Shown piece by piece: positions 1 through 64,000 of a stretch of 64,000 nucleotides of DNA (positions are counted from its first letter, which is position 1; every line of letters starts with the position of its first letter). The stretch is from an uncultured Gammaproteobacteria bacterium. Its GTDB lineage: Bacteria; Patescibacteriota; Microgenomatia; Levybacterales; GWA1-39-11. The notes beneath the pieces were generated by a model. That model made no database searches, was not told the DNA's origin, and saw only the letters and a list, made by a program, of their open reading frames with translations. Position numbers and translations under genes: made by a program. Location: NCBI GenBank assembly GCA_964641355.1, contig CAZXND010000001.1, positions 151,858 to 215,857 of the forward strand, in the 5' to 3' direction.

Positions 1-490
1 CGTAAAACCTCAAGTCCTGCGATTTCCCCAGCTTGCTTAGTTGCTTGCCTTTGCGCATCATCAAAATAAGCAGGTACAGTAATTACTGCTTGAGTTACTT
101 TGTCACCCAAATAACTCTCTGCGTCTTTTTTGAGTTTTTGAAGAATCATTCCAGAAACTTCTTGGGGAGTAAAGGTTTTTCCTTCTATTTCAACAACTGC
201 CATCCCTTCTCTTCCTTCTTTAACTGTATAAGGAAGCCACTTAAGATCTTCTTGTACAGAAGGGTCTTTAAACCTCCTACCCATAAGTCTCTTTATTGAA
301 AAAATGATTCTTTTTGGTTTAAGAACCATTTGTCGCTTTGCTACATCACCAACAACCCTTTCCACTGGATCCACAACTGATGGAGTAACATTTCTCCCTT
401 CAGAAGAAAATATTACCTTCGGAGACCCAGCCTCCATAACGGCTGTACACGAATTTGTTGTTCCTAAGTCTATTCCAATTATCTTTGGCA
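1..490 (-). CDS. dnaK: Chaperone DnaK (Hsp70), N-terminal part; gene continues beyond window start
   Basis: Reverse-complement translation from the ATG at 490 gives [20 protein letters not shown]..., the canonical Hsp70 N-terminus. It lies downstream of hrcA-grpE in the classic operon order. The plus-strand ORFs 33..299 and 304..504 are antisense artefacts. Confidence 0.85.
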
Positions 491-510
491 TATGTTTATT
501 TTAATAAATT

Positions 511-996
511 TTAATTACTTTTTGAACCATTTCCTACTTTGACATGAGCAGGTCTTAAAAGTTTTTCGAAAAGAATAAATCCAGGCCTAACCTCCTCAAT
601 TACCATACCGTCTTCTCCCTCTACAACATCTACTGCCTCCATATACTCGGGATTAAACTTTTCCCCTTCTGTCTTTATCTTTTCTACTCCTACCTCTGAT
701 AAAACATTTAATAAATTTTTAGCAGTTAACTTTACACCCGAATCTTCTGTAAACTTAGCAGCTAAAAATAGAGTGTCAAACGCAGGGATCATTTTTAAGA
801 AAAGTTCATGATTTGCATATTTTATTGTCTCACGCTTTTCTTCCTGCATCCGCTTTTCAAGATTACGATAATCCGCCACCGCCCTTTTCAATTGATTTTC
901 AAGGTCCGAAATCCTATCTTCAAATTCTACCAAATCTTTTTTGTTTAAGTCTTCTTTAAAATCCTCTTCTTGATTTATATTTTCGTCTTTCTTCAT
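511..996 (-). CDS. grpE: Nucleotide exchange factor GrpE
   Basis: 161 aa with a coiled-coil N-terminus and a GrpE-like C-terminal domain, positioned between hrcA and dnaK. Confidence 0.85.
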   Translation of the reverse strand: MKKDENINQEEDFKEDLNKKDLVEFEDRISDLENQLKRAVADYRNLEKRMQEEKRETIKYANHELFLKMIPAFDTLFLAAKFTEDSGVKLTAKNLLNVLSEVGVEKIKTEGEKFNPEYMEAVDVVEGEDGMVIEEVRPGFILFEKLLRPAHVKVGNGSKSN

Positions 997-1002
997 TTTT
1001 TC

Positions 1003-1725
1003 TTACCATTCGGCAACTTCATCAACTAAATTACCAAAATACTTAACAATAGGTACAATAGCTTCATATTTTAATCTACATGGTCCAATTATACCAACCG
1101 ATCCATTATGATCTCCCTTTGTATGAAACCTAGAAAAAACAAAGCTATAAGGTCTTAAAACCTCATCCTCCAAATCTTCTCCTATAAATACTCCAAAACC
1201 ATTTTCTATTCTATTATTGACTGCTTCAAGATATGTATAGTTATCAAGAATATTAAGGAAGTTCTTTGTTATATCAATATCATAAAACTCTGGCATTTCA
1301 AGAACTCTTGAATAACCGGCATAAAAGATATCTCCATCATCAGTAGTCGTAACAGCTAAGGTTCCTGTTTTGTCAGCAAGTCTTTTTGTTATCTCTCTAA
1401 GAAATCTGTCCTCAGCTTTTCTTAAATCCCAAACTTTTTCTTTAACCTCAACCTCTTCAGCTACAGACAGCTCTTTTTCTTTCATTAATTCGTTAACATA
1501 AAATTTTAAAGCCTTACTTGATGGTACACGTCCAGCTGAGGTATGTTCCTTGCTTAAATAACCAAGCTTTACCATTTCAGCCATCTCATTCCTGATGGTT
1601 GCAGGAGAAACACCCACGTCATATTTTTTTTCTAAAGTCTCAGATCCAACAGGCTCTGCGGTATCAATATATTCTTTGATTATAAGCTTCAAAATTTCTA
1701 TTTGGCGAGGTGTTAAGTCATGCAT
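1003..1725 (-). CDS. hrcA: Heat-inducible transcription repressor HrcA
   Basis: 240 aa with an N-terminal winged helix (MHDLTPRQIEILKLIIKEY...EPVGSETL) and HrcA-family organisation, upstream of grpE-dnaK. Confidence 0.85.
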   Translation of the reverse strand: MHDLTPRQIEILKLIIKEYIDTAEPVGSETLEKKYDVGVSPATIRNEMAEMVKLGYLSKEHTSAGRVPSSKALKFYVNELMKEKELSVAEEVEVKEKVWDLRKAEDRFLREITKRLADKTGTLAVTTTDDGDIFYAGYSRVLEMPEFYDIDITKNFLNILDNYTYLEAVNNRIENGFGVFIGEDLEDEVLRPYSFVFSRFHTKGDHNGSVGIIGPCRLKYEAIVPIVKYFGNLVDEVAEW

Positions 1726-1740
1726 ATGTTTAAATAAGAA

Positions 1741-1767
1741 TTAGCAAAATAATAACATGACTGCTAA
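1741..1767. promoter_or_regulatory. Degenerate CIRCE-like inverted repeat (TTAGCAaaa-N9-gacTGCTAA) upstream of hrcA
   Basis: 27-bp element with the 9-N9-9 geometry of CIRCE (TTAGCACTC-N9-GAGTGCTAA). The left arm matches 6/9 and the right arm 8/9. It sits 16 nt upstream of the hrcA start codon. Confidence 0.45.
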
Positions 1768-1805
1768 ATTTTGTCAAGAGTATTCTTTTTTGTTAATCTT
1801 AATTT

Positions 1806-2156
1806 ATGACTTCAAGAAAAAAGTGGCTTCCTTTTATATATGTAGGAATTCTTGAACTCATTTTGTTAATTTATTTTATATTGTTTTTAGATCCACAGGA
1901 AAACTTTGATATTGGGAATATCTCTTTTTCACCGATTATTGTTTTTTTTGTTCTCATCTTCTTTACTGCATTATCATTTTTTACCTATATTCTTTTAAGC
2001 AAAAGAAGAGGAGTTTTTGCAGGATTTTTTTTTGTTTTGATACTTGGTTTAAGATTTCTAGGGTATAGGGAGTTATTGTACACAATCATACTTTTTTTAA
2101 TTTTTGTATTAATCGACACATTAATTAAGAGAAAAAGTAAGGGAAGTTTTAGATAA
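1806..2156 (+). CDS. Hypothetical small polytopic membrane protein
   Basis: 116-aa ORF with 3-4 hydrophobic helices and no recognisable motif. Confidence 0.3.
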   Translation: MTSRKKWLPFIYVGILELILLIYFILFLDPQENFDIGNISFSPIIVFFVLIFFTALSFFTYILLSKRRGVFAGFFFVLILGLRFLGYRELLYTIILFLIFVLIDTLIKRKSKGSFR

Positions 2157-2196
2157 TTTATTTGTTTTTCTGATCTTTGCCTGGTAAAATTTCTCC

Positions 2197-3678
2197 ATGA
2201 ACAAATTTTATCGAAATAAAAATATTTCTGAAAAACCTTATCAAAAAGAAAAGTTACTCAGGAAGTATTACATCACAAATGCCATACCTTATGTAAATGC
2301 CAAACCTCATATAGGCCACGCTCTTGAGTTCGTACAGTCAGATGTAATTAAAAGATTCCATAAAGAAATTTTAGGGGAAAACGTGCTACTTTTATGTGGG
2401 GGGGACGAAAACGCAATTAAAAATGTTCAGGCGGCAGAAAAGGAAAATACACCAATTCAAGAATTTGTTGACAAAAATACTCAATTGTTTCTTGATTTAT
2501 CAAAAAATTTAAACGTTAATTTCGATGTATTCCAAAAAGGCAGCAACAAAGAACATCACAAGTCTTCACAAAAATTATGGGAACTTTGTGACAAAAACGG
2601 CGACATATATAAAAAAACTTATACAGGATTGTATTGTATTGGTTGTGAATTATTTTACGAAAAAAGCGAATTAAATAAAGAGGGTGAATGTTTCGAACAT
2701 CCAGGGAAACCCCTTGAAGAAGTTTCTGAAGAGAATTATTTTTTTAGACTTTCTAAATATCAAAACCGTCTCAAAAATCTGATAGAAAGTGGTGAAATTG
2801 AAATAATTCCACAAACTAGAAAAAATGAGGTTTTATCTTTTATCAACCAAGGATTAGAAGATATTAGTATATCAAGATCTAATATCCGAGCAAAAAACTG
2901 GGGTGTCCCAGTTCCAGAAGACAATAATCAAAGAATGTATGTTTGGTTTGACGCTCTTAACATTTACCAAAGTGGTGTAGGGTTTGGAAAAGATGAGGTT
3001 AACTACAAAAAGTGGTGGCCAGCTGACGTACATGTAATTGGTAAGGGAATAATTAGATTTCATGCTGTTTACTGGCCTGCCTTCTTAATTTCAGCAGGTT
3101 TAAAACTTCCTAAATCTATCTTTGTTCATGGCTACTTCACCATAGACGGAAAAAAGATGTCAAAATCACTTGGAAACGTGATTGATCCAATCGACATGAT
3201 TAATAAATACGGCGTTGACTCTCTTCGATATTTCCTGCTTAGAGAAATTCCTTCGACCGGTGATGGTGATTTTTCTGAAAAAAGACTACGAGAAGTTTAC
3301 AATTCAGATCTTGCAAATGGACTAGGTAATTTAGTAGCACGAGTTGCAAAACTATGTGAAAAATGTGAATTGAAAAGCAGTCCCGATGAGTACGAAATGG
3401 CTGAATCCTTAAAAAATCTAATCTACAAATACAAATTTAATGAAGCTCTTGAGTTTATTTGGTCTGAGATTTCTAAACTAGATAAAAAAATAAACACAGA
3501 AGAACCGTGGAAATTGGAAGAAGTAAAACTTAAAGAATCTCTTCCTGATTATGTCAATTTGATTCTTCAAATAGCCTCCAATTTAAAGCCATTCTTACCA
3601 GAAACATCCAAAAAAATTCTTTCTCAATTTTCTGGTAATATTAAAAGCACTTCTGCACTCTTTCCTCGATTGAGCTAA
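2197..3678 (+). CDS. metG: Methionyl-tRNA synthetase (class I)
   Basis: HIGH motif (PHIGHAL) and KMSKS motif (GKKMSKSLGNV). The anticodon-binding C-terminus is MetRS-like. There is an unusual N-terminal extension of about 23 aa. Confidence 0.85.
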   Translation: MNKFYRNKNISEKPYQKEKLLRKYYITNAIPYVNAKPHIGHALEFVQSDVIKRFHKEILGENVLLLCGGDENAIKNVQAAEKENTPIQEFVDKNTQLFLDLSKNLNVNFDVFQKGSNKEHHKSSQKLWELCDKNGDIYKKTYTGLYCIGCELFYEKSELNKEGECFEHPGKPLEEVSEENYFFRLSKYQNRLKNLIESGEIEIIPQTRKNEVLSFINQGLEDISISRSNIRAKNWGVPVPEDNNQRMYVWFDALNIYQSGVGFGKDEVNYKKWWPADVHVIGKGIIRFHAVYWPAFLISAGLKLPKSIFVHGYFTIDGKKMSKSLGNVIDPIDMINKYGVDSLRYFLLREIPSTGDGDFSEKRLREVYNSDLANGLGNLVARVAKLCEKCELKSSPDEYEMAESLKNLIYKYKFNEALEFIWSEISKLDKKINTEEPWKLEEVKLKESLPDYVNLILQIASNLKPFLPETSKKILSQFSGNIKSTSALFPRLS

Positions 3679-3709
3679 TTAGATTCATCTGATATTATAT
3701 TATCCTGAA

Positions 3710-4546
3710 ATGAAGAAGTCTTTACTGATAGGGTTTGCCGTAGTTCTTATTCTTTCTGGGTTTTTCATAATTTTAAAAATAACAAATTTTCTTTCACCTG
3801 TTGCAAAAGGGGCACTACAAGTGACATCTAATATCCAAGCAACAGTTTATCTTGATAATAAATCGGTTGGAACAACTCCTGTTTGTCTTTGCAATCAAAA
3901 TCAAACAATAAAAAATGGAGAATACAATCTCAGAATCTCTCCATTTGATAGTTCTCTTACAGATTTTCAAACAAGAATAAAAATCAATCCAAAGGTTCTT
4001 ACCGCAGTCGATAGAACCTTTCTTCCCGGAGCACTCGCAAATTCTTATACTTTAACTCTTGAGAAAATAAATAATCCTAATCCTGAACTCCTTGTTACAT
4101 CTATTCCGGATGGGGCGATTGTATCTATTGATGGAAATCCTTCCAATGTTACACCGCTGTCATTAAAGGATATAGCCGCATCTGAACATGAGTTGGAAAT
4201 TCAAAAAGCCGGATTTAACAAAAAAACTATTAGGATTAGAGTTGTAAAAAACTATAAACTAGTTGTAAACACAATTCTTGGAACTGAAATTAAAGGACTT
4301 GAAGATACTCCGTCCCCTACCCCTCAAGCATCATCCTCCGCTCTTATAAGAGTAAAGAATACAACAACAGGATTCTTAAGAGTTAGAGAAACTCCTTCTA
4401 TAAGTGCTGGAGAGATAACAAGAGTGATGCCAGGAGAAGAGTTTCCATTTATCGATGAGCAAGAAGGTTGGTATAAGATTAAAGTGGCCTCTAACGAAGG
4501 ATGGATTAGTTCCGACTTCTCAGAAAAAATAGAAAATAAAAATTAA
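3710..4546 (+). CDS. Secreted/membrane-anchored protein with PEGA domain and C-terminal bacterial SH3 (SH3b) domain
   Basis: N-terminal TM/signal segment, a PEGA-like segment (LLVTSIPDGAIVSIDGNPSNVTPL...) and a C-terminal SH3b-like segment (GFLRVRETPSISAGEITRVMPGEEFPFIDEQEGWYKIK). Confidence 0.5.
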   Translation: MKKSLLIGFAVVLILSGFFIILKITNFLSPVAKGALQVTSNIQATVYLDNKSVGTTPVCLCNQNQTIKNGEYNLRISPFDSSLTDFQTRIKINPKVLTAVDRTFLPGALANSYTLTLEKINNPNPELLVTSIPDGAIVSIDGNPSNVTPLSLKDIAASEHELEIQKAGFNKKTIRIRVVKNYKLVVNTILGTEIKGLEDTPSPTPQASSSALIRVKNTTTGFLRVRETPSISAGEITRVMPGEEFPFIDEQEGWYKIKVASNEGWISSDFSEKIENKN

Positions 4547-5496
4547 GAAATAAAATAAATGATAATTATTACCAATGCTATCCATGTTGAAACACCAGTC
4601 AAAAGATACTTATCTCCCAAAAGCACTCTTTCTGGGCTTTCTCCTTCACTTTTTTCATAAATATCTTGTAAATATCGCATCAAACCATATATAACAGGAA
4701 GTATTGTGATCATGAGCCATTTTCGTTGAAGATAATAAGGAAGGAAATCCGGTAAAAGAAGTTTATTAGATATTCCAATTGTCGAAGTTCCTTCAAGAAA
4801 TGTAAAAAGAGAATAAAATATAAATGTTGAAGTCGCAAAAATTGTTGCATATACAAGAAGCAAATTTTCTGAATAATGAGAGAGGCTCTTTCTCACTTCA
4901 TCTATTCTTGCCCCAGTGACATTTTTGAGCAATGTCAACTCTGACCTTCTTTTTCCAACCGCTAAGAAAAGAGATAAAGAAATCGTTGTTAATAACAACC
5001 AAACAGAAATATGAAAACCACTCAACACTTCTCCAGAAAAAACTCTAATTATATATCCTGCAGCAAGAATTAAGATATCAAAAATCACTACGCTTTTTAA
5101 ATAAAATGAATAAAGGATTTGCAAAAGCATATAGAAAAGAGCGACTAACAAAAATATTGTTCCCAACTTCAGAGCTATTAAAAGCGCAATGCATAGAAGG
5201 ATAAAGAATAGAACTAATGCCTCTCCTACTCCAACTTTTCCACTAGCAATTGGTCTAAATCTCTTGTATGGGTGTAGCTTATCTTTTCTGAAGTCCAAAA
5301 CATCATTAATGATATAGGTCGAAGATGAAAAAAAACAAAAAGCTATAAAACCCCAGAATACCTTTACAAAAACAGTTGGATCAAAAAGGTGTCCACCAAA
5401 AGTTATTGCGGCAAACAAAGCAAGATTTTTAATCCACTGTCTTGGTCTTAGCAATTTCAAAACGTAATATGTATGTGAGTGGTTCATCATTTTCAT
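4543..5496 (-). CDS. UbiA-family prenyltransferase / decaprenyl-phosphate phosphoribosyltransferase-like membrane protein
   Basis: Polytopic protein with an NDxxDxxxD-type motif (NDVLDFRKDKLHP) after the first TM helices. It overlaps the upstream GT4 gene by 4 nt. Confidence 0.6.
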   Translation of the reverse strand: MKMMNHSHTYYVLKLLRPRQWIKNLALFAAITFGGHLFDPTVFVKVFWGFIAFCFFSSSTYIINDVLDFRKDKLHPYKRFRPIASGKVGVGEALVLFFILLCIALLIALKLGTIFLLVALFYMLLQILYSFYLKSVVIFDILILAAGYIIRVFSGEVLSGFHISVWLLLTTISLSLFLAVGKRRSELTLLKNVTGARIDEVRKSLSHYSENLLLVYATIFATSTFIFYSLFTFLEGTSTIGISNKLLLPDFLPYYLQRKWLMITILPVIYGLMRYLQDIYEKSEGESPERVLLGDKYLLTGVSTWIALVIIIIYFIS

Positions 5497-6554
5497 TCAG
5501 ACATAAATTTCTTTCCGATTATCAATCTCAAAGAAAATATCAAAGCACCAACTAAAACAACAAGAAGAATTATAGCAAATAATTTACCCTTACTTGAGAG
5601 GTTTAGTGCAATAATACCCAAAACCCCTGACATAACCCAATAAAAAAACGCTATACTTCTTTGTCCAAAACCTAAAGACAACAATAAATGGTGTAGATGT
5701 CCCCTATCATGCCAGAATGGGGATTTTTTTGAAAGAGTTCTTCTTATAATTGTTGCTACTGCATCGATTGTAGGCACTCCCATCACCAAAATTGCTGTTG
5801 CAAGCTTAACCCCTGAAAGAATAGAAAGAATAGCTATTGTAAATCCTAAGATTGTAGCGCTATAACCTGGAAATATTTTGGCCGGGTGGTAATTGAAAAA
5901 AAGAAGACCAAGAGCAGCTCCAGCAACAATGAAAGACATTTCGGCCGAATGAACATTTATCTGTTCGAGGTGTTGAAAACGAGTCGATGCTATCCCAATT
6001 ACAATAGCAGATATCACCGCAATCCCAGGCATTTGACCGTCAACTCCCTTACTCCAATTAAGCATATTCATCACCCAAACGATCCAAACGACAGCAAAAA
6101 TTCCGCCCAAAAGGAGGTCAAAGTTAAAAAATCTAAAATAAAAACTGTTAAAGCTCACAATTCCTCCGAATGGATTTGTCACAAAAGGGATATACACCCC
6201 CTGAGCAACTACTAAAATAGCGCATGCAATATTGGCAAAGAATCTTAAATACGGAGACAAGTCATACTTATCATCTAACACACCTATTAATGTAACTATT
6301 GCGCCAGAAAAAAGTATAGAAACAAATATTTTATCCATCGGAATAAAAATTACAGAAGTGAAAAGAACAGCCAAGTAAATTGGCAACCCACCCATTCTTG
6401 GAATAGGTTTTGTATGAATTATTGCAGGGTGTTTATGTTTTTTTGGATCATCTACTAATTTAAATTTATAAGCTATTTTTATAACCAAAGGAAATAAGAT
6501 CATTGAAATCGAAAATGAGACAAGAAATGGAAAAATAAGGTTTGTAAATATCAT
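5493..6554 (-). CDS. Glycosyltransferase family 4 polyprenyl-phosphate sugar-1-phosphate transferase (WecA/MraY-like)
   Basis: Multi-TM protein with the DDxxD-type motif (GVLDDKYDL) and MNxxNxxDGxDG-like motif (MNMLNWSKGVDGQ). Confidence 0.7.
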   Translation of the reverse strand: MIFTNLIFPFLVSFSISMILFPLVIKIAYKFKLVDDPKKHKHPAIIHTKPIPRMGGLPIYLAVLFTSVIFIPMDKIFVSILFSGAIVTLIGVLDDKYDLSPYLRFFANIACAILVVAQGVYIPFVTNPFGGIVSFNSFYFRFFNFDLLLGGIFAVVWIVWVMNMLNWSKGVDGQMPGIAVISAIVIGIASTRFQHLEQINVHSAEMSFIVAGAALGLLFFNYHPAKIFPGYSATILGFTIAILSILSGVKLATAILVMGVPTIDAVATIIRRTLSKKSPFWHDRGHLHHLLLSLGFGQRSIAFFYWVMSGVLGIIALNLSSKGKLFAIILLVVLVGALIFSLRLIIGKKFMSE

Positions 6555-6904
6555 AAAATCGATAAGATTATTTCTATATATGCAACCAGCCCCAATAAGG
6601 TAACAACCAACGCATTAAATGATAATATTCTAGACATTAAGGCATTTCGACTGTAAAAACTTGAGCATATAAGAGTGTTAATAAAAAAAATAAATATCAT
6701 CATAGTTGGTATTAAGAAAACAAATTCAGGCCTTGCGAGCCTTGACTCTCCCCAAGGAAGACTATTAAACAAAGGAATATAAGGTGGTAAGAACGGTTTG
6801 GAAATGACTGTTAAAAGTAAAATAAGCAAATTGATGGAAAAAGAGATTAAAACACAAGTTTTTACTACTTTATCTTTAAATAGAGAAAGTAAATTATTTT
6901 TCAT
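6551..6904 (-). CDS. Hypothetical small membrane protein
   Basis: 117 aa with 3 predicted TM helices, located inside the glycosylation operon. Confidence 0.3.
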   Translation of the reverse strand: MKNNLLSLFKDKVVKTCVLISFSINLLILLLTVISKPFLPPYIPLFNSLPWGESRLARPEFVFLIPTMMIFIFFINTLICSSFYSRNALMSRILSFNALVVTLLGLVAYIEIILSIL

Positions 6905-6909
6905 AAGTA

Positions 6910-8412
6910 TTAATAGCTTCTTTCGTAAATATCGGTATCTCCCATTCTGTATTTTAGATTGTATCCCGAAACAAAATTTGCAAGATCAGAATTTTTTTTA
7001 GTAACAATTATGTACTTTGGTTTCTTTATACTTAAAGCTTTCTTTGTTTCATCAATAGCGTTTTTGTAAAAAGTGACGTGATAAGAAACCGCATACCTCC
7101 CAGGAGGAAGCTTGTTGGAAAGAGCATAGATTTGAGCACTATCACTCCAAAGAAAAATTTCATCATTTTTATTTGTATGTGTTTCTATAAATTTAACAAT
7201 GTCGTAATCACGTTTGGTATTCGGGTCAAAAAAATCAAGGTAACTATCAACAGATTTACTCTTAAAAACAAAGTCTAAATAGTTTCCGTAGTAACTGAAG
7301 GTTTTTGAGTAGTAGTGAAAATTTCTAAATATTATTAGGGTAGAAATTAATAAAATAACCATGTTAATCTTAATAAATTTTTTGTTGTCATATAAAAATC
7401 CGACCAACACAGATAGAGCTGGAATAAAAACAAGTACATAATGAGTGTAAGGACGCGCAGAAAAAAGAGTACTATACAATGAGAAGGTCACCCATAAATA
7501 CACGAATACCGCTGTCGTCCCTATCTTATGACTGTTTCTCAAAACAACAAAAATGATAATTATTAAAATTGCTGTTTTGAGAAATAAGAGTCCCATCGGG
7601 AATAAAAGAAAATTTCCGTAACCAACGTAACCAACATTCTGGGAAAATGCTGCTCTAAAATAGTCATTTATTGCTCCTCTGCCAAGAAAATAAAGAACAG
7701 TAATCATAGGCAAAAAGAACATAGATAAAACAAAATAGATCTCGGGTTTCAAGCTTGAAAGAAAGGCTTTAGGGTATGTTGTAATAAGTTTTAGTCTCCT
7801 TCTTGAGAAATTATTAGCATCTGACGTTGCAAAAAGACATAGCAAAAAAGCAATAAAATCAAATATTGCTACAGCTTTTATTAAAAATGACAATGACAAG
7901 AAAATTCCTGCATAGATTAAATATTTAATTTTTTTTCTGTCATCAATGAATTTAAAAATAAAAAACAGACTTAAAAGAGTTGGTAACACCATGAAGTTTT
8001 CTGAATTAGCAATATTTCCTTCATAAATGGGCGTTGCAAAAAACAGCGTAAAAACAATAGTAGAGATATAACTTGATCGCCTTGTTTTGAAAATTTTCCT
8101 TGATAGTATAAAGAAGATACAAGAAGCTAATATGCCAAAGACAAGAGAAACAAATCTAACGGAAAATTGATCACCATTAAAAATTGCATATATAATATAA
8201 AGAAGTGGAGGCTTATTATCCCAAATACCCTGATAGAGGAGTCTTCCTTGACGAAGTGCAATACCAATAACTTCATATATCCCTTCATCTCCATACCAAT
8301 AAGGCTCTATCAACGAAGGAATTCTTAAAACAAATAAGGACACAATAAAGACAAGAAACCAAGAATCACGATTGCCCTTCTCGTTTTTAAGAAGAGAAAA
8401 CAATTTTCTCAT
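6910..8412 (-). CDS. GT-C fold glycosyltransferase, PMT/ArnT-like (GT39/GT83 family)
   Basis: Polytopic protein with an N-terminal YWYGDEGIYEVIGIAL...WDNKPPLLYII loop typical of PMT_2/ArnT-family enzymes and a C-terminal soluble domain. Confidence 0.6.
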   Translation of the reverse strand: MRKLFSLLKNEKGNRDSWFLVFIVSLFVLRIPSLIEPYWYGDEGIYEVIGIALRQGRLLYQGIWDNKPPLLYIIYAIFNGDQFSVRFVSLVFGILASCIFFILSRKIFKTRRSSYISTIVFTLFFATPIYEGNIANSENFMVLPTLLSLFFIFKFIDDRKKIKYLIYAGIFLSLSFLIKAVAIFDFIAFLLCLFATSDANNFSRRRLKLITTYPKAFLSSLKPEIYFVLSMFFLPMITVLYFLGRGAINDYFRAAFSQNVGYVGYGNFLLFPMGLLFLKTAILIIIIFVVLRNSHKIGTTAVFVYLWVTFSLYSTLFSARPYTHYVLVFIPALSVLVGFLYDNKKFIKINMVILLISTLIIFRNFHYYSKTFSYYGNYLDFVFKSKSVDSYLDFFDPNTKRDYDIVKFIETHTNKNDEIFLWSDSAQIYALSNKLPPGRYAVSYHVTFYKNAIDETKKALSIKKPKYIIVTKKNSDLANFVSGYNLKYRMGDTDIYERSY

Positions 8413-9908
8413 ACTTTTTCGGTCACTTTATACTCCAAACGCTTTCCCAGCAATAACTGAACATGAGAAATTAAAGCAGGCAAAGCAGAAAGGAAAAAGC
8501 CGGAGATTGGCAAAAGAACAAACTCAAGAAGAAAAATAAACTGTCGAATTTTTGACGCATTCTCATATCTCTTTGATCTTAAATTAAAATCGACATATAT
8601 CATTAAGAATAAGGCAAAAAGACAAAGAGTAAGAATAAATCCTGACAAACGAGGAAGATTATACCCTAAACTCGTTCGAGTAAAAACTGGGTTGAGTATT
8701 ACAATAACATTCGCAGCAATAGTAATTAAGAACCAATTTACTGGCCATAAAATATGTTCTGTTAAAACATTCCAAACTAAAAAAGTTTTTCTAAAAAATG
8801 GAACATCTTTTACGGTGAACCACCACTTTAAATAAACTGCATCATCTGATATCCCCCAGGACCAACGTCTCTCTTGATGATATTTACTCATAAGACTTCC
8901 TAAATAAGTTTGTGACTGTGCTGAATCCATAGAAGTTTTCAGAAAAATCGGCTCTACCGTCACTTTACCCTTCGTGGCAAAAAACGCTTTGAAGAAAATT
9001 CTATAATCTTCAGGAATGACGTTAACATCCCAAAATCCTATTTCTTTTAAAAGTTTGAGCGATAAGGTGTAAGTAGAATTTGTAATAAGCCTCATTCTCT
9101 GAAGAAGGAGGGATGCACGCCAAAGACTTGAGAAGAAAGCACCCACTCGAATAAATGCAGGGACACGCCAGAAGTTATTGTAGTGAACATTTGCCGATTG
9201 CCAAAATTTGAGATAAGGCTCCTTAACTGTTAAAAAACTGTAACTAAGATAAGCAAGAAATTGAGGATCAAAAATTGAATCTGCATCAACAGATGATACT
9301 GTAATAAAATTTATATCCAACCTCATCTTTTCAACAAGCATTGCATAAGCTTCCTTTGCCGCAAAGGCCTGATTTGATGATTTTCCCTTAACTTCTCCCG
9401 GAAGATCAGGATGGAAAGTAAATTCCAAAGCACCAAAAACTTTTGAATACTCTGATGATAAAATCTTGGCTTTTTCCTTTGCTTCCTCCTCGCGCTCTTC
9501 CATGGCAATAAAAATCATAATCCGTTTTTGAGGAAAGGTTTGTTCCTTAAAGCTTTCAAGTGCTTGCTTCAATTTTTCAACTTTTTCTTTATAGGTAGGA
9601 ATTACAATTAAATGATTCACTTTTTCAAAATCTTTCTCTTTTTTTGCTTTTTCAAGCCAATTTTCATTTTCCGCTTCTTTTATTTTTCTTGCAGCAATAA
9701 ATGAGCATATTGCAAGATTAATAGATTTATAAAGCCAATAAATATCAAAAAAAATAATAAAGTATGCTAGAGCTACTGGTAGGAAAATCGCACCCCAGAA
9801 AGGGAGTGAGACTAGAAAAAGAGAAATAAGAGGTGGCATAATTTCAAGCAACCTGTGAGATTTCCTCGGATACCGTGTAAAAAAAGTGTCAAAAAATTGA
9901 TTAAACAT
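8409..9908 (-). CDS. Membrane-bound family 2 glycosyltransferase
   Basis: N-terminal TM helices, a GT2-like catalytic core (SVDADSIFDPQFL with a DxD-type motif) and C-terminal TM helices. It overlaps the neighbouring genes by 4 and 8 nt, indicating an operon. Confidence 0.6.
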   Translation of the reverse strand: MFNQFFDTFFTRYPRKSHRLLEIMPPLISLFLVSLPFWGAIFLPVALAYFIIFFDIYWLYKSINLAICSFIAARKIKEAENENWLEKAKKEKDFEKVNHLIVIPTYKEKVEKLKQALESFKEQTFPQKRIMIFIAMEEREEEAKEKAKILSSEYSKVFGALEFTFHPDLPGEVKGKSSNQAFAAKEAYAMLVEKMRLDINFITVSSVDADSIFDPQFLAYLSYSFLTVKEPYLKFWQSANVHYNNFWRVPAFIRVGAFFSSLWRASLLLQRMRLITNSTYTLSLKLLKEIGFWDVNVIPEDYRIFFKAFFATKGKVTVEPIFLKTSMDSAQSQTYLGSLMSKYHQERRWSWGISDDAVYLKWWFTVKDVPFFRKTFLVWNVLTEHILWPVNWFLITIAANVIVILNPVFTRTSLGYNLPRLSGFILTLCLFALFLMIYVDFNLRSKRYENASKIRQFIFLLEFVLLPISGFFLSALPALISHVQLLLGKRLEYKVTEKV

Positions 9909-10725
9909 TTTTTGAAAAAACGCGATTAAAATTTTTTTCTATTTCTTTCTCGAACTCTAAAAACGAGAGTTTTTTTAACTTAGCGAGATATTCACCAATG
10001 ATTATAACATTTTTAGGCTCATTGCGAGTACCACGCAAAGGTATAGGTGTTAAGAAAGGACTATCCGTTTCACACATAATTCTATCTATTGGGGTAAGGG
10101 TAGCAAGATCTCTAAGCATGACTGTTTCTTTGGGAGCGATTCCTGGATAAGTAATGTTACCATCGAATCCAATATAAAACCCTAAATCCAATGCCTTTTT
10201 CAAGACATCCTTTGTACCCGCAAAGCAATGGAACATTCCAGGAGGATTTGAGAATCTACTTTTATACTTATAAAGTATCCTTATTACATCCTCTCCTGCA
10301 AGTCTATTATGTATTTGTACTGGTAAACCAAGCTCGATGGATAATTCAATTTGTTTTTCAAATGCGTCAAGTTGCAACCTTTTAACCTCAGTATTATTGG
10401 AATTAAAATGAAAGTAATCAAGACCAATCTCTCCAATTCCTATAACCTTTCTATTACTTGCCAAAACTTTTAAAGTCGAAAGCCAATCATTTTGTATTTC
10501 CCCTTCGAACTCTCTATCGGATTTGTCAGCATGATGCGGATGAACCCCTACAATAGCAAACATATCAGAATATTTATTCGCCAACTCGACCGCAATTTTT
10601 GAAGAAGATATGCTCGTACCTACATTTACGATCTTCGATACTCCGGCTTTTTTCGCATTATTGTAAACATCTTCCATATCCTTTTCGAAAGAATGAAGAT
10701 TTAAATGACAATGGGCATCAATCAT
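9901..10725 (-). CDS. tatD: TatD-family metal-dependent hydrolase/DNase
   Basis: MIDAHCHLN... start with the TatD histidine/acidic motif pattern; 274 aa. Confidence 0.8.
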   Translation of the reverse strand: MIDAHCHLNLHSFEKDMEDVYNNAKKAGVSKIVNVGTSISSSKIAVELANKYSDMFAIVGVHPHHADKSDREFEGEIQNDWLSTLKVLASNRKVIGIGEIGLDYFHFNSNNTEVKRLQLDAFEKQIELSIELGLPVQIHNRLAGEDVIRILYKYKSRFSNPPGMFHCFAGTKDVLKKALDLGFYIGFDGNITYPGIAPKETVMLRDLATLTPIDRIMCETDSPFLTPIPLRGTRNEPKNVIIIGEYLAKLKKLSFLEFEKEIEKNFNRVFSKNV

Positions 10726-10766
10726 TGATTTATTTTAATGAAACTTATTAACGTTTAAAAGAAGAA

Positions 10767-12753
<1,987 letters not shown>

Positions 12754-12829
12754 AAATATACAACAGCCTCCTTTTATTGTCAAGATCCTTATTTAACATA
12801 CTCACACTAAAATGATTGGATGATTACAT

Positions 12830-14011
12830 TTGACTTCTCTTCTCAAATTGTCTACGCTATACAAAGCGACACAAATGAAAATTTTTAAGAATAAATATTT
12901 TATTCTAGGGAATTTATTTTTAATTTTGCTTGCAATTCCTCTTACGCTTTTCTTCATAAATCAACAACAGGAAACAAGGAGCCGAGCGGAAGCAACAAGT
13001 GTACTTTCTATTCTTCCAGCAGCAAAAACAGTAAATGTGGGAGAGGAATTTTCGCTAGATGTTCAACTGGACCCAGGACAAAATCAGGTAACCAACGTAA
13101 AAATGAGAATAACCTATGATCCAAGCAAACTTGAATTCCAAGAAATTACCCCACTTGCTCCTCTAAGCAACACTAAATCTCCAGAGGCCACCTCAAGCTC
13201 AGGAACAGCAACCGTTGATGTTTTATTTAACCCGGGGAGCAATGTAACCGCTGCTATTAGAGGACAAAGCACTAAAATCGCGACTGTAAAATTCAAGGCA
13301 CTTGAACCAACTGATCCGACAACTCCTGTTGACTTTGTTAGATCCCTAACAGAGCTTAGATCTGTCTCTAGTACTGATGCTGTTGGAGAAGATGTTCTTC
13401 AAACAGTCAATGGTGCAGTAATTACCATTCTTACTGGAGGACCAACGGTTACAGAAACACTCACCCCTACGCCAACTGGAACTTCTAATGATAAGGCTGT
13501 TTGTACAGATCTATCTTCAACAGACACCACGGGTACAGCTCCACTTTCCGTAACTCTTACTGCAAATGGCAATGATCCAGACCAAAATGGAACAATAACT
13601 AAAGCTACCTTCAATTTCGGAGACGGTCAAACAGATGAGATTACAGATAATCTTGATACACAATCAGTATTAACCCAAGTAGATCACACTTTTGAGAGTG
13701 CAGGTACATACAACGTGAGCGTCAACTTCACAGACGATCAAGGTGCAGTCGGTAACCCTTGTACTCTAACAATAACTGTTACAAATACAGACAGTGAGCC
13801 AACAGCTACTCCAACCACCACAAGTACTCAAACCGGAACAACCACCGACGACGGAACGTCAATAGCAAGCGCAACTACTGCAACACCTACTCAAATTCAA
13901 AATACCGCAAGTCCAACTCTTGCTCCAACAGGTGGAATCGTCCAAACGATTGGTGTTTTAGGAGGTATCTTCTTGTCAATAATAGCAGGAGTATTTCTTT
14001 TGACTTTATAA
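12830..14011 (+). CDS. Surface protein with cohesin-like and PKD domains, Thr/Pro-rich linkers and a C-terminal LAPTG + TM sorting-like signal
   Basis: N-terminal TM/signal. A cohesin-like block (VNVGEEFSLDVQLDPGQNQVTNVKMRITYDPSKLEF). A PKD-like block (GTAPLSVTLTANGNDPDQNGTITKATFNFGDGQ...GTYNVSVNFTDDQGAVG). TPTPTGT and TATPTTTSTQTGTTT linkers. The protein ends ...PTLAPTGG followed by a hydrophobic tail. Confidence 0.6.
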   Translation: MTSLLKLSTLYKATQMKIFKNKYFILGNLFLILLAIPLTLFFINQQQETRSRAEATSVLSILPAAKTVNVGEEFSLDVQLDPGQNQVTNVKMRITYDPSKLEFQEITPLAPLSNTKSPEATSSSGTATVDVLFNPGSNVTAAIRGQSTKIATVKFKALEPTDPTTPVDFVRSLTELRSVSSTDAVGEDVLQTVNGAVITILTGGPTVTETLTPTPTGTSNDKAVCTDLSSTDTTGTAPLSVTLTANGNDPDQNGTITKATFNFGDGQTDEITDNLDTQSVLTQVDHTFESAGTYNVSVNFTDDQGAVGNPCTLTITVTNTDSEPTATPTTTSTQTGTTTDDGTSIASATTATPTQIQNTASPTLAPTGGIVQTIGVLGGIFLSIIAGVFLLTL

Positions 14012-15769
14012 CTACACTTTAAGAACAGACAAAAAAGCTTCCTTGGGGATACTTAAATTACCTATGCTTTTCAATTTTTTCTTTCCTTCTTTTTGTTTCT
14101 CAAGAAGTTTTGCTTTTCTCGTATAATCCCCTCCTGACATTTTTGCGAGTACATTTTTTGATAGTGCAGAAATCTTTGCGCTTGCAATAACTCTTGAGCC
14201 TATTGACGCTCTTACATTAATTACAAATTGATGCTTGGGTATAGATTCAGAAAGAGCGTCAACAATTTTTCTAGAATACTGATAGGCTTCATCTTGATGA
14301 AGAATAAAAGATAGCTCAGGAACAACAGTCTCATTAAGGGCTATTTCAATTCTTACAAGGTCTGACTGACGAAATCCTTCAATTTCGTAGTCAAAAGATG
14401 CAAAACCTGAAGAAACAGATTTTATTTTGTCATAAAAATCAAATATTGCCGAGGAGAGTGGCATGGAAAACGTGATCTTTACTTGATTTCCAAAATATTC
14501 AACTTCTTTTTGCTCACCTCTTCTTGAATAAATTAAGTCCATGATTGAACCAAGAAATTCACTAGGTGTAAAAATTTCCCCACTAACATAAGGCTCCATT
14601 ATTTCTTTTTTTGATACATCAAAATCTTTTGGACTTGTGACACTTTTTCCATCAACCAAGTATTCAATACTTGGCGGAGCTGCAAAAATCTCAACCCCAA
14701 ATTCTTTTTCGATTCTTTCAATTAAAATTTGAGAATGCAAAAAACCTAGAAATCCACAACGAAACCCAGGTCCAAAAAGAGTTGAATGCTCTGAGGAAAA
14801 CGATAATGAAGCATCATTTAATTTAAGTTTAAGAAGAGCTGTTCTTAAATTTTGATAGTCTGCAGTTGAGGCAGGAAAAATACTAAGAAAAACAAAAGGT
14901 TTAACAGGTACATATCCAGGCAATGGGACTGCTTCTTTTGAGGTCGTAATTGTATCCCCTACCTTCGCCCTTGTGATATCCTTTATATTAGTTATGATAA
15001 ATCCGACTTCTCCATTAACAAGCTCGCTGGAAAAAGTAAATGACGGACTCATAAAACCTGTTTCAAGAACTATTGCTGGACTTTTATCAGAAAGAAAAGT
15101 TATCTCTTCTCCTTTTTTAATTTTTCCGTTTTTTAGCCTTACATATATAACTATACCCCTATGCTCATCGTAAACCGAATCAAAGATAAGGGCTTGCGGA
15201 GGTAAATCACTACTTCCTGCAGGTGAGGGAATTTTTCTTATTATTTCGTTAATTAATAAGTCGATACCAAGTCCCGTCTTTGCTGATATTTTAAGAATTT
15301 CATCACTCTTAAATCCAAATGCTTTTTCAATCTCGCTTTTGACCTCTTCAACACGAGCAGAATCTAAATCAATCTTATTAATTACGGGGATAATTTTTAA
15401 GTTCAATTTCTTAGCAAAGTTATAATGAGCAACTGTTTGAGCTTGAATTCCCTTTGTCGCATCAACAAGTAAAACTGCCCCTTCACAAGCGTAAAGAGTT
15501 CTTACAACTTCGTAAGAGAAATCTACGTGACCAGGAGTATCTATTAAATTAAGGATATATTTTTCACCATCCTTTTCATAGTTCATTCTAACCGGGGCTA
15601 ATTTTATAGTGATGCCTCTTTCTCGAGAAATAGGATTACTATCAAGAAATTGTTCCTGAAGATCTTCTCTTCTAACTGTATTAGTTACCTCAAGAAGTCT
15701 ATCGGCAAGTGTAGACTTTCCGTGATCGATATGAGCAATAATCGCAAAATTTCTAATTCGACTCTGCAT
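14012..15769 (-). CDS. lepA: Translation elongation factor 4 (LepA)
   Basis: MQSRIRNFAIIAHIDHGKSTLADRLLE G1 motif and LepA-specific C-terminal domain; 585 aa. Confidence 0.9.
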   Translation of the reverse strand: MQSRIRNFAIIAHIDHGKSTLADRLLEVTNTVRREDLQEQFLDSNPISRERGITIKLAPVRMNYEKDGEKYILNLIDTPGHVDFSYEVVRTLYACEGAVLLVDATKGIQAQTVAHYNFAKKLNLKIIPVINKIDLDSARVEEVKSEIEKAFGFKSDEILKISAKTGLGIDLLINEIIRKIPSPAGSSDLPPQALIFDSVYDEHRGIVIYVRLKNGKIKKGEEITFLSDKSPAIVLETGFMSPSFTFSSELVNGEVGFIITNIKDITRAKVGDTITTSKEAVPLPGYVPVKPFVFLSIFPASTADYQNLRTALLKLKLNDASLSFSSEHSTLFGPGFRCGFLGFLHSQILIERIEKEFGVEIFAAPPSIEYLVDGKSVTSPKDFDVSKKEIMEPYVSGEIFTPSEFLGSIMDLIYSRRGEQKEVEYFGNQVKITFSMPLSSAIFDFYDKIKSVSSGFASFDYEIEGFRQSDLVRIEIALNETVVPELSFILHQDEAYQYSRKIVDALSESIPKHQFVINVRASIGSRVIASAKISALSKNVLAKMSGGDYTRKAKLLEKQKEGKKKLKSIGNLSIPKEAFLSVLKV

Positions 15770-15816
15770 AAAGTTGGGCTTTTATTATACTTTCTAAATA
15801 ATTACTCAACAAGAGG

Positions 15817-17463
15817 CTAAGTATTGAGGTTGGGACCATTAATAATTTCCCCTATTTGCTTTAAAATTTTCTTCCTACTACTAAATTGTTTCAGAACATC
15901 AACAATATAAAAAGCTTCCTTTATATCAAGAAGCCAAGTGAAAAAAACATAGGAAGCTATTCCAAAAAATGATGCAATACCAGTTAAAAGAAGCAAATTG
16001 ATCGTTCTAGTAGAATCAAAAACTAACTGGTCTAGGAGCTTCACGGGAATATACAATGCAACACCCATGATCAGTGCTGCAAGACCAATCTTTGTTGTGC
16101 TAATTATCATCTCGATCTTTGGAAGGTTTATTTTTTTATTTATATAGATGATAAGAAGAGTAATACTCACAATATTAGATAAGGAATAACCGAAAGCAAG
16201 ATATGAAATAGGAAGTTTATTAACCATTATCGCAATATAAGAAAAAGCAATATAAAAAATGACTGAAAGTAGAGTGATAAAAAATGGAGTTTTTGTGTCT
16301 TTAAATGCAAAAAAGCCTCTTGAAAAGAGATAGATTAACGCTTGAGCAAAAAGAGAAAGTGAGAAAAGAGCAAGAACAAATCCTGTCTCCGTTGTTGCAG
16401 ACCAATCAAATCTTGACGCACCATAAACAAGTCTTACAACAGGAATTCTTAATACAATAAGAATAGCGCTGATAGGCAAAGTTAAGTAAAGAATTTGATT
16501 GAACGAAGCCATAAATATCGAAGTAAACTCATCTTTACTTTCATGCTTCATAGATAGAGCGGGAAAACTAGCTTGTGCAATAGATTGACCAAAAAGAAGA
16601 ACTGGTGCCATCACTAGAGTTTGAGCGAGCTCAAATATTCCATAACTTCTTGAGGAAGTAAAGGAGGCAAAAAACAAACTCGCCATAACTGCGATTTGAG
16701 CTACTATTATCGTTAGAGATCGTGGAAGCATAAGTTTGAATATCTTCATCACTCCATTCTTCAAGTCAAAACTTATGTAATATTTGAATCCAGTATGGGA
16801 AAGTCCAGGAATCTGAACAACAAGAAAGAGAAATGAGCCAAGAAGAGCTCCATATGCTGCACCATATATTCCCATAAAAGGTGTTAATATAAGTATTCCC
16901 ATTATTATTCCCAAATTATAGAAAGACGTTGCAATTCCAGCTATTAAGAAGTGCTGAAAAGATTGGAGAATAGCCGTAATTATGGTTCCAAGAATAAAGA
17001 ATACCTGGGACACTTGAATGATTTTCATTAAATTCGACATTTGTTCTCTTTCCTGTGTAGAAAACCCAGGAGCGCTTAAATATGAAAACTGGTAAGAAAA
17101 AAGCATAATGAAAGCAGAAACTATTATAAAAACAGCAAAACCAATAGTAATTAATGAAGAAGTAAAAGCATATGCCTCATTTTTTTTATTTTTTGAGATA
17201 TAGTCAGAAAAAATAGGAATAAAAGATGTCGAAAGTGCACCTGCTATTATCACTTGAAAAATTAAGTCAGGAATTCTAAACGAAGCAAAAAAGACTCCCA
17301 ACTCATTAGATGCTCCGAATACTGAGACTAATAATCTGTATTTAAGAAGCCCAAGGATTTGAGAAAATATTGTAGTGATAATGATAAAAAAAGCGGCTGA
17401 GATTATATTGGTCTGTTTAGACACAAAAGCACTCAACCCTTTCTTCACCAAACTTTGAACCAT
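15817..17463 (-). CDS. murJ: Lipid II flippase MurJ/MviN
   Basis: 14-TM MOP-superfamily protein with a MurJ-like N-terminus. The start was trimmed to ATG 17463 (MVQSLV...) to avoid overlapping rpsT; the ORF track extends it to 17526. Confidence 0.75.
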   Translation of the reverse strand: MVQSLVKKGLSAFVSKQTNIISAAFFIIITTIFSQILGLLKYRLLVSVFGASNELGVFFASFRIPDLIFQVIIAGALSTSFIPIFSDYISKNKKNEAYAFTSSLITIGFAVFIIVSAFIMLFSYQFSYLSAPGFSTQEREQMSNLMKIIQVSQVFFILGTIITAILQSFQHFLIAGIATSFYNLGIIMGILILTPFMGIYGAAYGALLGSFLFLVVQIPGLSHTGFKYYISFDLKNGVMKIFKLMLPRSLTIIVAQIAVMASLFFASFTSSRSYGIFELAQTLVMAPVLLFGQSIAQASFPALSMKHESKDEFTSIFMASFNQILYLTLPISAILIVLRIPVVRLVYGASRFDWSATTETGFVLALFSLSLFAQALIYLFSRGFFAFKDTKTPFFITLLSVIFYIAFSYIAIMVNKLPISYLAFGYSLSNIVSITLLIIYINKKINLPKIEMIISTTKIGLAALIMGVALYIPVKLLDQLVFDSTRTINLLLLTGIASFFGIASYVFFTWLLDIKEAFYIVDVLKQFSSRKKILKQIGEIINGPNLNT

Positions 17464-17504
17464 GGATTGTTGTGTTTTTAAGTATAGCATGTTAAAATGG
17501 CCAG

Positions 17505-17810
17505 ATGCCAGTAACAAAATCTGCAATTAAAACTCTTAGAAAAGAGCGAAGAAAAGAAAAGATAAATGATTCTTTCCGTGAGGCTCTTGCAAAAAGTTTG
17601 AAACAAGCAAAGAAATTAAAGTCAACAGAAATCGTAAAAAAAGCTATTTCACTTACAGATAAAGCTGTTAAAAAGAAGTTAATTCATAAGAATAAAGCCG
17701 CAAGAATAAAGAGTGGGTTATCCAAACTTGTAACAATTACCAATGACAAACCCAAAATTTCTAAAACTTCGCCCAAAACCCGTCAGAAATCAAAAAAAAC
17801 CTCAAAATAG
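17505..17810 (+). CDS. rpsT: 30S ribosomal protein S20 with Lys-rich C-terminal extension
   Basis: MPVTKSAIKTLRKERRK...LIHKNKAARIKS matches the S20 signature (KGLIHKNKAAR). Confidence 0.75.
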   Translation: MPVTKSAIKTLRKERRKEKINDSFREALAKSLKQAKKLKSTEIVKKAISLTDKAVKKKLIHKNKAARIKSGLSKLVTITNDKPKISKTSPKTRQKSKKTSK

Positions 17811-17822
17811 CCTTACTTCTTT

Positions 17823-18407
17823 TTGACAAAAACCTCAAAAGACTTTAAACTGAATCTAATGCCTGATTTGAAAATCAAAATTGATTTGAGTGGAAAAACC
17901 AAAGAAAAATTTTCAGATATTTTTTTCAAATGGTCAATCAACGTAGGAAAGATAATAATAATAGGAACAGAGCTTTTAGCCTTGGGAGCATTTTCCTATC
18001 GCTTCTATATTGATAGAAAAATTGTAGATCTCCACGATGAAATCAAAAAAGAGGAAATACTTGTTAAGTCTCAAGAAAAAAACGAACTATTATATAGAGA
18101 GCTTCAACAAAAATTAGAAAGTGTAAAAAATATTACAGAAGAAACAAAAAGCAAAATTACCATCCTTCAAAATATCCTTGATAGTAAAAAGAACTCTTAC
18201 TTTACAACTAAAAGTCTGTCAATAAATGGAAATACTATCGTGATTGAAGGAACCGCTTTTTCGATTTTTTCCATAAATAGCTTTATTGAGGAAATTAAAA
18301 AGGATCCAATGGTTATTGCAATAGATCTCAGCGAGATTGAAAGTCTCGCCGAGGGAGTAGATTTTAAACTTAATGTAGAACTTAAAAGTGAAGGAGAAAA
18401 TATTTAA
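17823..18407 (+). CDS. PilN-like type IV pilus assembly protein (TTG start as given by ORF track)
   Basis: Bitopic protein. The N-terminal cytoplasmic motif FKLNLMPDL resembles the PilM-binding INLLP motif of PilN. It is followed by one TM, a coiled coil and a C-terminal alpha/beta domain; 194 aa. Confidence 0.4.
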   Translation: MTKTSKDFKLNLMPDLKIKIDLSGKTKEKFSDIFFKWSINVGKIIIIGTELLALGAFSYRFYIDRKIVDLHDEIKKEEILVKSQEKNELLYRELQQKLESVKNITEETKSKITILQNILDSKKNSYFTTKSLSINGNTIVIEGTAFSIFSINSFIEEIKKDPMVIAIDLSEIESLAEGVDFKLNVELKSEGENI

Positions 18408-18408
18408 A

Positions 18409-19023
18409 ATGCAAGAAAAAAAACAATTAATACAAAAATATAGAAACTATTTTGTTAGAAGATTCAGGAGTCAAGATAAAAGAAAAATAACAGGATCCTT
18501 ATATATTATTTTTTCTTTATTTACTATTTCTATTTTTGGAATGTTTGCTATAAATCCTTCTTTGTCAACCGTTTCGAATCTACAAAAACAATATGATGAT
18601 AATAAAATAATTTTGAATGCACTAAAAACAAAAAGACTTGCTCTTGCTAATCTTAATCAAGAATATGTTGCACTTAATCCGGACCTCTTCTACGTTGATG
18701 CGGCCATACCAACTAGCTCTAAGATAGCGCTTTTAACCAGACAGATTGAGACATTAGTTAGTTTGTACAATTTAACTTTGAAAAATTTAGACTTTGGAAC
18801 AGTAGAACTCTATCCTTTGGGAAATTCTAACTCCCCCATTTATTCTTTCACTTTTAATTTGCAAGTTGAAGGAGAAAATAGTGCTGTTTCAAGCTTTGTA
18901 TCAGAATTCATAAATTTCTCAAGACTTATTAGCGTAGACCGAATGAGCTTTTCTAAAAATAATGAGGGTTTTTCTACAGCAAATATTGTAGGGAAGGCTT
19001 ACTTTTACAATAGCAAGAATTAA
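18409..19023 (+). CDS. PilO-like type IV pilus assembly protein
   Basis: ATG at 18409 lies 12 nt after an AAGGAG RBS; the track's GTG at 18388 would overlap pilN. Short cytoplasmic N-terminus, one TM, coiled coil and C-terminal domain; the size and topology are PilO-like. Confidence 0.35.
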   Translation: MQEKKQLIQKYRNYFVRRFRSQDKRKITGSLYIIFSLFTISIFGMFAINPSLSTVSNLQKQYDDNKIILNALKTKRLALANLNQEYVALNPDLFYVDAAIPTSSKIALLTRQIETLVSLYNLTLKNLDFGTVELYPLGNSNSPIYSFTFNLQVEGENSAVSSFVSEFINFSRLISVDRMSFSKNNEGFSTANIVGKAYFYNSKN

Positions 19024-19362
19024 ATGAAAAATTTTGTTTACTTATCATTCTTCACTGCTTTTGTCGCACTTTCATGGATAATTTTTTCAGTTATCCACAA
19101 CTCTACCACCTCGACTATTACACAAGATACGGGAATTATCATCAAACCCATAAATTCAAAATTTGATATAAAAACTTTAGACGGAATCAAAAAGAGAAAA
19201 AATCTTTCTGTCAATCTATCAGAAGAAATTGCAACGCCCTCAAGTATAATTTTGACCCCTACACCCAATCCAAGTGGAACAGAGTCCGCCGAAGTTATTC
19301 AGTCTCAGGAAGCCTCAAAGATCAATCAATCAGCGCAAAGTTCTATAGAAACAAATCCATGA
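19024..19362 (+). CDS. Small bitopic Ser/Thr-rich membrane protein (PilP-position)
   Basis: 112 aa with an N-terminal TM and a low-complexity extracellular region, translationally coupled to its neighbours. Confidence 0.3.
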   Translation: MKNFVYLSFFTAFVALSWIIFSVIHNSTTSTITQDTGIIIKPINSKFDIKTLDGIKKRKNLSVNLSEEIATPSSIILTPTPNPSGTESAEVIQSQEASKINQSAQSSIETNP

Positions 19363-20735
19363 GTAATGTTTTTAGCAAAAGAATTCCAAATATAGGGGCA
19401 CTACTTTTATTGCTCTTTACCATAGGGATCACAACTTTTTTTATACAGAAAAATACAAACCTTATCGGAAAAGCTTCTCCTAATATAAACCCTCAAGATA
19501 TAAAAATTACAAATATCACTGATACCTCCTTTACAGTCTCATTCACGACTAATGAAAAAAGCTCTGCTGCAATTAACATTGAAGGGTCTGGAATTCAAAA
19601 CCCCTTAATATTTGATGTAAGAGATAGAACTAACGGAAATCAAGGAGAGTATTATTCTCACTATATCACGGTCTCAGGTCTTAACCCTCAAACTGAATAT
19701 AAATTCTCTATAATAATTGGTGACAAAACGATCATTAACGGGGAACAACCGTTTATAACTTCTACTGGAAAAGAGATTAAAACTCCCACCCCATCTCAAT
19801 ATATTACGGGGCTCATTGTACATCCAGATGGAGAAGTTGCAAAAGACACCATTGTCTATTTAAACACAGATGGAGCTGAACCCATATCTACACTGACAGA
19901 CTCACAAGGCGCTTATAGTATTCCACTTAATAACATCAGAACTTCTTCGCTTGAAAGCATTATTTCTTTAAAAAAGAATCAAATTATAAATCTTGAGGCT
20001 AGATATCAAAATCTTTTCTCAAAAACCTCGCTAAATTATGCAAAAGGTCTATCTTACATTCCGACAATTATTTTAAGTGATAACTATACATTCGAAAGTC
20101 AAACTAATGACGTCTCTTCTGTTTCATCACAACTTTCTTTATCAACTCAAACAGATAGAGATGTATCAAAAATAGAAATACTTTCACCTAAAGAAGGGCA
20201 GTCATTGGTCGATACCAAACCCACGATACAAGGTATTTCTTCACCTAATACCATTGTTAAAATAACTATTAACTCTGGAATCGCTATTATAGGAGAAGTT
20301 AAAAGCGATAGTAACGGATTTTGGAGCTTTAGACCCTCCACATCGCTATCTCCTGGTAAACATACTGTTACAGTAGAAACTGTAAACAATTTTGGTATTA
20401 CAAAAGCAATTAAACAAACCTTCACTGTCTTTGCTGAAGGGAGTCAAGTGCAACAATCCGCTACTCCATCAGCAACACCAAAAATTACCATCACTCCCAC
20501 TTCTACTACAACTCCAATCCCATCTATCACTCAAAAAGTTAGCCCATCGCCAACGGTTTACACAACTACCTCACCCACCCCAAGCGAAATTTTTCAAGCA
20601 AAAGGAGGAAATATTAATATTTCTCCAACTCAAACAATTGAAAGCCCTGGATCTTCAGATCAAACCCTACTTTTGACATTTTTATCATTTGGCCTTATAT
20701 TAACTGGGTCTGCCCTTCTTTTCATTTTAATATAA
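19359..20735 (+). CDS. Cell-surface protein with Fn3-like, CarboxypepD_reg-like and Ig-like (Big) domains, C-terminal TM anchor
   Basis: N-terminal TM. Fn3-like block TNITDTSFTVSFTT...YKFSI. Block ITGLIVHPDGEVAKDTIVYL...DSQGAYSIP. Ig-like block PTIQGISSPNTIVKITIN...NGFWSF. A Thr/Pro-rich stalk, then a C-terminal hydrophobic helix. Confidence 0.45.
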   Translation: MSNVFSKRIPNIGALLLLLFTIGITTFFIQKNTNLIGKASPNINPQDIKITNITDTSFTVSFTTNEKSSAAINIEGSGIQNPLIFDVRDRTNGNQGEYYSHYITVSGLNPQTEYKFSIIIGDKTIINGEQPFITSTGKEIKTPTPSQYITGLIVHPDGEVAKDTIVYLNTDGAEPISTLTDSQGAYSIPLNNIRTSSLESIISLKKNQIINLEARYQNLFSKTSLNYAKGLSYIPTIILSDNYTFESQTNDVSSVSSQLSLSTQTDRDVSKIEILSPKEGQSLVDTKPTIQGISSPNTIVKITINSGIAIIGEVKSDSNGFWSFRPSTSLSPGKHTVTVETVNNFGITKAIKQTFTVFAEGSQVQQSATPSATPKITITPTSTTTPIPSITQKVSPSPTVYTTTSPTPSEIFQAKGGNINISPTQTIESPGSSDQTLLLTFLSFGLILTGSALLFILI

Positions 20736-20750
20736 AATATCCGAATACAG

Positions 20751-22034
20751 ATGAAAGTTGGAATTATAGGTGCTGGTTTTACCGGTCTATCAGCCGCATA
20801 TTTTCTTCAAAAAAATAATCATGATGTAACCATAATCGAGCAAGATTTTTTGCCCGGTGGGCTCGCAGTTGGTTATAAAGAAAAAAAATGGAATTGGACC
20901 CTTGAAAAGCACTACCATCATTTTTTTACAAACGACAAAGATATTATTAATCTTACAAGAGAGATTGGGGAAAAAATCCTAGTTAAAAGACCAAAAACTT
21001 CAGTTCTGATCAACGAAGAAATAGTACAGTTAGATTCCCCCCTTAAACTTCTATTATTTAAAAAATTAAATATAGTAGATAGAATTAGAATGGCAGGAGC
21101 TCTTGCCATTCTAAGATATAACCCTTTCTGGAAGCCACTAGAAAAGTACAAAGCCGTCGATATTCTTCCTAAAATCATGGGCAAAAAAGCATATAAACTT
21201 ATATGGGAACCTCAACTTATTGGCAAGTTTGGAAAATTTTCACGAAATATTTCACTAGCTTGGTTTTGGGCAAGAATTAAAAAAAGAACTACGCAATTAG
21301 CGTATCCCGAAAAAGGTTTTCTAAACCTAGCAAAAAAACTATCAAACATTATCTCATCGAATGGGGGGAGAATAATGTTTGGAACTAGTGTTGTCCAAAT
21401 ACAAACTGGCAAAAAACTTGCGTTAGTCACAGAGAAAAATGGAAAAAAAGAAAAAATGATGTTTGATGCAATAATAGTAACTCTTCCGTCATCGTTATTT
21501 TACAAAATTGCAAAAGAATATCCATACAGCTTCAAGAAAAATCTTGCAAAGAGAGAAAGTCTTGGAGCCATCAACTTAATCTTAAGACTTAAAACCAAAT
21601 TTATTAGAAACTCTACATATTGGTTAAGTATTTGTGAGAAAAACTATCCGTTTACCGCAATTGTCGAACATACAAATTTTATGGGCTCAACAAACTACAA
21701 TAAAGAACATATCGTTTATGTTGGTAAATATCTTCCAAGAAACCATGAATATTTTTCAAAAAATGCAAAAGAGCTACTTGAGATTTATGATCCTTATCTC
21801 AAAAAGATTAACCCGGAATATAGAAAAGACTTGATTAATATAGATATTTTTAAAGCCCCTTTCGCTCAACCAATTGTCACTCCCAATTACTCAAAAAAAA
21901 TTCCTTCTTTTTTTACTCCAATAAAAAATGTTTATCTTGCCAATATCGAACAAGTTTACCCATGGGATAGAGGAACAAATTACGCAGTCTCGCTAGGAAA
22001 AAAAATAGCAAAAATTACAAATGAAAATTTTTAA
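20751..22034 (+). CDS. FAD/NAD(P)-binding oxidoreductase (amine-oxidase / UDP-galactopyranose-mutase-like fold)
   Basis: N-terminal Rossmann GxGxxG (MKVGIIGAGFTGLSAAYFL...IIEQDFLPGGLAV) and a ...HYHHFFTND block reminiscent of Glf/PPOX-family enzymes. Confidence 0.55.
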   Translation: MKVGIIGAGFTGLSAAYFLQKNNHDVTIIEQDFLPGGLAVGYKEKKWNWTLEKHYHHFFTNDKDIINLTREIGEKILVKRPKTSVLINEEIVQLDSPLKLLLFKKLNIVDRIRMAGALAILRYNPFWKPLEKYKAVDILPKIMGKKAYKLIWEPQLIGKFGKFSRNISLAWFWARIKKRTTQLAYPEKGFLNLAKKLSNIISSNGGRIMFGTSVVQIQTGKKLALVTEKNGKKEKMMFDAIIVTLPSSLFYKIAKEYPYSFKKNLAKRESLGAINLILRLKTKFIRNSTYWLSICEKNYPFTAIVEHTNFMGSTNYNKEHIVYVGKYLPRNHEYFSKNAKELLEIYDPYLKKINPEYRKDLINIDIFKAPFAQPIVTPNYSKKIPSFFTPIKNVYLANIEQVYPWDRGTNYAVSLGKKIAKITNENF

Positions 22035-23631
22035 TAAAATTTTTCCCTACCTATTTTGGTGTTTAACTCTTTTCCTATCCTTTGCCATAATGTTTTCTAG
22101 CTTTTCCTATCAAAAAGGGAGTTTTTTAATTGGAACAAAATTATGGAGTGATTTTGCAGCACATATTCCCTTAATCAGGTCTTTTTCTTTTGGATACAAT
22201 TTCCCTCCAGAATACCCGATTTTTCCCAATTTTCCAATTCACTATCACTTTCTTTTTTATTTAATTGTTGGCATTCTTGAAAAACAAGGCGTTAGAATCG
22301 ACATTGCAATAAATATTTTAAGCACAATTTCTTTTTTTGCCTTGCTTATAATAATTTTCAAAATATCTCATTTATTGTTTAAACGTCGGAAAGTCGCCTA
22401 TCTATCAGTAATTTTGTTTTTATTTAATGGGTCTCTTTCATTCATAGAATTTTTTAAAAAAAACGATTTTTCCTCTATACCAATGTCTATTATAAATAAC
22501 CTAGACTTTCCCTCATGGGGTCCGTACGATGGGAAAGTTGTTTCAGCATTTTGGAATCTTAATATTTATACAAATCAAAGACATCTAGCCGCTTCTTTTT
22601 TATTATGCTTACTTAGTTTTTATTTAATTTTAAAGAAAATAGAAAATAAACAAGCAATCTCATATAAGTTTTGTCTGATCGTTGGTTGTTTATCGGGATT
22701 ATTCTATTTCCTAAATCAATCGGTTTTTATCATGTACTTAGTATTACTAATTGGAATAGGCTTATTTTTCAGAAACCATAGTAAAAAGTTATTTACAATC
22801 TTATTTATTACTGGTGTAATAGCATTACCTCAATACATGTATGTTAATTCTGCTGGAATAGCTTTTAGTCCTCGCATAGAAGTTGGCTATTTAATTGCCA
22901 AAAATTTTTCAATAATAAATTTTATACTATATTGGGTTTTTAACTTAGGACTTAACATTTTTACGATTCCTTTTGCCCTTTATTATTCGAATAAAATTCA
23001 AAAAAAAATATTTTTCATTTTTTTCTCATTTTTCTTAGTAGGAAATCTTTTTATCTTCTCCCCTGATATTGCTGCTAATCATAAATTTTTTAATTTTTTT
23101 ATGATAATTGGTTCAATGTTTTCAAGTTTTGCATTATATAGAATGTGGAGTAAAAATAACTTTTCTAAATTGATAGCAGTAATTTTATTTTTATTTTTAA
23201 CCCTTTCTGGAATTATAGAACTTTTCCCAATCCTTAATGATAAAAAGATAGAATTAAAAGATTATCCATCAAATAAGAGTATTAACTGGATAAAAAATAA
23301 TACACCACCGAATTCAATTTTTATGAACACGAACTTTCTTTACGATAGCGCATCGATTGCAGGAAGAAAAATCTTTTTAGGATGGCCGTACTTTCCCTGG
23401 TCAGCAGGTTACGATACAGACCTGAGATCAAAAGAAATAAAAGCCTTTTTTACTCTAAAAGATAAAACCAGAATATGTTCTTATTTAAGCAAAAATGGAA
23501 TAGGGTATATTTATCTTACAAAACCATCTGAATTTTTCCCCTTTAACAGAACTTATTGGGCGTCTCAATTTATACCTGTATTTAAAAACTTCGATGAATT
23601 AATATTTTCCTCAAAAAAAATATGCAAATAA
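22021..23631 (+). CDS. Large polytopic membrane protein (possible GT-C-type glycosyltransferase)
   Basis: 536 aa with at least 10 TM helices. It overlaps both flanking genes and sits in a glycosylation context. No motif-level assignment was possible. Confidence 0.35.
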   Translation: MKIFNKIFPYLFWCLTLFLSFAIMFSSFSYQKGSFLIGTKLWSDFAAHIPLIRSFSFGYNFPPEYPIFPNFPIHYHFLFYLIVGILEKQGVRIDIAINILSTISFFALLIIIFKISHLLFKRRKVAYLSVILFLFNGSLSFIEFFKKNDFSSIPMSIINNLDFPSWGPYDGKVVSAFWNLNIYTNQRHLAASFLLCLLSFYLILKKIENKQAISYKFCLIVGCLSGLFYFLNQSVFIMYLVLLIGIGLFFRNHSKKLFTILFITGVIALPQYMYVNSAGIAFSPRIEVGYLIAKNFSIINFILYWVFNLGLNIFTIPFALYYSNKIQKKIFFIFFSFFLVGNLFIFSPDIAANHKFFNFFMIIGSMFSSFALYRMWSKNNFSKLIAVILFLFLTLSGIIELFPILNDKKIELKDYPSNKSINWIKNNTPPNSIFMNTNFLYDSASIAGRKIFLGWPYFPWSAGYDTDLRSKEIKAFFTLKDKTRICSYLSKNGIGYIYLTKPSEFFPFNRTYWASQFIPVFKNFDELIFSSKKICK

Positions 23632-25706
23632 GTATTCTTGTTTATTTTTTAATTTGGTGGCTAAATCTGACAATTTTGGGATTAGTTTTTCTTCCTCTCA
23701 CATTTATACTTTTTAAAAAATTCAAGGACGGAGGATATATTTTTTCTAAGATAATTGGGATCGGCATACTATCTTATTCGGTTTTTATTATCAGTCTTTT
23801 AAAAGTTTTTCCCTTCTCTTTTTATTCAATTTTTTTCTTTTTATCTATTTTTTTAGCAATTAATTTATATTTAGTAAAAAGATTTTCTTTATTCAAGGAA
23901 TTAATAAAAATTTATAATTGGATGATTTTTGAAGAAATATTATTCTTATTTTCTTTAATAACTTGGGCTTATATCCGATCTTTTTCTCCTGAGATTAATG
24001 GTCTTGAAAAATTCATGGACTTTGGATTCATAAATTCGATTCTCAGATCTTCTTATTTCCCTCCCAAAGATATTTGGTTTCCCCCATTCGCTATAAATTA
24101 TTACTACTTTGGCCACCTGTATACTGCTGTTTTAACTAAGATGAGCTTTATTCCTTCACAAATCACATATAATCTCTCGATTGCTACATTATTTGCATTA
24201 ACTCTAACCTCTTCTTTTTCGATTGGTCTAAATGTAATTAAAACCAATAAAATAAAAATCAAGGTAGGAAATGGTCTTCTCTCCGCATTATTAGTAACCC
24301 TTGGGGGAAATTTACATACAATATACTCTTTGTTCAAAGACTATAATGTAGAAAATGTTCTTCCCTTTTGGAGACTTAACTTTTCAATTAATACTTTCCC
24401 AAATAATTATTGGTACCCTAATGCAACAAGATTCATTCCCTTTACTATTCACGAATTCCCTCTTTACTCATTTGTTGTTTCCGACCTTCATGGACATGTT
24501 CTAGATATTCCTTTTGTATTATTGACCATCGCACTGATTCTTAGCCTTTTTGAATATAAAGACATCTCAATAAAAAGAGTAGTTTTTATTTGTTTATTTC
24601 TCAGTTTAATGTATATGACAAATGCTTGGGACGGAGGAATCTATCTTCTTTTGCTATTAATTTCTGTTTTTATATTGATTTTTAAATCAAGAAAAAAAAT
24701 AAGAAACTTGGCAAACAGCTACGTCAGATTTTTATCTATAATATTTTTTTCGTTTGTTATTTTCATCCTTCCTTTTAGCATTAACTTCAAACCTTTTGTT
24801 TCTGGGATAGGAATTCTTTGTTCTCCTAGCTTTTTGACTCAAATAAAACAATTAGGTCCTTTTTTATTCGAAGCCAACCATTGTCAATCTTCTCCAGTTT
24901 GGCAACTTGTCATTCTTTATGGGTTTTTTTACTTTTGGGCAATTGTTCTCCTCGTATATTGGTGGTTAAAGAAATTTAAGAACTTGAACGCATTCATCCT
25001 TATTCTAATATTCTTTTCTACATTATTAATACTTCTACCAGAATTTATTTACTTTAAAGATATTTATCCTCAACACTACAGAGCAAATACTATGTTTAAA
25101 CTAGTCTATCAAGCATTCATCTTATTAAGCATCGTGTCCTCATATTCAATCACAACTGTGTTGACAACAAAGTTAAAAATTTTATTTGCTATTCTTACTA
25201 TTCCTTTATTGTCTCTCGTTTTTATTTATCCAAAATTTGCAATCGACTCTTATTATAAATCTTTGAAGGGGCGTATGTCTCTTGACGGAATAAATTACAT
25301 TTCACAAAAATACCCTGAAGATTACGACGTAATAAGGTGGATAGATAAAAATATTAACGGACAACCAACCATCCTTGAAGCTCAAGGCGATTCATATACC
25401 GACTATGAAAGACTGTCTGCCAATACAGGTCTACCTACAGTTTTAGGTTGGACAGTGCATGAATGGTTATGGAGAGGTGAATACAGCATTCCCGCCCCTA
25501 GGATTAAAGATATTGAAATAATTTATGAATCGGAAAACCTAGTGGAAGTAAAAAAACTACTCAAAAAATACCAAATTGAATATGTATATGTAGGAGTATT
25601 AGAAATGGAAAAGTATAAGAATATTAAAGTGAATAAATTTGAAAAAATAGGAAGTATCGTCTTTAGATCGGGAAAATCTAATCTTTTTAAGATTAATTCT
25701 TATTAG
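23622..25706 (+). CDS. Large polytopic membrane protein with C-terminal soluble domain (possible GT-C-type glycosyltransferase/oligosaccharyltransferase-like)
   Basis: 694 aa with about 13 TM helices and a soluble C-terminal domain of about 150 aa, which is GT-C architecture. Confidence 0.35.
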   Translation: MQISILVYFLIWWLNLTILGLVFLPLTFILFKKFKDGGYIFSKIIGIGILSYSVFIISLLKVFPFSFYSIFFFLSIFLAINLYLVKRFSLFKELIKIYNWMIFEEILFLFSLITWAYIRSFSPEINGLEKFMDFGFINSILRSSYFPPKDIWFPPFAINYYYFGHLYTAVLTKMSFIPSQITYNLSIATLFALTLTSSFSIGLNVIKTNKIKIKVGNGLLSALLVTLGGNLHTIYSLFKDYNVENVLPFWRLNFSINTFPNNYWYPNATRFIPFTIHEFPLYSFVVSDLHGHVLDIPFVLLTIALILSLFEYKDISIKRVVFICLFLSLMYMTNAWDGGIYLLLLLISVFILIFKSRKKIRNLANSYVRFLSIIFFSFVIFILPFSINFKPFVSGIGILCSPSFLTQIKQLGPFLFEANHCQSSPVWQLVILYGFFYFWAIVLLVYWWLKKFKNLNAFILILIFFSTLLILLPEFIYFKDIYPQHYRANTMFKLVYQAFILLSIVSSYSITTVLTTKLKILFAILTIPLLSLVFIYPKFAIDSYYKSLKGRMSLDGINYISQKYPEDYDVIRWIDKNINGQPTILEAQGDSYTDYERLSANTGLPTVLGWTVHEWLWRGEYSIPAPRIKDIEIIYESENLVEVKKLLKKYQIEYVYVGVLEMEKYKNIKVNKFEKIGSIVFRSGKSNLFKINSY

Positions 25707-26835
25707 ATTTGGGACTTGGACTAATTAATACAATTCCCTCTCTTCCAACTTCACACTTTTTACCGCTAATTATACAGTTAACAAACTCTTTAACCTCTGA
25801 AAAATCTCCACGACCTACTCTTGGGGCAAGAACCCACTGACCACCATAATCTGAAAGAGGCGGGTTTTTTAAAAGCCCGAGTCTATCGTTATAAGAATCT
25901 CCTTGATCGATTACGTAACTATTAATTTTTGCACCCTTCATCTTTTGCGCTAACTTTATGAAATCATCATATTGGCCTTGAGGGATATCGGTGAAAATAT
26001 TGTCTTTCAATATTCCAACTATTTGAATAACTTTTACAGGGTTTGCTAAAGTCCCAAGGGAGAGAACCTTGCTTTTTAAAGCATTTATAACCAGCTGCTG
26101 TCTTTTAGATCTTGCGAAATCAGACCCTTCAACACCCAATGCATGACGTGACCTCACAAATTTTAAAGCTAAATTTCCATCCATATGTTGATTTCCGTCT
26201 CCAACATGAAGATGGGAAAAACGACAAGGAAAAAGATCAAATTCGGTTGCACTACCTGTCGCAATTTGAGCCGAAAGAGTAGCAAGAGAGTCTTCGGTCA
26301 ATCCGCAAAGATCCTTCTCTTTCCCCTCAACAGGATACGCAAAATCATCAAGAGTATTTTCCACATTAACATCAATTCCTCCTAAAAGATCTACAAGCTT
26401 TGTGAAGCCTGAAAAATCTATTATAAATACGTAATCGGGATTTACACCAATCACCGAACCAACAGCTGCAGATGCCAAAGTCATACCTCTTCCATCTTTT
26501 TCTTGGCCGATTGCATATGCGGAGTTAACTTTCGCACCGATACTATCTAAATATAGATCTCGAGGAATGGAGATAAGGTTCACAACATTTTTATCAGGCT
26601 CTAAATTTGCAAAAATAATAGTGTCAGTTAAATCTGGTCCTTCATGATTTTCCCCACCAATTCCCATTAAGAGGATGTTAACATTTCCGTTCTCACTCTT
26701 TTTAATGTTAATTTTTTTATCTACAAAAAAATCCCAAATTAAGAAAATTGATTTGATTAGTAATATTAAAAAAATAAGACCAACTATAAACAAACCCCAA
26801 TTTCTCTTTTTCTTGTTAGTTTTTTGTAAATCCAT
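25693..26835 (-). CDS. LytR-CpsA-Psr (LCP) family cell-wall glycopolymer phosphotransferase
   Basis: N-terminal TM then an LCP core (LLMGIGGENHEGPDLTDTIIFANLEP...ISIPRDLYL...GGIDV). Confidence 0.75.
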   Translation of the reverse strand: MDLQKTNKKKRNWGLFIVGLIFLILLIKSIFLIWDFFVDKKINIKKSENGNVNILLMGIGGENHEGPDLTDTIIFANLEPDKNVVNLISIPRDLYLDSIGAKVNSAYAIGQEKDGRGMTLASAAVGSVIGVNPDYVFIIDFSGFTKLVDLLGGIDVNVENTLDDFAYPVEGKEKDLCGLTEDSLATLSAQIATGSATEFDLFPCRFSHLHVGDGNQHMDGNLALKFVRSRHALGVEGSDFARSKRQQLVINALKSKVLSLGTLANPVKVIQIVGILKDNIFTDIPQGQYDDFIKLAQKMKGAKINSYVIDQGDSYNDRLGLLKNPPLSDYGGQWVLAPRVGRGDFSEVKEFVNCIISGKKCEVGREGIVLISPSPKSNKN

Positions 26836-26843
26836 GTAGTTAC

Positions 26844-27494
26844 TTAAGACAAGATTTTTACAAAACTGTTTACAGTTTCGACTCTAAGACTTGCCGACCC
26901 AATTAAAAATCCTGAAAGATCACTTACTTCTAGTAGACTTTGCAGATGACCAAGATCAACACTTCCCCCATAGAGAATAGGTGTATTCGTCTCTCTTGAA
27001 ATTAACTCTAGAGCTTTTTCAATCTCCTCCACGGTTTTAATTTTTCCAGTTCCTATCGCATCCCTAGGCTCAAAGGCTACTGCATCGGGACTCATATCTT
27101 CAAGTTCTGAAACATTTTCTACACAAAGTATAGTTTTTAAGCCAAATTCCTTAGATCTTTTCATCTTTTCTTTTATGACTTCTTTTGTATCACCCATGAG
27201 GGTTCTTCTTTCAACGTGGCCTAAAATCACATACTCAACAAACTCGGAAAGAGCTTTTCCATTTACTTCACCCGTATAAGATCCTACCCCAAACCTTGAA
27301 ATATCTTGTGCTCCAAGAATAATATTTAACCCTCGATCTTTTACTATTTTCGAACACATGGGAATTGAAACATAGTCTGGACAAAGTATCACTCTACAAG
27401 CAGAAGAGATGTTCTCAACCTCTCCTAAAAATTTTTCCGCCTCACTTGCTGTCTTATTTGATTTCCAATTTAGAACTAAAATTTTTTCACTCAT
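26844..27494 (-). CDS. tpiA: Triosephosphate isomerase, short (archaeal-like, 216 aa) form
   Basis: LVLNWKSNKT...ILGHVERR... TIM-barrel motifs. The length is typical of archaeal-type TIM rather than the roughly 250-aa bacterial form. Confidence 0.75.
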   Translation of the reverse strand: MSEKILVLNWKSNKTASEAEKFLGEVENISSACRVILCPDYVSIPMCSKIVKDRGLNIILGAQDISRFGVGSYTGEVNGKALSEFVEYVILGHVERRTLMGDTKEVIKEKMKRSKEFGLKTILCVENVSELEDMSPDAVAFEPRDAIGTGKIKTVEEIEKALELISRETNTPILYGGSVDLGHLQSLLEVSDLSGFLIGSASLRVETVNSFVKILS

Positions 27495-27591
27495 AAGATT
27501 GCTTGTACAGATGGTACAAAGCTAATATAATCTATCTTACTCAATATTCTGGTGCTCCTGCACCCTCATAACGTTTTTCATTATAACAAGT

Positions 27592-29433
27592 ATGGAAGAA
27601 TTTCTCACCAAATTAAATACAGAACAAAAAAAAGCTGTTCTTTCTACAGAAGGACCAGAAATAATACTTGCCGGAGCTGGAAGTGGTAAAACAAGAGTAC
27701 TGGTCTATAAAGTTTTATATTTGATATTGAATAAGAAAATTAGACCTGAAAATATTCTCATGGTTACTTTCACAAATAAAGCTGCTGGAGAAATGCTTGA
27801 GAGGATTAAAAAAATTTTAAACAAAAATGAACTTCCATTATCTAGCACTCCTGTCATTGGAACATTTCATTCTTTGTGTGCGAGAATTTTGAGAAGGGAC
27901 GGGATTGCAATAGGAGTCCCCCACAATTTTCTTATCTATGATACACAAGACCAATTAGATACAGTTAAAACCGTAATGAAAGATCTCGATCTTTCAATTA
28001 AAAACTTTAGACCAAGATCAGTTCTCGAAATAATATCTCAAGCAAAAAATCAAATGATAGATCCTATTTCATATACTAGTATTGCGCATGGATTTTTTCA
28101 AGAAACAGTAGCAAGAATCTATCCAATATACCAAGAGGCAATGTTTAGAACCCATGCTCTTGATTTTGACGATCTTCTACTTTTGACAATTAAACTTTTT
28201 AAAAAAGAACCACGTATTCTTTCAAAATACCAAGATCTATTTAAATATATTTTAGTAGATGAATATCAGGATACCAATCAAGCTCAGTATGAAATAACCA
28301 AACTTTTAGGAGAAAAAACAAGAAACATTTGTATAGTGGGAGATTTTTCTCAGAGTATATACAGTTTCAGAGGAGCTGACTTTAGAAATTTGGAAAAGTT
28401 TAAACAAGAGTTTCCAGAAAGTAATACTTTTCCCTTGTCTCAGAATTACCGATCTACACAAAAGATTCTTGATGCAGCTCACTCTGTTATTTCTAAAAAC
28501 AATACTCACCCGATTCTTTCTTTATGGACCAAAAACCCTGAAGGTGAGGAGGTAATTATTTTTGAAGCAGAGGATGAACATAATGAAGCAGAATATATTG
28601 TATATAAAATAGGTGAGGAGAAAAGAAAAAATTCTAAACTTTCTTATTCAGACTTTGCTGTTCTCTATCGAACTAATGCTCAATCGCGTGCTATTGAAGA
28701 AGTATTTATACATAAAGGAGTACCGTACAAACTGATCGGGGGTGTTAGATTTTATGAACGACGAGAAATAAAAGACGTACTTTCCTATCTCGCTTATCTA
28801 TTCAATCAAAAAGATTTAGTATCTCTAAAACGCATTGAGAAAATTGGAAAAAGGAGACTTGAAAAATTTTTAGAGTATGTGAAGGAGTTCAATAACAAAA
28901 AAGATGAGATACCAACTTTAAACATAATGGATGAAATTTTCGTTAAAACCGGCTATTTAGATCTTTACGACGAGAAAGATAGCGAGGACAGAAATAGATT
29001 AGAAAATATAAAAGAACTAAGATCGGTTGCTCTTGAATTTCCAAATCTCTCCGACTTTCTTGAAAACGTCGCTCTCGTCGAACAAGAATATGTACCTGGA
29101 TCAAATATAAAACAAGGCGAAGATGCTATTCCTCTTATGACCTTGCATGCTGCAAAGGGACTTGAATTCCATATAGTTTTTATCGTGGGACTTGAAGAAG
29201 GAATTTTCCCTCATAGCCAATCTCAGTTTGATTCAAGTGAACTTGAGGAGGAGAGACGACTATGCTATGTTGGTATAACTAGGGCAAAAGAGAAGTTATT
29301 CTTAACATATGCAAGACAACGACTTTATTTTGGTCAAAGAATGAACGGAATTCTATCAAGATTTATTCTGGAATTACCAAAGGAAGTCCTAAAAAACAAT
29401 TTATTAGATACAAAGAATAAACAATATGAATAG
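27592..29433 (+). CDS. UvrD/PcrA/Rep-family SF1 DNA helicase
   Basis: LNTEQKKAV...AGAGSGKTRVL (motif I), DEYQDTNQAQY (motif II), and later Q-motif and QNYRST blocks; 613 aa. Confidence 0.85.
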   Translation: MEEFLTKLNTEQKKAVLSTEGPEIILAGAGSGKTRVLVYKVLYLILNKKIRPENILMVTFTNKAAGEMLERIKKILNKNELPLSSTPVIGTFHSLCARILRRDGIAIGVPHNFLIYDTQDQLDTVKTVMKDLDLSIKNFRPRSVLEIISQAKNQMIDPISYTSIAHGFFQETVARIYPIYQEAMFRTHALDFDDLLLLTIKLFKKEPRILSKYQDLFKYILVDEYQDTNQAQYEITKLLGEKTRNICIVGDFSQSIYSFRGADFRNLEKFKQEFPESNTFPLSQNYRSTQKILDAAHSVISKNNTHPILSLWTKNPEGEEVIIFEAEDEHNEAEYIVYKIGEEKRKNSKLSYSDFAVLYRTNAQSRAIEEVFIHKGVPYKLIGGVRFYERREIKDVLSYLAYLFNQKDLVSLKRIEKIGKRRLEKFLEYVKEFNNKKDEIPTLNIMDEIFVKTGYLDLYDEKDSEDRNRLENIKELRSVALEFPNLSDFLENVALVEQEYVPGSNIKQGEDAIPLMTLHAAKGLEFHIVFIVGLEEGIFPHSQSQFDSSELEEERRLCYVGITRAKEKLFLTYARQRLYFGQRMNGILSRFILELPKEVLKNNLLDTKNKQYE

Positions 29434-30490
29434 TTATATATCAATAGGTGATAACGATAGAAAAAAATTTAATAAAGTTGTAAATCATCCTCTACAGTCT
29501 TTCGAATGGGGGGAGTTCAGGAAAAAAATTGGAACAAAAGTTGTTAGGAAAGCACTGGTCGATAATGAAGGAAATTTTATAGACGGTTTCACTCTAACAA
29601 TACATAAAATTCCTTTCCTTCCTTATAATATTGGCTACGTCGGCAAGGGTAATTTTCCTGATAAGACAACACTTGAAGAACTAAAGAAAATCGGTGAGGA
29701 AGAAAAATGTATATATATTCAACTTGAACCTAATGTAACGATAAATGAAGCGAAAGAAAAAAACATCGATCTGAATAATTTAAAAAATTTTAATATTAAA
29801 CAGTCCTTTCATCCATTATTCACCAAATATACTTTTGTTTTAGACCTTGATAAGTCAGAAGATCAGATATTAATAGGCATGCATCCTAAAACTCGATATA
29901 ACATAAGGGTAGCAACAAAACATAAGGTCGATGTCGTCAATGATAACTCAATCGAAAGTTTTAATAAATACTTGTCCCTCATGGAAGAAACTACTCAAAG
30001 GCAAAGATTCTATGCGCATGATAGAAATTATCACAAGAATCTTTGGGAGATGCTTAAAGATAATAAAAACAAAGATGATTTAATTTATAAAATACTTCTT
30101 GCTTACTACCAACCTGAGGGGAAAAAGAGAGAAGTTTTAACTGCATGGGTAATTTTCATATTTAAGGATGTTATTTACTATCCCTATGGAGCATCTAGTA
30201 GAAATTATCGAGAAGTTATGGCATCAAATCTCACTGCTTGGGAAGCAATTAAAATCGGGAAAGAGATGGGAATGAAAAGGTTTGACATGTGGGGCGCCTT
30301 GGGAGAAAACCCTGATAAATCAGATCCTTGGTATGGCTTCCATAGATTCAAGCAGGGGTATGGAGCTACGCTAACAGAGTTTATAGGAAGTTATGACCTA
30401 ATAATAAATCCGTTTTTATACTACTTAGTAAAACGTATAGATAAAATTCGATGGTTTCTTTTATCACTAAGAAAAAGAATTAGACATTAA
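29426..30490 (+). CDS. FemAB-family peptidyltransferase (peptidoglycan interpeptide bridge formation)
   Basis: HPLQSFEWGEFRK... N-terminus and the size are typical of the Fem/MurM family. Confidence 0.6.
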   Translation: MNSYISIGDNDRKKFNKVVNHPLQSFEWGEFRKKIGTKVVRKALVDNEGNFIDGFTLTIHKIPFLPYNIGYVGKGNFPDKTTLEELKKIGEEEKCIYIQLEPNVTINEAKEKNIDLNNLKNFNIKQSFHPLFTKYTFVLDLDKSEDQILIGMHPKTRYNIRVATKHKVDVVNDNSIESFNKYLSLMEETTQRQRFYAHDRNYHKNLWEMLKDNKNKDDLIYKILLAYYQPEGKKREVLTAWVIFIFKDVIYYPYGASSRNYREVMASNLTAWEAIKIGKEMGMKRFDMWGALGENPDKSDPWYGFHRFKQGYGATLTEFIGSYDLIINPFLYYLVKRIDKIRWFLLSLRKRIRH

Positions 30491-32106
30491 TGCTAAATCC
30501 GATAATCAATAAGCTCAAACACCTCACAACTCTTCAGATAGCAACAATTCTTACCTTAGTAGTTTTCTCCATATATTTAAATACTTTTACAAATAAGTTG
30601 TTCTATGACGATGAGGACTTTATATACAAAAATGAGTATGTAAAGAATTTTAATCTTCCTAAATATTTTTCAGAAAATACAATTGCAGGTAGTGGAAAGT
30701 TAAGTAATTATTATAGACCTTTACTTACTCTTGGTTATGGATTTGAATATATTATTTTTCAAGATTTTCCATTCATATACCATTTCAATAGCGTAGCTCT
30801 TCAAGCAATAAACACAGCACTGGTTTTTTTATTTATAAAAAAACTTTTTGGTAGGAAGCTTATCGCTTTTATTACAGGACTTATGTTTGGAATTCATCCA
30901 ATTCAAACAGAAGCCGTTTCTTATGTCTCTGGTCGTGGAGACCCATTATCTTTTATGTTCATGCTCATAACTTTAATTATATTCGCTAAAAGTAATAAAA
31001 ATTTTTCATATTTTTCTAAATCAACTCTGATCTCTTTACTAGCTTTTTCATGCGCTCTACTTTCAAAAGAAATTACAATAATAACTCCATTTCTTATTCT
31101 GCTAGTAGATCTTATTCGAGAAGGGAACTTAAAAGCCAAAACGTTTAAAAATGCTGTATTTAAAACCATTCCATACTTTTTAATACTTATTTTCTACTTA
31201 CTATTAAGATTAACTCTTTTAAACTTCCAAAATACTCTCAATTTTTATAATTACTCAAATATATATTCCGAAAACCTCTTCATTAGAATGTTAACATTTT
31301 TAAATCTCCTCCCAGAATACTTTAAGCTTTTAATTTTTCCCTGGACCCTATATATTGATCGGAGTACAACTATTATTACGAGCGTCAATCTTAAGGTAAT
31401 TATTACATCCATACTAATACTCACATCTTTCGCTTTATCAGTAAAATTTTTTAAAAAAACTCCTATCCTTTTATTTGCATTTCTGTGGTTTTTTATCTGT
31501 TTTATTCCAACGTCTGGAGTAATACCAATTAATGGTATCTTTTATGAGCATTTTTTATATTTTCCATCTCTTGGTTTTTTTCTATTAGAGTCATATCTAA
31601 TAGTAGAAACCTTTAAATATTTAAAAAGATTTTTAAAAATTACGATAATATTAATTTTTCTTGCTTATATTATTTTTTTAATGAGCAGAACAGTTCATAG
31701 GAATTCTGAGTGGAACAATCCAATAACTTTTTACTCACAGACTCTTAAACATACAGAGAGTGCAAGGATCAGGAATAATTTAGCAATGGCATATGCAGAA
31801 TCTGGAGATTACAAAAAATCGATAGTAGAATATAAAAAATCAATTTATTTTTATGATTTTTATCCTGAAACTCATTACAATTTAGGCAATGCTTATCTTG
31901 CATTGAATCAAACACAAAATGCTATGGATGAGTACGAAAAATCGATAAAAATTGACAAATATTTCTATTATCCATATATCAAACTTTATGAACTATATAC
32001 AAAAACCAACGATCTTCAGAGTAAAGAGGCACTTCTAAAAAAAGTTGAGACTCTTGCGGAAGTAAATAAGACGTTTAATTCTATTCTAATCCAATTTAAA
32101 AATTAG
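30490..32106 (+). CDS. TMTC-like GT-C glycosyltransferase with C-terminal TPR repeats (putative protein O-mannosyltransferase)
   Basis: N-terminal polytopic domain (DUF1736-like: ...YYRPLLTLGYGFEY...) and C-terminal TPR repeats (AMAYAESGDYKKSIVEYKKSI..YNLGNAYLALNQTQNAMDEYEKSIKI). Confidence 0.55.
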   Translation: MLNPIINKLKHLTTLQIATILTLVVFSIYLNTFTNKLFYDDEDFIYKNEYVKNFNLPKYFSENTIAGSGKLSNYYRPLLTLGYGFEYIIFQDFPFIYHFNSVALQAINTALVFLFIKKLFGRKLIAFITGLMFGIHPIQTEAVSYVSGRGDPLSFMFMLITLIIFAKSNKNFSYFSKSTLISLLAFSCALLSKEITIITPFLILLVDLIREGNLKAKTFKNAVFKTIPYFLILIFYLLLRLTLLNFQNTLNFYNYSNIYSENLFIRMLTFLNLLPEYFKLLIFPWTLYIDRSTTIITSVNLKVIITSILILTSFALSVKFFKKTPILLFAFLWFFICFIPTSGVIPINGIFYEHFLYFPSLGFFLLESYLIVETFKYLKRFLKITIILIFLAYIIFLMSRTVHRNSEWNNPITFYSQTLKHTESARIRNNLAMAYAESGDYKKSIVEYKKSIYFYDFYPETHYNLGNAYLALNQTQNAMDEYEKSIKIDKYFYYPYIKLYELYTKTNDLQSKEALLKKVETLAEVNKTFNSILIQFKN

Positions 32107-32609
32107 ACTTCATATAAAAACAGTTCGTTTTTTAAATCTTTTTTTATTAATTTTAGTTTCATTTGATATTTATAACTAATAAATTTAGTTCCTGGTTTTA
32201 ACTCTTTTTTTAACTTTGGAATTAAACGATTTAAAGCTTTAGGAACTAGATATGCATAAATAATTGTTGCGTCTTTCAATGGAACATCAAAAAAATTTTT
32301 ATTATAAATCCTAATGGAAAGTTTAGATAAAGCGGTTCTGAATTTTGATATATAAAACCTTAAGGGGTCTATTTCAATTCCCACAGCCTTCGCACCAAAT
32401 TCTTCTGATGCAACTATTAAAAAGCTGCCATCTCCAGACCCAAGTTCAAACACGATGTCCTTTTTATTTATTTTGCCAATTCGACATACTGCCCTAGCTA
32501 CATCTTTGTTAGTTCTCCACCAAGGACTCCAAGGACTATCAGGCGGCCAAACCATTGACAGTAGTAAGAGAAGAAAAATAACAATAATAAAAACAGAAAT
32601 ATAAATCAT
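32103..32609 (-). CDS. Class I SAM-dependent methyltransferase (membrane-anchored)
   Basis: N-terminal TM then a motif I block VFELGSGDGSFLIVASEEFGAKAVGIEID. The start was trimmed to ATG 32609 (MIYIS...) to abut sodX. Confidence 0.55.
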   Translation of the reverse strand: MIYISVFIIVIFLLLLLSMVWPPDSPWSPWWRTNKDVARAVCRIGKINKKDIVFELGSGDGSFLIVASEEFGAKAVGIEIDPLRFYISKFRTALSKLSIRIYNKNFFDVPLKDATIIYAYLVPKALNRLIPKLKKELKPGTKFISYKYQMKLKLIKKDLKNELFLYEV

Positions 32610-32610
32610 A

Positions 32611-32874
32611 TTAGAATTTAAGTACAACCTTTCCCAATATGTTTTTCTTTTCAATCCACCCTATCTCAAAACTATCATTTCTATTATCTCCCGTTACAAA
32701 AACTTTTTTTTTAGAAATCCTAACTATTCTTTTAATCAAGTTTTTATTGTTCAAATTCAAAACAACAACATCGTTATTTCTTATTCTTAGTAGAGATGTA
32801 ACGAAAACTAAATTATTTGAAGAAAAACTAGGAAACATGCTATGACCTGAAATTCTAAATACTCCTAGGATCAT
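32611..32874 (-). CDS. sodX: S26-family signal-peptidase-like NiSOD maturation protease (SodX)
   Basis: 87 aa with an SM-FPS Ser box (ISGHSMFPSF) and a KRIV Lys box. Its start overlaps the sodN stop (ATGA). Confidence 0.6.
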   Translation of the reverse strand: MILGVFRISGHSMFPSFSSNNLVFVTSLLRIRNNDVVVLNLNNKNLIKRIVRISKKKVFVTGDNRNDSFEIGWIEKKNILGKVVLKF

Positions 32875-33353
32875 GAATGCATAACAATTTCCCCACCCGT
32901 CGGGAAACCTGAGGGAACAATAATAGGATTTAAACCCTTCGTTTTATAAAAAATATCGGCAATATTTTTAATCCCATCTAATAGTTCGAGTGATGAATCC
33001 ATATCGATTTTTTGTCTTACTGCTATCGACAATTTTACGGTATTTTCTAAAAGACTTGAAAGCTCAGGAAAATTCTTATAATGCTCGTCCTTAAAATAAT
33101 CGTTTTTAAGAGTCCCCAACTCACTCTCGATTATTCCTCCATGTTCTTCTTTTATTCGAGTGAGACGTGCAACGTTGTGACCTAATTTAACTCCATCCTC
33201 ACCTTTAACTTCAGATAAAAGCTTCGTCATTCTAATTACAGTATGAGCTGCCATTTGGGAGTACTGTACATCGTAAACCCCGCAAGGGATATCACAATGA
33301 GCATAAGCTACTTCAAAAGGAATTTTTAGCATAATCTTTTTAAGTAAATTCAT
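32871..33353 (-). CDS. sodN: Nickel-containing superoxide dismutase precursor (NiSOD)
   Basis: The leader peptide MNLLKKIMLKIPFEVAYA is followed by the Ni-hook HCDIPCGVYD (consensus HCDLPCGVYDP); 160 aa. Confidence 0.8.
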   Translation of the reverse strand: MNLLKKIMLKIPFEVAYAHCDIPCGVYDVQYSQMAAHTVIRMTKLLSEVKGEDGVKLGHNVARLTRIKEEHGGIIESELGTLKNDYFKDEHYKNFPELSSLLENTVKLSIAVRQKIDMDSSLELLDGIKNIADIFYKTKGLNPIIVPSGFPTGGEIVMHS

Positions 33354-33413
33354 AAAGATACATTATTAAAACTTATCAATAAAGTCAACAGTTAAAGGTA
33401 ATAAACTTGTAAG

Positions 33414-33959
33414 GTGTATAATTATAGAATGAAATTTGACTTTGAGATGATAAAAGAGAATATTAAATTTTGCCCAAGATGCAAAACAAATTTTAAAAAA
33501 ATAAAAGAAAACTTATTAGTATGTGGCTCTTGTTCTTTTAATTTTTACATTGATCCTCAACCAACAAATGCTGTGATCTTAATAAATAAAAAGGGTGAAA
33601 TATTGCTCGTTAAAAGGAAAACCGATCCAAAACGTGGTTGGTGGGATCTACCAGGTGGCTTCGTTGATCCCAACGAAACGATAGAACAATCGATGCATAG
33701 GGAAATTAAAGAAGAGCTTGGAATAGAAGTTAAGAATTTAGAATATTTCACCTCAACTTCAGATATTTATTTTTTTAATGATTTTTATAGACCCACTATT
33801 GCAGCGATTTTTATTGCAAAAGTTGACAATCAAAAAATAGAGCCATCTGATGACGCTGAAGAAGCAATTTTCTTCGCTCCCAAAAAAATTCCCTTTGAGA
33901 AAATTGCTTTTCCAAGTCTTGCTGAGGTGCTTAAAGAATTTATTTCTGCAAAGTATTAA
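33414..33959 (+). CDS. NUDIX hydrolase with N-terminal zinc ribbon
   Basis: CPRC...CGSC zinc ribbon, then the Nudix box GGFVDPNETIEQSMHREIKEELGIEV. Confidence 0.7.
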   Translation: MYNYRMKFDFEMIKENIKFCPRCKTNFKKIKENLLVCGSCSFNFYIDPQPTNAVILINKKGEILLVKRKTDPKRGWWDLPGGFVDPNETIEQSMHREIKEELGIEVKNLEYFTSTSDIYFFNDFYRPTIAAIFIAKVDNQKIEPSDDAEEAIFFAPKKIPFEKIAFPSLAEVLKEFISAKY

Positions 33960-35286
33960 ATTGCTCTAGAAAATTTTCAAAATCTTCTCCAAACTCATCT
34001 ATATTTTGTGCGGCAAATGTCAATGTCCACAACTTATCATTTTTAATAAAGATTATATAATCAAAATTATAATTACCAGAATACTCTCCTCCATCTTCTA
34101 TTGCAAAATCACCTTTAAACTCTTCTCCTTCAATCTCATCAATCTCAATATTGTTAATTTCTTGAATGTTGGCAGGGAAACCTAATAACTTTGTGCCTCT
34201 CAATCCCTCCTCTACCCATGCTTTATAAAAAGACAAAGATTGACCGTTTGTATTTTCTACTGTCACCGTAATTCCTGCTTTTATATTAGTGTCAGAAGGA
34301 AAAAATCTTTCTTGAAGTTGTCCGTTTTTTGAAGAAATATTCTGAAAAGTCCATCCATCTGGTATCGGCGCTTCAAAACCCAAACTTGAGATAAATTTAT
34401 CATCACATATAATATCGTTTTCAACACATGACTCTTCATTGTTTGGCTCAAAGGGAGTCTCGTCGATATCTTCGGTAATTTGTCCAATTAAAGCATCTTT
34501 AGGAATAAAGTTATTATGTCCGCAATCAATCAACGCTAGCTTATCATCTGGCCCGCAGACTCGTCCATCAGCAATTACTTCTCTGCCATCTCTCACATTT
34601 GTAATCCTTCCTTGATAAAAACCATTACTATCCACTTCTCTGGTTCCAGAAATCTCCCATTCTCCACCTATTAAAATCTTTGCCTGAGAAATATCTGCAG
34701 GCTTGTCTGCATTTCTAAACCCAATATGAAGATGTACTCCAGTAGAACTTTCTTGTGGGGTATGTGCACAGGATACATGTCCAAGCTTTTCTCCAATTTC
34801 TACATGCTCTCCCTTTTCTACCTGAATATTTGTTAAATGAGCCATCATTATTTGAGCATTGGGGTTTTTGTCCATCTTAATTTCTAATAAACTGTGAGTT
34901 GTACTATTTACATCGCTTCCTCCAACGAGAACTATTTCACCTTCAATTGGGGAAGTTATCCAGTCATCCTCATATCTTATTTCGTCTTGAGAATTTGGAT
35001 CACAGTGAGTGATTTCTCCTGGAGCAAAGTCTAAAGAACTCAAAATTGAGCCGCCAAAAAGTTCTGAATGTGGACCGTTAGTAAGTCGCCAATCGCCAGT
35101 TGTAAATGGGAATTCTAGATCTGTTACTTTCCTTTGATGAACAGAATTAGAATCACTTGAGTTAGAATTGCTTTCACTGTTACAAGAAAAGGCACCTGCA
35201 GCAATAATTGCAGCACTCATTGTTCTTGCAACAGAATTAAGTCTGCTTCTTATTCTTTCTGGCCGGTTGCCTCGCTCAGAAAACAT
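33940..35286 (-). CDS. Secreted M23-family (LytM-like) peptidoglycan endopeptidase with N-terminal extension domain
   Basis: The C-terminal half carries the HxxxD ... HLH M23 metal-binding pattern (AHLTNI..GHVSCAHTPQESSTGVHLHIGF). The N-terminal start is ambiguous. Confidence 0.65.
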   Translation of the reverse strand: MFSERGNRPERIRSRLNSVARTMSAAIIAAGAFSCNSESNSNSSDSNSVHQRKVTDLEFPFTTGDWRLTNGPHSELFGGSILSSLDFAPGEITHCDPNSQDEIRYEDDWITSPIEGEIVLVGGSDVNSTTHSLLEIKMDKNPNAQIMMAHLTNIQVEKGEHVEIGEKLGHVSCAHTPQESSTGVHLHIGFRNADKPADISQAKILIGGEWEISGTREVDSNGFYQGRITNVRDGREVIADGRVCGPDDKLALIDCGHNNFIPKDALIGQITEDIDETPFEPNNEESCVENDIICDDKFISSLGFEAPIPDGWTFQNISSKNGQLQERFFPSDTNIKAGITVTVENTNGQSLSFYKAWVEEGLRGTKLLGFPANIQEINNIEIDEIEGEEFKGDFAIEDGGEYSGNYNFDYIIFIKNDKLWTLTFAAQNIDEFGEDFENFLEQFNTLQK

Positions 35287-35368
35287 ATATTTCGATTGAC
35301 ACTGTCAAGATATACCTTTGGGATTACTTCGTCAAGAGGAATTTTTGCTTTCGAAATTACTGTTTAGG

Positions 35369-35377
35369 TGATATAAT
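35369..35377 (+). promoter_or_regulatory. Extended -10 (TGaTATAAT) promoter element for tRNA-Ser
   Basis: TGnTATAAT lies 9 nt upstream of the tRNA 5' end. Confidence 0.3.
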
Positions 35378-35386
35378 TTCGAAGCT

Positions 35387-35470
35387 GGAGGGTTGGCCGA
35401 GTGGTTTATGGCGCTGGTCTTGAAAACCAGTGAGTGAAAGCTCTCACAGGTTCGAATCCTGTACCCTCCG
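35387..35470 (+). tRNA. tRNA-Ser (anticodon UGA), type II with long variable arm
   Basis: Acceptor GGAGGGT/ACCCTCC, anticodon loop cTTGAaa and a long variable arm gtgagtgaaagctctcac. CCA is not encoded. Confidence 0.85.
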
Positions 35471-35548
35471 CAGAGTTCTGTTATAATTTAAGCCGCAATT
35501 CATTGGAGGAGTCGGATAAGCAAATAGCTTGTGCGGCTCTCAAACAAG

Positions 35549-35637
35549 GGAGGAGTCGCATAGTTGGTCCATTGCGAGGGTTTGCTAAACCCTTGAGTCT
35601 AAATGACTCGCGCAGGTTCGAATCCTGTCTCCTCCGC
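35549..35637 (+). tRNA. tRNA-Ser (anticodon GCU), type II with long variable arm
   Basis: Acceptor GGAGGAG/CTCCTCC, anticodon loop tTGCTAa and a long variable arm. ORF 35434..35688 is a spurious overlap. Confidence 0.85.
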
Positions 35638-35729
35638 CCACAATCCCTTCTAGAAATTATTACTTTTTTGTTACCGATTTGTGGCTAAATTTAATTGCTA
35701 TATAAAGAGTCCTATGATAAACTTTTACT

Positions 35730-36038
35730 ATGGAAAACGAAGGTGCAAAAGCTACCGGTAGTTCTGTGTCGCTTAGTATTCATGATGAAGTAGTAAATTC
35801 AGGTGTTAATCTTATCCATCCAGATCGGGAATTAATCTCTTCTATAAATGGGACTCCAATGGAGACCAGAGGAGAAATAATCGAACATCCAACCCAACCC
35901 TCTAATATCATCGACTTCACCAATGCCAAAGAGGCCATGAACACTCAAGAAGGAGAAACGAAGCGATCAACAAATAGATGGAAGCGATTATGGTTTTTTA
36001 GAGAAAAAGAACAAAAGGAGAAAAAAGATGCAGCTTGA
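35730..36038 (+). CDS. Hypothetical small soluble protein, translationally coupled to the following ATPase
   Basis: 102 aa with no motifs; it overlaps the downstream gene by 11 nt. Confidence 0.35.
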   Translation: MENEGAKATGSSVSLSIHDEVVNSGVNLIHPDRELISSINGTPMETRGEIIEHPTQPSNIIDFTNAKEAMNTQEGETKRSTNRWKRLWFFREKEQKEKKDAA

Positions 36039-38457
36039 AATTTTCTCAATCGACACTATCGTAACAATTCTTTTTTCTTTGGTTCTTTCTATCGTTTTGG
36101 TATCAGCTTTAATCGCTTCTCTTGTTGGAATTTTCTATGCATGGGGTCTTTGGAGAAAATCTGAATTACGACACAAAAAATCTTTAGACTCGTCTCTTCT
36201 TGAAATAGCACTTCCACGCGATAACGAAATAAAAATAGATGCAGCAGAACAACTTTTTTCAAGCTTTGCAGCAATGAAAAGCGTTAAAGGAATTCTTGCA
36301 TTTTCAAAAGTTCCCGACAGTATTTCTTTTGAAATCGTTGCACGCCCACAAGATATTAGATTTTATGTAGGAGTTCCAAAAAATCTTCGTGACATGGTTG
36401 AAAAACAAATTCATGGATCATATCCCGACGCACAGATAAAAGAAGTTGAAGACTATAATCTTTTTTCAGATAGTGGCGAGGTCGCCTACGCAAGCTTGGG
36501 CACAAAAGCCTCCTCTTACATTCCTATAAAAACGTTCAAAGACATACCTATTGATCCGCTTTCACAAATAACGAGTGTCATGGGAAAAATGCAGGAAGGT
36601 GAAGCCGCTGCGATTCAAATAATGATCACTCCCGGAGGAGATAAGTGGAAGAAATCAGGACGAACATACATCTCAGGTGTTAAAAAAAGAGAAGCAAATC
36701 CTGAAACAGCAAAATATTCAGTCGATCAAAGAGAGCTTGAGTCAATTGAACAAAAATTACCAAAACCTGGATTTTCCACATATATAAGACTAGTAGTTGT
36801 ATCCTCTACAAAAGAGTCTGCCGAAGCACATCTTTCAAACCTGGTCAGCTCCTTCACTCAATTTTCTTCTTACAACTCATTTGTAAAAAAGAAAATAACG
36901 TTTTTTAAGGACTCATTTATGGTTGACTTTATTTATCGATACTTACCACTCAGGGATAAAGGATCAATTCTAAACTCAGAAGAATTAGCAACCATATTCC
37001 ATTTCCCAAATAAAAGCATAGATAATCCACATATTAATTGGCTATCTGCACGAGTTGCACCAGCACCTGCAACAATTCCAACTTCAGGACTTTATCTTGG
37101 AAAGAGCATTTTTAGAGGAGTTGAAAAACCAATTTATGTTGGAGAGGATGACAGGAGACGTCATATGTATATTATTGGAAAAACCGGTACAGGAAAATCA
37201 GAACTTCTTAAAAGCATGATCTTACAGGATATAAAGGCTGGTAAAGGGGTCTGTTTCATAGATCCACATGATACAATTGAACAAATTCTCCCCCTTATTC
37301 CACCCGAGCGAGCAGAAGATGTAATTCTATTTGATCCCTCAGATACAGATAGACCAATGGGTTTAAATATGCTTGAAGCAAATACTGAAGAACAAAAACA
37401 TTTTATGGTTTCATCGATTATTGGTCTTATGTATAAGCTTTATGACCCACACCAAACAGGAATTATTGGTCCAAGATTTGAACATGCAGTCCGAAACGCA
37501 ATGCTTACAGTAATGAGCGAAGAAGGAAACACTTTCGTTGAAGTTGTTAGAGCCCTAACCGACTCCGCTTTTGTACAAGAACTTTTACCCAAAGTCGATG
37601 ACCCGATCATAAGAAGATATTGGACAGATCAAATTGCTCAAACTTCTGATTTTCACAAGTCTGAAGTACTAGACTATATAGTTTCTAAATTCGGACGATT
37701 TGTTACCAACAAAATGATGAGAAATATAATAGGACAAAGCAAAAGCGCTTTTAACTTTCGTGAAATAATGGACTCAAGAAAAATTCTTCTCATTTCTCTT
37801 GCAAAAGGAAAAATTGGTGAGGAAAATTCTAGCTTTTTAGGACTTATTCTCGTCCCAAGAATTTTAATTGCCGCTATGTCCCGACAAGACATTCCCATGG
37901 AAAGGCGACAAGACTTCTATCTTTACGTTGATGAGTTTCAGAACTTTGCTACTCCGGACTTTGCCCAAATATTATCTGAGGCAAGAAAATATAGACTGAA
38001 TTTGATTGTTGCCAATCAATTTATCGGACAGATGGAGGAAGAGGTTAAAAACGCTGTTTTTGGAAATGCAGGAACAATCATGTCTTTTAGAGTCGGTGTA
38101 ACAGATGCAAACTACCTTCAACATGAATTCCAACCAACATTTTCCGAAGCGGATCTAATAAATGTTGAACGATTCCACGCTTATATGAAAACAATTGTAA
38201 GTGGAGAACCAGTACCTCCGTTTTCAATTGACTTAACTAGAAATATCGTTGAAGAGAAAAAACTTGAAAACCCAAGAGTTGCAGAACTTGTTAAAGAACT
38301 TTCAAGACTTAAATATGGAAAACCTAAAGAACAAATAGAGAATGAGATAGCAAAAAGATCTAGACTTTTTGAAGTCGAAGAAGATTATTCAAAAGACTTA
38401 CCTGAATTGGGACGCGGACCAGAGGGTGGATTTGGTGGAACAGGTGGTAGTATCTAA
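36028..38457 (+). CDS. Membrane-anchored FtsK/HerA-superfamily ATPase, VirD4/TraD/TraG-type coupling-protein-like
   Basis: 809 aa. N-terminal TM, Walker A HMYIIGKTGTGKSE (TrwB-like GxTGTGKS), Walker B LYVDEFQNF, and a downstream RKYRLNLIVANQFIGQM block resembling the conserved T4CP ...ILQ..QL motif. Gly-rich C-terminal tail. Confidence 0.5.
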   Translation: MQLEIFSIDTIVTILFSLVLSIVLVSALIASLVGIFYAWGLWRKSELRHKKSLDSSLLEIALPRDNEIKIDAAEQLFSSFAAMKSVKGILAFSKVPDSISFEIVARPQDIRFYVGVPKNLRDMVEKQIHGSYPDAQIKEVEDYNLFSDSGEVAYASLGTKASSYIPIKTFKDIPIDPLSQITSVMGKMQEGEAAAIQIMITPGGDKWKKSGRTYISGVKKREANPETAKYSVDQRELESIEQKLPKPGFSTYIRLVVVSSTKESAEAHLSNLVSSFTQFSSYNSFVKKKITFFKDSFMVDFIYRYLPLRDKGSILNSEELATIFHFPNKSIDNPHINWLSARVAPAPATIPTSGLYLGKSIFRGVEKPIYVGEDDRRRHMYIIGKTGTGKSELLKSMILQDIKAGKGVCFIDPHDTIEQILPLIPPERAEDVILFDPSDTDRPMGLNMLEANTEEQKHFMVSSIIGLMYKLYDPHQTGIIGPRFEHAVRNAMLTVMSEEGNTFVEVVRALTDSAFVQELLPKVDDPIIRRYWTDQIAQTSDFHKSEVLDYIVSKFGRFVTNKMMRNIIGQSKSAFNFREIMDSRKILLISLAKGKIGEENSSFLGLILVPRILIAAMSRQDIPMERRQDFYLYVDEFQNFATPDFAQILSEARKYRLNLIVANQFIGQMEEEVKNAVFGNAGTIMSFRVGVTDANYLQHEFQPTFSEADLINVERFHAYMKTIVSGEPVPPFSIDLTRNIVEEKKLENPRVAELVKELSRLKYGKPKEQIENEIAKRSRLFEVEEDYSKDLPELGRGPEGGFGGTGGSI

Positions 38458-38513
38458 GTAGACTTAACCTGCTCATTTAGATATAATTACAAATCTCAAA
38501 ACTAGAGTACCAA

Positions 38514-38536
38514 CTCAGTGGCGGAGCGCTACTCTT
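38514..38536 (+). other. Partial duplicate (5' half: D-arm to anticodon loop) of the downstream tRNA gene
   Basis: ctcagtggcGgagcgctactctt is 22/23 identical to nt 38582..38604 of the tRNA 36 nt downstream. The identity breaks exactly inside the anticodon loop. Confidence 0.5.
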
Positions 38537-38571
38537 TGATGATTTAATGTTTGGGAACAAATGAGAAATGC

Positions 38572-38643
38572 GCGCCTGTAGCTCAGTGGCAGAGCGCTAC
38601 TCTTATAAAGTAGATGTCCTTGGTTCGAATCCAAGCAGGCGCA
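38572..38643 (+). tRNA. tRNA with anticodon UAU (tRNA-Ile, AUA-decoding) - unusual anticodon
   Basis: Cloverleaf: acceptor GCGCCTG/CAGGCGC, D-arm GCTC-AGTGGCA-GAGC, anticodon stem CTACT/AGTAG with loop CTTATAA, T-arm CTTGG-TTCGAAT-CCAAG, discriminator A. 72 nt. CCA is not encoded. Confidence 0.75.
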
Positions 38644-38693
38644 CAACCCAAAAAATTGTCCGTCGAATCCAAGCAGATTATATAGAAACTGCC

Positions 38694-40403
38694 ATGAAGA
38701 AATTTTTTTTAAATTCTTTTATTTTTTTAAATCTTTTTTTTATAATATTCTCTGTCTCCTTAATTATTACTTCTCAAAAAACCAACGTAGTTTTAGCAGC
38801 AGATGACAAGTGCAATAATACAAAAGCTCTTGGTCTTGATGAAATTAGTACTTGCCTTGATCAACTCGCAAAAGAAAAAGAACAATCTGAAAAAGCAACC
38901 AGGCCAATCGAAGATCAACTTGATGGAATTAAAAACAGAGTTATTTTTATCGAAAAAGATCTAGTAGTTAAGGGAAAAAACATCAAAAATGGATACGAAG
39001 CTCTTGAAAAGAGAAAAGACATATTAAATAGATCCATTAGAAGATTGTACATAAATACTTCCCACGACTCACCTTTTGCGATTTTTTTGTCACTTAAATC
39101 GGCTTTTAACATAACTCAAGCGCTAGCATACGATCGTGCACAAACAAATCAAGATAAACAAATAATTACCACCATTGTTATTTCACTTAGTGATCTTGAA
39201 GAAAAGAAAAAAAATCTTGAAACAGAACAGAAAGAACTCGTTCTAGTTAAAGAAAAACTAGATAAAGTAGTCAGCGAAGCAAAAGCATATCAAGCTACTC
39301 TTTCTACTAAAATCGCACAACTTTCTGCTCAACAACAACAATTAATTGCTCAAAGACTTGGAAGTCTTAATATTCCAAGGTCGGCCGGAACTTCTGCCAG
39401 AGGATGTAGCGATGACAGAGATGTCAACCCGGGATTTTCTCCCAGAACTGCTTTCTTTACATACGGAGCACCCCACAGAAATGGTCTTAATCAATATGGT
39501 GCTTGGGGGAGAGCAAAAGCAGGACAAAATGAGGAAACGATTCTTAGTGAGTATTACCCTGGAAAAACTTTAAAAAAGGATTACGATCAAAACATTCACA
39601 TATCCACAACTACGGGATGGGGTGGAACAATTGAAGAGTACGTTAAAAGGATTTATGAAGTTCCTGATTCCTGGACTGATAATAACCTTGCCACTCTTAA
39701 AGCTCAGGCTGTTGCAGCAAGAACCTATGCTCTCAACGTCACAGATAATGGTTCCAAATCAATATGTACCAGTGAACAGTGTCAGGTTTTTAAACCAGAC
39801 CCTAAAGGAGGAAATTGGGAACAAGCAGTTAATGCAACGGCAGGATGGGTACTTATGGATGGAGGGAGCCCAGCTTTCACACAGTATGCATCGACGCATG
39901 GAGGGTATATACAGAATTTAGGGAAATTTGATGGATCAGGTGGAAATCCAGGCAGTTTTTCAGAACTTAATTCTAGAGCATATGATAAAGAATCTCCTTG
40001 GTTTTACTGTGACTGGGGTGCAAGAAGTCAGTATAACAATACGGCCTGGCTAAAACCGGATGAGGTAGCTGATATAGTAAATGTCATATTACTTGCACGC
40101 GCCGATTCAGGAACTGGAGATCATTTATATCAAACGGATAAGCCTCATCCTTATGGAGGAGAGGTTTGGAGCCCAGATAAAGTCAAATCAGAATTGAAAT
40201 CACGTGGAGTAACTCCTTATAATAATGTTTCATCTATATCAATTAGTGCCGATTTTAGCTCAGGAAAAACGAATTCAGTAAACATCTCAGGAGACAAAGG
40301 ATCAACATCTATTGATGGGAATGAGTTTAAAAATTGGTTCAATCTTCGAGCTCCTGCAAATATTCAAATAGTTGGTCCGTTGTATAATGTTGAAACAAAA
40401 TAA
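38694..40403 (+). CDS. Secreted SpoIID/LytB-domain protein with N-terminal coiled-coil region
   Basis: Signal/TM segment, a long coiled coil, then a SpoIID/LytB-like block (LKAQAVAARTYALN...CTSEQCQVFKP...AGWVLMDGG). The track ORF start at 38568 runs through the tRNA and was rejected in favour of ATG 38694. Confidence 0.6.
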   Translation: MKKFFLNSFIFLNLFFIIFSVSLIITSQKTNVVLAADDKCNNTKALGLDEISTCLDQLAKEKEQSEKATRPIEDQLDGIKNRVIFIEKDLVVKGKNIKNGYEALEKRKDILNRSIRRLYINTSHDSPFAIFLSLKSAFNITQALAYDRAQTNQDKQIITTIVISLSDLEEKKKNLETEQKELVLVKEKLDKVVSEAKAYQATLSTKIAQLSAQQQQLIAQRLGSLNIPRSAGTSARGCSDDRDVNPGFSPRTAFFTYGAPHRNGLNQYGAWGRAKAGQNEETILSEYYPGKTLKKDYDQNIHISTTTGWGGTIEEYVKRIYEVPDSWTDNNLATLKAQAVAARTYALNVTDNGSKSICTSEQCQVFKPDPKGGNWEQAVNATAGWVLMDGGSPAFTQYASTHGGYIQNLGKFDGSGGNPGSFSELNSRAYDKESPWFYCDWGARSQYNNTAWLKPDEVADIVNVILLARADSGTGDHLYQTDKPHPYGGEVWSPDKVKSELKSRGVTPYNNVSSISISADFSSGKTNSVNISGDKGSTSIDGNEFKNWFNLRAPANIQIVGPLYNVETK

Positions 40404-40404
40404 T

Positions 40405-41106
40405 ATGAAACTTCAAGGAGAATTTGTATTAAAAAAAAATGATGGCTCAAAAATAGAAGAACCTATTTCTGCCATTCCTCAACTAGAATTACCTGTACAC
40501 GAAGTTGAAAAACCACTTCCGAAGAAACGGTCAAGACCAAGTTTTCTCTCAACATATGTTGAGCGCCCAGAAGGAGTAAGCTTCGAAATACAAGAAGAGA
40601 ATGAAGAAATCATAGTATTTATAAGACGTGACTTCATAACAAACTTTCCCTGGTTAATAACTTCTATTTCTCTTACATTCTTACCGGTTTTGTTATATCC
40701 ATTTCTTCCAAACTTGCTTTCTATTGTCTCCTTATCTCAAGCTTATCAAAATTTTATCTTTCTATTTTATTACCTTGCTCTATTTGGATACATACTTCTC
40801 AACTTTTCTCTTTGGTATTTTCACGTATCACTTGTAACCAGTGAAAGAATCATTGATATAGATATCCACGGAATAGTTCTTCGCGATGTAGCAGAAGTCA
40901 GACTCGAACAAGTACAGGATGTTAGCTATTCTCAAAATGGATTTTTAAGGTCTCTTTTCGACTATGGAGATGTTGTTATTCAAACAGCGGGAACCGAAGC
41001 AAATGTCGAATTTGACAAGGCCCCAAGACCTGCACGAATTGTACAAATAATTAGCGGTCTCTTAGAGAGAACTGAGGAAAAGGAGGAAAGAGATGGACAC
41101 ACTTAG
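40405..41106 (+). CDS. Membrane protein with bacterial PH-like (bPH_2/YdbS-like) domain
   Basis: Two TM helices followed by a PH-like soluble domain of about 80 aa (...SERIIDIDIHGIVLRDVAEVRLEQVQDVSYSQ...). The start is placed at ATG 40405, immediately after the upstream stop. Confidence 0.4.
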   Translation: MKLQGEFVLKKNDGSKIEEPISAIPQLELPVHEVEKPLPKKRSRPSFLSTYVERPEGVSFEIQEENEEIIVFIRRDFITNFPWLITSISLTFLPVLLYPFLPNLLSIVSLSQAYQNFIFLFYYLALFGYILLNFSLWYFHVSLVTSERIIDIDIHGIVLRDVAEVRLEQVQDVSYSQNGFLRSLFDYGDVVIQTAGTEANVEFDKAPRPARIVQIISGLLERTEEKEERDGHT

Positions 41107-41338
41107 CATAATAAATTCGTTTATCGCTTTCATTACAACTCCTAATCTAATTTTTAGACTTCTATTTATAGTTCTTGTAGCAGTCTATTCCATATATTCA
41201 ATAAGTCTTCTTCTTCAAGTTAGAATACTCAACAGAGTCATAAATCTTATTTCATTTTCACCTATCTTTACTTTTCTTGCTCTTCTTCATTTCTTAATGA
41301 CACTAGGACTTCTCCTATATGCTATATTTGCGCTCTAG
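41093..41338 (+). CDS. Hypothetical small 2-TM membrane protein
   Basis: 81 aa and hydrophobic; it overlaps the upstream gene by 14 nt. Confidence 0.3.
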   Translation: MDTLSIINSFIAFITTPNLIFRLLFIVLVAVYSIYSISLLLQVRILNRVINLISFSPIFTFLALLHFLMTLGLLLYAIFAL

Positions 41339-41370
41339 TTAGTAATTCAGAAAAGCTGTAAAATAAAACA

Positions 41371-43143
41371 ATGACAGGAAACATTCTACTTTCAAAAGTC
41401 GTAGCAAATTCAAACGAAACAAGTTGGTCCCAAGCATATTCAACTCTCAATCTTTACATCGCCTTAAGTATTTCAAAAGAAACAACTGACAAACCCATCG
41501 CATCGATCGGAAAAGAAACGCTTGAAAAGCTACAAAGAGAATTTTTTGTGATAGATAACAAAACTCTTGAGACAATAAAACAAGCAGTTCAGAATGTTGT
41601 TGATAGTGTAAGTGAACTAAATTACTCAATTGTCTTAACCACAATTATTAACAACTCTCTTTACATAGTTATCGCAGGAGAAGGGACTGTGGTAATCAAA
41701 AGAGGAGAAAGAATTGGAGTAGTTGCCAAGGGTGATGGAAAAGTGACTACTTTTTCAGGGCCCCTTGAATCCGGTGATATTTTTATAATCGAGACTGAGG
41801 ATTTTTCAAAAAAAATTACGATCGATAAATTATCAGAACTCATTGTCGGATCTGATCTAACCGGAATATCTGAAAGCATTGCCCCTCATATTCACGAAGA
41901 CTCTTCAGGAACAGAAGCAGCCATTCTAATTCAGTACTTAACAGATGAAACAAAGGAAAAGAAAGAAGAGCTGACAATTCAAGAAGAAGAAAAAGAAGTC
42001 AATCTCCCGCCTCAGACTATCTTGCCAAATGAAAAAAAAAGTTTTTCCTTACCTAAATTTCCCAAAATAAATTTTTCACCACCTAAGATTAGCTTAAAAT
42101 TTAAAAAAACATACCTTATTATCTTTTTAATTATCGTCTTAGTTATTGCTTTTATTTTCGTTCTTAAAAATGAGCAGGCAAGAAAAGAAAATACTGAAAG
42201 AGAAAAGATATTAAATGAAATATTGTCTCTCTCAAATAAAAAGTTTAGCGACGGAGAATCTCTTGAGAGTCTCAATGTAAATTTAGCGCTCGATGCATAT
42301 AGAGAATCTAAAGAAATTCTTGAAAAAGGTAAGAGTAAAATTCCATCCGGAACAAAGCAAGAAAAAACATTAGTGGAAGAGCTTTCTAGAGTTAATAAAA
42401 GAATATCTGATTTAGGAGGAGGAGCTGAAAGTATGGAAAAAAAAGTTTTTGATATGAATATAAGCATGACGACGAGCAGGAATAATTTGTCAGGAATTGA
42501 TAATAATGGCAATCTTTACCTATTCGATTCTGAAGGAAATCTTTCAAAAACAATTTCGACAAAAATTAAAAATCCAATTGCCATAAGTTCGGATGATAAA
42601 AACTACTATGTCTTAACCCATGATTCTATCTATTTAATCGATCAGGACGGAAAAACTCAAAAAATATCAAGCAATACTTCTAAGTCTAACTCTATAGATA
42701 ATTTTGCAGGAAATATTTACACTCTAAGTCCTGAGGAAAATGACGTTCTGAAATTCTCAGGTGAAAATTATTCCAAAAGCTCCTATTTTATGAGTGAAGA
42801 ATCGTTCACTCCAAAACCCTCTTGGTTTACGATCGATTCCTCTGTTTGGATCATTTTAAGCGATGGTAATATTAAGAAATATACGAGAGGAAAAGAAGAT
42901 ACTTTTTCAATCAAAACTTTACCAAGTAAATTAGGTGCAAAACTTCAAATCTATACATCTTCCGATCTTGATGATTTATATATTCTTGATATTGAAAACG
43001 CAAGAATCGTTTCTTTAAGCAAAAGTGGTGAATTTAAGAAGAATTATTCACTATCAAAGAATCCCACCAGTTTTACAGTGGACAATTCTGGTAAAAAAGC
43101 TTATTTTGTCGCAAATGATAATCTTTACTCAATTGATCTTTAA
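41371..43143 (+). CDS. Hypothetical bitopic protein: cytoplasmic PP2C/SpoIIE-like-fold domain, single TM, extracellular beta-propeller-like repeats
   Basis: The N-terminal 190 aa show a weak PP2C-like pattern (SLYIVIAGEGTV...GDGKVTTFSGPLESGDIFIIETEDF), then a TM (YLIIFLIIVLVIAFIFVL). The C-terminal 300 aa are repeat-rich (NLYLFDSEGNL / YYVLTHDSIYLIDQDG / DLYILDIENARIV). Confidence 0.3.
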   Translation: MTGNILLSKVVANSNETSWSQAYSTLNLYIALSISKETTDKPIASIGKETLEKLQREFFVIDNKTLETIKQAVQNVVDSVSELNYSIVLTTIINNSLYIVIAGEGTVVIKRGERIGVVAKGDGKVTTFSGPLESGDIFIIETEDFSKKITIDKLSELIVGSDLTGISESIAPHIHEDSSGTEAAILIQYLTDETKEKKEELTIQEEEKEVNLPPQTILPNEKKSFSLPKFPKINFSPPKISLKFKKTYLIIFLIIVLVIAFIFVLKNEQARKENTEREKILNEILSLSNKKFSDGESLESLNVNLALDAYRESKEILEKGKSKIPSGTKQEKTLVEELSRVNKRISDLGGGAESMEKKVFDMNISMTTSRNNLSGIDNNGNLYLFDSEGNLSKTISTKIKNPIAISSDDKNYYVLTHDSIYLIDQDGKTQKISSNTSKSNSIDNFAGNIYTLSPEENDVLKFSGENYSKSSYFMSEESFTPKPSWFTIDSSVWIILSDGNIKKYTRGKEDTFSIKTLPSKLGAKLQIYTSSDLDDLYILDIENARIVSLSKSGEFKKNYSLSKNPTSFTVDNSGKKAYFVANDNLYSIDL

Positions 43144-43170
43144 TCACAAGTCCTCTAAAATACTGAATTT

Positions 43171-43617
43171 ATGAAAGTATTTAATAAAACCGCTCCCGCA
43201 AATTATAAAATTAAGGAGAAAGTAGAATGTGGAATCGTTCTTTTAGGATCAGAAGTCAAAGCAGTCAAGGAAGGACACTTAGATCTTTCTGGTTCTTATG
43301 TAAAAATTATAGGACTCGAGGCTTATTTATTAAATACTAAAATTTTTCCTTATAAATACGCGAGGATTGATGGTTACGATGAATCAAGAACAAGAAAATT
43401 ACTTCTTCACAAGAGAGAAATACTCACTTTAAAAAGCAGTCTTTCCCAAGGAAACTTGACTATAGTCCCAATTTCGATGTATACTATAGGGGAACTTGTG
43501 AAGCTAGAAATAGCCGTTGTCGCAGGCAAAAAGAAATTCGAAAAGAGAGAAGATATTAAAAAACGCGATATAAAACGACAGGTTGAAGAAGAAACAAAAC
43601 ATACATTAAGGGGATGA
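43171..43617 (+). CDS. smpB: SsrA-binding protein SmpB
   Basis: 148 aa with the SmpB fold signature (GIVLLGSEVKA...LLLHKREI) and a basic C-terminal tail. Confidence 0.85.
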   Translation: MKVFNKTAPANYKIKEKVECGIVLLGSEVKAVKEGHLDLSGSYVKIIGLEAYLLNTKIFPYKYARIDGYDESRTRKLLLHKREILTLKSSLSQGNLTIVPISMYTIGELVKLEIAVVAGKKKFEKREDIKKRDIKRQVEEETKHTLRG

Positions 43618-43964
43618 ATGATTCGACAAGAATTGCACCTTTACAACAGCAAGTCGACTTTGATTAACAGTCGTAAAACATAATCAAAATTAAGTGCTAA
43701 CTCTAATGTTAGACGTCCGGCTTTCGCTTACGCGTAAAGCTTAGGACCCTCATATCGATCTCTTCTCGACTTAGATAGTATGGGGAAAAACAGTCGAGAA
43801 AAGACAAATTGGGCCTGGTTTTCCCTTTTGCTCTTTAAATAGCAAACCTTGGATTTGTTGTTATGTGTTTGTTCATGAGGCAAGTCGACAAAAGAAACAA
43901 ACTAAACTTGTAGAAGTTGTGATCGCACAGTTTTTGGACGGGAGCTCAATACTCCCCATCTCCA
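43610..43964 (+). ncRNA. ssrA: tmRNA (SsrA), one-piece; predicted tag peptide (A)ANSNVRRPAFAYA
   Basis: 5' GGGGATGAATGATTCGAC resembles the tmRNA 5' end. The 3' end GGACGGGAGCTCAATACTCCCCATCTCCA forms a T-arm plus an acceptor that pairs with the 5' end, including the G3:U70 Ala identity pair. There is an in-frame tag ORF GCT AAC ... GCG TAA at 43696..43737. It sits directly downstream of smpB, and its 5' end overlaps the smpB stop. Confidence 0.75.
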
Positions 43965-43996
43965 CACTGACATTAACAAAATAGAATAGAGATTCC

Positions 43997-44698
43997 TTAT
44001 TCACGAGCCAAAGTTGCTCCCCAAACAAATTTCACCCCACTACGTTTAAGCACTTTTGCACATTCATTTAATGTCGCGCCGCTTGTGACTACATCATCAA
44101 CAATAATCACAGAAAAGTCTTTTATATATTTTTTAAACTTTGGATTTAAAATGAATGCCCCAGAAATATTTTTTTTTCGATCTTCTCTAGACAATTTATA
44201 CTGAGAGTCTGTTTTCTTTAATCTCAATAATACATCAGGAATAAATTCCAAATTTAATTTTACTGCTAATTTTTCTGCAAGAAGTGTTGAATGATTATAT
44301 CCTCGCGCTTTATATCTTTTCCTATGTATTGGAACATCGATGATTAAAGGGTTTTTTTCTAAAACATGGATAAAGCTTTCACTTTGAATTAATCCTTCAT
44401 GCATAAGATCGGATAACACATCATTTAAACTTGAAAGATATGGGGAGTATTTAAACTGATAAATCAACTTCTTTACAACACCTTTATATGTAATGCTTGA
44501 AGTTACTCCATTAAGCCCTTGCGCTCTTAAGCATCCAGGGTGTGTTGCTCCATCAATTGAATGTTTATTACAAATAGTACAAATATTAATACCGTTAAAA
44601 GAAATTCTTGCAAAACAATTCTCACAAATAAATCCTCCGATCTTTCGACAACTAACGCATTTTTTGGGAAAGAAGATGTCTAGCAATAAATCCTTCAC
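43997..44698 (-). CDS. comFC: ComF-family phosphoribosyltransferase-domain protein (competence protein ComFC-like)
   Basis: N-terminal Cys4 zinc finger (CVSCRK...CENCF) and a C-terminal PRTase motif VIIVDDVVTSGATL. Confidence 0.7.
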   Translation of the reverse strand: MKDLLLDIFFPKKCVSCRKIGGFICENCFARISFNGINICTICNKHSIDGATHPGCLRAQGLNGVTSSITYKGVVKKLIYQFKYSPYLSSLNDVLSDLMHEGLIQSESFIHVLEKNPLIIDVPIHRKRYKARGYNHSTLLAEKLAVKLNLEFIPDVLLRLKKTDSQYKLSREDRKKNISGAFILNPKFKKYIKDFSVIIVDDVVTSGATLNECAKVLKRSGVKFVWGATLARE

Positions 44699-44710
44699 AT
44701 GACTATATTA

Positions 44711-44866
44711 TCAAAAAGAAGGTCTCCAACCACAAATTGGACATGAAGTAAGTTCCCGTTTCTTAATTAGCATAATCTCATTATCATTTGCCTCCCACCC
44801 ACAATTTCTGCAACGGATCTTAAAACAAACCTCGCATTCATTATTTTTTAAAGTTGCTAGTCGCAT
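44711..44866 (-). CDS. Unannotated 51-aa zinc-ribbon protein (below ORF-track size cutoff)
   Basis: Minus-strand ATG at 44866 gives MRLATLKNNECEVCFKIRCRNCGWEANDNEIMLIKKRELTSCPICGWRPSF with CxxC-x5-CxxC-x19-CPxCG. Its start overlaps the upstream stop by 8 nt. Confidence 0.4.
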   Translation of the reverse strand: MRLATLKNNECEVCFKIRCRNCGWEANDNEIMLIKKRELTSCPICGWRPSF

Positions 44867-46143
44867 ACAACACCTGCTTCTTCAAGATAAGCTTCTTTGG
44901 TAAGACCACAACCTGGACAAGCACTATTACCAATCGGTCCATCTGCTTTATAGCTACATTTTGGGCATGTAAACCATTCCTGATTATTAACATTTACAAT
45001 GCGAGGAGAAATAGATTTTATAAAAGGTTTCTTTCCTCCTCCATTACACCCCGGAAGTTTTTGAACTTCTGAAAGCTCATAAATATATGAAAAAGAGGAT
45101 TTATAACTCGCATTTTCGGTCGTAAAATTGTTCGGTGTTTTTTCTAATCTAAATACTCTTGAAAGTTTCAAAATTGTAATTCCCAAAGCCATTTCTAAAT
45201 TTTTAATTGATTCAGGAGTGATATAAAAAAACTCTTCTCTTGTAAATCGCCTAAATTCTTCTACGAGTAATTTTGTTGCGTCATCAATCATCCAAAGATT
45301 ATCTGGATTTTTTAGCATTTCATATATTTCCGAAAATCTTCTTCCTTTGTGCGCACTATCCGTCCCTTTTATTTTTTGGATAATAGATGCTACATCAGAA
45401 AAATCAAAATTTTCACCAACGTTGAACACTGGATTATCAACAATATTTGTTACAGTTTCGCTTTCACTTTTTCCCTCAATTTTCTTTTCTAGCCCTAAGT
45501 TTTTAAGTAGGTTTTTGTTCTGGTCTATATTCATGTCTGTTCTAAGGGTAAAACCCATCGGTCTTCCGTCTTCAAGAACTCTGAAAACGTAGGTTTGTGA
45601 ATCTTGATAAGTAACGCCCGGGATTCCACTCCAACCAGAAGGACTCGTCATAACAGCAGTTGAACCGCTTGGAGCTTTAAGTAAAAAGTTTTCTATTTTT
45701 TCAACAGATCTTTTAACAGATCCATTTCTCTCAGCATCGCTAACAGTATCAACAAGTGGCTTATCTCCATACATCGATCCGATAATTCTTTCTTTTCCAT
45801 TTACAATTTTCTTATCAAGAACTATTGGGAAGACCAAACCTTGCATTAAATATTCAAGTTTAAAACCTTTAATATCTTCTTCTGTTTTTTGCAACCAGGC
45901 TTCAACAATCTCATCCTTTCCCCTCCCAATCTCAAACCCCTCTCTAAAATCAGATCTTAGCTGGTTGACTTGAGACCTTACATTAAATCCAGTCCCAGGA
46001 AGTAAATACCAATCACCCTGTTTTTCAATTCCGGCTACTTTCAATCTCTTTACTTCGTGGGCAAGAGAAGAAGATCTTAGAACTCTTTGTTCAGGGTTTA
46101 AACCCTGAACAAACCTTGGTGCTTCAACTGTCTTTAGACTCAT
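44857..46143 (-). CDS. Hypothetical 428-aa protein with C-terminal Cys4 zinc ribbon
   Basis: No recognisable catalytic motifs. C-terminus CPKCSYKADGPIGNSACPGCG. It heads a three-gene minus-strand unit with the small Zn-ribbon ORF and comF. Confidence 0.4.
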   Translation of the reverse strand: MSLKTVEAPRFVQGLNPEQRVLRSSSLAHEVKRLKVAGIEKQGDWYLLPGTGFNVRSQVNQLRSDFREGFEIGRGKDEIVEAWLQKTEEDIKGFKLEYLMQGLVFPIVLDKKIVNGKERIIGSMYGDKPLVDTVSDAERNGSVKRSVEKIENFLLKAPSGSTAVMTSPSGWSGIPGVTYQDSQTYVFRVLEDGRPMGFTLRTDMNIDQNKNLLKNLGLEKKIEGKSESETVTNIVDNPVFNVGENFDFSDVASIIQKIKGTDSAHKGRRFSEIYEMLKNPDNLWMIDDATKLLVEEFRRFTREEFFYITPESIKNLEMALGITILKLSRVFRLEKTPNNFTTENASYKSSFSYIYELSEVQKLPGCNGGGKKPFIKSISPRIVNVNNQEWFTCPKCSYKADGPIGNSACPGCGLTKEAYLEEAGVVCD

Positions 46144-46195
46144 TTTTTTATTTTCGAACTTTGGTGAAAAATATCGAGAGTCTCTGGCAAGGACA

Positions 46196-46783
46196 TCATC
46201 CGCGCGAAGAGTTATCGATATTCAGATTGTTTTTTCTACTCCAAATTGCTTCGAGTTTCTTTTCTTTGAAATTTGCATATCGAGACATTGTTAGAAATAA
46301 ATCGGAAATTCTATTTATATATTTGACTACGTCCTCATCAACTTGCTCTTTTTTAAGTAGAGAAACAATCGCGCGCTCAGCTCTTCTTGATACTGTACGA
46401 GCTTGATGCAAATACGCTCCCGTTTTCCCCCCACCGGGAAAAATGAAATTTCTAAGAGGAGGCATTTCAGCTGTCATTTGATCGATTTTTTCTTCAAAAA
46501 ATTGAGTGCGTGGTTCAAGATGACTAATTAAATCGGTATTCTCTGGATTAGCAAGGTAGGATGCGCAACAAAAAAAATCATTTTGTATAAGATTAAGAAT
46601 CTCAAGTAAATATCTTTTATAAGCTCGTGTAGGTTTTCCTATCTCTGCAATTATTACCCCAACAACCGAATTTAATTCATCAATAGTGCCATATGCATTA
46701 ACGCGGGTACTATCTTTCCAAACTCTATCACCTGTTCCAAGCGATGTTTGTCCTCTATCTCCTTTTTTTGTATAAATCGGCAT
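46196..46783 (-). CDS. PduO-type ATP:cob(I)alamin adenosyltransferase
   Basis: MPIYTKKGDRGQTSL... N-terminus typical of PduO/MMAB family. The start was trimmed to ATG 46783; the track extends to 46870. Confidence 0.75.
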   Translation of the reverse strand: MPIYTKKGDRGQTSLGTGDRVWKDSTRVNAYGTIDELNSVVGVIIAEIGKPTRAYKRYLLEILNLIQNDFFCCASYLANPENTDLISHLEPRTQFFEEKIDQMTAEMPPLRNFIFPGGGKTGAYLHQARTVSRRAERAIVSLLKKEQVDEDVVKYINRISDLFLTMSRYANFKEKKLEAIWSRKNNLNIDNSSRG

Positions 46784-46948
46784 AAAAAAACCTCTCTTCC
46801 GAGAGGTTAAAACCGTTCCTGCTCGGGATATTACTAAAGCATAGTTTTCTGACTTTAACAGTTGCGGCACAGTTATGGATTTACACCATAATTACCTATA
46901 CTTTGTTTAGAACAACTACAGCTATTTTGCGATGCTCGATTTCTTGTC

Positions 46949-49423
46949 TTAACATTCAGAGTATCCACAAGAATAGCACTTCTTACATCCTTCTTCATGA
47001 GCAAGAGTTCCTGCTCCACAAGAAGGACACATGTCAAATAGATTCGTATTATGCTCTTCTGCAGAAAGAGGTAATTGTTCAAGAACAACTGACTTATCTG
47101 AAAGAAGGCTCTGCTTATCTAAAACAGGAGATGACGCATTCACTTTCATACTTACATGCCCGTTTCCATTACCGTTTGTATGACCATTTGTTGATGGCCC
47201 ACTCTCCATATTTAATGGTGACTGTGGAGTAGAAGTATTAGCATCAATAACTCGACCATTTACTTTAAATCCAAATTCTTCAGCAAGTACTTTTGCGATT
47301 GCATCAGGTACTGACCTGACCCTGTTTTCTCCAAAACCAACAGCCCTCATCCCTCCAATTCCAGCAAGTTGAGCAACAATTTTTTTTACTTTTTCTCTTT
47401 GCGAAACAGAACTTTGAAGACGTAGAACAAGAGAAATCATTCTTCCTAATGCATCCGTCATTGCAGTAACATCGCTTCCTGATTTTCCAATCGTCACAAA
47501 AAGCTCAAAAGGCTCACTGTTTTGATCATTGTTAATAGTTATATAAGCTTCTCCAAGTGGAGTATTTGTCTTGTAAGTAAGACCGTGCATTACGGTCGGT
47601 CTCCTTACAACAGCTGGTTGGACAACTACAGGTTTTGGTTCTTCTTTTTTAGTATCTGTTCTTTCAAGAACTCCAGCACGAGATCCCTCTCTCATATAAG
47701 CAATTCCCTTAAGTCCTAACTTATAGGAAAGGTTATAAAGTTTTTTTACATCATCAATCGTATGAGTCTTCGGTGCATTTACCGTCTTTGAAATTGAAGC
47801 GTCAACGTATTGTTGAATAATTCCTTGAACTTTAACATGATCTTCAGGTGTTAAATCACCTGCAGAAACAAAATATTCAGGTCTAACTCCTCCACTTTTC
47901 ATCTCATCCTCGTGCTTTTTGTACCATTTCTCATAAAGATGATGTCTTACAATATGCTCACCTAGTCGATCTTTTCTAACAAATTCAAATTCAAAAACCG
48001 GTTCAATTCCAGATGTTGTATTGGAAAGAAGAGAAGTGGTTCCTGTTGGAGCCTGCATTAAAATTACTGAATTTCTAATTCCAAATTCTTTAATTGTCTT
48101 TTGAATATCTTCTGGAAGAGCTTGAATAAATTTTCCTTTAGGAAAAAGTTCTTTGTCAAATTTTCCGAATGATCCTTTTTCACGCGCAACTTCAACAGAC
48201 GCTCTATAGGCTTCGTCTCGAATTAATTTATAAACCTTGTCTATAAATTTCAAGGACGCAGGAGATCCGTACCTCATATGAAGTTTTATGAGTGTATCTC
48301 CAAGACCCATTGTCCCAAGACCAATTCGCCTCTCTCCTTCGTATTGCGTTTTACGAATACCCTCAAAGACATAAGGATCCATTTCAACAACATCATCTTG
48401 AAATCTAACTGCAGTTCTAACAACTTTTTTAAGAGTTTTAAAATCAAATACTCCTTTTTTGTCAATATCACTTCCTTCTACAAAAGCGGAAAGATTAATC
48501 GATCCTAAATTACATACTCCCCATGGTGGAAGACCTTCTTCTCCACATGGATTAACACAATTAATTCTGTTCCAATACCAATTGTTGTGCCATTTATTAT
48601 ATCTTTCCATAAATACAACTCCTGGCTCAGCGCTTCTCCATGCAGCCTCAGCAATTAAGTCCCAAATCTTTCTAGCTTTAACAACTTTATGAACAATTAC
48701 TTTCCCTCCATTTTTCTTCCACACATCAAGATCACCATCCCATTTCTCTTCGTACATTGGATCTTTTTTATCTGGAAAAACTAACTCCCAATCATCATCG
48801 CGCTCAACAGCTTCCATGAATTTATCACTGACACAAACAGAAAGATTAGCTCCATTAATTTTAGTTAAATCTTGTTTTACAGTAATAAAATCTTCAATAT
48901 CAGGATGCCAATCCCAAAGCATAAGCATGAGAGCACCTCTTCTTGTCCCCCCTTGCTGAATAATATCTTTTGTTGCAACTGAAAATAATTCCGCCCAATT
49001 AATCGGTCCTGATGAAAACCCATTGACCTTTTGCACTCTTGCGCCTTTTGGTCTAAGCGTTGAAAGATTTATTCCGACACCTCCACCCCTTGCCATAATC
49101 TCTACCATTTGTTTTAATGTCTCAAGAATTCCATCTCTTGAGTCTTTCGGAGAAGGAATAACAAAACAATTATAATAAGTGACCGCAAAACCAGTTCCTG
49201 CTCCTGCTAAAATTCTTCCACCTGGAATATATTTGAAATCCTTCATCGCAAAATAATACTCTTGTTCCCATTTCTTTCTATCCTCAGGCTTCTCAATTTC
49301 TGCTACTGCTTTTGCGACTCTTTTCCACATTTGTTCTGGGGTTTTTTCGGTAGGAGCACCTTTTCCGTCTTTGAGGGAATATCTATCTAAAAAAACTTTT
49401 TGCGATAAATCGTTTAGTTTCAT
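46949..49423 (-). CDS. nrdJ: Class II (adenosylcobalamin-dependent) ribonucleotide reductase NrdJ with C-terminal zinc-ribbon
   Basis: 824 aa. The N-terminus and catalytic core resemble monomeric-type class II RNR (...GGGVGINLSTLRPKGA...NPCGEEGLPPWGVCNLGSINL). C-terminal Cys cluster CPSCGAGTLAHEEGCKKCYSCGYSEC. Confidence 0.85.
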   Translation of the reverse strand: MKLNDLSQKVFLDRYSLKDGKGAPTEKTPEQMWKRVAKAVAEIEKPEDRKKWEQEYYFAMKDFKYIPGGRILAGAGTGFAVTYYNCFVIPSPKDSRDGILETLKQMVEIMARGGGVGINLSTLRPKGARVQKVNGFSSGPINWAELFSVATKDIIQQGGTRRGALMLMLWDWHPDIEDFITVKQDLTKINGANLSVCVSDKFMEAVERDDDWELVFPDKKDPMYEEKWDGDLDVWKKNGGKVIVHKVVKARKIWDLIAEAAWRSAEPGVVFMERYNKWHNNWYWNRINCVNPCGEEGLPPWGVCNLGSINLSAFVEGSDIDKKGVFDFKTLKKVVRTAVRFQDDVVEMDPYVFEGIRKTQYEGERRIGLGTMGLGDTLIKLHMRYGSPASLKFIDKVYKLIRDEAYRASVEVAREKGSFGKFDKELFPKGKFIQALPEDIQKTIKEFGIRNSVILMQAPTGTTSLLSNTTSGIEPVFEFEFVRKDRLGEHIVRHHLYEKWYKKHEDEMKSGGVRPEYFVSAGDLTPEDHVKVQGIIQQYVDASISKTVNAPKTHTIDDVKKLYNLSYKLGLKGIAYMREGSRAGVLERTDTKKEEPKPVVVQPAVVRRPTVMHGLTYKTNTPLGEAYITINNDQNSEPFELFVTIGKSGSDVTAMTDALGRMISLVLRLQSSVSQREKVKKIVAQLAGIGGMRAVGFGENRVRSVPDAIAKVLAEEFGFKVNGRVIDANTSTPQSPLNMESGPSTNGHTNGNGNGHVSMKVNASSPVLDKQSLLSDKSVVLEQLPLSAEEHNTNLFDMCPSCGAGTLAHEEGCKKCYSCGYSEC

Positions 49424-49427
49424 TTTG

Positions 49428-49447
49428 CGAGCTCCGCTAGGAGCGAG
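49428..49447 (-). promoter_or_regulatory. Hairpin sequestering the nrdJ Shine-Dalgarno (GCUCC-uagc-GGAGC)
   Basis: In the mRNA sense, ...CUCGCUCCuagcGGAGCUCGCAAAAUG: GGAG lies 9 nt upstream of the AUG and forms the 3' strand of a 5-bp GC-rich stem. Confidence 0.25.
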
Positions 49448-49563
49448 TAAAATACCTGAAGTCTCTACTAAGGACGAAGTCCGCAGTAAGAGTTACAGGT
49501 ATAATATTTTATTAAACAATCTTTCTTTCAACTTCATTTCATTTATAAGCACAACTTTTAACT

Positions 49564-50010
49564 TTACTTTATCAATTTTTTCAGTTCTTTTTCAAAATCT
49601 TCTAAATCTACAAATCTCTTAAAAACGCTTGCAAATCTTATATAGGCGACTTTATCAATTTTTTTAAGCTTTGCAGCGACCATCTGTCCGATTTTTTTAC
49701 TGTCTATCTCGACTGTCTCTCCACCCCTAAGTTCCAATTCTATTTCTCCAACAATTCTATCTATATCGCTAAAAGACACATTAGTCTTTTCACATCCCTT
49801 AATAATTCCGCTTTTGAGCTTTTCGCGGTCGAATTGCTCTCGTCTACCATCTTGTTTTTTGACAATAAGAGTTACGTTTTCGATTCTTTCGTAGGTCGTG
49901 AACCTTTTCCCGCAAGAGGTACAAAGTCTTCTTCTTCTTATTACGTCGTTTTCACCAAGTCTTGTTTCAACGACTTCAGTTTCTGTATTTCTACAATAAG
50001 GACAATGCAT
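49564..50010 (-). CDS. nrdR: Transcriptional repressor NrdR
   Basis: MHCPYCRNTETEVVETR...RRRLCTSCGKRFTTYE zinc ribbon plus an ATP-cone; 148 aa. Located immediately upstream of nrdJ. Confidence 0.85.
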   Translation of the reverse strand: MHCPYCRNTETEVVETRLGENDVIRRRRLCTSCGKRFTTYERIENVTLIVKKQDGRREQFDREKLKSGIIKGCEKTNVSFSDIDRIVGEIELELRGGETVEIDSKKIGQMVAAKLKKIDKVAYIRFASVFKRFVDLEDFEKELKKLIK

Positions 50011-50096
50011 AAATTCAGTCTTTTGTAAATTCTCTTAAAAATATATAAATACTGAAGTCTTTATATATGTACCTCGTATCAGTTGTCAAACAAGTG

Positions 50097-50112
50097 CAAC
50101 TATATTTAGTGC
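50097..50112. promoter_or_regulatory. Candidate NrdR box (CAACTATATTTAGTGC) upstream of nrdR-nrdJ
   Basis: Matches the acaCwAtATaTwGtgt consensus at 12 of the core positions. It lies about 90 nt upstream of the nrdR start. Confidence 0.3.
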
Positions 50113-50278
50113 CAAAAAATATAGTAAGGCACTACATTTGACAAGTCAATATAAAACACAGTATCAAATACTATCAACTTTTATCGTGGGCTCAAAACAA
50201 TTTTTTTCTTACAAAAAATATATAAAAAAACCAGATGGATTTTTTGATGAGTAAGTCTTTTAACTAAGATCGAAGAGT

Positions 50279-50854
50279 TTATTTTGAGTGAGGGAAGAGA
50301 TTATTTACAGATTTTTCGAACTTTTTCATCCGCATAATTTCGTGTGTCAACGCCTTCTTATTTTTTCCACTCAACTTTTTTTCATAAGGAGAAATAATTT
50401 CTTGATGTTTTCTTATAGATTGCTTCATTTGCTCAAGAAGGGGCTGGATATCTTCATTCATTTTTTTCGCCTTCTCGATATTAACGATGGCATCATCAAA
50501 ATAATTATTACTCTTAGAAAGAGTGTCTATTGCTATATCGTTTTTATTTTTGTCAAAAAGGAAAGTCGCAGCATTTGCTCTTTTATCTGATGCAAGAAGA
50601 TCAAAACTAGCTTTTTTAAGAGAATCAGATATTAAAGTACTAACGATTTTATCTCGTAAAACTTTTAAATTATACAAAGGGTTTCCAGGAAGAAGTCCTG
50701 GATATGGCATGTTGTAATTGATCTTTTCAACTTTAGGAGTATCTGTTGATATACTCTCTTCTTCCATCATTAATTCCTGAGCATAAGTTTTTGTAGAAAG
50801 AGAAAGGATGGCAACTAATATTAATACAAGACATACAACTTTAAAAGATTTCAT
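50279..50854 (-). CDS. Hypothetical secreted alpha-helical protein
   Basis: ATG at 50854 gives MKSFKVVCLVLILVAILSLSTKTYAQE, a signal peptide. 191 aa with no motifs. The track's TTG start at 50872 was rejected. Confidence 0.35.
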   Translation of the reverse strand: MKSFKVVCLVLILVAILSLSTKTYAQELMMEEESISTDTPKVEKINYNMPYPGLLPGNPLYNLKVLRDKIVSTLISDSLKKASFDLLASDKRANAATFLFDKNKNDIAIDTLSKSNNYFDDAIVNIEKAKKMNEDIQPLLEQMKQSIRKHQEIISPYEKKLSGKNKKALTHEIMRMKKFEKSVNNLFPHSK

Positions 50855-50938
50855 GAGGAAATGATAGATCAAATAGCTTCTATTGTCAACTCAGGTAGAA
50901 TTGACTTTTTAAATGATTTTAAGTCATACTAAATAAAG

Positions 50939-52558
50939 ATGAACCTTCTATCCAAGCTTTCTTTATCTCGTATAACTACATATTATATAGTAGCTCTTCT
51001 TTTCTTTGTATTTTTCTCTCTTCTTCCATCTCAAGCTCTTGCACAATCCCCACTCAACATAAATACACAAGAGGGTGTAGAGAATAACATCCACACATAC
51101 TCACAAATTGCAATGATTGAAGTTTTAAGAAGTGCATCATGCTTCTTAACAGGCAAAGACCCTCTTGCGGTTAAAGCACAATGTATAGGAGTTAATCCCA
51201 TCTCAGGCAAATATGGGTACATTAATCAAGAAAACAATGGAATGATCGGAGTTATGGGTAATTTAATGTCTATGACATTCAACATTCCAATCAGCACCGG
51301 CCAATATTCATCTTATCTTGCAAATGATTTTGGTATAGCAAAAAAGACTTATGCTCAGGGACCTGGATTTCCTGGTCTTGCACCTGTTCTTAACCTTTGG
51401 AAAACTTTTAGAAATATTTCATACTTACTGTTTGTACTCATATTTATCGCTCTTGGTCTTGGAATAATGTTTCGAGTCAAAGTTGATCCGCGTACAGTTA
51501 TGACCGTACAAAATCAAATTCCCAAAATTATTATCGCGTTGGTTCTCGTAAGTCTTTCGTATGCGATTGTTGGATTTCTGATAGATCTAATGTTTGGGTT
51601 CATTTATCTTGAGTTTAATATGATCGGATCATCAACCCCAGATATTCAAACCAATATTTTTTCTTTTGTTAATAATACTATTGACCTTGAAGGAGGAGGA
51701 ATTTTTGGAACAATGATGCTTTCCTCTCTATCAGTTGGGAAGATTATAGCTTCTTCCTTTAATAATCTTTTTGCAGAACTAGGAAGCTCTCTTCTGGGAA
51801 CTGCTACAAAAGCAATTGGAGTGCTTTTAATACCTGTGACCTTTGGTGCGTCAGGAATTCCAGCAGGTTGTGACATCGCAGGAAAAATAGGAATTGGACC
51901 AGTAAGTATAAGAGATATTCCATTTATTTCTTCTGGTTGTGATGCAGTTGATAATCTTCCTCAAATAATAATCGGGGCGATAACAACAATTCTGGCATTT
52001 TTGGTTATAGCGATTGCAGTACTCTGGGCATTATTTAGAACATGGTTTATGCTTATCAGAGCTTTTGTCTATATTCTTATAGATACTCTTTTTGCTCCTC
52101 TTTGGATATCTGTTGGAATTTTGCCAGGTGCATCAGGTCTTGGATTTGAAAAATGGATAAGGCATTTGATGGCAAACATTTCTGTTTTTCCTGTAGTCGT
52201 TGGAATGTACTTAATAGCCAATTCACTAATCCACTCATTTGGCGGCGCCAATAGTTTTACACCTCCTCTAGTTGGGAACCCAAGTCAATCAGATGCAATA
52301 GGAGCGCTTATTGCTCTTGGATTTATTCTTTCCACTCCACAAGCTATATCAACAACAAGAAACGCCTTTAAAGCACCCGACTTTAAGCTCGTCGCACTCA
52401 AAACAGCGCTTGGAGTTGGGGTTGGAGGACCAAGAAGAGTTGTAAGCGGAGGACTAGGATACGTATACAGTCCGAAGCACGATCCAAAATCAGGAACCGT
52501 TATTTATCCTGCTGGTCCTATTGGAAAAGGGTTGAGAGCGCTTGGGATTATTCGCTAG
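50939..52558 (+). CDS. Polytopic membrane protein with N-terminal secreted domain; candidate VirB6/TrbL-like channel subunit
   Basis: Signal peptide, extracytoplasmic domain of about 130 aa, then at least 6 TM helices. Assigned by architecture and genomic context (same locus as the PrgI-like and VirB4-like genes), not by motif. Confidence 0.3.
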   Translation: MNLLSKLSLSRITTYYIVALLFFVFFSLLPSQALAQSPLNINTQEGVENNIHTYSQIAMIEVLRSASCFLTGKDPLAVKAQCIGVNPISGKYGYINQENNGMIGVMGNLMSMTFNIPISTGQYSSYLANDFGIAKKTYAQGPGFPGLAPVLNLWKTFRNISYLLFVLIFIALGLGIMFRVKVDPRTVMTVQNQIPKIIIALVLVSLSYAIVGFLIDLMFGFIYLEFNMIGSSTPDIQTNIFSFVNNTIDLEGGGIFGTMMLSSLSVGKIIASSFNNLFAELGSSLLGTATKAIGVLLIPVTFGASGIPAGCDIAGKIGIGPVSIRDIPFISSGCDAVDNLPQIIIGAITTILAFLVIAIAVLWALFRTWFMLIRAFVYILIDTLFAPLWISVGILPGASGLGFEKWIRHLMANISVFPVVVGMYLIANSLIHSFGGANSFTPPLVGNPSQSDAIGALIALGFILSTPQAISTTRNAFKAPDFKLVALKTALGVGVGGPRRVVSGGLGYVYSPKHDPKSGTVIYPAGPIGKGLRALGIIR

Positions 52559-55500
52559 CTTGAAGTAAGGTTCTTAAGATCGAGTACCACTGTTGTTTCA
52601 ATCATCGCAATAATTATTAACGCAAGAATACCTCTTGCGGAATAGAGCTTAAGTCGTCCATTTTTATCCACTTCAAGAATTGATTCTAAATCCCTAAATT
52701 GCTTCTCAGCATTATGCGTTCTCTCTTCAATCAACTTTCTCTGCTCCTCATCAGATAGAAGTTTTTCTTCATCGCTTAATTCTCCGACGCTATTTGCAAG
52801 CTTAATTCTAATATGGTCTAACTTTTCTCGCAAATCATCTCTTGTTAGAGATGCAGCCTGAGGACCGTAAATTTCCTCGAGTCTTGAAGTTGCTCTTCTA
52901 AAAGGTTTGTCTATTCCAAAAACATCCCAGAAAAATCCTTTTTTCGCCACTTCAAAAAGAGTACCAACCGTGTGTCTAACTGATTTTGCCCTACCCCCTT
53001 GTCCCAGATATTGACTGGCTGATTCTGCAAATTCCATCGCAGATTTGACACGCTCATCAATACCTTCTGATTTAAGAAAAGCAGTAAGCGCTGAGCCGGC
53101 CTTCATTGCGTTTGATATATCATTCATGTTTCTAACCAAAGCATCTGCGCCCCTATCTTTAGACCAAATACTTGAAAGCATTTTCAAGCCAGACCCTTCT
53201 GGACCTTCTTCAAGATCTTTTATAGAAATGTCATCTACCCTAAGAGTTCTTGTATAGATGTCATCAAATTCTTTTCCCCATGAAAGTTTTTTAATTTTTT
53301 CCGAAGTAACGAAACCCTGCATAGAAGAAAACATTTTTTCAAGTTTTTCTGCCTCTTCTTCGCTTCTTAAAAATTTCACCAAAGCACTCCTTTGCATGGG
53401 AGTTAGATGTGCAAAGTCAATTTGCTCTGGTACTCCTTCATTAAATTTTCCATTTAAAGCATCTTCTCTCATCTTGCTTATTATTGCTCCATACTCTTGT
53501 TTGAAACCATCAAATTTATTCTGTGCCTTAAATGCTTTCACTTTCCTTTTTAGCGAGTCTAACTCTTCCCTTCCAAGGGAGAGCGCTTTGCTTGATAGCT
53601 TTTCTAAATTTTCATCATCAAAATAGGATTTAAAAAATTCGAATTCTTTTTTGTCTGTTCCGTCGTATTTTATTTCTACAAAGGGCGAGGACGGATCAAG
53701 AAGAAGCTCTTGAAAATCAGAATCACTAGGAGCTTTATCTCTAAAAAGTCTTATCACTTCTTCGGTTCTAAATTTTCTAATTTTTTTCCAAATGTCTTCT
53801 AGCTCACTGAGCTTTGATTCTTTGTCTTTTGGATTTCTTGTAGCTCCTTTCAACTGCATAAAAAGCCCAAAATTATTAGCCTCTTTTACTGTCTCTTTGA
53901 ATCTACTTACATCTGACATCCTACCACTCAACTCAAATTCCTTTAATCTTTCCTCGATAAGATCATATGCCTCGCCTTCGCTTATTATTCCGAGCTTAGT
54001 CGCCACTTTATATTCAAAAAACTCTCTGTGCCTCTCTCGAATACCAAGAATTCTCCAACCAGAAGAATAAAAATCAGCTACTGCAAATAGGTCCTTAAAA
54101 AGTTTAGAACCTGCTCTTTCAGCTTCTAAATCATTCTCGTATTTAATTCCCAACTCACTAGCTCTTTCATAAGCCATTCTAAGCTTCATCTCTCTTAGAA
54201 ACTCTCTATCCTCAGCATTAAGAATGTTAAATTTTCCAGTGAGGAATTCTTCATAGTTAAAGATATTGAAAGCAGCACCTGGATCAGAATAGATGGCTAG
54301 AAGGCCCGGTGCATGTTCACCACGAGAAGCAATAACTATTTCTCTTTGCGAATCAACCAAAATGTCATAGGCCGTTCTAATAGACCTCTCTACTTTTTTT
54401 CTAGCACGGTCTAAATCTAATAAATTCCCTTTCTCATCTTTAAACTCATAAACACCAGCTTCAACCATCTTCATTTGTTCTTCGATAAGATCTTCATTGA
54501 CTCTTGTAACAGTCTCAGAATATAAATGCTGCTCGAATCCTCCTTGTCTTAATCTCTCATCTTCAAGCTTGTCGGCTATTCTAAAATACATGGCTTGAGT
54601 AAAACCGTCTTCAAAACTAAGTGCCTTAAACATCCCATGAGATTGAAGTCTTGAGGCTGCACCTTGGATTTGCTCAATTGATCTTGATTCAACGTTAACC
54701 CGCATAAATAACGAGTTTATAAGAATATTGTATCGCTCAGAAAATTCGGTAAGAACTTTTGTTCCATCAGCTCTATTTCCAATAGTAATTTCAAGATATC
54801 TAGTCGCTTCTCCAAAAGCTCTTTGGAGAGTCTCAAAAACAGGAGACTCTAATTCATTTCCTCTTCTTGCTGTATCATAAAATAGATCAAACTTCTCACT
54901 TAACCATCCCTGAGGATCAATGTCCAACTGTTCCATATCCTCAGACTGAATTGTAAAAAAGTTTCTTCTTTCTCTATCCTGTGAATGACTCAAGCGTTTT
55001 TCTATTGCAGACTCTTGATCAGCTATGGACTTTAGAACCTGCGCCTTCTCAACTCCATTAACACCCTCCATTTCATCAACTCTTTTAAAAGCCGCCCTTA
55101 GTTCTTCCAACTGTCTCCCTACATTACCCTGAAAAATATCAAAATTACGATTAACCCTTCCTATTTCTGCAATAAGCGATAAGTCTTTTATACCCTTATT
55201 ACCAATCGCATCTGCCCCACCCTCAACAGGTTTAACACCCATCTCTCCTAAAATTCTAGCGACCTGTCTTTCCTCTGAGGATATTACCTGGCCCCTACCT
55301 TCTCTTTCTTCAAAATGTTTCTGCCAATCGTTTGTCATGCTACTTATTTGAGGATTAGTTAAAAGTTCGCTGCCTCGACCTTGATAGGGTTTGCTTCTAA
55401 TCTCAGCTGCCCCTTTTCTAACATCAAGATTTATTTTTCCATCAAAAGAAGCTGGACTTCCTTCTTGTTTCGGTTCCATTCTACCTTCCAGTGTATAAGG

Positions 55501-55563
55501 GTTCACTCTTTGTGTCAACTCAGATTGATTTAAAAAGATTATTCTTTCTTTCATAGATCGCAT
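52555..55563 (-). CDS. Giant (1002 aa) alpha-helical/coiled-coil protein with single C-terminal TM helix (tail-anchored)
   Basis: No enzymatic motifs found. It is charged and Glu/Lys/Arg-rich. The only hydrophobic segment is C-terminal (GILALIIIAMIETTVVL). Its 5' end overlaps the VirB6-like gene by 4 nt on the opposite strand. Confidence 0.4.
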   Translation of the reverse strand: MRSMKERIIFLNQSELTQRVNPYTLEGRMEPKQEGSPASFDGKINLDVRKGAAEIRSKPYQGRGSELLTNPQISSMTNDWQKHFEEREGRGQVISSEERQVARILGEMGVKPVEGGADAIGNKGIKDLSLIAEIGRVNRNFDIFQGNVGRQLEELRAAFKRVDEMEGVNGVEKAQVLKSIADQESAIEKRLSHSQDRERRNFFTIQSEDMEQLDIDPQGWLSEKFDLFYDTARRGNELESPVFETLQRAFGEATRYLEITIGNRADGTKVLTEFSERYNILINSLFMRVNVESRSIEQIQGAASRLQSHGMFKALSFEDGFTQAMYFRIADKLEDERLRQGGFEQHLYSETVTRVNEDLIEEQMKMVEAGVYEFKDEKGNLLDLDRARKKVERSIRTAYDILVDSQREIVIASRGEHAPGLLAIYSDPGAAFNIFNYEEFLTGKFNILNAEDREFLREMKLRMAYERASELGIKYENDLEAERAGSKLFKDLFAVADFYSSGWRILGIRERHREFFEYKVATKLGIISEGEAYDLIEERLKEFELSGRMSDVSRFKETVKEANNFGLFMQLKGATRNPKDKESKLSELEDIWKKIRKFRTEEVIRLFRDKAPSDSDFQELLLDPSSPFVEIKYDGTDKKEFEFFKSYFDDENLEKLSSKALSLGREELDSLKRKVKAFKAQNKFDGFKQEYGAIISKMREDALNGKFNEGVPEQIDFAHLTPMQRSALVKFLRSEEEAEKLEKMFSSMQGFVTSEKIKKLSWGKEFDDIYTRTLRVDDISIKDLEEGPEGSGLKMLSSIWSKDRGADALVRNMNDISNAMKAGSALTAFLKSEGIDERVKSAMEFAESASQYLGQGGRAKSVRHTVGTLFEVAKKGFFWDVFGIDKPFRRATSRLEEIYGPQAASLTRDDLREKLDHIRIKLANSVGELSDEEKLLSDEEQRKLIEERTHNAEKQFRDLESILEVDKNGRLKLYSARGILALIIIAMIETTVVLDLKNLTSS

Positions 55564-55600
55564 TTTACAGACTCAAAACCCTCTTTACTTGATAATCTCC

Positions 55601-55620
55601 TCACAATTTCATCACAATTT
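55601..55620. promoter_or_regulatory. Tandem direct repeats TCACAATTT-n2-TCACAATTT in divergent promoter region
   Basis: Two perfect 9-bp copies with an 11-bp period. They overlap the -35 region of a TATAAT (55643..55648) that lies only 6 nt from the ATG of the NTPase-wHTH gene, suggesting a leaderless transcript. Confidence 0.35.
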
Positions 55621-55654
55621 AGCCTCAAGAAAATAAATAGGTTATAATATTCTC

Positions 55655-56980
55655 ATGAAACAAAACGAAGCCTCTCATTTTGAATCCCTCTATCCTGCCG
55701 AAACCCGAGAGAAAGAAATTGGCGAAATCATTGGGTTTGTAAAAAAGGGCTTATCTTCACAACTAATTGGTCTTCCAGGAAGTGGGAAAAGCAATGTTTT
55801 AAATCTTTTAACATACAACAGAAAAGTGCGAACTCTTCATTTAGGAAACGCGCAAAATAAATACCATTTCGTATACATGGATTTTTCCGAAATTAAAGGT
55901 CGAAATAATTTTGAAGTTATTAAATTTATTCTAATTTCACTCGCCTATTCACTTTCTGAAAGAAGAATGAATAAAGAATATGGAGAGATAAATAAATATT
56001 TAAAAGAAGCAATTTCATTTAATGATGAGCTCATTCTTTTCCAAGCGCTTAAAAAAAGCATTGATTTTCTAGCAAACGAATTAGACCTTACCGTAATCCT
56101 TCTACTGGACAGGTTTGATCAATATTTTTACGATGTATCAGATTCCTTTTTTCTTAATTTAAAAATTCTAAGAAATAGGGCGAAGTATAAATTTTCTACC
56201 GTTTTCTCACTTTCACGCTCAATACAAGAACTCCTAGAAGAAGACGTTTATTCTGAATTTTCTGAATTTTTTTCTCAAAACAAGGTCTTTCTTAGTCTTT
56301 TTGACAAAATAGGCATAGCATTTAGACTTTCATATCTTGATAAAACCACTAATAAAAAAACAAGTGAAATGACAAAAAAAGAACTTCTAAGAATAACATC
56401 CGGACATGGAAAATTGACTCGAGTAGGATACGAACTTTTACTTTCTGAAAAAGAAATATCCGACATTGAAAACTTTTTAGAACAAAAAGACATTATTAAA
56501 AAAGTCTGTTATGAAATTTGGGATACTCTTACCCCTGCCGAACAAAATATTTTAATAAAAATTTCAAAAAAAGAAGATATAAAAATCCCAAATTATTTTG
56601 AAGAAATAGAACTTATAAAAAACGGGGAAATATATATTCCAATTTTTGAAAAATTTCTAAGCAAAGTAAAATTCAAAAACGAATTAATAGTTTATGATGA
56701 AGGAAAAAATGAGATACTTAAAGGTCAAGATAATTTAACAGATGTTTTAACTCCGCTAGAATTTAGAGTCTTAAGATTTTTAATTATAAATAAAGATAGA
56801 ACTTGCGAAAAAGAGGAAATTATTAACTCTGTATGGAAAGACTCAAAAACACAAGAAGGAGTTAGCGACCAAGCCTTAGATCAAATCGCTTATAGACTTA
56901 GAAAAAAGATTGAGAATGACCCCAACAATCCAAATTACATTTTAACTATCAAGGGTCGTGGTTTTAAATTTAATCCTTAA
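55655..56980 (+). CDS. P-loop NTPase fused to C-terminal OmpR/PhoB-type winged-helix DNA-binding domain (putative locus regulator)
   Basis: N-terminal Walker A LIGLPGSGKSNVLNLL in an AAA/STAND-like domain of about 250 aa. The C-terminal 100 aa match the trans_reg_C pattern (LTPLEFRVLRFLIINKDRTCEKEEIINSVW...SDQALDQIAYRLRKKIE...ILTIKGRGFKF). Confidence 0.55.
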   Translation: MKQNEASHFESLYPAETREKEIGEIIGFVKKGLSSQLIGLPGSGKSNVLNLLTYNRKVRTLHLGNAQNKYHFVYMDFSEIKGRNNFEVIKFILISLAYSLSERRMNKEYGEINKYLKEAISFNDELILFQALKKSIDFLANELDLTVILLLDRFDQYFYDVSDSFFLNLKILRNRAKYKFSTVFSLSRSIQELLEEDVYSEFSEFFSQNKVFLSLFDKIGIAFRLSYLDKTTNKKTSEMTKKELLRITSGHGKLTRVGYELLLSEKEISDIENFLEQKDIIKKVCYEIWDTLTPAEQNILIKISKKEDIKIPNYFEEIELIKNGEIYIPIFEKFLSKVKFKNELIVYDEGKNEILKGQDNLTDVLTPLEFRVLRFLIINKDRTCEKEEIINSVWKDSKTQEGVSDQALDQIAYRLRKKIENDPNNPNYILTIKGRGFKFNP

Positions 56981-56982
56981 GC

Positions 56983-58353
56983 TTGTATTTTAAATTTAGA
57001 TTCGGTTATGATTTAAGAGTGAGAAAATTCCTTCTTCTAATAATAATTCTAATTACTTTTTTTTCTATATCAAAGATTTCCTTTGCACAAGAACAAAAAA
57101 CCCCATCTTCTACTCCTGCTGCTTCTGATCCAAACGGTTACGGAGCAATTATTACTAGCCCATCGAATCCGGACGACATAGTTGAAGGGCACAAGATTAT
57201 AACTGTAAAATTCACAATCCCATCATCAGAAATTGGAAATGAATTTTTACTTTGTCAGGAAGCAGATTGCGGTGAAACTCACGACAAATTAAATAATGGA
57301 ATCGCAGACTCAAAACCCACTACGGCAAGTTTTGATATTAAAGTATGTGGAGCAGAAGCTGGAGTTTTACAAACCAATAATTGCGAAAACAGTGGCTCTG
57401 ATCTTTACGGTGGAATGATGTACTATCTTACATTGGTAAAACATGAAAGAGAATCAACTGGGCAAGTAACAACCTCGGAATCATTCACTCCTGTTGCGAG
57501 TGTCAGTTTTTATGTTAAAAGAATCTATCCAAATGTTGATTTAACTTCTGAAAACGAAAACAAACCGCGTATTGGATCGAAGCCTATCTTACATTTCAGC
57601 CAAAACGAATTTCCAGTACCAGAAGATGCCCTTACTGATACTTATACGTATAAAGTTCAAGTTTTTAAAATTGGAGCAAGTGATGAAGAGTATGACTATC
57701 AAGAAGAAGTAGAACTAAATGAAAATAATAAGTCTGATGACCTCAAAATAACTACAAACGGGGAGACCGGAGGTGGCCTCCCGGAAGGAAATTACATTGT
57801 AAAAATTTTCCGTAAATCCTCCCCCTTCACTGATTCTGCAAATACAGTAGTCGGGGGAGATGGTTTTCTAATGTACACAATCGATTTTAGCGTCACGAAT
57901 AATGGGGGAAAGATAGGAGTAAAGAAGAAAGACCCAGAAGGGAAAGATAATAGACTTTTTGCTGCAGGAGATCAGCTCAGTCCGACCCCTCCTCCACTTC
58001 CCTGCTTGGAAGGGTGGAAAGACGATCAAAAAACTATAATATCTCAGGATCCTAAAGAAATAAAATATTGTACGAAAGTTGGTACAGCGCTGGGAAGTCT
58101 TGAGGTAATGCCTCTTGGATTAATATCAAATCTTCTAAGATGGTTCCTTGGTATTGCCGGATCCGCTTCGCTTATTATCTTTCTTTATGCAGGATATGTA
58201 TTAATGACATCAGCTGGAAACAAGGAAAAGGTTCAGGGGGCACGTGAAACAATAACCTCAGCCATTGTTGGACTGATATTTATCATTTTTTCTGTAGCAA
58301 TTCTTGAATTTATCGGCGTTGATATCTTGCAAATTCCAGGACTTGGAAAATAG
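56983..58353 (+). CDS. Secreted Cys-containing 330-aa domain fused via Pro-rich linker to a C-terminal VirB2/TrbC-like two-TM pilin module (candidate tip adhesin/minor pilin)
   Basis: Signal peptide, a soluble domain with 6 Cys, a SPTPPPLP linker, then ...LISNLLRWFLGIAGSASLIIFLYAGYVLMTSAGNKEKVQGARETITSAIVGLIFIIF..., which is homologous to the three downstream small proteins. Confidence 0.45.
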   Translation: MYFKFRFGYDLRVRKFLLLIIILITFFSISKISFAQEQKTPSSTPAASDPNGYGAIITSPSNPDDIVEGHKIITVKFTIPSSEIGNEFLLCQEADCGETHDKLNNGIADSKPTTASFDIKVCGAEAGVLQTNNCENSGSDLYGGMMYYLTLVKHERESTGQVTTSESFTPVASVSFYVKRIYPNVDLTSENENKPRIGSKPILHFSQNEFPVPEDALTDTYTYKVQVFKIGASDEEYDYQEEVELNENNKSDDLKITTNGETGGGLPEGNYIVKIFRKSSPFTDSANTVVGGDGFLMYTIDFSVTNNGGKIGVKKKDPEGKDNRLFAAGDQLSPTPPPLPCLEGWKDDQKTIISQDPKEIKYCTKVGTALGSLEVMPLGLISNLLRWFLGIAGSASLIIFLYAGYVLMTSAGNKEKVQGARETITSAIVGLIFIIFSVAILEFIGVDILQIPGLGK

Positions 58354-58356
58354 CCA

Positions 58357-58701
58357 ATGAAAGATTTATTAGCTCTGACAGTACAAAACCCAAGCGGAGT
58401 AATCGAAAAATTGAGTCCTCCTCCCGAAATAATCAGTGGGCCGGGCACAACAAATACAATAGTGAGATTTGGTCTTAATCTTCTTGTTGTTACTGGAATT
58501 ACCGCATCTCTTATCTATATGCTTCTTGCCGGAATTAAATGGATAACTTCTGGCGGAGACAAACAGAAGATCGAAGAGGCAAGGAAGGGAATTACATATT
58601 CAATAGTTGGAATTATTATTATTTCTTTGTCTTTTGTAATCATACATTTAATAGGAGAAATATTAGGCGTACAGCTTCTCTCAAGGTTTGGTGTTAAATA
58701 A
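58357..58701 (+). CDS. Two-TM pilin-like protein (VirB2/TrbC-like topology), paralog 1
   Basis: 114 aa: ...NTIVRFGLNLLVVTGITASLIYMLLAGIKWITSGGDKQKIEEARKGITYSIVGIIIISLSF... Hydrophobic helix, conserved charged loop, hydrophobic helix. Confidence 0.45.
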   Translation: MKDLLALTVQNPSGVIEKLSPPPEIISGPGTTNTIVRFGLNLLVVTGITASLIYMLLAGIKWITSGGDKQKIEEARKGITYSIVGIIIISLSFVIIHLIGEILGVQLLSRFGVK

Positions 58702-58713
58702 AAAGTTGCACTA

Positions 58714-58742
58714 TTGACAAACTTTTTAGAACATGCTCTAAT
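58714..58742 (+). promoter_or_regulatory. Sigma-70-like promoter (TTGACA-17-TCTAAT) upstream of the signal-peptide-bearing pilin paralog
   Basis: A perfect -35 hexamer with 17-bp spacing to an A/T-rich -10, about 10 nt upstream of the ATG at 58752. Confidence 0.3.
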
Positions 58743-58751
58743 AAATTAGAT

Positions 58752-59189
58752 ATGAAAAAATCACTTAACTTAAAAAAGGCAATAATTCCCTTATCGGCTT
58801 TTGCTTTACTTGCAGTTGCGACTCCAGCATTTGCTGCCACCCAACAACAAGTGATTGACTTAAGTCCTGTTAATGGAGTTGTTCCTAGTAGTGCTGTTCA
58901 AGTAAGTGACGTTATAAGATTTATTATCAATTTACTTGTAGTCATCGCTGTAATTGCTTCTCTTGTATACCTTATTTACGGAGGACTTCGATGGGTAATT
59001 TCAGGTGGGGACAAAGAGAAAGTTGAAGCAGCAAGAAAAACAGTAGTTGCTGCAATTATCGGCTTGGTCGTTGTTCTTCTCTCATGGGTTATAATCACAG
59101 TTGTGATGCAAATCGTAACTGGAAAGGCGCTTAATAATTTCACTCTTCCTACACTACAATCTCCAAACACACAAACTAAACCTCAATAA
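58752..59189 (+). CDS. Two-TM pilin-like protein with cleavable signal peptide (candidate major pilin), paralog 2
   Basis: 145 aa. Signal peptide MKKSLNLKKAIIPLSAFALLAVATPAFA|A, then ...SDVIRFIINLLVVIAVIASLVYLIYGGLRWVISGGDKEKVEAARKTVVAAIIGLVVVLLSW... About 60% identical to paralog 1 across the core. Confidence 0.5.
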   Translation: MKKSLNLKKAIIPLSAFALLAVATPAFAATQQQVIDLSPVNGVVPSSAVQVSDVIRFIINLLVVIAVIASLVYLIYGGLRWVISGGDKEKVEAARKTVVAAIIGLVVVLLSWVIITVVMQIVTGKALNNFTLPTLQSPNTQTKPQ

Positions 59190-59228
59190 CCTCCTTTTAC
59201 TTTCTCAAAATTTTTATATAATAAAATA

Positions 59229-59558
59229 ATGAATAGTCTCAATACTAGCAACTGGAACTCGTGCATCGACAGTGCTTATGGTGTTCCACAACTTACATGC
59301 CTTTGGGTAATTTTGAGTAATATCCTTAACGCCTTCCTTACTTTATCAGGACTTGTAGCATTATTCTTAATAATCTATTCTGGGATAAAATTTATAATGT
59401 CGCGCGGAGATAAAGAAAAAATCGAAGGAGCAAGAAAAACTTTTATTTTTGCTATTATCGGGCTCGTTTTTATTCTATTATCTTTTTATATTTTAGTATT
59501 TATAGGACAACTAACAGGAATTAAAATCGATAAGTTAATAACCCCGCCACAAAGATAA
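59229..59558 (+). CDS. Two-TM pilin-like protein, paralog 3
   Basis: 109 aa: ...LSNILNAFLTLSGLVALFLIIYSGIKFIMSRGDKEKIEGARKTFIFAIIGLVFILLSF..., the same conserved core. Confidence 0.45.
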   Translation: MNSLNTSNWNSCIDSAYGVPQLTCLWVILSNILNAFLTLSGLVALFLIIYSGIKFIMSRGDKEKIEGARKTFIFAIIGLVFILLSFYILVFIGQLTGIKIDKLITPPQR

Positions 59559-59560
59559 CT

Positions 59561-61339
59561 TTAAGAAGTAATTCCTCCTATAATTGCCGCTGCTTGTCCA
59601 ACTCCCCCAAGAGCTGCAAAAGCCAGGAGGAAGATTAGAGCTTTACCTTTTTTTGTACTTCCAAAGGCTTTTAATCTTTTTAGTAGCTCGACTTTTTCTT
59701 TTGTTGTTTCTTTTGAAACTCCCATTTCTTTATCAATCATTTCTCCTTTTTTAAGAAGCTCGTTAAACAGTTCTTCTCCGAATTCAGGATTGTTTACTAA
59801 TTTAGTAGCGTCTTCATTGCTTATTCCCACAATCATTCCCCGAGAAAGAATTTCAGTCTTAACACTTTCGCGAAGATTACTCGCAAATTCTGGATCATTA
59901 GCAATTCTCTCTTTGATTTCGACTGCTCTTACCTCTTTTCTAGCCTCAAACTGCATATCCGTCTCTCCTTCATTCTTAACCAAACTATCCTTCGCAAGTC
60001 TTACAATCATAGCGTCATTACCATTCTCTATTAAGTATTTTGTGTACTCTTGAACCTTTTTCCTATCAAACTCAACCTTAATTTGTTTTCCTACTACTTT
60101 TTTAACTTCTGTTGTTTGGATTTGTTTTAAAATGTCTTTTTTGTCGTTATCTTTTTCAGCAGCAATTTCTCTTGTGGTAATCTGATTAAGAGCTTCTATT
60201 CTCGCTTGTGCATCTTGAGCAAGTTGCATTTCTGCTTTAACCGTAATAATACCCTTTGCAGTCTCAATCATTTTCACATCTTGCGCTGCCTTTTCTTTCT
60301 CAGTAGTGTTAAAAGCATCTTCTGCTTTTGTCTCCTGCTCTTTTAGTGCTTCCAGTTCTTCACTTAATCTTTCTTCTTCCTCTTCAAGAGTTTTGATTTT
60401 TCCAGGTAGGCCCTCTTTTTCTGATTTTAACTGAAGATATCTTTGACGTTTCTCACGAGCTTGTCCGAAGGATAGATATTCCTTTTCTTCATTAGAAAGA
60501 CTGCTTGGATCAATTGCATTTTTTGCTTTTGCCGCAGCGATTGACGTCAATATCTGGTCAGGTCTCGCTTTTGCACCATACATTTCAAAAAAAGCAACTT
60601 CTATCGGCCTGTCATAAATTTCAAAATCCTTCACTCCTGAACTTTCAAGGTTAGAAAGCTCTCCTGCAATAGTAAGGTTTCCACTTGCATCGGCAAGTTG
60701 TCCATTAAATTCTTCCTGCCTACTTTTCGCCTGAGCCAAATCTTTAGAACTATTTTCTCTTTCCCCTTCTTTCCTTTCACGATCTTTCTTGGCCTTATCA
60801 AATTCTTTTCTAGTCATAACAAGCTTTGCCTCAATCTCACTCGGTCCAAAACCTTGCTCAAGAACTTTTTTTATCTCTTCCTGAAGATTCTTATTGCCCA
60901 AAACGAATTTTGCGACCTCTCTTGTCTCATCCTCACTCAATCCACCAAACACCTCTTCGTTAGCTTGAAACCTAGCGGTAACCTGATCTAGTATTTTATC
61001 TTGATTTGTTCTATCGATATTAGCAAACCCTTTTTCAGCAATTTCTTGGGCTAACTGTAAATTCTCTTTTGCCTCTTGGTATTCTTGTACGCGATCCCCC
61101 GGAGGACTTCCCAGTCTATCTTCGAATCTCTCTTGAGCGTTGAAATCTAAGTTATTTTCTTGTTGAGCAAATTTTTTTAGTATATCTTCTGCATTTTGAT
61201 TTTTCGCTAATTCTTCCCTAATTCTTTGTCCCATATCACGATTTGTCTGCTGCTCAGGAGTAAGATGTGCCCCTGGTGCTACCGGCTTTCTTTCAGTCAT
61301 TGATCTAACCGCAATTTCTGCTTTATTGATGTCCGCCAT
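59561..61339 (-). CDS. 592-aa highly charged coiled-coil protein with single C-terminal TM helix (tail-anchored)
   Basis: Glu/Lys-rich with no enzymatic motifs. The C-terminal segment ALIFLLAFAALGGVGQAAAIIGGITS is the only hydrophobic region. Confidence 0.4.
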   Translation of the reverse strand: MADINKAEIAVRSMTERKPVAPGAHLTPEQQTNRDMGQRIREELAKNQNAEDILKKFAQQENNLDFNAQERFEDRLGSPPGDRVQEYQEAKENLQLAQEIAEKGFANIDRTNQDKILDQVTARFQANEEVFGGLSEDETREVAKFVLGNKNLQEEIKKVLEQGFGPSEIEAKLVMTRKEFDKAKKDRERKEGERENSSKDLAQAKSRQEEFNGQLADASGNLTIAGELSNLESSGVKDFEIYDRPIEVAFFEMYGAKARPDQILTSIAAAKAKNAIDPSSLSNEEKEYLSFGQAREKRQRYLQLKSEKEGLPGKIKTLEEEEERLSEELEALKEQETKAEDAFNTTEKEKAAQDVKMIETAKGIITVKAEMQLAQDAQARIEALNQITTREIAAEKDNDKKDILKQIQTTEVKKVVGKQIKVEFDRKKVQEYTKYLIENGNDAMIVRLAKDSLVKNEGETDMQFEARKEVRAVEIKERIANDPEFASNLRESVKTEILSRGMIVGISNEDATKLVNNPEFGEELFNELLKKGEMIDKEMGVSKETTKEKVELLKRLKAFGSTKKGKALIFLLAFAALGGVGQAAAIIGGITS

Positions 61340-61679
61340 TGCTTATTTTTATCTCCTCTCTCACTATATTTAGCGCCTCATCTATTTTTCCTTCTTTTGC
61401 GAGTTCGCTTGCGGCCTCAGCCACTTCCTCATCTTTTTTTTCCTGAACCTCTCCACTCTCCACAACCAAAAGATAAGAAAAGACAGACCATTTTGATGAT
61501 AATACGCGAAGAAAATTGATAAGCTCCTCGTGTGTATTTACTTTTTCCATCTCCTTAACTATGAATGAAGAAAGAGAGGGGACTTCTTTTGATGGGATCA
61601 TATCCTGCTCAAGAGCATCTGCTATCAACTCCACTATTTTTTTTGCAACTTCCCTTTTATGCTCTGGCGTTAAATCCAT
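61323..61679 (-). CDS. Hypothetical small acidic soluble protein, translationally coupled to the 592-aa gene
   Basis: 118 aa; it overlaps the downstream gene start by 17 nt. Confidence 0.3.
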   Translation of the reverse strand: MDLTPEHKREVAKKIVELIADALEQDMIPSKEVPSLSSFIVKEMEKVNTHEELINFLRVLSSKWSVFSYLLVVESGEVQEKKDEEVAEAASELAKEGKIDEALNIVREEIKISNGGHQ

Positions 61680-61884
61680 ACTATTTTATTATTGGATAAT
61701 TAAATTTTAATGTCAAACAAACTCTGAAATTAAAATCCTATAAAGTTGAGACTCAAGTAATATTTCCAAAACGATTTATACCCATAGTTTTCACGATTTG
61801 TGCCTAGCTTGATATAGTTAATAGCCTTGCAATGAAAATTTTCACGTTATACGCTTAGTTTACGGCTATATACCAATAACTCTG

Positions 61885-63051
61885 GTGTATTTCTCGCCCA
61901 GAAAGGCTCGTAATATGGAAATGGAGAATCATCCGATTCCCCTTGATGTTACAGGATTTAAATTTAGACTGATAGGAAGCATGACTGTTAAGCAGTTTTT
62001 GTATCTTTTGGCTTCTGGAATACTTGTATCGCTTACACTTCTTCTTCCCTGGCCACTTTTAATAAGAGTTCCAATGATTACTTTTTTCTCTTTGGTTGGA
62101 TTTAGTCTGGCTTTTATTCCAATCGATGGAAGACCCATGGATAAAATGATTGCTAGCTTTGCAAAACACGTTCTGTTTACAGAAGACTTGTGGGTTTATC
62201 GAAAAAAAGGAGCAAATATTGCTTCTTATGAAATCTTCCAAGAACCCAAAGTTGAAACAAAACCCGCTCCACAAGAACCATCCCAACCAAGTATACGCAC
62301 TTTTGCTATTAAAAAACCTCACGTAAAACTCGAGCAAGAAGAACTCGATTTTTTGAAAAGAGTACGAGGGTTTTTCTCAGAATCAGCCGTTCAACAACAA
62401 CCAGTTATAAATTCTACAACTTCTTCTCCCCATCCAACGCAAACAGAAGGAGAAGAAGCCTTGAAAATCCGCACTGAGATTCAACAAATTAAAAATCGTG
62501 TGGAAGTTGAAGGTCCAACAGAAGAATTAAAAAAAAGACTTACAGAACTCGAAGCAAGACTTAGCAATATTCTCGCTCAAAATATTGCCCTTCAAAATAA
62601 AGTATTTGAATTTCAAAGACAAATTCCAGACAAGGCTTACCAGGTGGAAGGCAAACCTACTATAACACCTAACGCAAGACTAGTAGACAGCGCAAGTCAA
62701 GTTAAGGCTGGCTTTCCAATGCTTCCTGATATCCCAAACGTGATACTTGGAATAGTAAAAGATCCCAGAGGTAGGATTTTACCTGGAATTATAGTCGAAG
62801 TGGTAGATCAAAATAATATTCCAGTGCGTGCTTTTAAAACAAATAAATTAGGACAATTTGCTGCCGCAACACCTCTTCCAAATGGAAAATATAAAATAAT
62901 TTTTGAAGATCCTCAAAAAAACAACGAGTTTGAAACAATCGAGATAGACCTTAATGGACAAATTTTTCAACCGCTTGAGGTTATTTCAATTGATCAAAGA
63001 GAGAGACTTAGACAAGAGCTCTTTGGTAAGACAAATTCGTTACAAAACTAA
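61885..63051 (+). CDS. PrgI/VirB3-like T4SS membrane protein fused to coiled-coil and C-terminal beta-sandwich (CarboxypepD_reg-like) domain
   Basis: The N-terminal 110 aa (PLDVTGFKFRLIGSMTVKQFLYLLASGILVSLTLLLPWPLL...FSLAFIPIDGRPMDKMIASF) match the PrgI-family pattern (..tfrQllYLl.. hairpin of two TM helices). The VirB4-like gene follows immediately. The C-terminus has VILGIVKDPRGRILPGIIVEVVDQNNIPV...GKYKIIFEDP. The start may be at M11/M13. Confidence 0.5.
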   Translation: MYFSPRKARNMEMENHPIPLDVTGFKFRLIGSMTVKQFLYLLASGILVSLTLLLPWPLLIRVPMITFFSLVGFSLAFIPIDGRPMDKMIASFAKHVLFTEDLWVYRKKGANIASYEIFQEPKVETKPAPQEPSQPSIRTFAIKKPHVKLEQEELDFLKRVRGFFSESAVQQQPVINSTTSSPHPTQTEGEEALKIRTEIQQIKNRVEVEGPTEELKKRLTELEARLSNILAQNIALQNKVFEFQRQIPDKAYQVEGKPTITPNARLVDSASQVKAGFPMLPDIPNVILGIVKDPRGRILPGIIVEVVDQNNIPVRAFKTNKLGQFAAATPLPNGKYKIIFEDPQKNNEFETIEIDLNGQIFQPLEVISIDQRERLRQELFGKTNSLQN

Positions 63052-63052
63052 T

Positions 63053-63685
63053 ATGTCAAAGAGGAAAATTTCATCAACAACACAGGACTTTACAGAACTA
63101 ATAGACATAATCGATGGAATCGCTTTTTTCAAAAATAGGAATTCAGCTCTTGTTGTTGAAGTTTCATCAGTTAATTTTTCACTGCTCTCCCCCGATGAGC
63201 AGAACTCAAGGATCTATGGCTACATGAGTCTTTTAAATTCTCTTTCTTTTCCAATCCAAGTCCTAGTAGTAAGTCAGAAAATAAATATGTCTTCCTATGT
63301 AAAAACATTAGATCAAAGAATCACAAGTTCACAAAACTCAAGAATTTCAAAACACTTAGTCGAATATAAAAACTTTATAAAAGAGCTCACAAAAACGGAA
63401 GGACTTCTTGACAAAACGATCTATGTAGTTATTCCACTCACCCCTCTTGAGCTTGGAATATCAAACGTTGCAAAAGAGATAAAAAAACAAGCCGAGTTTG
63501 TAGAAACAACTAGAAAAACACTTAATAGTCGGGCAGCAAGCGTTATTAACCAACTACAAAGACTAGGTCTTACAGCAAAAGTACTCAACTCAGACGATTT
63601 AGCAAGACTTTACCATAATATTTATAACCAAGAATCGATAAATATAGAGTATGAGTCACAGGATTTAAAGAATGTGATTTTATAA
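63053..63685 (+). pseudogene. VirB4/TraE-like T4SS ATPase, N-terminal 210-aa segment (ORF terminated by TAA; continues in another frame)
   Basis: STTQDFTELIDIIDGIAFFKNRNSALVVEVSSVNFSLLSPDEQNSRIYGYMSLLNSLSFPIQVLVVSQ follows the N-terminal-domain pattern of Gram-positive VirB4 homologues (..DG.i.....g.f...y.l..iNF.l...dEqe.i...y...LNs.....Q.....). The start at 63053 was chosen because its first codon abuts the stop of the PrgI-like gene. Confidence 0.5.
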
Positions 63686-63689
63686 AAAT

Positions 63690-64000
63690 ATGTTTGGAAA
63701 AAAGAAACAAGCAACTCCACCTCAACCCAAAATCTCTCCGTCTATGTCTGCTTTAAAAAGCGGATCGATATCACTTGTAGATTTAATCGCCCCCTCATCG
63801 GTTGAAGTAGATTTTAAATTCGTTAGGATCGGGGATAGTTTTTTTAGAACCTTCTTCGTTGCAGATTATCCAAGAGTCGTGTCTCCAGGCTGGCTTTCAA
63901 GCCTTATCGACTTTAAGGAATCAATGAATATCTCCATGTTTATTTACCCAGTTCAAAGCTCAGACGTTTTATCTAACCTCCGAAGAAAAATTGCCGAGAT
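63690..64000 (+). CDS. VirB4/TraE-like T4SS ATPase, continuation (+1 frame), truncated by window end
   Basis: MFGKKKQATPPQPKISPSMSALKSGSISLVDLIAPSSVEVDFKFVRIGDSFFRTFFVADYPRVVSPGWLSSLIDFKESMNISMFIYPV matches the conserved ..DLIAP.....f...G..y.Rt.fi..yP..l...wl block of Gram-positive VirB4 homologues, at the expected distance from the N-terminal segment. Confidence 0.5.
   Translation, partial: MFGKKKQATPPQPKISPSMSALKSGSISLVDLIAPSSVEVDFKFVRIGDSFFRTFFVADYPRVVSPGWLSSLIDFKESMNISMFIYPVQSSDVLSNLRRKIAE

Follow-up and report, generated by a model that had tools for sequence, protein, structure and literature searches.

A core, DUF8128-carrying coupling-type ATPase in a Patescibacteria chromosome with a type IV secretion locus

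We analysed a 64,000-nucleotide stretch of Patescibacteria (CPR) DNA, which we will henceforth refer to as the window, and found that it encodes an 809-aa ATPase that belongs to the lineage of VirD4/TrwB coupling proteins and not to those of VirB4, HerA or FtsK. On balance, we consider it probable that this is the Patescibacteria type IV coupling protein (T4CP), built of a membrane helix, a VirB4-like DUF8128 domain and a TrwB-type ATPase domain, and that it is core, vertically inherited and serves a type IV secretion system (T4SS). The protein adds a member to a family that is known but uncharacterised. Its sequence matches that of database protein P0001 at 100% identity, and the number of cluster representatives with a match to it exceeds 22,000. 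The gene, its domains and the small ORF ahead of it are laid out as follows.

35730-36038, + strand: small upstream ORF, 102 aa (ORF list)
36028-38457, + strand: T4CP-type ATPase carrying DUF8128, 809 aa, membrane-anchored (ORF, profile and model evidence)
36049-36150, + strand: N-terminal hydrophobic helix, aa 8-41, predicted membrane anchor (sequence and AF2)
36190-37062, + strand: alpha/beta domain in the N-terminal part (aa 55-345; Pfam DUF8128), its predicted fold resembling that of the VirB4 N-terminal domain (AF2 and Foldseek)
37090-38262, + strand: RecA-type nucleotide-binding domain of T4CP type, aa 355-745 (Pfam, Foldseek, PDB profiles)
37177-37200, + strand: Walker A GKTGTGKS, YIIGKTGTGKSELL, aa 384-391 (translation)
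37375-37782, + strand: all-alpha insertion between Walker A and B, aa ~450-585 (AF2 secondary structure)
37918-37947, + strand: Walker B YLYVDEFQNF, aa 631-640 (translation)
37984-38034, + strand: RKYRLNLIVANQFIGQM block, aa 653-669 (translation and alignments)

An earlier note on this DNA had described a membrane-anchored ATPase with a TrwB-like P-loop, a DEFQNF Walker B and a further block, EARKYRLNLIVANQFIGQM (aa 651-669), and all of these are present in the translation. Residues 8-41 are hydrophobic without a break and are followed by the basic stretch RKSELRHKK; the full-length AF2 model (pLDDT 88.9) predicts a single long helix here (residues 8-53), as expected of a T4CP anchor. Given the positive-inside rule, a basic cluster after the hydrophobic stretch would place the C-terminus in the cytoplasm, with helix 8-41 as the putative anchor. 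The nucleotide-binding domain has intact Walker A and B motifs and, as in T4CPs, an inserted all-alpha domain: eight helices in the AF2 model (residues 454-582), placed where T4CPs have theirs and inside the match to TrwB_AAD_bind (aa 376-671). Alignments of 21 and 51 homologues showed invariant residues in Walker A (G384, G387, G389 and K390), in Walker B (Y633, D635, E636, F637 and N639) and in the RKYRLNLIVANQFIGQM block (R653, K654, Q664 and Q668), where R653 may act as an arginine finger and the glutamines may have a sensor role.

The DUF8128 domain lies between anchor and ATPase domain. The precomputed Pfam matches of P0001 are PF26449 (DUF8128), PF01935 and PF12696; the PF26449 assignment comes from this precomputed annotation, the local Pfam copy giving no such match, and it precedes the ATPase domain in P0001 as well as in all 120 closest relatives. 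We modelled the domain separately (pLDDT 91.9, pTM 0.91) and compared it with the PDB using Foldseek. The top 14 matches were all to TrwK/VirB4 of plasmid R388 (E 1.8e-9 to 5.6e-6; TM 0.47-0.55 and identity of about 10%, by one search method), while the next match was unrelated (E 6e-4). The sequence-level searches run with this domain gave no VirB4 signal. Thus, as far as the model goes, the N-terminal ~300 aa appear to adopt the fold of the VirB4 N-terminal domain, which makes the architecture of the ATPase something other than canonical TrwB/TraD, a point absent from the earlier note. Only two things are mildly new for a CPR coupling ATPase, namely this VirB4-like domain at its front and the small gene that partners it.

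The partner gene, which the earlier note had also proposed, is conserved in position. Its 102-aa product has a basic C-terminal end that contains Trp, RWKRLWFFREKEQKEKKDAA; the ORF shares its last 11 nt with the start of the ATPase gene, whose ATG is preceded, about 9 nt ahead, by AAGGAG. The product is fast-evolving: positional counterparts in two related loci (L004, 106 aa, likewise with an 11-nt overlap; L005, 73 aa) are 31-32% identical to it, it had no match in Pfam or NCBIfam scans, and an HMM made from more distant partners did not detect it. In 52 of 82 loci, an ORF of 60 aa or more on the strand of the ATPase gene ends between -35 and +30 nt from the ATPase start.

Within the ATPase superfamily, profile and fold matches that cover the whole domain go to T4CPs. 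The Pfam scores of the window protein are marginal with respect to the gathering thresholds (TrwB_AAD_bind 21.7 bits vs. 20.5, T4SS-DNA_transf 20.4 vs. 20.1, TraG-D_C 25.4 vs. 22), and of 51 family members 50, 30 and 50, respectively, matched these families, with best E-values among them of 8e-11, 1e-15 and 2e-8. NCBIfam T4CP equivalogs stayed far under their cut-offs (e.g., SXT_TraD, 50.6 bits vs. 366). In a PDB profile search the best scores were those of TrwB (1e-6) and DotL (6e-6), with HerA at 0.007-0.05, and Foldseek aligned the ATPase with TrwB over ~430 columns (E 4e-12, TM(target) 0.58-0.67, rmsd 5-7 Å), with Cag-beta (7e-11) and with HerA (3e-12). One could ask whether the protein is instead a DNA translocase of HerA/FtsK type with no part in secretion, e.g., a chromosome-segregation or DNA-uptake motor. 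DUF87/HerA is nominally its top Pfam match (4e-6), there are weak matches to FtsK_SpoIIIE (19 bits vs. a cut-off of 24) and CedB/CedD, the sequence is very strongly conserved, and the gene has housekeeping neighbours in other classes (a Xer-type recombinase together with an FtsB-like gene in 17-19 Microgenomatia loci, DnaX in Paceibacteria). But what matches HerA, FtsK and Ced is no more than the P-loop stretch at aa 365-460 (DUF87/HerA to aa 368-458, FtsK_SpoIIIE to aa 365-399), HerA_C was matched by only 4 of the 51 relatives, and the protein has neither a HAS-barrel nor a match to the FtsK alpha or gamma domains. Southlakia epibionticum, a cultured member of the phylum, moreover has an essential canonical FtsK, SEML1_0096 (4TM, alpha, motor and gamma), meaning that the phylum needs no substitute, and we consider a translocase of this kind improbable.

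The protein could also be a second, divergent ATPase of the VirB4 class, perhaps a VirB3-VirB4-like fusion, that would work in assembly or pilus biogenesis and not as a receptor for substrates. This would fit the top Foldseek matches of the full-length model, which are TrwK/VirB4, aligned over the whole length (E 2e-17), and the N-terminal domain, which matches VirB4 chains only. The two-domain build of ~800 aa is VirB4-like, the N-terminal helix has a weak match to TraL of the VirB3 family (E 0.034), and VirB4 itself is short in CPR (584 aa) and accompanied by a separate TrsD-like gene. Several observations nonetheless make this reading unlikely. The window ATPase had no CagE_TrbE_VirB or P-loop_TraG match in Pfam and reached only E 0.011, under the cut-off, for AAA_10; among the 51 relatives, none matched CagE_TrbE_VirB and 4 matched AAA_10, against 50 matching T4CP families. 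As a control, the 584-aa CPR VirB4 of related locus L028 matched all three VirB4 profiles (P-loop_TraG at 1.6e-29, AAA_10 and CagE_TrbE_VirB), and a profile comparison of the ATPase with CPR VirB4 was insignificant. In superpositions the ATPase domain fitted TrwB (TM 0.6) better than the full-length model fitted VirB4 (TM 0.3), and a homologue on a Bacillus plasmid coexists with a separate VirB4-sized ATPase and adjoins a relaxase-family gene.

The surroundings of the gene had been read in the earlier note as a tRNA landing zone for horizontally acquired DNA, holding an orphan coupling protein. The tRNA genes and the tRNA fragment are there as described, and we found a second, 14-nt fragment as well:

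35387-35471, + strand: tRNA-Ser(UGA) (ARAGORN; Rfam tRNA 61.5 bits)
35549-35638, + strand: tRNA-Ser(GCU) (ARAGORN; Rfam 54.6 bits)
38514-38536, + strand: tRNA-Ile(UAU) fragment, a copy of tRNA positions 10-33 (22/23 bases match), not called by Rfam
38572-38644, + strand: tRNA-Ile(UAU) (ARAGORN; Rfam 75.1 bits)
38662-38675, + strand: exact 14-nt copy of the 3' side of the tRNA-Ile T-arm (14/14 match), not called by Rfam

A recent horizontal acquisition into a tRNA-flanked hotspot would fit the tRNA genes on both sides, the partial tRNA-Ile duplicates, the existence of plasmid homologues in the family and the inversion of tRNA-Ile in some relatives, which indicates that the site rearranges locally. 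We consider this very improbable. Conservation at this position in relatives, for which the earlier note would have called the gene core rather than acquired, is what the Levybacteria show: relatives whose ATPases are 70-76% identical keep the flanking tRNAs and the downstream gene order (SpoIID and a bPH_2 membrane protein), and the genes next to the ATPase in such relatives are at 36-67% identity; upstream, tRNA-Ser(UGA) recurs in L004, L005, L007 and L008, and tRNA-Ser(GCU) in L004, L005 and L007. In some 25 of 80 related loci the ATPase gene is followed within ~0.5 kb by tRNA-Ile(UAU), a pairing that is seen in several CPR classes and recurs across Microgenomatia and in Dojkabacteria. Identity to the window ATPase drops with growing taxonomic distance, from 53-78% in Microgenomatia to 44-49% in Dojkabacteria and WWE3 and ~40% in Paceibacteria and ABY1; the best plasmid matches are only 26-33% identical. 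The compositional deviation that an acquired segment might show was not found, GC (0.367), GC3 (0.252) and codon-usage distance all being typical of the window. A Pfam scan of the window's larger ORFs and some of its small ones found no relaxase and, in agreement with the earlier note, no integrase. Of the marks of a genomic island, neither atypical composition nor an integrase among the scanned ORFs nor variable presence at a tRNA site was observed. The ATPase is a core chromosomal gene, vertically inherited, and the window is ordinary CPR chromosome and not an acquired island; for the window itself, our result is mainly corrective.

The view of the gene as an orphan is likewise unsupported. 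A published survey counted 5,713 T4CP homologues, spread over 2,918 of the 3,035 Patescibacteria genomes (96%), with only 148 of the 5,713 near virB4 (PMC12102498), meaning that a location apart from the T4SS genes is the normal arrangement in the phylum. Published tables give a single T4CP homologue in each of two Levybacteria and two Woesebacteria genomes, none near virB4, and CONJScan t4cp1 matches at 75% coverage have been published for Levybacteria genomes, under accessions that may not belong to the DUF8128 family. In the window, the recognisable T4SS genes are the following.

56983-59558, + strand: four genes with a T4SS_pilin (VirB2-like) domain (Pfam PF18895, E 3e-7 to 9e-10)
61885-63051, + strand: PrgI (VirB3-like) family protein (Pfam PF12666, 2.4e-6)
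62954-63685, + strand: TrsD-like protein directly upstream of VirB4 (by position; 45% identical to the L028 ORF adjoining VirB4)
63690 (about)-64000, + strand: VirB4 N-terminus, running off the window end (translation; 48% identical to the L028 584-aa protein)

The TrsD-like assignment is positional and follows the description of TrsD in PMC12102498, the protein having no Pfam match, and the four pilin genes are part of the T4SS that is the presumed partner of the ATPase. The VirB4-like motor that the earlier note placed at the window end is present. The distance of 12 kb given earlier between the ATPase and the main locus holds only if unannotated ORFs from ~50.9 kb are counted; recognisable T4SS genes begin 18.5 kb away, at 56983. 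In relatives, T4SS genes come within 7-9 kb of the ATPase in three loci (L028, L047 and L050). Among the loci examined, the two were never in one operon.

Most likely, the ATPase serves the T4SS encoded 18-25 kb downstream. The Tn-seq essentiality of its apparent counterpart pair in S. epibionticum, given below, speaks for its functional importance. We propose that it is expressed together with the fast-evolving small protein, whose stop overlaps its start, and that it would form a membrane-associated hexamer. The VirB4-like domain may then dock it onto a platform of VirB3/TrsD/VirB4/VirB6 type encoded at 57-64 kb, and ATP hydrolysis could either recruit and feed substrates into the T4SS or switch it between pilus production and secretion. 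Given that no relaxase is evident, the substrate is more likely to be protein than DNA. Two features of the window count against a T4CP that serves the T4SS, namely that no relaxase or other substrate-processing gene was seen and that a gap of 18-25 kb separates it from the recognisable T4SS genes; the marginal Pfam scores and the low NCBIfam scores also weigh against this reading.

Alternatively, a T4CP-type ATPase may have been exapted, together with its small partner, for an essential, T4SS-independent process of the envelope, a scenario that we regard as quite unlikely. T4CP homologues are found in more genomes than VirB4 (96% vs. 80%; PMC12102498), which could mean a T4SS-independent role, though incomplete MAGs confound the comparison. 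The authors of that study raised exaptation themselves for the t4cp homologue that they detected in S. epibionticum, which is non-essential and is presumably SEML1_0293. The lack of an operon with T4SS genes, the housekeeping neighbours and, in Levybacteria, the downstream SpoIID and bPH_2 genes also fit this scenario, as does the result of Tn-seq in S. epibionticum, where SEML1_0142 (1019 aa) and the small upstream SEML1_0141 (139 aa) scored as essential and SEML1_0293 as NE (PMC10633639). Against this, no other machinery accompanies the ATPase consistently across classes among the loci compared, and its VirB4-like domain speaks for a T4SS platform. The T4SS genes of S. epibionticum are essential too (PMC10633639), such that the essentiality of the SEML1_0141/0142 pair fits a shared pathway. 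More tentatively, one may see the DUF8128 ATPases as a distinct, ancient branch intermediate between VirB4 and T4CPs, with a VirB4-type docking domain joined to the motor of a coupling protein, and, with the partner, as an essential epibiotic module for T4SS coupling or other transport; the CPR T4CP would then have been deemed dispensable because SEML1_0293 alone was considered. In the only Patescibacteria species that is genetically tractable, epibiotic growth requires the T4SS, and the T4SS gene cluster has been described without a recognisable coupling protein (PMC10633639). If the DUF8128 ATPase and its partner do form an essential coupling module, the site of T4SS substrate selection would be identified, and binding of the VirB4-like domain to the VirB3/TrsD/VirB4 platform would be a testable docking hypothesis.

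Compared with named systems, the window ATPase resembles TrwB of R388, VirD4, Cag-beta and DotL in its N-terminal anchor, RecA-type nucleotide-binding domain, all-alpha insertion and T4CP Pfam matches. It differs from these canonical T4CPs in having ~300 extra folded residues (DUF8128) between anchor and ATPase and a single predicted helix where they have two TM segments, in being only ~15% identical, and in being chromosomal and core, with no nearby relaxase. With TrwK/VirB4 of R388 (PDB 7o42, 8rtd) it shares two domains, a length of ~800 aa and the N-terminal fold, but it lacks VirB4 sequence signatures, its ATPase domain is nearer to T4CPs, and its genome carries a separate bona fide VirB4 and a TrsD-like protein. 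HerA and FtsK are alike in belonging to the ASCE P-loop superfamily, in the DUF87 P-loop match and in the Foldseek match to HerA; the resemblance is confined to the core ATPase, and the HAS-barrel and FtsK alpha/gamma domains are absent.

A counterpart outside CPR is a 913-aa 'DUF87 domain-containing protein' on the B. subtilis plasmid NZ_OX419581.1 (25% identity over aa 99-770, E 2e-45), whose homology takes in the N-terminal as well as the ATPase domain and which shares the ILNxEEL..FP linker; it differs in being plasmid-borne, and the alignment begins at its residue 58. Immediately downstream of its gene come a gene of the replication-relaxation family, TcpC/D/E-like genes and an ATPase of VirB4 size, which places it in the T4CP position. 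Further relatives are found on Priestia, Pontibacillus, Rhodococcus and haloarchaeal plasmids. Closer to home, SEML1_0141 and SEML1_0142 of S. epibionticum (Wang et al. 2023, PMC10633639) likewise pair a small ORF with a large T4CP-like ATPase directly downstream, whose P-loop domain begins at about residue 380. By gene order and size, SEML1_0142, rather than the second, dispensable T4CP-like gene SEML1_0293 of that genome, is the apparent DUF8128-type counterpart of the window ATPase: the sizes, order, orientation and ComM neighbour of the pair match the DUF8128 loci L057 and L090. SEML1_0142 is ~200 residues longer, at the C-terminus, and the conserved motif of the S. epibionticum-type partner differs from that of the window partner. 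DUF8128 is present in Saccharibacteria proteins that agree with SEML1_0142 in size and context, and their identity to the window ATPase is 39-43% over nearly the whole length.

The ATPase gene overlaps a small ORF on the same strand and lies between tRNA genes and tRNA part-copies, as follows:

35387-35471, tRNA-Ser(UGA) (ARAGORN and Rfam agree)
35549-35638, tRNA-Ser(GCU) (ARAGORN and Rfam agree)
35730-36038, + strand, small ORF, 102 aa (ORF call)
36028-38457, + strand, ATPase ORF, 809 aa (ORF call)
38514-38536, tRNA-Ile fragment matching tRNA positions 10-33 at 22/23 bases (sequence match)
38572-38644, tRNA-Ile(UAU) (ARAGORN and Rfam agree)
38662-38675, copy of the tRNA-Ile T-arm, 14 nt, exact (sequence match)

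The two ORFs share 11 nt, and an AAGGAG sequence stands ~9 nt 5' of the ATPase start codon. The protein opens with 34 hydrophobic residues in a row and a basic cluster, the hydrophobic stretch forming a single long helix in the AlphaFold2 model, and it contains the motifs GKTGTGKS, YLYVDEFQNF and RKYRLNLIVANQFIGQM, whose key residues were invariant in alignments of 21 and of 51 homologues. It is apparently a membrane-anchored, catalytically competent member of the type IV coupling protein (T4CP) lineage. ORF positions, motifs and tRNAs all reproduced the locus described in the earlier note, with the same limits and including its tRNA fragment; as that note had stated, no integrase was found among the window ORFs scanned, and neither was a relaxase. 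The window holds no ATPase paralogue at E < 10, and a scan for promoters and terminators gave counts not above shuffled expectation.

The earlier note had taken the gene for an orphan acquired at a tRNA hotspot. We found that on Levybacteria contigs with 70-76%-identity homologues tRNA-Ser(UGA) and tRNA-Ser(GCU) again stand 5' of the ATPase gene and tRNA-Ile(UAU) 3' of it, and that further downstream SpoIID, a bPH_2 membrane protein, a ~600-aa protein, SmpB, a ComF-like protein, a ~430-aa protein, cobalamin adenosyltransferase and ribonucleotide reductase succeed one another in the window order. Because the gene keeps its position among the same tRNAs and neighbours in these relatives, it is a core gene, inherited vertically, and the hotspot reading was wrong. 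Across several CPR classes, tRNA-Ile(UAU) lies just 3' of the homologue in ~25 of 80 loci (Woese-, Davies-, Curtiss- and Collierbacteria, one Dojkabacteria genome and one contig whose label is unreliable). One database entry is identical to the protein, and relatives of it are numerous (> 7,400 scored in one search, 22,669 cluster representatives in another), the closest, at 69-78% identity, being from Candidatus Levybacteria and other Microgenomatia; the placement of the window in Levybacteria is based on relatives that carry a name. Identity drops with taxonomic distance, from 53-78% in Microgenomatia to 44-49% in Dojkabacteria/WWE3 and ~40% in Paceibacteria/ABY1, and the ATPase is the most conserved gene of its neighbourhood (70-76% vs 36-67% for SpoIID, SmpB, cobalamin adenosyltransferase and ribonucleotide reductase). 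The suggested compositional check revealed no deviation: GC was 0.367 vs 0.341 ± 0.033 for window genes, GC3 was 0.252 vs 0.257 ± 0.026, and codon-usage distance was typical for a gene of that size. Despite the flanking tRNAs, a recent horizontal acquisition is thus highly improbable.

The surroundings of the gene vary in smaller ways. In the window, tRNA-Ile is flanked by part-copies of its own 5' half and T-arm; among the homologous loci of related genomes (numbered with the prefix L), L005 has an additional copy of the 5' half (~12503), tRNA-Ile runs opposite to the ATPase gene in L005, L006, L011 and L020, and L004, L005 and L007 have an inverted tRNA-Ser pair. These part-copies and inversions point to repeated small local rearrangement without gene gain. 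The UAU anticodon is itself uncommon in bacteria for tRNA-Ile and would allow AUA to be read with no need for lysidine made by TilS. In many Microgenomatia (19 loci, L009-L050) the ATPase-tRNA-Ile pair is adjoined, just 3' of the tRNA, by genes for a tyrosine recombinase of Xer/phage-integrase type, encoded on the opposite strand, and for an FtsB/DivIC-like protein; neither occurs there in the window or its nearest relatives, and both resemble housekeeping genes kept in synteny more than an element. The SpoIID/bPH block, which is 3' of the ATPase in the window, adjoins T4SS pilin genes in L047 and L050 (a Dojkabacteria genome and a contig with an unreliable label); in both, starting ~7.5 kb 5' of the ATPase, the order on one strand is T4SS pilins, SpoIID, bPH_2 protein, one further gene, SmpB, ATPase and tRNA-Ile. 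Many loci from a single set of third-party assemblies, titled 'uncultured Gammaproteobacteria' or 'uncultured Candidatus Saccharibacteria', have Levybacteria- or Staskawiczbacteria-like synteny and sequence, i.e., their labels are unreliable.

The assignment to the T4CPs stood in outline, while the 'orphan' status did not. The window ATPase scored barely over the Pfam gathering scores of three T4CP families (TrwB_AAD_bind, T4SS-DNA_transf and TraG-D_C) and far under the cut-off of the NCBIfam T4CP equivalogs. Among 51 aligned relatives, however, TrwB_AAD_bind and TraG-D_C were each matched by 50 and T4SS-DNA_transf by 30. An unrelated DNA translocase would account for the DUF87/HerA match, which covers the P-loop stretch only; TrwB (1e-6) and DotL (6e-6) ranked over HerA in a PDB profile search, and we consider this alternative very unlikely. 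We also rejected the idea of an FtsK substitute, which came from the Xer-type recombinase and FtsB-like neighbours (17-19 Microgenomatia loci), since Southlakia epibionticum (S. epibionticum) possesses an FtsK of its own that is both canonical and essential (SEML1_0096; PMC10633639) and FtsK profiles match the P-loop only. One of the 51 relatives matched T4SS_pilin (Pfam, E 1.8e-5), which may reflect fusion of the ATPase to an N-terminal membrane segment resembling a pilin; in relatives of 1,200-2,000 aa, a search for Rosetta-stone domains returned TPR repeats or nothing.

A VirB4-like assembly motor is the alternative that predicted structure brings forward. The full-length AlphaFold2 model (pLDDT 88.9, pTM 0.78) consists of an anchor helix, an alpha/beta domain (residues 55-345), a RecA-type domain and a disordered tail, and its best full-length Foldseek matches were TrwK/VirB4 of plasmid R388 (E 2e-17), collinear over ~900 columns. 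The low TM of these matches stems from a different orientation of the two domains, and we therefore modelled residues 46-346, i.e., the N-terminal domain (DUF8128), separately (pLDDT 91.9, pTM 0.91). All of its top 14 Foldseek matches were TrwK/VirB4 chains (E 1.8e-9 to 5.6e-6, TM 0.47-0.55), followed by an unrelated oxidase (E 6e-4), and no TrwB, HerA or FtsK chain was among the matches. The predicted fold of DUF8128 is thus VirB4-like and merits follow-up. The ATPase part superposed on TrwB (TM 0.58-0.67, rmsd 5-7 Å) and Cag-beta, with eight helices modelled between Walker A and Walker B, at the site of the all-alpha domain in T4CPs. CagE_TrbE_VirB was matched by none of the 51 relatives and AAA_10 by 4, whereas a genuine CPR VirB4 used as a control (from L028) matched P-loop_TraG (1.6e-29), AAA_10 and CagE_TrbE_VirB; a VirB4-like motor is accordingly unlikely. 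A link between DUF8128 and VirB4 or TrsD at the level of sequence was dropped: hhalign against the TrsD-like protein of the window and CPR VirB4 recovered only an 18-residue motif (LNSEELA..H vs LNSDDLARLYH) at 7% probability, and the domain profile, run as an HMM against PDB sequences, gave no relevant match.

The small upstream ORF is conserved in position. In 52 of 82 loci, an ORF of ≥ 60 aa on the ATPase strand terminates no more than a few nt from the start of the ATPase, and these partners diverge fast (31-32% identity where the ATPases are 70-74% identical). Their C-termini carry S.RWLAEW..R in many Microgenomatia, WLK.IPGVNKFFLEQEAKIK in Paceibacteria and ABY1, and DDPY...DY.KKR in Saccharibacteria. 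The Trp/basic tail of the window 102-aa ORF is loosely similar to these C-termini. Twenty-two more distant partners in Microgenomatia share the motif LP.T..E...G...S.RWLAEW, and an HMM made from them did not detect that ORF; we thus dropped the claim of sequence homology to the partner family and retained position and the loosely similar tail. The shared position is well established; homology between classes and a functional role are less secure.

Recognisable T4SS genes begin at 56983, so the earlier note had placed the main locus too close:

56983-59558, four T4SS_pilin genes
from 61885, PrgI/VirB3-like gene
from 62954, TrsD-like gene
~63690 to window end, VirB4 N-terminus

CPR VirB4 is short (584 aa) and is preceded by separate TrsD-like (218-243 aa) and PrgI/VirB3-like proteins (L028 11480-14259; window 61885-64000). 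The C-terminal motif VLNSDDLARLYH of the TrsD-like protein resembles the DUF8128 linker LNSEELATIFHFP, a match that is not significant. Three ORFs without a Pfam match lie in or beside the T4SS locus (539 aa, 50939-52558, +; 1002 aa, 52555-55563, −; 592 aa, 59561-61339, −), the last of which separates the pilin genes from PrgI, at a site where one might look for a VirB6-like channel protein. Immediately 5' of the first pilin gene, a 441-aa protein (55655-56980) with a C-terminal OmpR/PhoB-type DNA-binding domain (Trans_reg_C) may regulate the pilin array. Elsewhere the window is chromosome of the ordinary Patescibacteria kind (GrpE, HrcA, MetRS, GroEL, LepA, MurJ, UvrD, ribonucleotide reductase, SmpB, ComF-like); its sole stretch of clearly raised GC (0.41-0.43 vs 0.34) contains a gene for a cohesin and PKD-domain protein (12830-14011).

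The ATPase family is already catalogued and was never characterised. In 3,035 Patescibacteria genomes, Quiñonero-Coronel et al. counted 2,417 with VirB4 and 2,918 with T4CP homologues of VirD4 type, with only 148 of 5,713 T4CP homologues near virB4; the two Levybacteria and two Woesebacteria genomes that we checked in their table have one T4CP entry each, not near virB4 (PMC12102498). They speak of a single t4cp homologue in S. epibionticum, not essential and possibly exapted (PMC12102498), and Wang et al. described an essential T4SS cluster without a recognisable coupling protein (PMC10633639). The Tn-seq table of the latter study holds two T4CP-like genes: SEML1_0293 (921 aa; Pfam TrwB_AAD_bind, TraG-D_C and DUF87), which is non-essential, and SEML1_0142 (1019 aa, "TraM recognition domain-containing"), which is essential at every time point, as is SEML1_0141 (139 aa), ending 12 nt 5' of it (PMC10633639). 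Gene order there parallels that of two Saccharibacteria loci (lengths in aa; − = reverse strand):

L057: 129 / 146 / 1027 / −194 / −578
L090: ComM-like(−) ... 112 / 148 / 1048 / −190 / −633
S. epibionticum SEML1_0138-0144: ComM K07391(−) ... 117 / 139 / 1019 / −193 / −535

DUF8128 is present in the large proteins of L057 and L090, which share 39-43% identity with the window ATPase (residues 18-777). Our last homologue search returned no match bearing the S. epibionticum name, so we argued orthology from gene order, not sequence, and infer that SEML1_0141/0142 correspond, in Saccharibacteria, to the window pair. If so, the module of ATPase and small partner is essential there, and this putative counterpart, apparently overlooked, deserves follow-up.

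Taken together, the window encodes a core, vertically inherited ATPase with a VirB4-like predicted N-terminal domain, coupled to a small ORF, in a genome that also carries a T4SS. We favour, with moderate confidence in the mechanism as a whole, a T4SS-docked coupling ATPase with a small partner. The ATPase would form a hexamer at the membrane, its VirB4-like domain docking it onto a VirB3/TrsD/VirB4/VirB6 platform, and ATP hydrolysis would drive substrate recruitment or transfer, or switch the T4SS from pilus production to secretion and back. An adaptor or regulatory role may fall to the small partner. Given that no relaxase is evident, the substrate would more likely be protein than DNA. An exapted, T4SS-independent role, as raised for the S. 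epibionticum homologue, is quite unlikely for this ATPase.

Relatives on plasmids allow comparison with known systems. Searches with the ATPase domain matched 424 plasmid records (26-33% identity), and those with the N-terminal domain matched 56 (Bacillus, Priestia, Pontibacillus and haloarchaeal megaplasmids). A 913-aa homologue on a B. subtilis plasmid aligned over both domains (25% identity, E 2e-45) and lies immediately 5' of a replication-relaxation family gene; genes resembling TcpC, TcpD and TcpE and an ATPase of VirB4 size come next, which puts the homologue in the classical coupling-protein position. This context ties the DUF8128 architecture to monoderm conjugation-type machinery, which fits the published descent of the Patescibacteria T4SS from the monoderm MPF-FATA class (PMC12102498).

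Follow-up and report, generated by a model that had tools for sequence, protein, structure and literature searches.

A conserved tRNA-Ile(UAU) gene in a Levybacteria-like CPR genome and nested tRNA genes at related loci

The decoding of AUA is the classic instance of bacterial dependence on an essential modification enzyme, TilS, which has been discussed both as a bacteria-specific drug target and as a member of the minimal gene set. In Mycoplasma mobile, loss of tilS, an unmodified U34, Arg865 of IleRS and ribosomal discrimination against AUG have all been shown (PMC3575796). About nine species with tRNA-Ile(TAT) have been listed (PMC3575796). In Lactobacillus casei, L. plantarum, Cyanothece PCC 7424 and Ferrimonas balearica, tilS and tRNA-Ile(TAT) are both present (Taniguchi et al. 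2013, PMC3575796); a 2026 review still cites only M. mobile (PMC13602947). A tilS-suppressor of Bacillus subtilis, tRNA-Ile1 G34U, demonstrated that UAU on an Ile-type body suffices for AUA decoding without TilS (Fabret 2011; Kohrer 2014, PMC3919564).

Interruption of tRNA genes has its own precedents. Group I introns occupy bacterial anticodon loops, namely those of cyanobacterial tRNA-Leu(UAA) and of tRNA-fMet, and genomic islands carried by tyrosine integrases land in tRNA genes, often in the anticodon loop, where they bring tRNA sequence that preserves function and leave fragments behind. Archaeal split, tri-split and intron-containing tRNA genes are attributed to Randau and Soll and to Fujishima et al. 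2009, 2010 in the passages of PMC10714607 that cite them, the subject of that paper being archaeal split tRNAs and CPR rRNA introns.

The tRNA-Ile(UAU) gene and its family

The window, by which we mean the whole 64-kb stretch of DNA analysed, is chromosomal DNA of 34% GC from a Levybacteria-like member of the CPR/Patescibacteria. Families that are hallmarks of the CPR (DUF5657, DUF5667, DUF5769, T4SS pilin and PrgI, by Pfam) lie amid housekeeping genes, and the closest relatives among the matches listed are Levybacteria MAGs. A sequence-only reading had claimed a tRNA with a UAU anticodon here, and that tRNA is real. ARAGORN called tRNA-Ile with anticodon tat at 38572-38644(+), and the Rfam covariance model RF00005 matched 38572-38643(+) over the full model (1-71, 71 positions) with 75.1 bits against a gathering score of 29 (E = 1.2e-14). 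The same reading had allowed that a covariance model might assign another anticodon or that the gene might score as a pseudogene; the model was run and left the anticodon unchanged, and 75.1 bits is the score of a top-quality tRNA. The identical sequence was also found in independent Logan assemblies of other runs (ERR7569997, SRR8893623 and SRR8893624), so it is not an error of a single assembly.

The functional gene (38572-38643, +) measures 72 nt, with 38643 as the discriminator base, one base short of the end given by ARAGORN, and CCA is absent from its encoded 3' end. Its minimum free energy fold is a canonical cloverleaf with an acceptor stem of 7 bp (GCGCCUG/CAGGCGC), a D stem of 4 bp, anticodon and T stems of 5 bp each, a 7-nt anticodon loop (C-U-U-A-U-A-A) and a discriminator A (A73). 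The anticodon T-A-T (U34 A35 U36) occupies 38604-38606(+) within a palindromic hexamer, TTATAA (38603-38608), the centre of which is the insertion point observed in relatives. Nureki et al. reportedly defined the E. coli IleRS identity set in 1994 as A35, U36, A37, A38, A73, C4-G69, U12-A23 and C29-G41. The window tRNA has A35, U36, A37 (the t6A site), A38 and A73 as well as C4-G69 and U12-A23, although C4-G69 is not universal in the family (53 of the 94 members listed). C29-G41 is absent, being replaced by A29-U41 in the window tRNA and in all 94 family members listed; it is an E. coli-specific element.

Species genomes were scanned with the anticodon-arm pattern GCTACTCTYATAAAGTAGA, which gave at least 119 loci in at least 116 species-level genomes, nearly all of the loci belonging to the CPR. 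T34 was present in 119 of the 119 loci listed and C34 in none; the invariance of the anticodon arm across these 119 loci is imposed by the search pattern, and CPR tRNA-Ile(UAU) genes with other arms exist, as seen in the outer genes of loci L033, L043, L044 and L078 described below. The loci listed comprise 94 distinct sequences (alignment A1, of which the window gene is a member), with compensatory changes at 10 of 21 stem pairs and merely three broken or gapped cells. A73 is found in 93 of the 94 family members listed, and G3-C70 or A3-U70 in 90. Purifying selection has maintained the family in at least 116 species-level genomes, of which nearly all are CPR, and it extends over Levy-, Roizman-, Gottesman-, Woese-, Shapiro-, Chisholm- and Woykebacteria, WWE3, Parcubacteria and Saccharibacteria. 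Complete or near-complete CPR chromosomes with this tRNA include CP179889.1, CP066693.1, OY970314.1, JAHFKK010000001.1 and PLZJ01000002.1. A genomic UAU anticodon had been described as rare and as known from a few reduced genomes. This holds for the published literature, with its roughly nine species (PMC3575796), but not for the CPR lineage, given the at least 119 loci and 116 genomes found here.

In metagenomes, the variants of the arm lacking T34 carried G34, that is, tRNA-Ile(GAU), in 115 of 120 cases and C34 in four. Two of the four C34 variants have the Met-type C3-G70 pair and the other two are not tRNAs, leaving none of the Ile2 type. As judged from these sequences, the arm is Ile-specific and common to tRNA-Ile(GAU) in many organisms. 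In view of G3-C70, C4-G69 and C5-G68, we asked whether the family descends from tRNA-Ile2(CAU) through a C34U change; such descent proved inseparable from descent from tRNA-Ile(GAU), because the arm is common to GAU tRNAs and pairwise identities do not discriminate.

The expectation that AUA codons would be frequent in so AT-rich a genome was borne out by codon usage in the window, where AUA makes up 29.1 per 1000 codons and 32% of Ile codons. Where orthologs use other codons at AUA positions of the window, the residue is I in 56%, V in 25%, L in 9% and M in 2%; by this comparison, AUA corresponds to isoleucine in the window's organism. It is hardly credible, then, that the gene is a pseudogene, that its anticodon is mis-called, or that AUA has been reassigned and the tRNA is charged with another amino acid. 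The same anticodon came from two independent methods, the cloverleaf is perfect, and the strong covariation of the family argues that the gene is not a pseudogene; AUA positions align with Ile, Val and Leu rather than Met, which refutes reassignment.

Probable remnants of an older gene and nested tRNA genes in relatives

Upstream of the tRNA lies a gene for a VirD4/TraG-like coupling ATPase of 809 aa (36028-38457, +; Pfam DUF87, TraG-D_C, TrwB_AAD_bind and T4SS-DNA_transf). Its orthologs (62-80% identity) adjoin tRNA-Ile(UAU) in at least 58 loci, separated from it by a median of 75 nt, and the VirD4-like gene is a stable chromosomal neighbour of this tRNA. DnaK is situated past the left edge of the window. 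The downstream neighbour encodes a SpoIID-domain protein (38697-40403, +; Pfam and ORF calls). A longer ORF beginning at 38568 overlaps the tRNA, and Logan gene calls report a 611-aa product that begins 4 nt before it; the ORF starting at 38568 is an over-extended gene call.

The fragments that flank the tRNA, which the sequence-only reading had passed over, turned out to be a more unusual feature than the UAU anticodon itself. The upstream fragment (38512-38536, +) is the 5'-half remnant of an older tRNA-Ile(UAU), about positions 9-33. It covers the D arm, the 5' strand of the anticodon stem and C32-U33-U34, and has lost the 5' strand of the acceptor stem. It was recognized as a direct repeat (D2), 22 of 23 nucleotides being identical to 38582-38604, and by nhmmer, which matched it to positions 9-33 of the family model (E = 0.0073); its architecture is the same as that of the intact outer halves in L023, L033, L043 and L078. 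The downstream fragment (38663-38676, +) is the 3'-half remnant, positions 54-67, and covers the T loop, the 3' strand of the T stem and the beginning of the 3' strand of the acceptor stem; it was recognized as a direct repeat (D5), identical to 38625-38638 at 14 of 14 positions, and by local alignment. TGTCC at 38653-38657 may be the variable loop of the older gene. In the left spacer of the insert (38537-38571, +), GTTTGGG can pair with CCCAAA of the right spacer; this pairing is weak in the window, and by analogy with relatives, where inverted repeats enclose the inner tRNA, it looks like a decayed form of such repeats. Both remnants are identical in several Logan runs. The outer halves in the window are short and decayed (a 14-nt exact match on one side, E = 0.007 on the other), so that its reading as a nested gene rests on analogy with relatives.

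The relatives provide the clearer picture. Half-tRNA matches flank an intact gene in at least 20 loci, and their breakpoints form clusters at positions 33-38 and 30-35. The two outer halves are complementary to one another but not to the inner gene, from which they differ by compensatory changes. When the insert was removed in silico, five of eight outer genes were called tRNA-Ile(tat), and a clean join of the outer halves at A35|U36 yields a valid tRNA. In L023, L033, L043 and L078 the first outer layer is fully preserved, and decay increases progressively outward, as seen in the second outer layer of L023, in L044, L091 and L094, and in the window. The nest of L023 has three layers, its middle tRNA being nearly identical to the innermost one of L078. 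In these relatives a complete tRNA gene thus lies inside the anticodon loop (TTA|TAA) of another, in up to three layers. The inserts are about 100-165 nt long in total, including a complete tRNA of about 73 nt, and the inner tRNA is bracketed by inverted repeats of 19 bp in L094, 11 bp in L044 and 9 bp in L078. No published description of nested tRNA genes was found in our literature search. Such nesting causes assemblies to break at the locus and gene callers to run ORFs across it. The nests themselves were considered as a possible assembly artefact, which was rejected in view of the independent studies and assemblers, the unique structured spacers and the identity of remnants across Logan runs.

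One could envisage that the flanking fragments arose by ordinary tandem duplication, or by duplication of an integrase att site, and then decayed, never having been halves of a split gene. The window fragments are nearly identical to the functional copy (22/23 and 14/14), as a recent local duplication would give, the neighbouring gene encodes a conjugation-type ATPase, and partial duplication of a tRNA gene by integrative elements is common. We nevertheless regard this origin as unlikely. Tandem copies would be whole and side by side, and an integrase would repeat the 3' part alone, at the distal end of a multi-kilobase element. The arrangement here is a 5' half on the upstream side and a 3' half on the downstream side, both no more than about 60 nt from the gene. 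Among relatives, the halves are mutually complementary, carry compensatory differences from the inner gene and give a valid tRNA by a clean A35|U36 join. No integrase was detected among the neighbouring genes, and the VirD4-like gene keeps its chromosomal place beside the tRNA in at least 58 genomes.

The intactness of the first outer layer in four loci could mean that the outer halves still work, the insert being an intron that contains a tRNA: RNase P and RNase Z would free the inner tRNA, and the outer halves would be trimmed and ligated, in the manner of archaeal intron-containing or split tRNAs. The spacer helices would hold both halves together, much as leader pairing does in the split tRNAs of Nanoarchaeum, and the initiator tRNA gene of L023 contains a group I intron (51.9 bits, Rfam) at A35|U36, the same position as the nests of tRNA-Ile. 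Detection of this intron shows that the method works on these loci, yet within the nests Rfam found tRNA alone, with no group I core or other intron match. Inspection of the junctions revealed no bulge-helix-bulge motif; the insert ends pair up to the junction and form one continuous helix without 3-nt bulges. Dead genes, unlike spliced ones, would be expected to show such progressive outward decay of the outer layers, and we know of no splicing endonuclease in the CPR. Splicing of the outer halves therefore appears even less probable than duplication.

We propose instead that the present gene arrived on a small non-coding cassette, a course of events shown in relatives and inferred for the window. 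An older tRNA-Ile(UAU) gene would have received the cassette midway through its anticodon loop, at TTA|TAA between A35 and U36; it would have been destroyed by the insertion and replaced in function by the incoming gene, and its halves would since have decayed to 38512-38536 and 38663-38676. How the cassette moved was sought in the neighbouring genes, and no cassette-mobilising enzyme was found beside the nests, where UDP-glucose dehydrogenase, an MFS transporter, a PIN domain and PP2C were all that was identified. One sub-threshold match to the 23S rRNA intervening-sequence protein was also seen there. Insertion of an IS200/IS605-like type, or at a restriction cut (TTA^TAA), was considered from the junction sequences and received no support from anything tested. 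Taken together, the window gene at 38572-38643 is likely the dedicated AUA-decoding tRNA-Ile of a Levybacteria-like CPR bacterium, one that arrived on a cassette and replaced an older gene.

A putative sigma-70-like promoter at 38459-38487(+), consisting of TAGACT, a 17-nt spacer and TATAAT (10 of 12 consensus matches), is the sole promoter-like site in 38380-38800; shuffled sequences average 1.0 such sites, so the match to the consensus does not prove a promoter. TATAAT boxes are similarly placed, upstream of the outermost half, in L023, L078 and L094. The candidate promoter precedes the dead 5' half and so was probably that of the older outer gene originally; from its position it probably now drives the functional tRNA. 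Transcription from 38459-38487 would produce a leader of about 80 nt, the precursor would be cut by RNase P and RNase Z, and CCA would be added afterwards.

AUA decoding and the question of TilS

In the decoding that we envisage, U34 would pair directly with the third-position A of AUA, so that no lysidine-modified CAU tRNA would be needed for this codon, and AUG would be left to separate CAU tRNAs. IleRS would recognize A35-U36-A37-A38, A73 and the Ile-type acceptor stem (G3-C70, C4-G69). No IleRS was identified in the window, nor in related loci by a tblastn search with E. coli IleRS; L104:4545-6749, which lies beside tRNA-Ile(UAU) and was taken up as a candidate, is ValRS.

We examined the CAU tRNAs of the loci listed by the rule of Silva 2006 (PMC1635315), and all 58 are of the initiator type or of the C3-G70 (Met) type. 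The Ile2 signature, G3 or A3 with C70 or U70, occurred in none of these 58 CAU tRNAs near tRNA-Ile(UAU) genes among the 119 loci listed. Pfam analysis of all 45 ORFs of at least 150 aa revealed no tilS in the window, and tblastn with E. coli TilS found no TilS-like ORF in 0.95 Mb of related DNA; this second result is weak, because chance alone would give no more than about one copy and because the DNA is concentrated on one locus. A literature search found no published link of lysidine or TilS with Patescibacteria, CPR or Saccharibacteria. The evidence, which is indirect, leans toward the absence of tRNA-Ile2(CAU), and we think it reasonably probable that the lineage lost both TilS and tRNA-Ile2(CAU), as happened in M. 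mobile.

Alternatively, TilS and a lysidine-modified tRNA-Ile2(CAU) could have been kept, with tRNA-Ile(UAU) as a second reader of AUA. Some bacteria do carry both systems (PMC3575796), and the window tRNA keeps C4-G69 and C5-G68, two pairs that act as TilS determinants in tRNA-Ile2 of E. coli (PMC1635315). We consider such redundancy possible but doubtful. Beyond the signature missing from the 58 CAU tRNAs and the TilS searches in the window and in 0.95 Mb of related DNA, the C34 form of the arm is found in none of the 119 genome loci listed and in 4 of 120 metagenome variants, none of them Ile2-like. Retention of C4-G69 can be explained without TilS, since this pair also belongs to the IleRS identity elements. 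At 29 AUA per 1000 codons, one efficient decoder suffices. CPR genomes, moreover, tend to shed decoding that depends on modification, an example being those without tRNA-Arg(ACG) (PMC8629427).

If loss of TilS is joined to the cassette model, a broader proposal follows, which we put forward tentatively and with rather less than even confidence: that the CPR as a whole read AUA by a genomic tRNA-Ile(UAU) without lysidine, and that CPR tRNA genes have been serially replaced by small, non-coding, inverted-repeat-bounded cassettes carrying a working copy of the same isoacceptor, the window gene being the innermost survivor. Each cassette would enter a resident tRNA gene at the middle of its anticodon loop, kill that gene, become indispensable and offer the same target again, giving rise to Russian-doll nests. 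Such nests would be a simple example of a selfish DNA element, secured by the destruction and replacement of an essential single-copy gene. Were the whole radiation to read AUA with a plain UAU anticodon, the essentiality of TilS would be lineage-dependent on a large scale, and with CPR-wide loss of lysidine the textbook statement that nearly all bacteria use TilS would no longer hold for a very large part of bacterial diversity. Matching adaptations should then be present in the ribosome and the IleRS of the CPR, an IleRS adapted to U34 being one with Arg or Lys at the E. coli W905 position or one of eukaryotic type, and the long-standing question of how U34 avoids AUG could be tested in cultivable CPR such as Saccharibacteria.

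Comparison with known systems

Like tRNA-Ile2(UAU) of M. mobile, the gene described here has a genomic TAT anticodon that would read AUA directly in an AT-rich reduced genome and would replace the need for lysidine (PMC3575796, PMC1635315). However, M. mobile is a single species within a clade that bears tilS, and its tRNA resembles tRNA-Ile(GAU), whereas here the gene is conserved across a whole radiation. L. casei, L. plantarum, Cyanothece and Ferrimonas likewise have a chromosomal tRNA-Ile(TAT), but their occurrence is sporadic and their tilS demonstrable; in contrast, no Ile2-type CAU tRNA was seen in the CPR loci listed. The B. subtilis suppressor is related to tRNA-Ile(GAU), as is the CPR arm, but it is a laboratory mutation in a duplicated gene and not a conserved natural isoacceptor.

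The nests resemble group I introns in that mobile DNA resides at a fixed point inside the anticodon; unlike these introns, the nest inserts lack a group I core by Rfam, and the gene that they interrupt undergoes decay rather than splicing. Islands of tyrosine integrases are kilobases long and encode an integrase, and they duplicate the 3' part alone and rebuild a chimeric gene. The nest inserts, in contrast, are tiny and non-coding; they bring a whole independent tRNA gene, leave both old halves in place and nest repeatedly. Archaeal split and intron-containing tRNAs are similarly broken in or near the anticodon loop, with complementary sequences adjoining the halves, but they need a BHB motif and a splicing endonuclease, and their halves yield a functional tRNA, whereas the nests occur in bacteria, have no BHB and hold a full tRNA between halves that decay. 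The nests are a bacterial counterpart of archaeal split and interrupted tRNA genes.

The window gene and its host

ARAGORN predicts three tRNAs in the window, among them a tRNA-Ile with anticodon tat at 38572-38644(+), and the Rfam tRNA model matches 38572-38643 over its full length (75.1 bits against a gathering score of 29, E = 1.2e-14). The MFE fold of this sequence is the textbook cloverleaf, with acceptor stem GCGCCUG/CAGGCGC, D stem GCUC/GAGC, anticodon stem CUACU/AGUAG, anticodon loop C-U-U-A-U-A-A, T stem CUUGG/CCAAG and A as the discriminator; the anticodon lies at 38604-38606(+), and the gene lacks an encoded CCA. Logan assemblies from three other sequencing runs contain exactly this sequence. 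Given the agreement of ARAGORN, Rfam, the fold and the other assemblies, the tRNA with a UAU anticodon that the sequence-only reading had placed at 38572-38643 is real, and neither scenario envisaged there, a different anticodon under a covariance model or a pseudogene score, applies. In public gene calls a SpoIID-like ORF starts at ATG 38568 and crosses the entire tRNA gene (611 aa); its true start is likely 38697.

The window has a GC content of 34% and carries housekeeping genes (MetRS, GroEL, LepA, TIM, UvrD-type helicase, MurJ, SmpB and B12-dependent ribonucleotide reductase) together with families typical of the Candidate Phyla Radiation (CPR), namely DUF5657, DUF5667, DUF5769, T4SS pilin, PrgI and the VirD4-like ATPase; its nearest relatives among named genomes are Levybacteria. 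AUA had been expected to be frequent in so AT-rich a genome, and it indeed accounts for 29.1 of every 1000 codons and for 32% of those for Ile (45 window ORFs, 18,679 codons); no in-frame TGA was found in these ORFs. At the AUA sites of five window genes, orthologs with non-AUA codons gave Ile in 56%, Val in 25%, Leu in 9% and Met in 2%, a profile of the isoleucine type and unlike that at AUG sites. AUA is thus a frequent isoleucine codon in this host, and an efficient decoder is required.

Other RNA genes were noted in the window. smpB (43171-43617(+)) is followed, with an 8-nt overlap, by a tmRNA gene at 43610-43967(+), found by Rfam (RF00023, 128.7 bits) and missing from the ARAGORN output. 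An AdoCbl-II riboswitch (RF01689, 53 bits) at 46834-46910(-) lies between the genes for a PduO-type cobalamin adenosyltransferase and a class II (B12-dependent) ribonucleotide reductase (ORFs 46196-46870(-) and 46949-49423(-)), and is apparently the leader of the adenosyltransferase gene. Two tRNA-Ser genes, UGA at 35387-35471(+) and GCU at 35549-35638(+), are separated by 78 nt and precede the VirD4-like operon, and a spurious 84-aa ORF (35434-35688) overlaps both.

tRNA-Ile(UAU) across the CPR

A scan of one genome per species (GTDB) for the anticodon arm GCTACTCTYATAAAGTAGA, with position 34 free as C or T, gave at least 119 loci; T34 was found in all 119 listed and C34 in none, the invariance of the arm being imposed by the search pattern and not evidence in itself. 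The named hosts are Levy-, Roizman-, Gottesman-, Woese-, Shapiro-, Chisholm- and Woykebacteria, WWE3, Parcubacteria (Nealson-, Staskawicz-, Paceibacterota) and Saccharibacteria, and complete chromosomes are among them. The UAU anticodon, put forward as a rarity, is thus no rarity in this lineage. In the loci listed, ARAGORN predicted 116 tRNA-Ile(tat) genes, 94 of them distinct. RNAalifold recovered the cloverleaf from the 94 sequences, and the compensatory double changes at 10 of the 21 pairs, with three broken or gapped cells in the entire alignment, provide strong comparative evidence for selection on a working tRNA. About one third of the aligned sequences carry GGTCCGA for GGTTCGA in the T arm, that is, C55; at position 55 nearly all tRNAs have a U, which is converted to pseudouridine. 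The T loop of the window tRNA, TTCGAAT, is the usual one.

An ortholog of the VirD4-like gene (36028-38457(+) in the window) adjoins tRNA-Ile(UAU) in at least 58 loci, with a median gap of 75 nt. The two are co-oriented in 49 of the 58 and opposed in nine (L013, L018, L094, L010, L017, L052, L075, L079 and L084); in L094 the halves of an older tRNA that enclose the gene are on the opposed strand too. The whole tRNA unit has therefore been flipped or re-acquired with its chromosomal position fixed. Many records named 'uncultured Gammaproteobacteria' encode VirD4-like proteins 62-76% identical to that of the window, and are therefore evidently CPR. The CPR-type tRNA-Ile(UAU) occurs in dozens of 'uncultured Gammaproteobacteria bacterium' TPA_asm MAGs, one 'Pseudomonadales' and one 'Desulfotomaculum sp.' (L009-L127), labels that look wrong.

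By the rule of Silva et al. (2006, PMC1635315), Ile tRNAs are recognised by G3/A3 together with C70/U70, and Met or fMet tRNAs by C3-G70. Among the UAU tRNAs, 90 of 94 have G3-C70 or A3-U70 and 93 have A73. None of the 58 CAU tRNAs in the loci listed has a tRNA-Ile2(CAU)-like signature: the 27 initiators are all C3-G70, as are 30 of the 31 elongators, the last being U3-A70. A metagenome scan with the same anticodon arm and anything except T at position 34 gave at least 120 loci; the matches listed comprised 115 with G34, four with C34 and one with A34. The G34 loci are ordinary tRNA-Ile(GAU), mostly marine-looking, with a few CPR-like ones from groundwater, and the C34 loci are two tRNAs of the Met type, one from a tRNA array without an Ile tRNA, and two sequences that are not tRNAs. 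With G34 in 115 of 120 and no Ile2-like C34 tRNA, the arm is of the isoleucine type, occurring in both GAU and UAU isoacceptors and almost never with a CAU anticodon. Pairwise comparison does not discriminate between an Ile1 and an Ile2 ancestry of the UAU gene and favours neither. Two metagenome contigs (Ga0209751_...; L185:4897-9414 and L194:106-4246), presumably from large phages, hold dense arrays of 31-32 tRNA genes that include tRNA-Ile(tat) and tRNA-Ile(gat), both with this arm, and one CAU tRNA only.

Neither tilS nor IleRS is in the 64-kb window. Using authentic E. coli TilS, tblastn gave no match in 0.95 Mb of related CPR DNA, an amount in which chance predicts only about one copy, nor did tblastn in all 1.74 Mb of fetched DNA. 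The sole synthetase found beside a tRNA-Ile(UAU) was ValRS, not IleRS. Taniguchi et al. (2013, PMC3575796) count nine species without tilS, spread over three clades, and a few that have both systems, and a 2026 review cites M. mobile alone (PMC13602947); the literature searched held no report linking lysidine or TilS to CPR. CPR bacteria also lack tRNA-Arg(ACG), i.e. inosine decoding (Codetta study, PMC8629427), which fits a general shift from modification-dependent wobble. The sequence-only reasoning, that such an anticodon means either loss of tilS or a further AUA decoder, is sound so far, and we think it rather probable that the host genome lacks TilS and tRNA-Ile2(CAU). CPR bacteria use tRNA-Ile(UAU) as their standard AUA decoder, and the window gene is ordinary for its lineage; this CPR-wide tRNA does not seem to have been described in the tRNA literature searched.

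Nested tRNA genes

The window gene is flanked by pieces of tRNA. A 5' piece at 38514-38536, 35 nt upstream, is identical at 22 of 23 nucleotides to positions 11-33 of the window tRNA, and a 3' piece at 38663-38676, 19 nt downstream, matches positions 54-67 at 14 of 14. Such self-similar fragments were found at 27 of 116 loci, compared with 20 of 1135 shuffled flanks. With a family profile HMM, 15 of the 19 upstream partial matches end at positions 33-38, 11 of the 15 downstream ones start at 30-35 (12 reach position 73), and eight loci have both halves. In L023, L033, L043 and L078 the outer halves are complementary to one another and are no duplicates of the inner gene, from which compensatory changes set them apart; the outer and inner acceptor stems are GGGCGUG/CACGCCC and GGGCUGA/UCAGCCC in L023, GGACCUG/CAGGUCC and GGGCGUG/CACGCCC in L078, and GCGCCCG/CGGGCGC and GGAACGG/CCGUUCC in L033. 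Several outer genes have their own anticodon stems as well. When the insert was excised between A35 and U36, five of eight rebuilt outer genes were called tRNA-Ile(tat) by ARAGORN, and those of L033 and L078 folded into perfect cloverleaves.

The inserts sit at the midpoint of a palindrome, TTA|TAA, within the anticodon loop. In each of them a complete tRNA-Ile(UAU) stands between a left spacer of 11-45 nt and a right one of about 15-35 nt; the spacers make up inverted repeats on either side of the inner tRNA (L094, 19 bp; L044, 11 bp; L078, 9 bp), and the insert termini are inverted too (TGACA...TGTCA, TGGCAA...TTGCCA, GCTT...AAGC). L023 has three layers, the outermost decayed and bearing a further insertion in the T loop, and the middle one almost identical to the innermost tRNA of L078. 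The pattern suggests that insertions followed one another, the latest copy lying at the core and the earlier layers decaying toward the outside, and the window fits as an old, decayed example. Logan contigs of the window species (L001-L003, L007, L008) break repeatedly inside the tRNA or its 5' remnant, and contigs of several scanned MAGs (L029/L031, L055/L067) also end inside tRNA-Ile(UAU); these breaks may reflect strain-level variation.

Nesting extends beyond Ile. In L064 (5690-5960) an intact tRNA-Ala(CGC) (5788-5861) lies within a different tRNA-Ala(CGC) broken at 37|38, and the ends of its insert, CCGCGCCTGCC...GGCGGGCAGG, are similar to the ends of the Ile insert in L043, CCCGTCTGCC...GACGGGCAGG. 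Fragments were likewise present beside Ala(UGC), Cys, Phe and Met genes (L097 Ala(tgc), L064 Cys(gca), L123 Phe(gaa)), at a rate of 9/210 for other tRNAs versus 13/116 for Ile(UAU); the L064 tRNA-Cys has three tandem 3' fragments downstream. The end motif NNCGGGCAGG and CCTGCC...GGCAGG hairpins recur directly beside tRNA genes. Palindromic hairpins of about 16-20 nt, CCTGCCTGCC..GGCAGGCAG(G), were seen at L033:2263, L064:5894, L064:6759, L095:6733, L095:6831 and L041:2861, five of the six within or beside tRNA remnants and that of L041 about 1.5 kb away from any tRNA; they may constitute a small family of palindromic repeats tied to CPR tRNA loci.

The sole sigma-70-like site near the window gene is a TATAAT box at 38482-38487(+), and L023, L078 and L094 have TATAAT boxes in the equivalent position, 5' of the outermost half. 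From general tRNA biology and PMC3575796, transcription probably starts just past this box, giving a leader of about 80 nt that would include the defunct 5' half; the tRNA would be freed by RNase P and RNase Z, and CCA would be added later. IleRS would read A35, U36, A37, A38, A73 and the G3-C70/C4-G69 acceptor pairs, and U34 would pair with the A of AUA. AUG could be avoided through the modification state of U34, through competition by tRNA-Met, or through properties of the ribosome, as in M. mobile (PMC3575796).

Nature of the inserts

An Rfam search of the nests found tRNA only, and the tRNA-carrying inserts are not group I introns. Such an intron (RF00028, 51.9 bits; Rfam match 122-363) does occur in the initiator tRNA-fMet(CAU) of L023 (138-457(+)), which it splits at CTCA|TAA, between A35 and U36 as in the nests; mobile DNA thus does invade the anticodon loops of these genomes at this position. 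A stray copy of the first 13 nt of this tRNA (TGCGGGGTAGTGT) lies about 100 nt upstream (L023:27-39). An archaeal-type intron is disfavoured, as inspection revealed no bulge-helix-bulge motif. Integrases duplicate only the 3' part of a tRNA gene, at the end of a long enzyme-encoding element; in contrast, 5' pieces are present here too, and no integrase, transposase or homing endonuclease was found near the window gene or the nests. Independent assemblers and studies, together with spacers that are structured and unique, make an assembly artefact unlikely.

The most parsimonious account is that a small non-autonomous cassette enters the anticodon loop and brings a replacement gene with it. CPR tRNA genes are probably single-copy and essential. 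If so, an insertion would survive only where its cargo matches the destroyed gene, which would account for cargo and target always being the same isoacceptor. No description of this nested arrangement was found in the literature searched. The architecture, of which the window holds a decayed case, is more surprising than the UAU anticodon. AUA decoders of the UAU type and mobile DNA targeting tRNA genes are both of known kinds, and the CPR family and its nests are variants of them.

Follow-up and report, generated by a model that had tools for sequence, protein, structure and literature searches.

Chromosomal type IV secretion systems (T4SSs) with VirB2 pilin arrays and without a relaxase have already been published for Patescibacteria, between 2023 and 2025. 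The Saccharibacteria have an essential Gram-positive-like T4SS with a series of pilins and no relaxase (Wang et al. 2023, PMC10633639). A survey of 2,474 patescibacterial VirB4 loci (Quinonero-Coronel et al. 2025, PMC12102498) reported TrsD, PrgI/VirB3, and VirB6, the last being scarce in Microgenomatia, as well as 441 VirB2 arrays of 2-11 genes each. According to a 2025 preprint (10.64898/2025.12.18.695078), most Gram-positive T4SSs have VirB2-like pilins. The references for comparison here are Southlakia epibionticum SEML1_0006-0019 (PMC10633639) and the Patescibacteria VirB4 clade (PMC12102498). A sequence-only reading of this DNA had considered the pilin array and overall design to be unlike any known T4SS, a claim overtaken by the precedents in these two papers; PMC12857230 is a further precedent for this kind of system.

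The window is the whole 64,000-nucleotide stretch of DNA that was analysed. It was extended, and the VirB4 gene completed, with contig L001, which is 100% identical over 59478-64000. The locus is very probably a Gram-positive-type (MPF_FATA-like), pilus-type T4SS on the chromosome of a member of Candidatus Levybacteria (Microgenomates, CPR); the named homologues of its proteins come from Levybacteria/Levyibacteriota, in the Microgenomates group of Patescibacteria. The same kind of chromosomal pilus-type T4SS is already known from ultrasmall Patescibacteria (CPR), and this is the form it takes in Levybacteria. That a Gram-positive-type T4SS lies in a CPR genome had been proposed before, and matches to PF18895, PF12666, and the CD1110 VirB4 profile bear this out. 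We know of no cultivated Levybacteria. The features are as follows.

36028-38457, plus strand: VirD4/TraD-like coupling-protein homologue, 809 aa; virB4 lies 25 kb away, and the locus begins 13 kb downstream
50901-50930, plus strand: promoter-like site of the VirB6-like gene, TTGACT-18-CATACT, from a consensus scan
50939-52558, plus strand: polytopic membrane protein, VirB6-like but divergent, 539 aa; signal-like N-terminus, about 7 hydrophobic segments
52555-55563, minus strand: giant acidic protein of an orphan family, 1002 aa, pI 5.4; weak C-terminal hydrophobic segment
55589-55620, plus strand: promoter core of the regulator-pilin operon, TTGATA followed by the tandem repeat CTCACAA-N4-(A)TCACAA; unit 7 bp, period 11 bp
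55655-56980, plus strand: P-loop NTPase-like domain with C-terminal OmpR/PhoB-type winged helix (the regulator); first gene of the pilin operon
56983-58353, plus strand: long pilin, PF18895 at residues 380-443
58357-58701, plus strand: VirB2-like pilin paralogue 1, 114 aa; PF18895 29.4 bits; two hydrophobic helices
58752-59189, plus strand: VirB2-like pilin paralogue 2, 145 aa; PF18895 39 bits; cleavable-looking signal peptide
59229-59558, plus strand: VirB2-like pilin paralogue 3, 109 aa; PF18895 37.7 bits; two N-terminal Cys
59561-61339, minus strand: hypervariable tail-anchored acidic protein, 592 aa, pI 5.1
61323-61679, minus strand: small acidic cytoplasmic protein, 118 aa, pI 4.8; 17-nt overlap with the 592-aa gene
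61788-61852, plus strand: promoter region of prgI-trsD-virB4; TTTTCACG is present as two boxes at a spacing of 51 bp, of which the second falls inside TTTCACGTTATAC
61915-63051, plus strand: PrgI/VirB3-like protein, 378 aa from ATG 61915 (gene call) or 388 aa from GTG 61885
63053-63685, plus strand: TrsD-like protein, 210 aa; homology to the N-terminal part of VirB4; PF26593 TraC-like match
63690-64000, plus strand: 5' end of the VirB4 ATPase gene, which runs past the window; full gene L001:4213-6183, 656 aa
L001, 3' of virB4: 712-aa single-TM protein with a HEISH motif
L001, 3' of virB4: 184-aa bitopic protein
L001, 3' of virB4: 418-aa CHAP-domain protein (wall hydrolase)
L001, 3' of virB4: 235-aa Big_5 protein

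Like the Saccharibacteria and other Patescibacteria systems, this one is chromosomal and Gram-positive-like, has VirB4, TrsD, and PrgI/VirB3, carries a divergent VirB2-like (PF18895) pilin array inside the cluster, and has wall hydrolases 3' of virB4, no relaxase, and a coupling-protein homologue far off. It differs from the Saccharibacteria T4SS in its lineage, and from both references in having a VirB6 that escapes HMMs, a P-loop/wHTH regulator at the head of the pilin operon, a first pilin bearing two Ig-like domains, and giant acidic genes interleaved on the opposite strand. The HMM-undetectable VirB6, the regulator, the Ig-like pilin, and the giant genes were not found in the text or supplement text of PMC10633639 and PMC12102498; more broadly, no description of the regulator, the long pilin, the divergent VirB6, or the two giant acidic families with their shared N-terminal motif was found in the literature searched. 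Among conjugative systems, the likeness is to the MPF_FATA CD1110/CTn2 type, since VirB4 reaches the CD1110 equivalog cut-off. VirB4 is 31.6% identical to that of Clostridium botulinum plasmid pCDC3875 (locus L085), and the order PrgI, small protein, VirB4, then wall hydrolase is common to both; however, in pCDC3875 a VirD4 gene and a CD1112 VirB6/TrbL gene stand immediately upstream, and the plasmid also encodes an SLT hydrolase and a MOBP relaxase. In the present locus the VirB4 N-terminal domain has a gene of its own, the very divergent VirB6 is 10 kb distant and VirD4 25 kb distant, and a relaxase is lacking. The Prg/Pcf system of pCF10 (10.64898/2025.12.18.695078) is likewise a T4SS of monoderms that combines a PrgI-type VirB3 with a small two-helix VirB2-like pilin (PrgF_B2) proposed to form a pilus, the likeness of PF18895 to PrgF being one of description. 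The pCF10 system is conjugative: besides a relaxase and a coupling protein it has a single pilin, and its adhesin (PrgB) is a protein apart. Here there are four conserved pilin paralogues, one of them fused to the adhesin-like domain.

The assignments of the PrgI/VirB3-like protein and the VirB4-like ATPase in the sequence-only reading hold: the former matches PF12666 with 28.4 bits (cut-off 27), and the latter the NCBIfam CD1110 VirB4-like model with 422 bits (cut-off 325). The PrgI-like protein has two TM helices at 32-70, and its long C-terminal extension includes a CarboxypepD_reg-like domain (PF13620, 27 bits, below the cut-off). VirB4 also matches P-loop_TraG (7e-31) and CagE_TrbE_VirB (3e-6) in Pfam, and its top plasmid matches are VirB4 proteins of Bacillota and Actinomycetota, 31-38% identical. 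The two genes are not directly adjacent as had been stated; the TrsD-like gene intervenes, and its product has NCBIfam matches to VirB4_plasma (residues 105-284, 2e-8), CD1110 (residues 13-181, 1e-6), and the TrsD/TraD family (4e-4). Homology thus shows the predicted VirB4 ATPase to be split into a TrsD-like N-terminal protein and the 656-aa ATPase. PrgI orthologues lie immediately 5' of trsD in 17 loci, where the TrsD-like counterparts are 45-50% identical. Extension downstream, which had been suggested as a check, completed VirB4. A CHAP-domain wall hydrolase is present there, and no VirB8-like protein was identified, the 184-aa protein being a candidate. The VirD4-like gene had been overlooked. 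Its product exceeds three Pfam cut-offs (TraG-D_C 25.4 bits against 22, TrwB_AAD_bind 21.7 against 20.5, T4SS-DNA_transf 20.4 against 20.1) and has NCBIfam matches to SXT_TraD (1e-13) and CD1115 VirD4-like (2e-6); because this gene is elsewhere in the window, the T4SS may transfer a substrate, even DNA.

The 539-aa polytopic protein resembles VirB6 only at the level of structure. All sequence and profile tests were negative, with no match in Pfam, NCBIfam, or PDB sequences, so the earlier label of VirB6-like stands for the fold and not for the sequence. The predicted model has medium confidence (pLDDT 70, pTM 0.57), and its top three Foldseek matches are TrwI/VirB6, none of them significant; a homologue, P0237, has a TrbL match near threshold. 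The model suggests a highly divergent VirB6/DotA fold, with only 9-10% sequence identity to TrwI of R388 (7o3v, 8rt9, 8rtd) and DotA of the Legionella Dot/Icm system (9ngy). Unlike the VirB6 family, the protein has no Pfam TrbL match, and unlike TrwI and DotA it has an additional Cys-containing N-terminal ectodomain and Gly-rich loops. VirB5, the partner of the VirB6-family protein TrwI, is absent here. An arrangement of TTGACTTTTT...CCATACTAAA is kept 5' of the VirB6-like orthologues in most Levybacteria loci.

The three tandem pilins and the fourth, fused module recognized previously all carry PF18895 (Pfam T4SS_pilin, cut-off 26.6 bits). The four modules are 28-43% identical, each with two hydrophobic helices flanking a conserved SxGDKEK loop. 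The long pilin, the first pilin gene in all related loci, consists of a signal/anchor helix, two Ig/FN3-like beta-sandwich domains, a Pro-rich linker, a Cys pair, and a C-terminal VirB2-like helical hairpin. Its AF2 model (pLDDT 72) places strands at 54-305 and helices at 377-409 and 414-448, and Foldseek matches the model to FN3/Ig pairs (E 4e-6 to 1e-3). PF18895 is present in 40/41 of its homologues, which are 335-626 aa long. The secreted Cys-containing domain ascribed to this protein is corroborated by six Cys at family-conserved columns and the two modelled beta-sandwich domains. Paralogue 1 orthologues keep their array position in most species; paralogue 2 also has a weak match to TrbC/VirB2 PF04956 (17.3 bits) and matches the NCBIfam Mbov_0395 pilin-like model (1e-6); paralogue 3 is nearest to the fused module of the long pilin (43% identity) and is the pilin best conserved between species (median 48%).

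A minus-strand gene of 900-1470 aa occupies the giant-gene position, between the VirB6-like gene and the regulator, in every related locus. These genes belong to two families, found in 17 and 11 loci, with a common N-terminal motif, M.E..LT...Y(P/S)...M(D/E)E. The family of the 1002-aa protein has 94 cluster representatives (82 at E<=1e-30), and searches of Pfam and PDB gave no match. The 592-aa protein has no match in Pfam, NCBIfam, or PDB, and at its position other species have several unrelated families or no gene. Homologues of the 118-aa protein are present in 14 related loci, always adjoining a large variable gene, and the pair is inverted in L023, L025, and L028. Both large proteins had been described as giant tail-anchored coiled coils. 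C-terminal hydrophobic segments are present, borderline at 971-989 of the 1002-aa protein and clear at 569-587 of the 592-aa protein (mean hydropathy 2.15), but the coiled coil is weakly supported, a crude heptad scan flagging just 12-14% of residues in each. For the 1002-aa protein a plain coiled coil is ruled out because its family carries invariant R/D/G/W columns.

The gene order RNR, NrdR, DUF5667, VirB6-like, giant gene, regulator, four pilins, PrgI, TrsD, VirB4, including the flanking nrdR and RNR genes, is conserved in ~26 Levybacteria species, and the GC content and composition of the locus are close to those of its flanks. Median identities across related loci are 70% for VirB4, 52% for the regulator, 39-48% for the pilins, 38% for the VirB6-like protein, and 28% for the long pilin, with 68% for NrdR as a comparison; the long-pilin ectodomain is one of the fastest-evolving parts. 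Since no relaxase or integrase was found in 40 scanned ORFs, among 30 further ORFs of the window, or in 6.5 kb downstream on L001, every part of the locus is judged from its sequence to be inherited vertically beside nrdR and RNR and not to be an ICE, in agreement with the earlier view of a chromosomal element that is not ordinarily conjugative. The remainder of the window contains housekeeping genes, including tmRNA and tRNAs; a ComFC-like gene and PilO-like neighbours are also encoded, and some ORFs have no family assignment.

By analogy with Saccharibacteria, we infer a host-interaction function, and the machine most likely serves host-cell contact and transport to or from the host rather than conjugation. 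The steps proposed for VirB4, VirB3, VirB6, and the pilins follow known T4SS mechanisms (work on R388 and pCF10). VirB4, seated on VirB3 and VirB6, would pull membrane-embedded pilins out and polymerise them, with VirB6 as the platform, into a short pilus or conduit across the wall. Local openings in the wall would be made by the CHAP protein and by the membrane protein that has the HExxH motif. Each of the three short pilins has a conserved, non-interchangeable place in the array, which makes distinct structural roles probable. The two Ig-like domains of the long pilin are probably displayed on the fibre as a tip or initiating adhesin, which would stand in for the missing VirB5. The giant acidic proteins, along with the small acidic protein that partners one of them, could be substrates or cytoplasmic accessory parts.

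Three other explanations have been considered. If the T4SS works inward, as do ComB of Helicobacter and Ced of Sulfolobus, it could take up host DNA for a cell unable to make nucleotides. This is an unlikely account, although it has been raised as a possibility (PMC12857230) and agrees with the lack of a relaxase in the scanned ORFs, the ribonucleotide reductase genes adjoining the locus in all species, the ComFC-like gene and VirD4-like ATPase in the window, and weak NCBIfam similarity of VirB4 to CedB (5e-13) and CedD (2e-8). The Ced scores are far under the 422 bits for CD1110 VirB4, the RNR linkage may be chance synteny, the locus yielded no DNA-binding or nuclease component, and Saccharibacteria competence needs ComEC and type IV pili, with the T4SS essential independently of ComEC (PMC10633639, PMC12857230). 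An appendage solely for adhesion, in which the pilins form an attachment fibre that passes no substrate and the giant proteins are unrelated neighbours, has a similarly small chance of being correct. It would suit four pilins of which one bears Ig/FN3-like domains typical of adhesins, the fast evolution of that ectodomain (median 28% identity), and a locus that itself has no coupling protein; yet the VirB4, VirB3, and VirB6 translocon is complete and under strong constraint, type IV pili for adhesion are already encoded, with PilO-like neighbours in the window, and the giant protein appears to belong to the system because no locus lacks its gene, which always sits between the VirB6-like gene and the regulator, and because its N-terminal motif is conserved.

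Far less probable than either is a degenerate or domesticated ICE that still moves DNA, using the VirD4-like protein encoded at a distance and a relaxase that escaped recognition. VirB4, PrgI, and TrsD have homologues in the conjugation machinery of Bacillota and Actinomycetota, a VirD4-like gene is 25 kb from virB4, and several window ORFs are without family assignment, but gene order and chromosomal position are the same in ~26 species with divergence like that of housekeeping genes, the window scan found no integrase, relaxase, flanking tRNA, or compositional break, and relaxases were present in just 103/3,035 patescibacterial genomes in a published survey (PMC12102498).

For the host-contact machine, the P-loop/OmpR-wHTH protein probably controls the pilin operon and the divergent giant gene. 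Its stop codon is 2 nt ahead of the long-pilin start codon, and the gaps between the pilins are short. The domain assignment made previously is upheld by Pfam matches to Trans_reg_C (3e-18) and, weakly, AAA_22 (0.011), and by the Walker A motif GLPGSGKS. Full-length homologues are 45-57% identical, the named ones being from Levybacteria or other Patescibacteria. NTP hydrolysis is doubtful, because the Walker A lysine is replaced by Arg in many orthologues. The C-terminal winged helix is like that of the OmpR/PhoB family, with profile matches to the DNA-binding domains of PhoB, RegX3, and KdpE in PDB (1e-13 to 1e-10), but unlike those factors the protein has no receiver domain, and a P-loop NTPase-like domain makes up its first 330 residues; the domain order is reversed relative to SARP/AfsR-type regulators. 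The 7-bp repeats with an 11-bp period in the regulator's own promoter resemble Pho-box geometry.

The motif TCAC(A/G)ATTT had been said to recur in both divergent promoter regions. TCACRATTT is not enriched, because 4 copies are observed against 2.5 expected and 24/100 shuffles reach 4, and the copy at 61236 is intragenic; however, the other 3/4 copies (55601, 55612, and 61791) overlap species-conserved promoter elements. In the regulator-pilin promoter, the scan site is TTGATA-18-CACAAT and TCACAATTT has two copies, at 55601 and 55612; the layout CTTGATA-N5/6-CTYACAA-N4-CTYACAA is found 5' of regulator orthologues in most of ~26 species. The conserved repeats are candidate elements that may be operator sites or merely promoter hexamers. 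In the prgI promoter region the boxes begin at 61788 and 61839 and the scan site is TTCACG-17-TATAGT, and TTTCACG[TGA][TAG][AT]TAC is present as a single copy per 20-kb locus, immediately 5' of prgI, in 15/17 loci.

Twelve genes, apparently organised in five transcription units, occupy the final 13 kb of the window, and the open reading frame cut by the window end could be completed from a Logan contig (L001), which is 100% identical to window 59478-64000 and adds 6.5 kb downstream. The units, and the genes that follow virB4 on L001, are:

50939-52558, plus strand: polytopic membrane protein, 539 aa (VirB6-like)
52555-55563, minus strand: acidic protein, 1002 aa (the giant protein)
55655-59558, plus strand: P-loop/OmpR-wHTH regulator (441 aa), long pilin (456 aa) and three short pilins (114, 145 and 109 aa), with 2 nt between regulator and long pilin genes
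61679-59561, minus strand: 118-aa acidic protein and 592-aa tail-anchored acidic protein, genes overlapping by 17 nt
61915 onwards, plus strand: PrgI-like protein, then a 210-aa protein, then the ORF from 63690 cut by the window end
L001:6192-8330 (window-equivalent 65669-67807): 712-aa single-TM protein with a HEISH motif
Further on L001: 184-aa bitopic protein, 418-aa CHAP-domain protein and 235-aa Big_5 protein

Once completed, the interrupted ORF encodes a 656-aa protein that bears out the VirB4-like ATPase of the earlier sequence-only reading and is of the monoderm MPF_FATA/CD1110 type. It scores 422.3 bits against a cut-off of 325 on NCBIfam conju_CD1110 (VirB4-like conjugal transfer ATPase), matches P-loop_TraG, AAA_10, DUF87 and CagE_TrbE_VirB in Pfam, and contains Walker A (GKSGSGKS) and Walker B (ILFVDEAW) motifs. 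The best plasmid matches are VirB4 proteins of Bacillota and Actinomycetota (31-38% identity), and orthologues are 64-75% identical across Levybacteria species. The PrgI/VirB3-like membrane protein, named in the same reading, is likewise predicted from PF12666 (28.4 bits, just over the cut-off of 27) and has two adjoining TM helices. Its gene had been described as directly followed by that of the ATPase, which is not exact, since a 210-aa TrsD-like gene (63053-63685) lies between them. The product carries PF26593 (TraC-like), and in NCBIfam it matches both the N-terminal part of VirB4 models and, at 4e-4 and below cut-off, the TrsD/TraD family; it is a putative TrsD-like protein adjoining virB4, and the VirB4 N-terminal domain is therefore encoded here by a gene of its own.

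Three tandem pilins and a fourth, fused module had also been proposed, and all four modules exceed the cut-off of Pfam T4SS_pilin (PF18895; 29.4-39 bits against 26.6). They share 28-43% pairwise identity and have two hydrophobic helices around a common SxGDKEKxxxAR loop; the array near virB4 is predicted to encode VirB2-like pilins. PF04956 (TrbC/VirB2) is matched by the 145-aa paralogue only, whose 17.3 bits fall short of the 27.9 cut-off; the topology fits a two-helix hairpin. The AF2 model of the long pilin (pLDDT 72) runs from an N-terminal helix through two beta-sandwiches (about 50-180 and 184-305), a Pro-rich linker and a small hairpin to a terminal pilin helical hairpin (377-448), and its Foldseek matches are generic FN3/Ig pairs (E 4e-6 to 1e-3). 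The six Cys of this protein all lie in family-conserved columns. Its family has 41 detectable members of 335-626 aa, all but one with PF18895; the named homologues are one from Levybacteria and one from Roizmanbacteria. In three species a multi-TM protein of ~490 aa, with no counterpart in the window, is encoded on the minus strand between the second and third pilin genes (L005:13129-14616, L014:13348-14790 and L022:13253-14746).

The VirB6 identity proposed for the 539-aa protein holds at the level of fold, but it failed in every sequence and profile test. The protein has no match in Pfam or NCBIfam, and a profile search of PDB sequences was empty. PF04610 (TrbL/VirB6) was not matched by the window protein or by 21 orthologues (22 scanned singly), one homologue, P0237, reaching 24.7 bits against a cut-off of 25.9, and hhalign against a CD1112 VirB6/TrbL protein gave a probability of 0.3. 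Fold comparison alone succeeded, and by this structural model the protein is predicted to be a VirB6-like polytopic protein.

One genome per species was scanned, which gave about 30 full-length loci; the labelled loci among them are all Levyibacteriota, placed within the Microgenomates group in the NCBI taxonomy, or 'Patescibacteria group'. The loci were searched with every window protein to establish gene order, which in essentially all of them is RNR, NrdR, DUF5667, VirB6-like, a minus-strand gene of 0.9-1.5 kaa, regulator, long pilin, the three short pilin paralogues in unchanged order, a variable insert, PrgI, TrsD, VirB4 and a protein of the 712-aa type. This synteny was seen in about 26 species, with identical neighbours. 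Median identity to the window proteins is 70% for VirB4, 68% for NrdR, 60% for RNR, 52% for the regulator, 48% for TrsD, 39-48% for the short pilins, 39% for PrgI, 38% for the VirB6-like protein and 28% for the long pilin. The GC content of the locus (0.33-0.38) is the same as that of its flanks, and the rest of the window is housekeeping in character (MetRS, GroEL, LepA, MurJ, UvrD, FemAB, TIM, TatD, HrcA, tmRNA and tRNAs).

If the locus were an ICE, then an integrase, att sites, a variable insertion site and foreign composition would be expected. Synteny and gene content reject this reading, and no integrase was found in the scanned window ORFs or downstream on L001. A conjugative element would further carry a T4SS-associated relaxase, and no relaxase family was found among the 40 ORFs scanned in the window and L001; the sequence-only reading had likewise seen neither gene type in the window, and the sequence added by L001 completed VirB4 without introducing either. 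Because gene order is kept, GC is like that of the flanks and relaxase and integrase are absent from the scanned ORFs, the locus is an ancient chromosomal system that is inherited vertically and is not an ICE, and the earlier view of it as a chromosomal, non-conjugative CPR T4SS stands.

Systems of this kind have been described. The essential T4SS described in a saccharibacterium most resembles the conjugative systems of Gram-positives; it has a pilin series, and neither a relaxase nor a coupling protein is recognisable in its cluster (Wang et al. 2023, PMC10633639). The need of a T4SS for epibiotic growth on a host bacterium is known only in Southlakia epibionticum, from Tn-seq (PMC10633639). 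VirB4 occurs in 2,417 of 3,035 patescibacterial genomes and forms one clade within MPF_FATA; the same survey reported TrsD, PrgI/VirB3 and VirB6, counted 441 VirB2 arrays (2-11 genes each), notably in Microgenomatia and Saccharimonadia, and found few relaxases and a chromosomal location (Quinonero-Coronel et al. 2025, PMC12102498). A 2025 review counts the patescibacterial systems as a recognised T4SS type (PMC12857230), and VirB2-like pilins are reported in most Gram-positive T4SSs (2025 preprint, 10.64898/2025.12.18.695078). Since the published patescibacterial T4SSs share its core, the core of the locus is a known kind of system; in view of the systems of PMC10633639 and PMC12102498, the earlier claim that the architecture matches no known T4SS is not supported.

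The locus adds no new kind of system and is a compact, strongly syntenic Levybacteria version, of interest for its conserved lineage-specific accessories and its structurally detected VirB6. Patescibacteria account for much of bacterial diversity, and no T4SS before theirs had been shown to be essential to its own carrier bacterium. Candidates for missing parts can be named here: a VirB6 overlooked by HMM surveys of Microgenomatia, a dedicated regulator whose promoter elements are conserved, a pilin that bears an adhesin, and fast-evolving giant proteins that could be T4SS substrates. In a limited search of those T4SS papers and their supplement text, neither a winged-helix regulator (PF00486) nor coiled-coil neighbours were mentioned, and 'fusion' referred to VirB3-VirB4 fusions and not to a fused pilin. 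A similarly limited search found no paper on a Levybacteria T4SS, so novelty is not proven.

The regulator had been read correctly as a P-loop NTPase with a C-terminal OmpR-type wHTH. Its C-terminal domain is an OmpR/PhoB winged helix (Pfam 3e-18, PDB response regulators 1e-13) and its N-terminal part is P-loop NTPase-like, with the Walker A motif GLPGSGKS. In many orthologues the Walker A Lys is replaced by Arg (GVGRSN), and the Walker-B-like motif has an invariant DR in place of DE; the P-loop domain may bind nucleotide without hydrolysing it. Identity as a two-component response regulator was ruled out, as the winged helix is present and the N-terminal receiver domain absent, with no Response_reg match in Pfam or NCBIfam scans. 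Full-length homologues number in the hundreds, at identities of about 50-57%, and the named ones are from Levybacteria. Many GenBank records labelled 'uncultured Gammaproteobacteria bacterium' or Bacteriovorax (L005, L006, L009, L010, L014 and others) hold this Levybacteria-specific regulator and the full locus, and their organism labels are almost certainly wrong.

The TCACRATTT motif, reported earlier as recurrent, is not enriched: four copies are found against 2.5 expected, and at least four in 24 of 100 shuffles. Window-wide counts of a looser repeat pattern and of TTTTCAC were no higher than in shuffles. As a shared operator in the form originally stated, the motif is rejected, and the only meaningful signal is cross-species conservation at fixed promoter positions; because conserved promoter elements overlap the reported sites, three of the copies survive as promoter pieces. 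Most species retain, 5' of the regulator, the layout CTTGATA-N5/6-CTYACAA-N4-CTYACAA, in which a 7-bp repeat with an 11-bp period is present in two or three copies and the last copy often also serves as a TACAAT -10 element; a promoter scan found TTGATA-18-CACAAT here, at 55589-55618. The repeat geometry resembles the Pho box of OmpR/PhoB factors. Upstream of prgI there are two TTTTCAC(G/A) boxes spaced 51-63 bp, the first overlapping a promoter-like TTCACG-17-TATAGT, and a nearly invariant TTTCACGTTATAC element that occurs once per 20-kb locus. The VirB6-like gene has its own conserved promoter, TTGACTTTTT...CCATACTAAA. These conserved elements may be operator sites for the wHTH protein or plain promoter hexamers. 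On the minus strand, the TTGATA...TCACAA elements (55589-55620) read TTGTGA-17-TATCAA, so the same hexamers, swapped, could serve the divergent giant gene as -35 and -10; the 91-bp intergenic region could thus hold a face-to-face bidirectional promoter for the regulator-pilin operon and the giant gene. A TATAAT at 55643-55648 ends 6 nt 5' of the regulator ATG and would yield a leaderless regulator mRNA.

The large acidic proteins had been described as giant tail-anchored coiled-coils. The C-terminal TM segment of the 592-aa protein is clear, but the coiled-coil label was not adopted because a crude heptad scan flagged only 12-14% of giant-protein residues, against 4-7% in control proteins. The giant proteins have no match in Pfam, NCBIfam or PDB sequences, either singly or as a 29-member profile. 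The 1002-aa family comprises 94 cluster representatives, of which 82 reach E<=1e-30; identity is 30-40% across long segments, and R/D/G/W columns are invariant. A single family for all positional analogues was rejected, as iterated HMM searches gave two families instead: the 1002-aa family occupies the position in 11 loci and a second family in 17. The N-terminal motif M.E..LT...Y(P/S)...M(D/E)E is similar in both, and many members, not all, have a C-terminal hydrophobic segment. No orthologue of the 592-aa protein was detected in the species compared, and its position elsewhere is taken by several unrelated families or is empty. Counterparts of the 118-aa acidic protein (pI 4.8) are present in 14 loci, and the pair that it forms with its large neighbour can occur inverted as a unit.

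A role of the giant proteins as secreted substrates, which we infer, is compatible with their kept position, their fast divergence and the small acidic partner. The broader reading, in which the giants and the hypervariable protein are T4SS substrates, a receiver-less switch gates the pilus and the Ig pilin is a tip adhesin, is improbable as a whole. In that reading the substrates (the motif-bearing giants, and the tail-anchored protein with its small acidic chaperone-like partner) would reach or enter the host cell, the P-loop/OmpR-wHTH switch, sharing a transcript with the pilins, would control whether pili are made, and the Ig-domain pilin would replace VirB5 as the tip adhesin setting host specificity. 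That these parts form a lineage-specific, so far undescribed layer of the Levybacteria T4SS is equally doubtful.

Two genes at the edges of the locus have conserved positions. A DUF5667 protein with an N-terminal anchor (50279-50872, minus strand) is divergent from the VirB6-like gene in about 24 species, and from this kept position it may belong to the T4SS or be merely syntenic. The 712-aa protein has a charged N-terminal half, a single strong TM helix at residues 333-351 and an ectodomain that contains Cys; its HEISH is an HExxH, metallopeptidase-like motif, and partial orthologues lie 3' of virB4 in 6 related loci. It has no match in Pfam, NCBIfam or PDB, and the 184-aa downstream protein has none in PDB.

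An 809-aa VirD4/TraD-like coupling-protein homologue is encoded at 36028-38457 (plus strand), amid housekeeping genes and 25 kb from virB4, with TraG-D_C, TrwB_AAD_bind and T4SS-DNA_transf each just over the Pfam cut-off. Its distance agrees with the published pattern, in which T4CP genes of Patescibacteria are usually remote from virB4. Four points of the largely correct sequence-only reading need correction: a TrsD gene intervenes, the coiled-coil label is dropped, the motif is not enriched, and this VirD4-like gene was missed.

Elsewhere in the window, an AdoCbl-II riboswitch (46834-46910, minus strand; 53 bits against a gathering score of 36.5) lies between the gene of an 824-aa ribonucleotide reductase, with NrdR adjacent, and ORF 46196-46870, which looks like a cob(I)alamin adenosyltransferase by sequence. 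A tRNA-Ile with anticodon TAT was predicted at 38572-38644 (plus strand) by ARAGORN and Rfam. This tRNA is uncommon in bacteria, where AUA is usually decoded via lysidine-modified CAT; its start overlaps ORF 38568-40403, so the true start of that ORF is probably further downstream. Type IV pilus and competence genes share the window with the T4SS: 17823-20735 (plus strand) holds the gene of a PilO-like protein (18388-19023) next to a small ORF and the gene of a 458-aa Big_13/fn3 surface protein, and 43997-44698 (minus strand) encodes a ComFC-like protein with a double zinc ribbon and a phosphoribosyltransferase domain.
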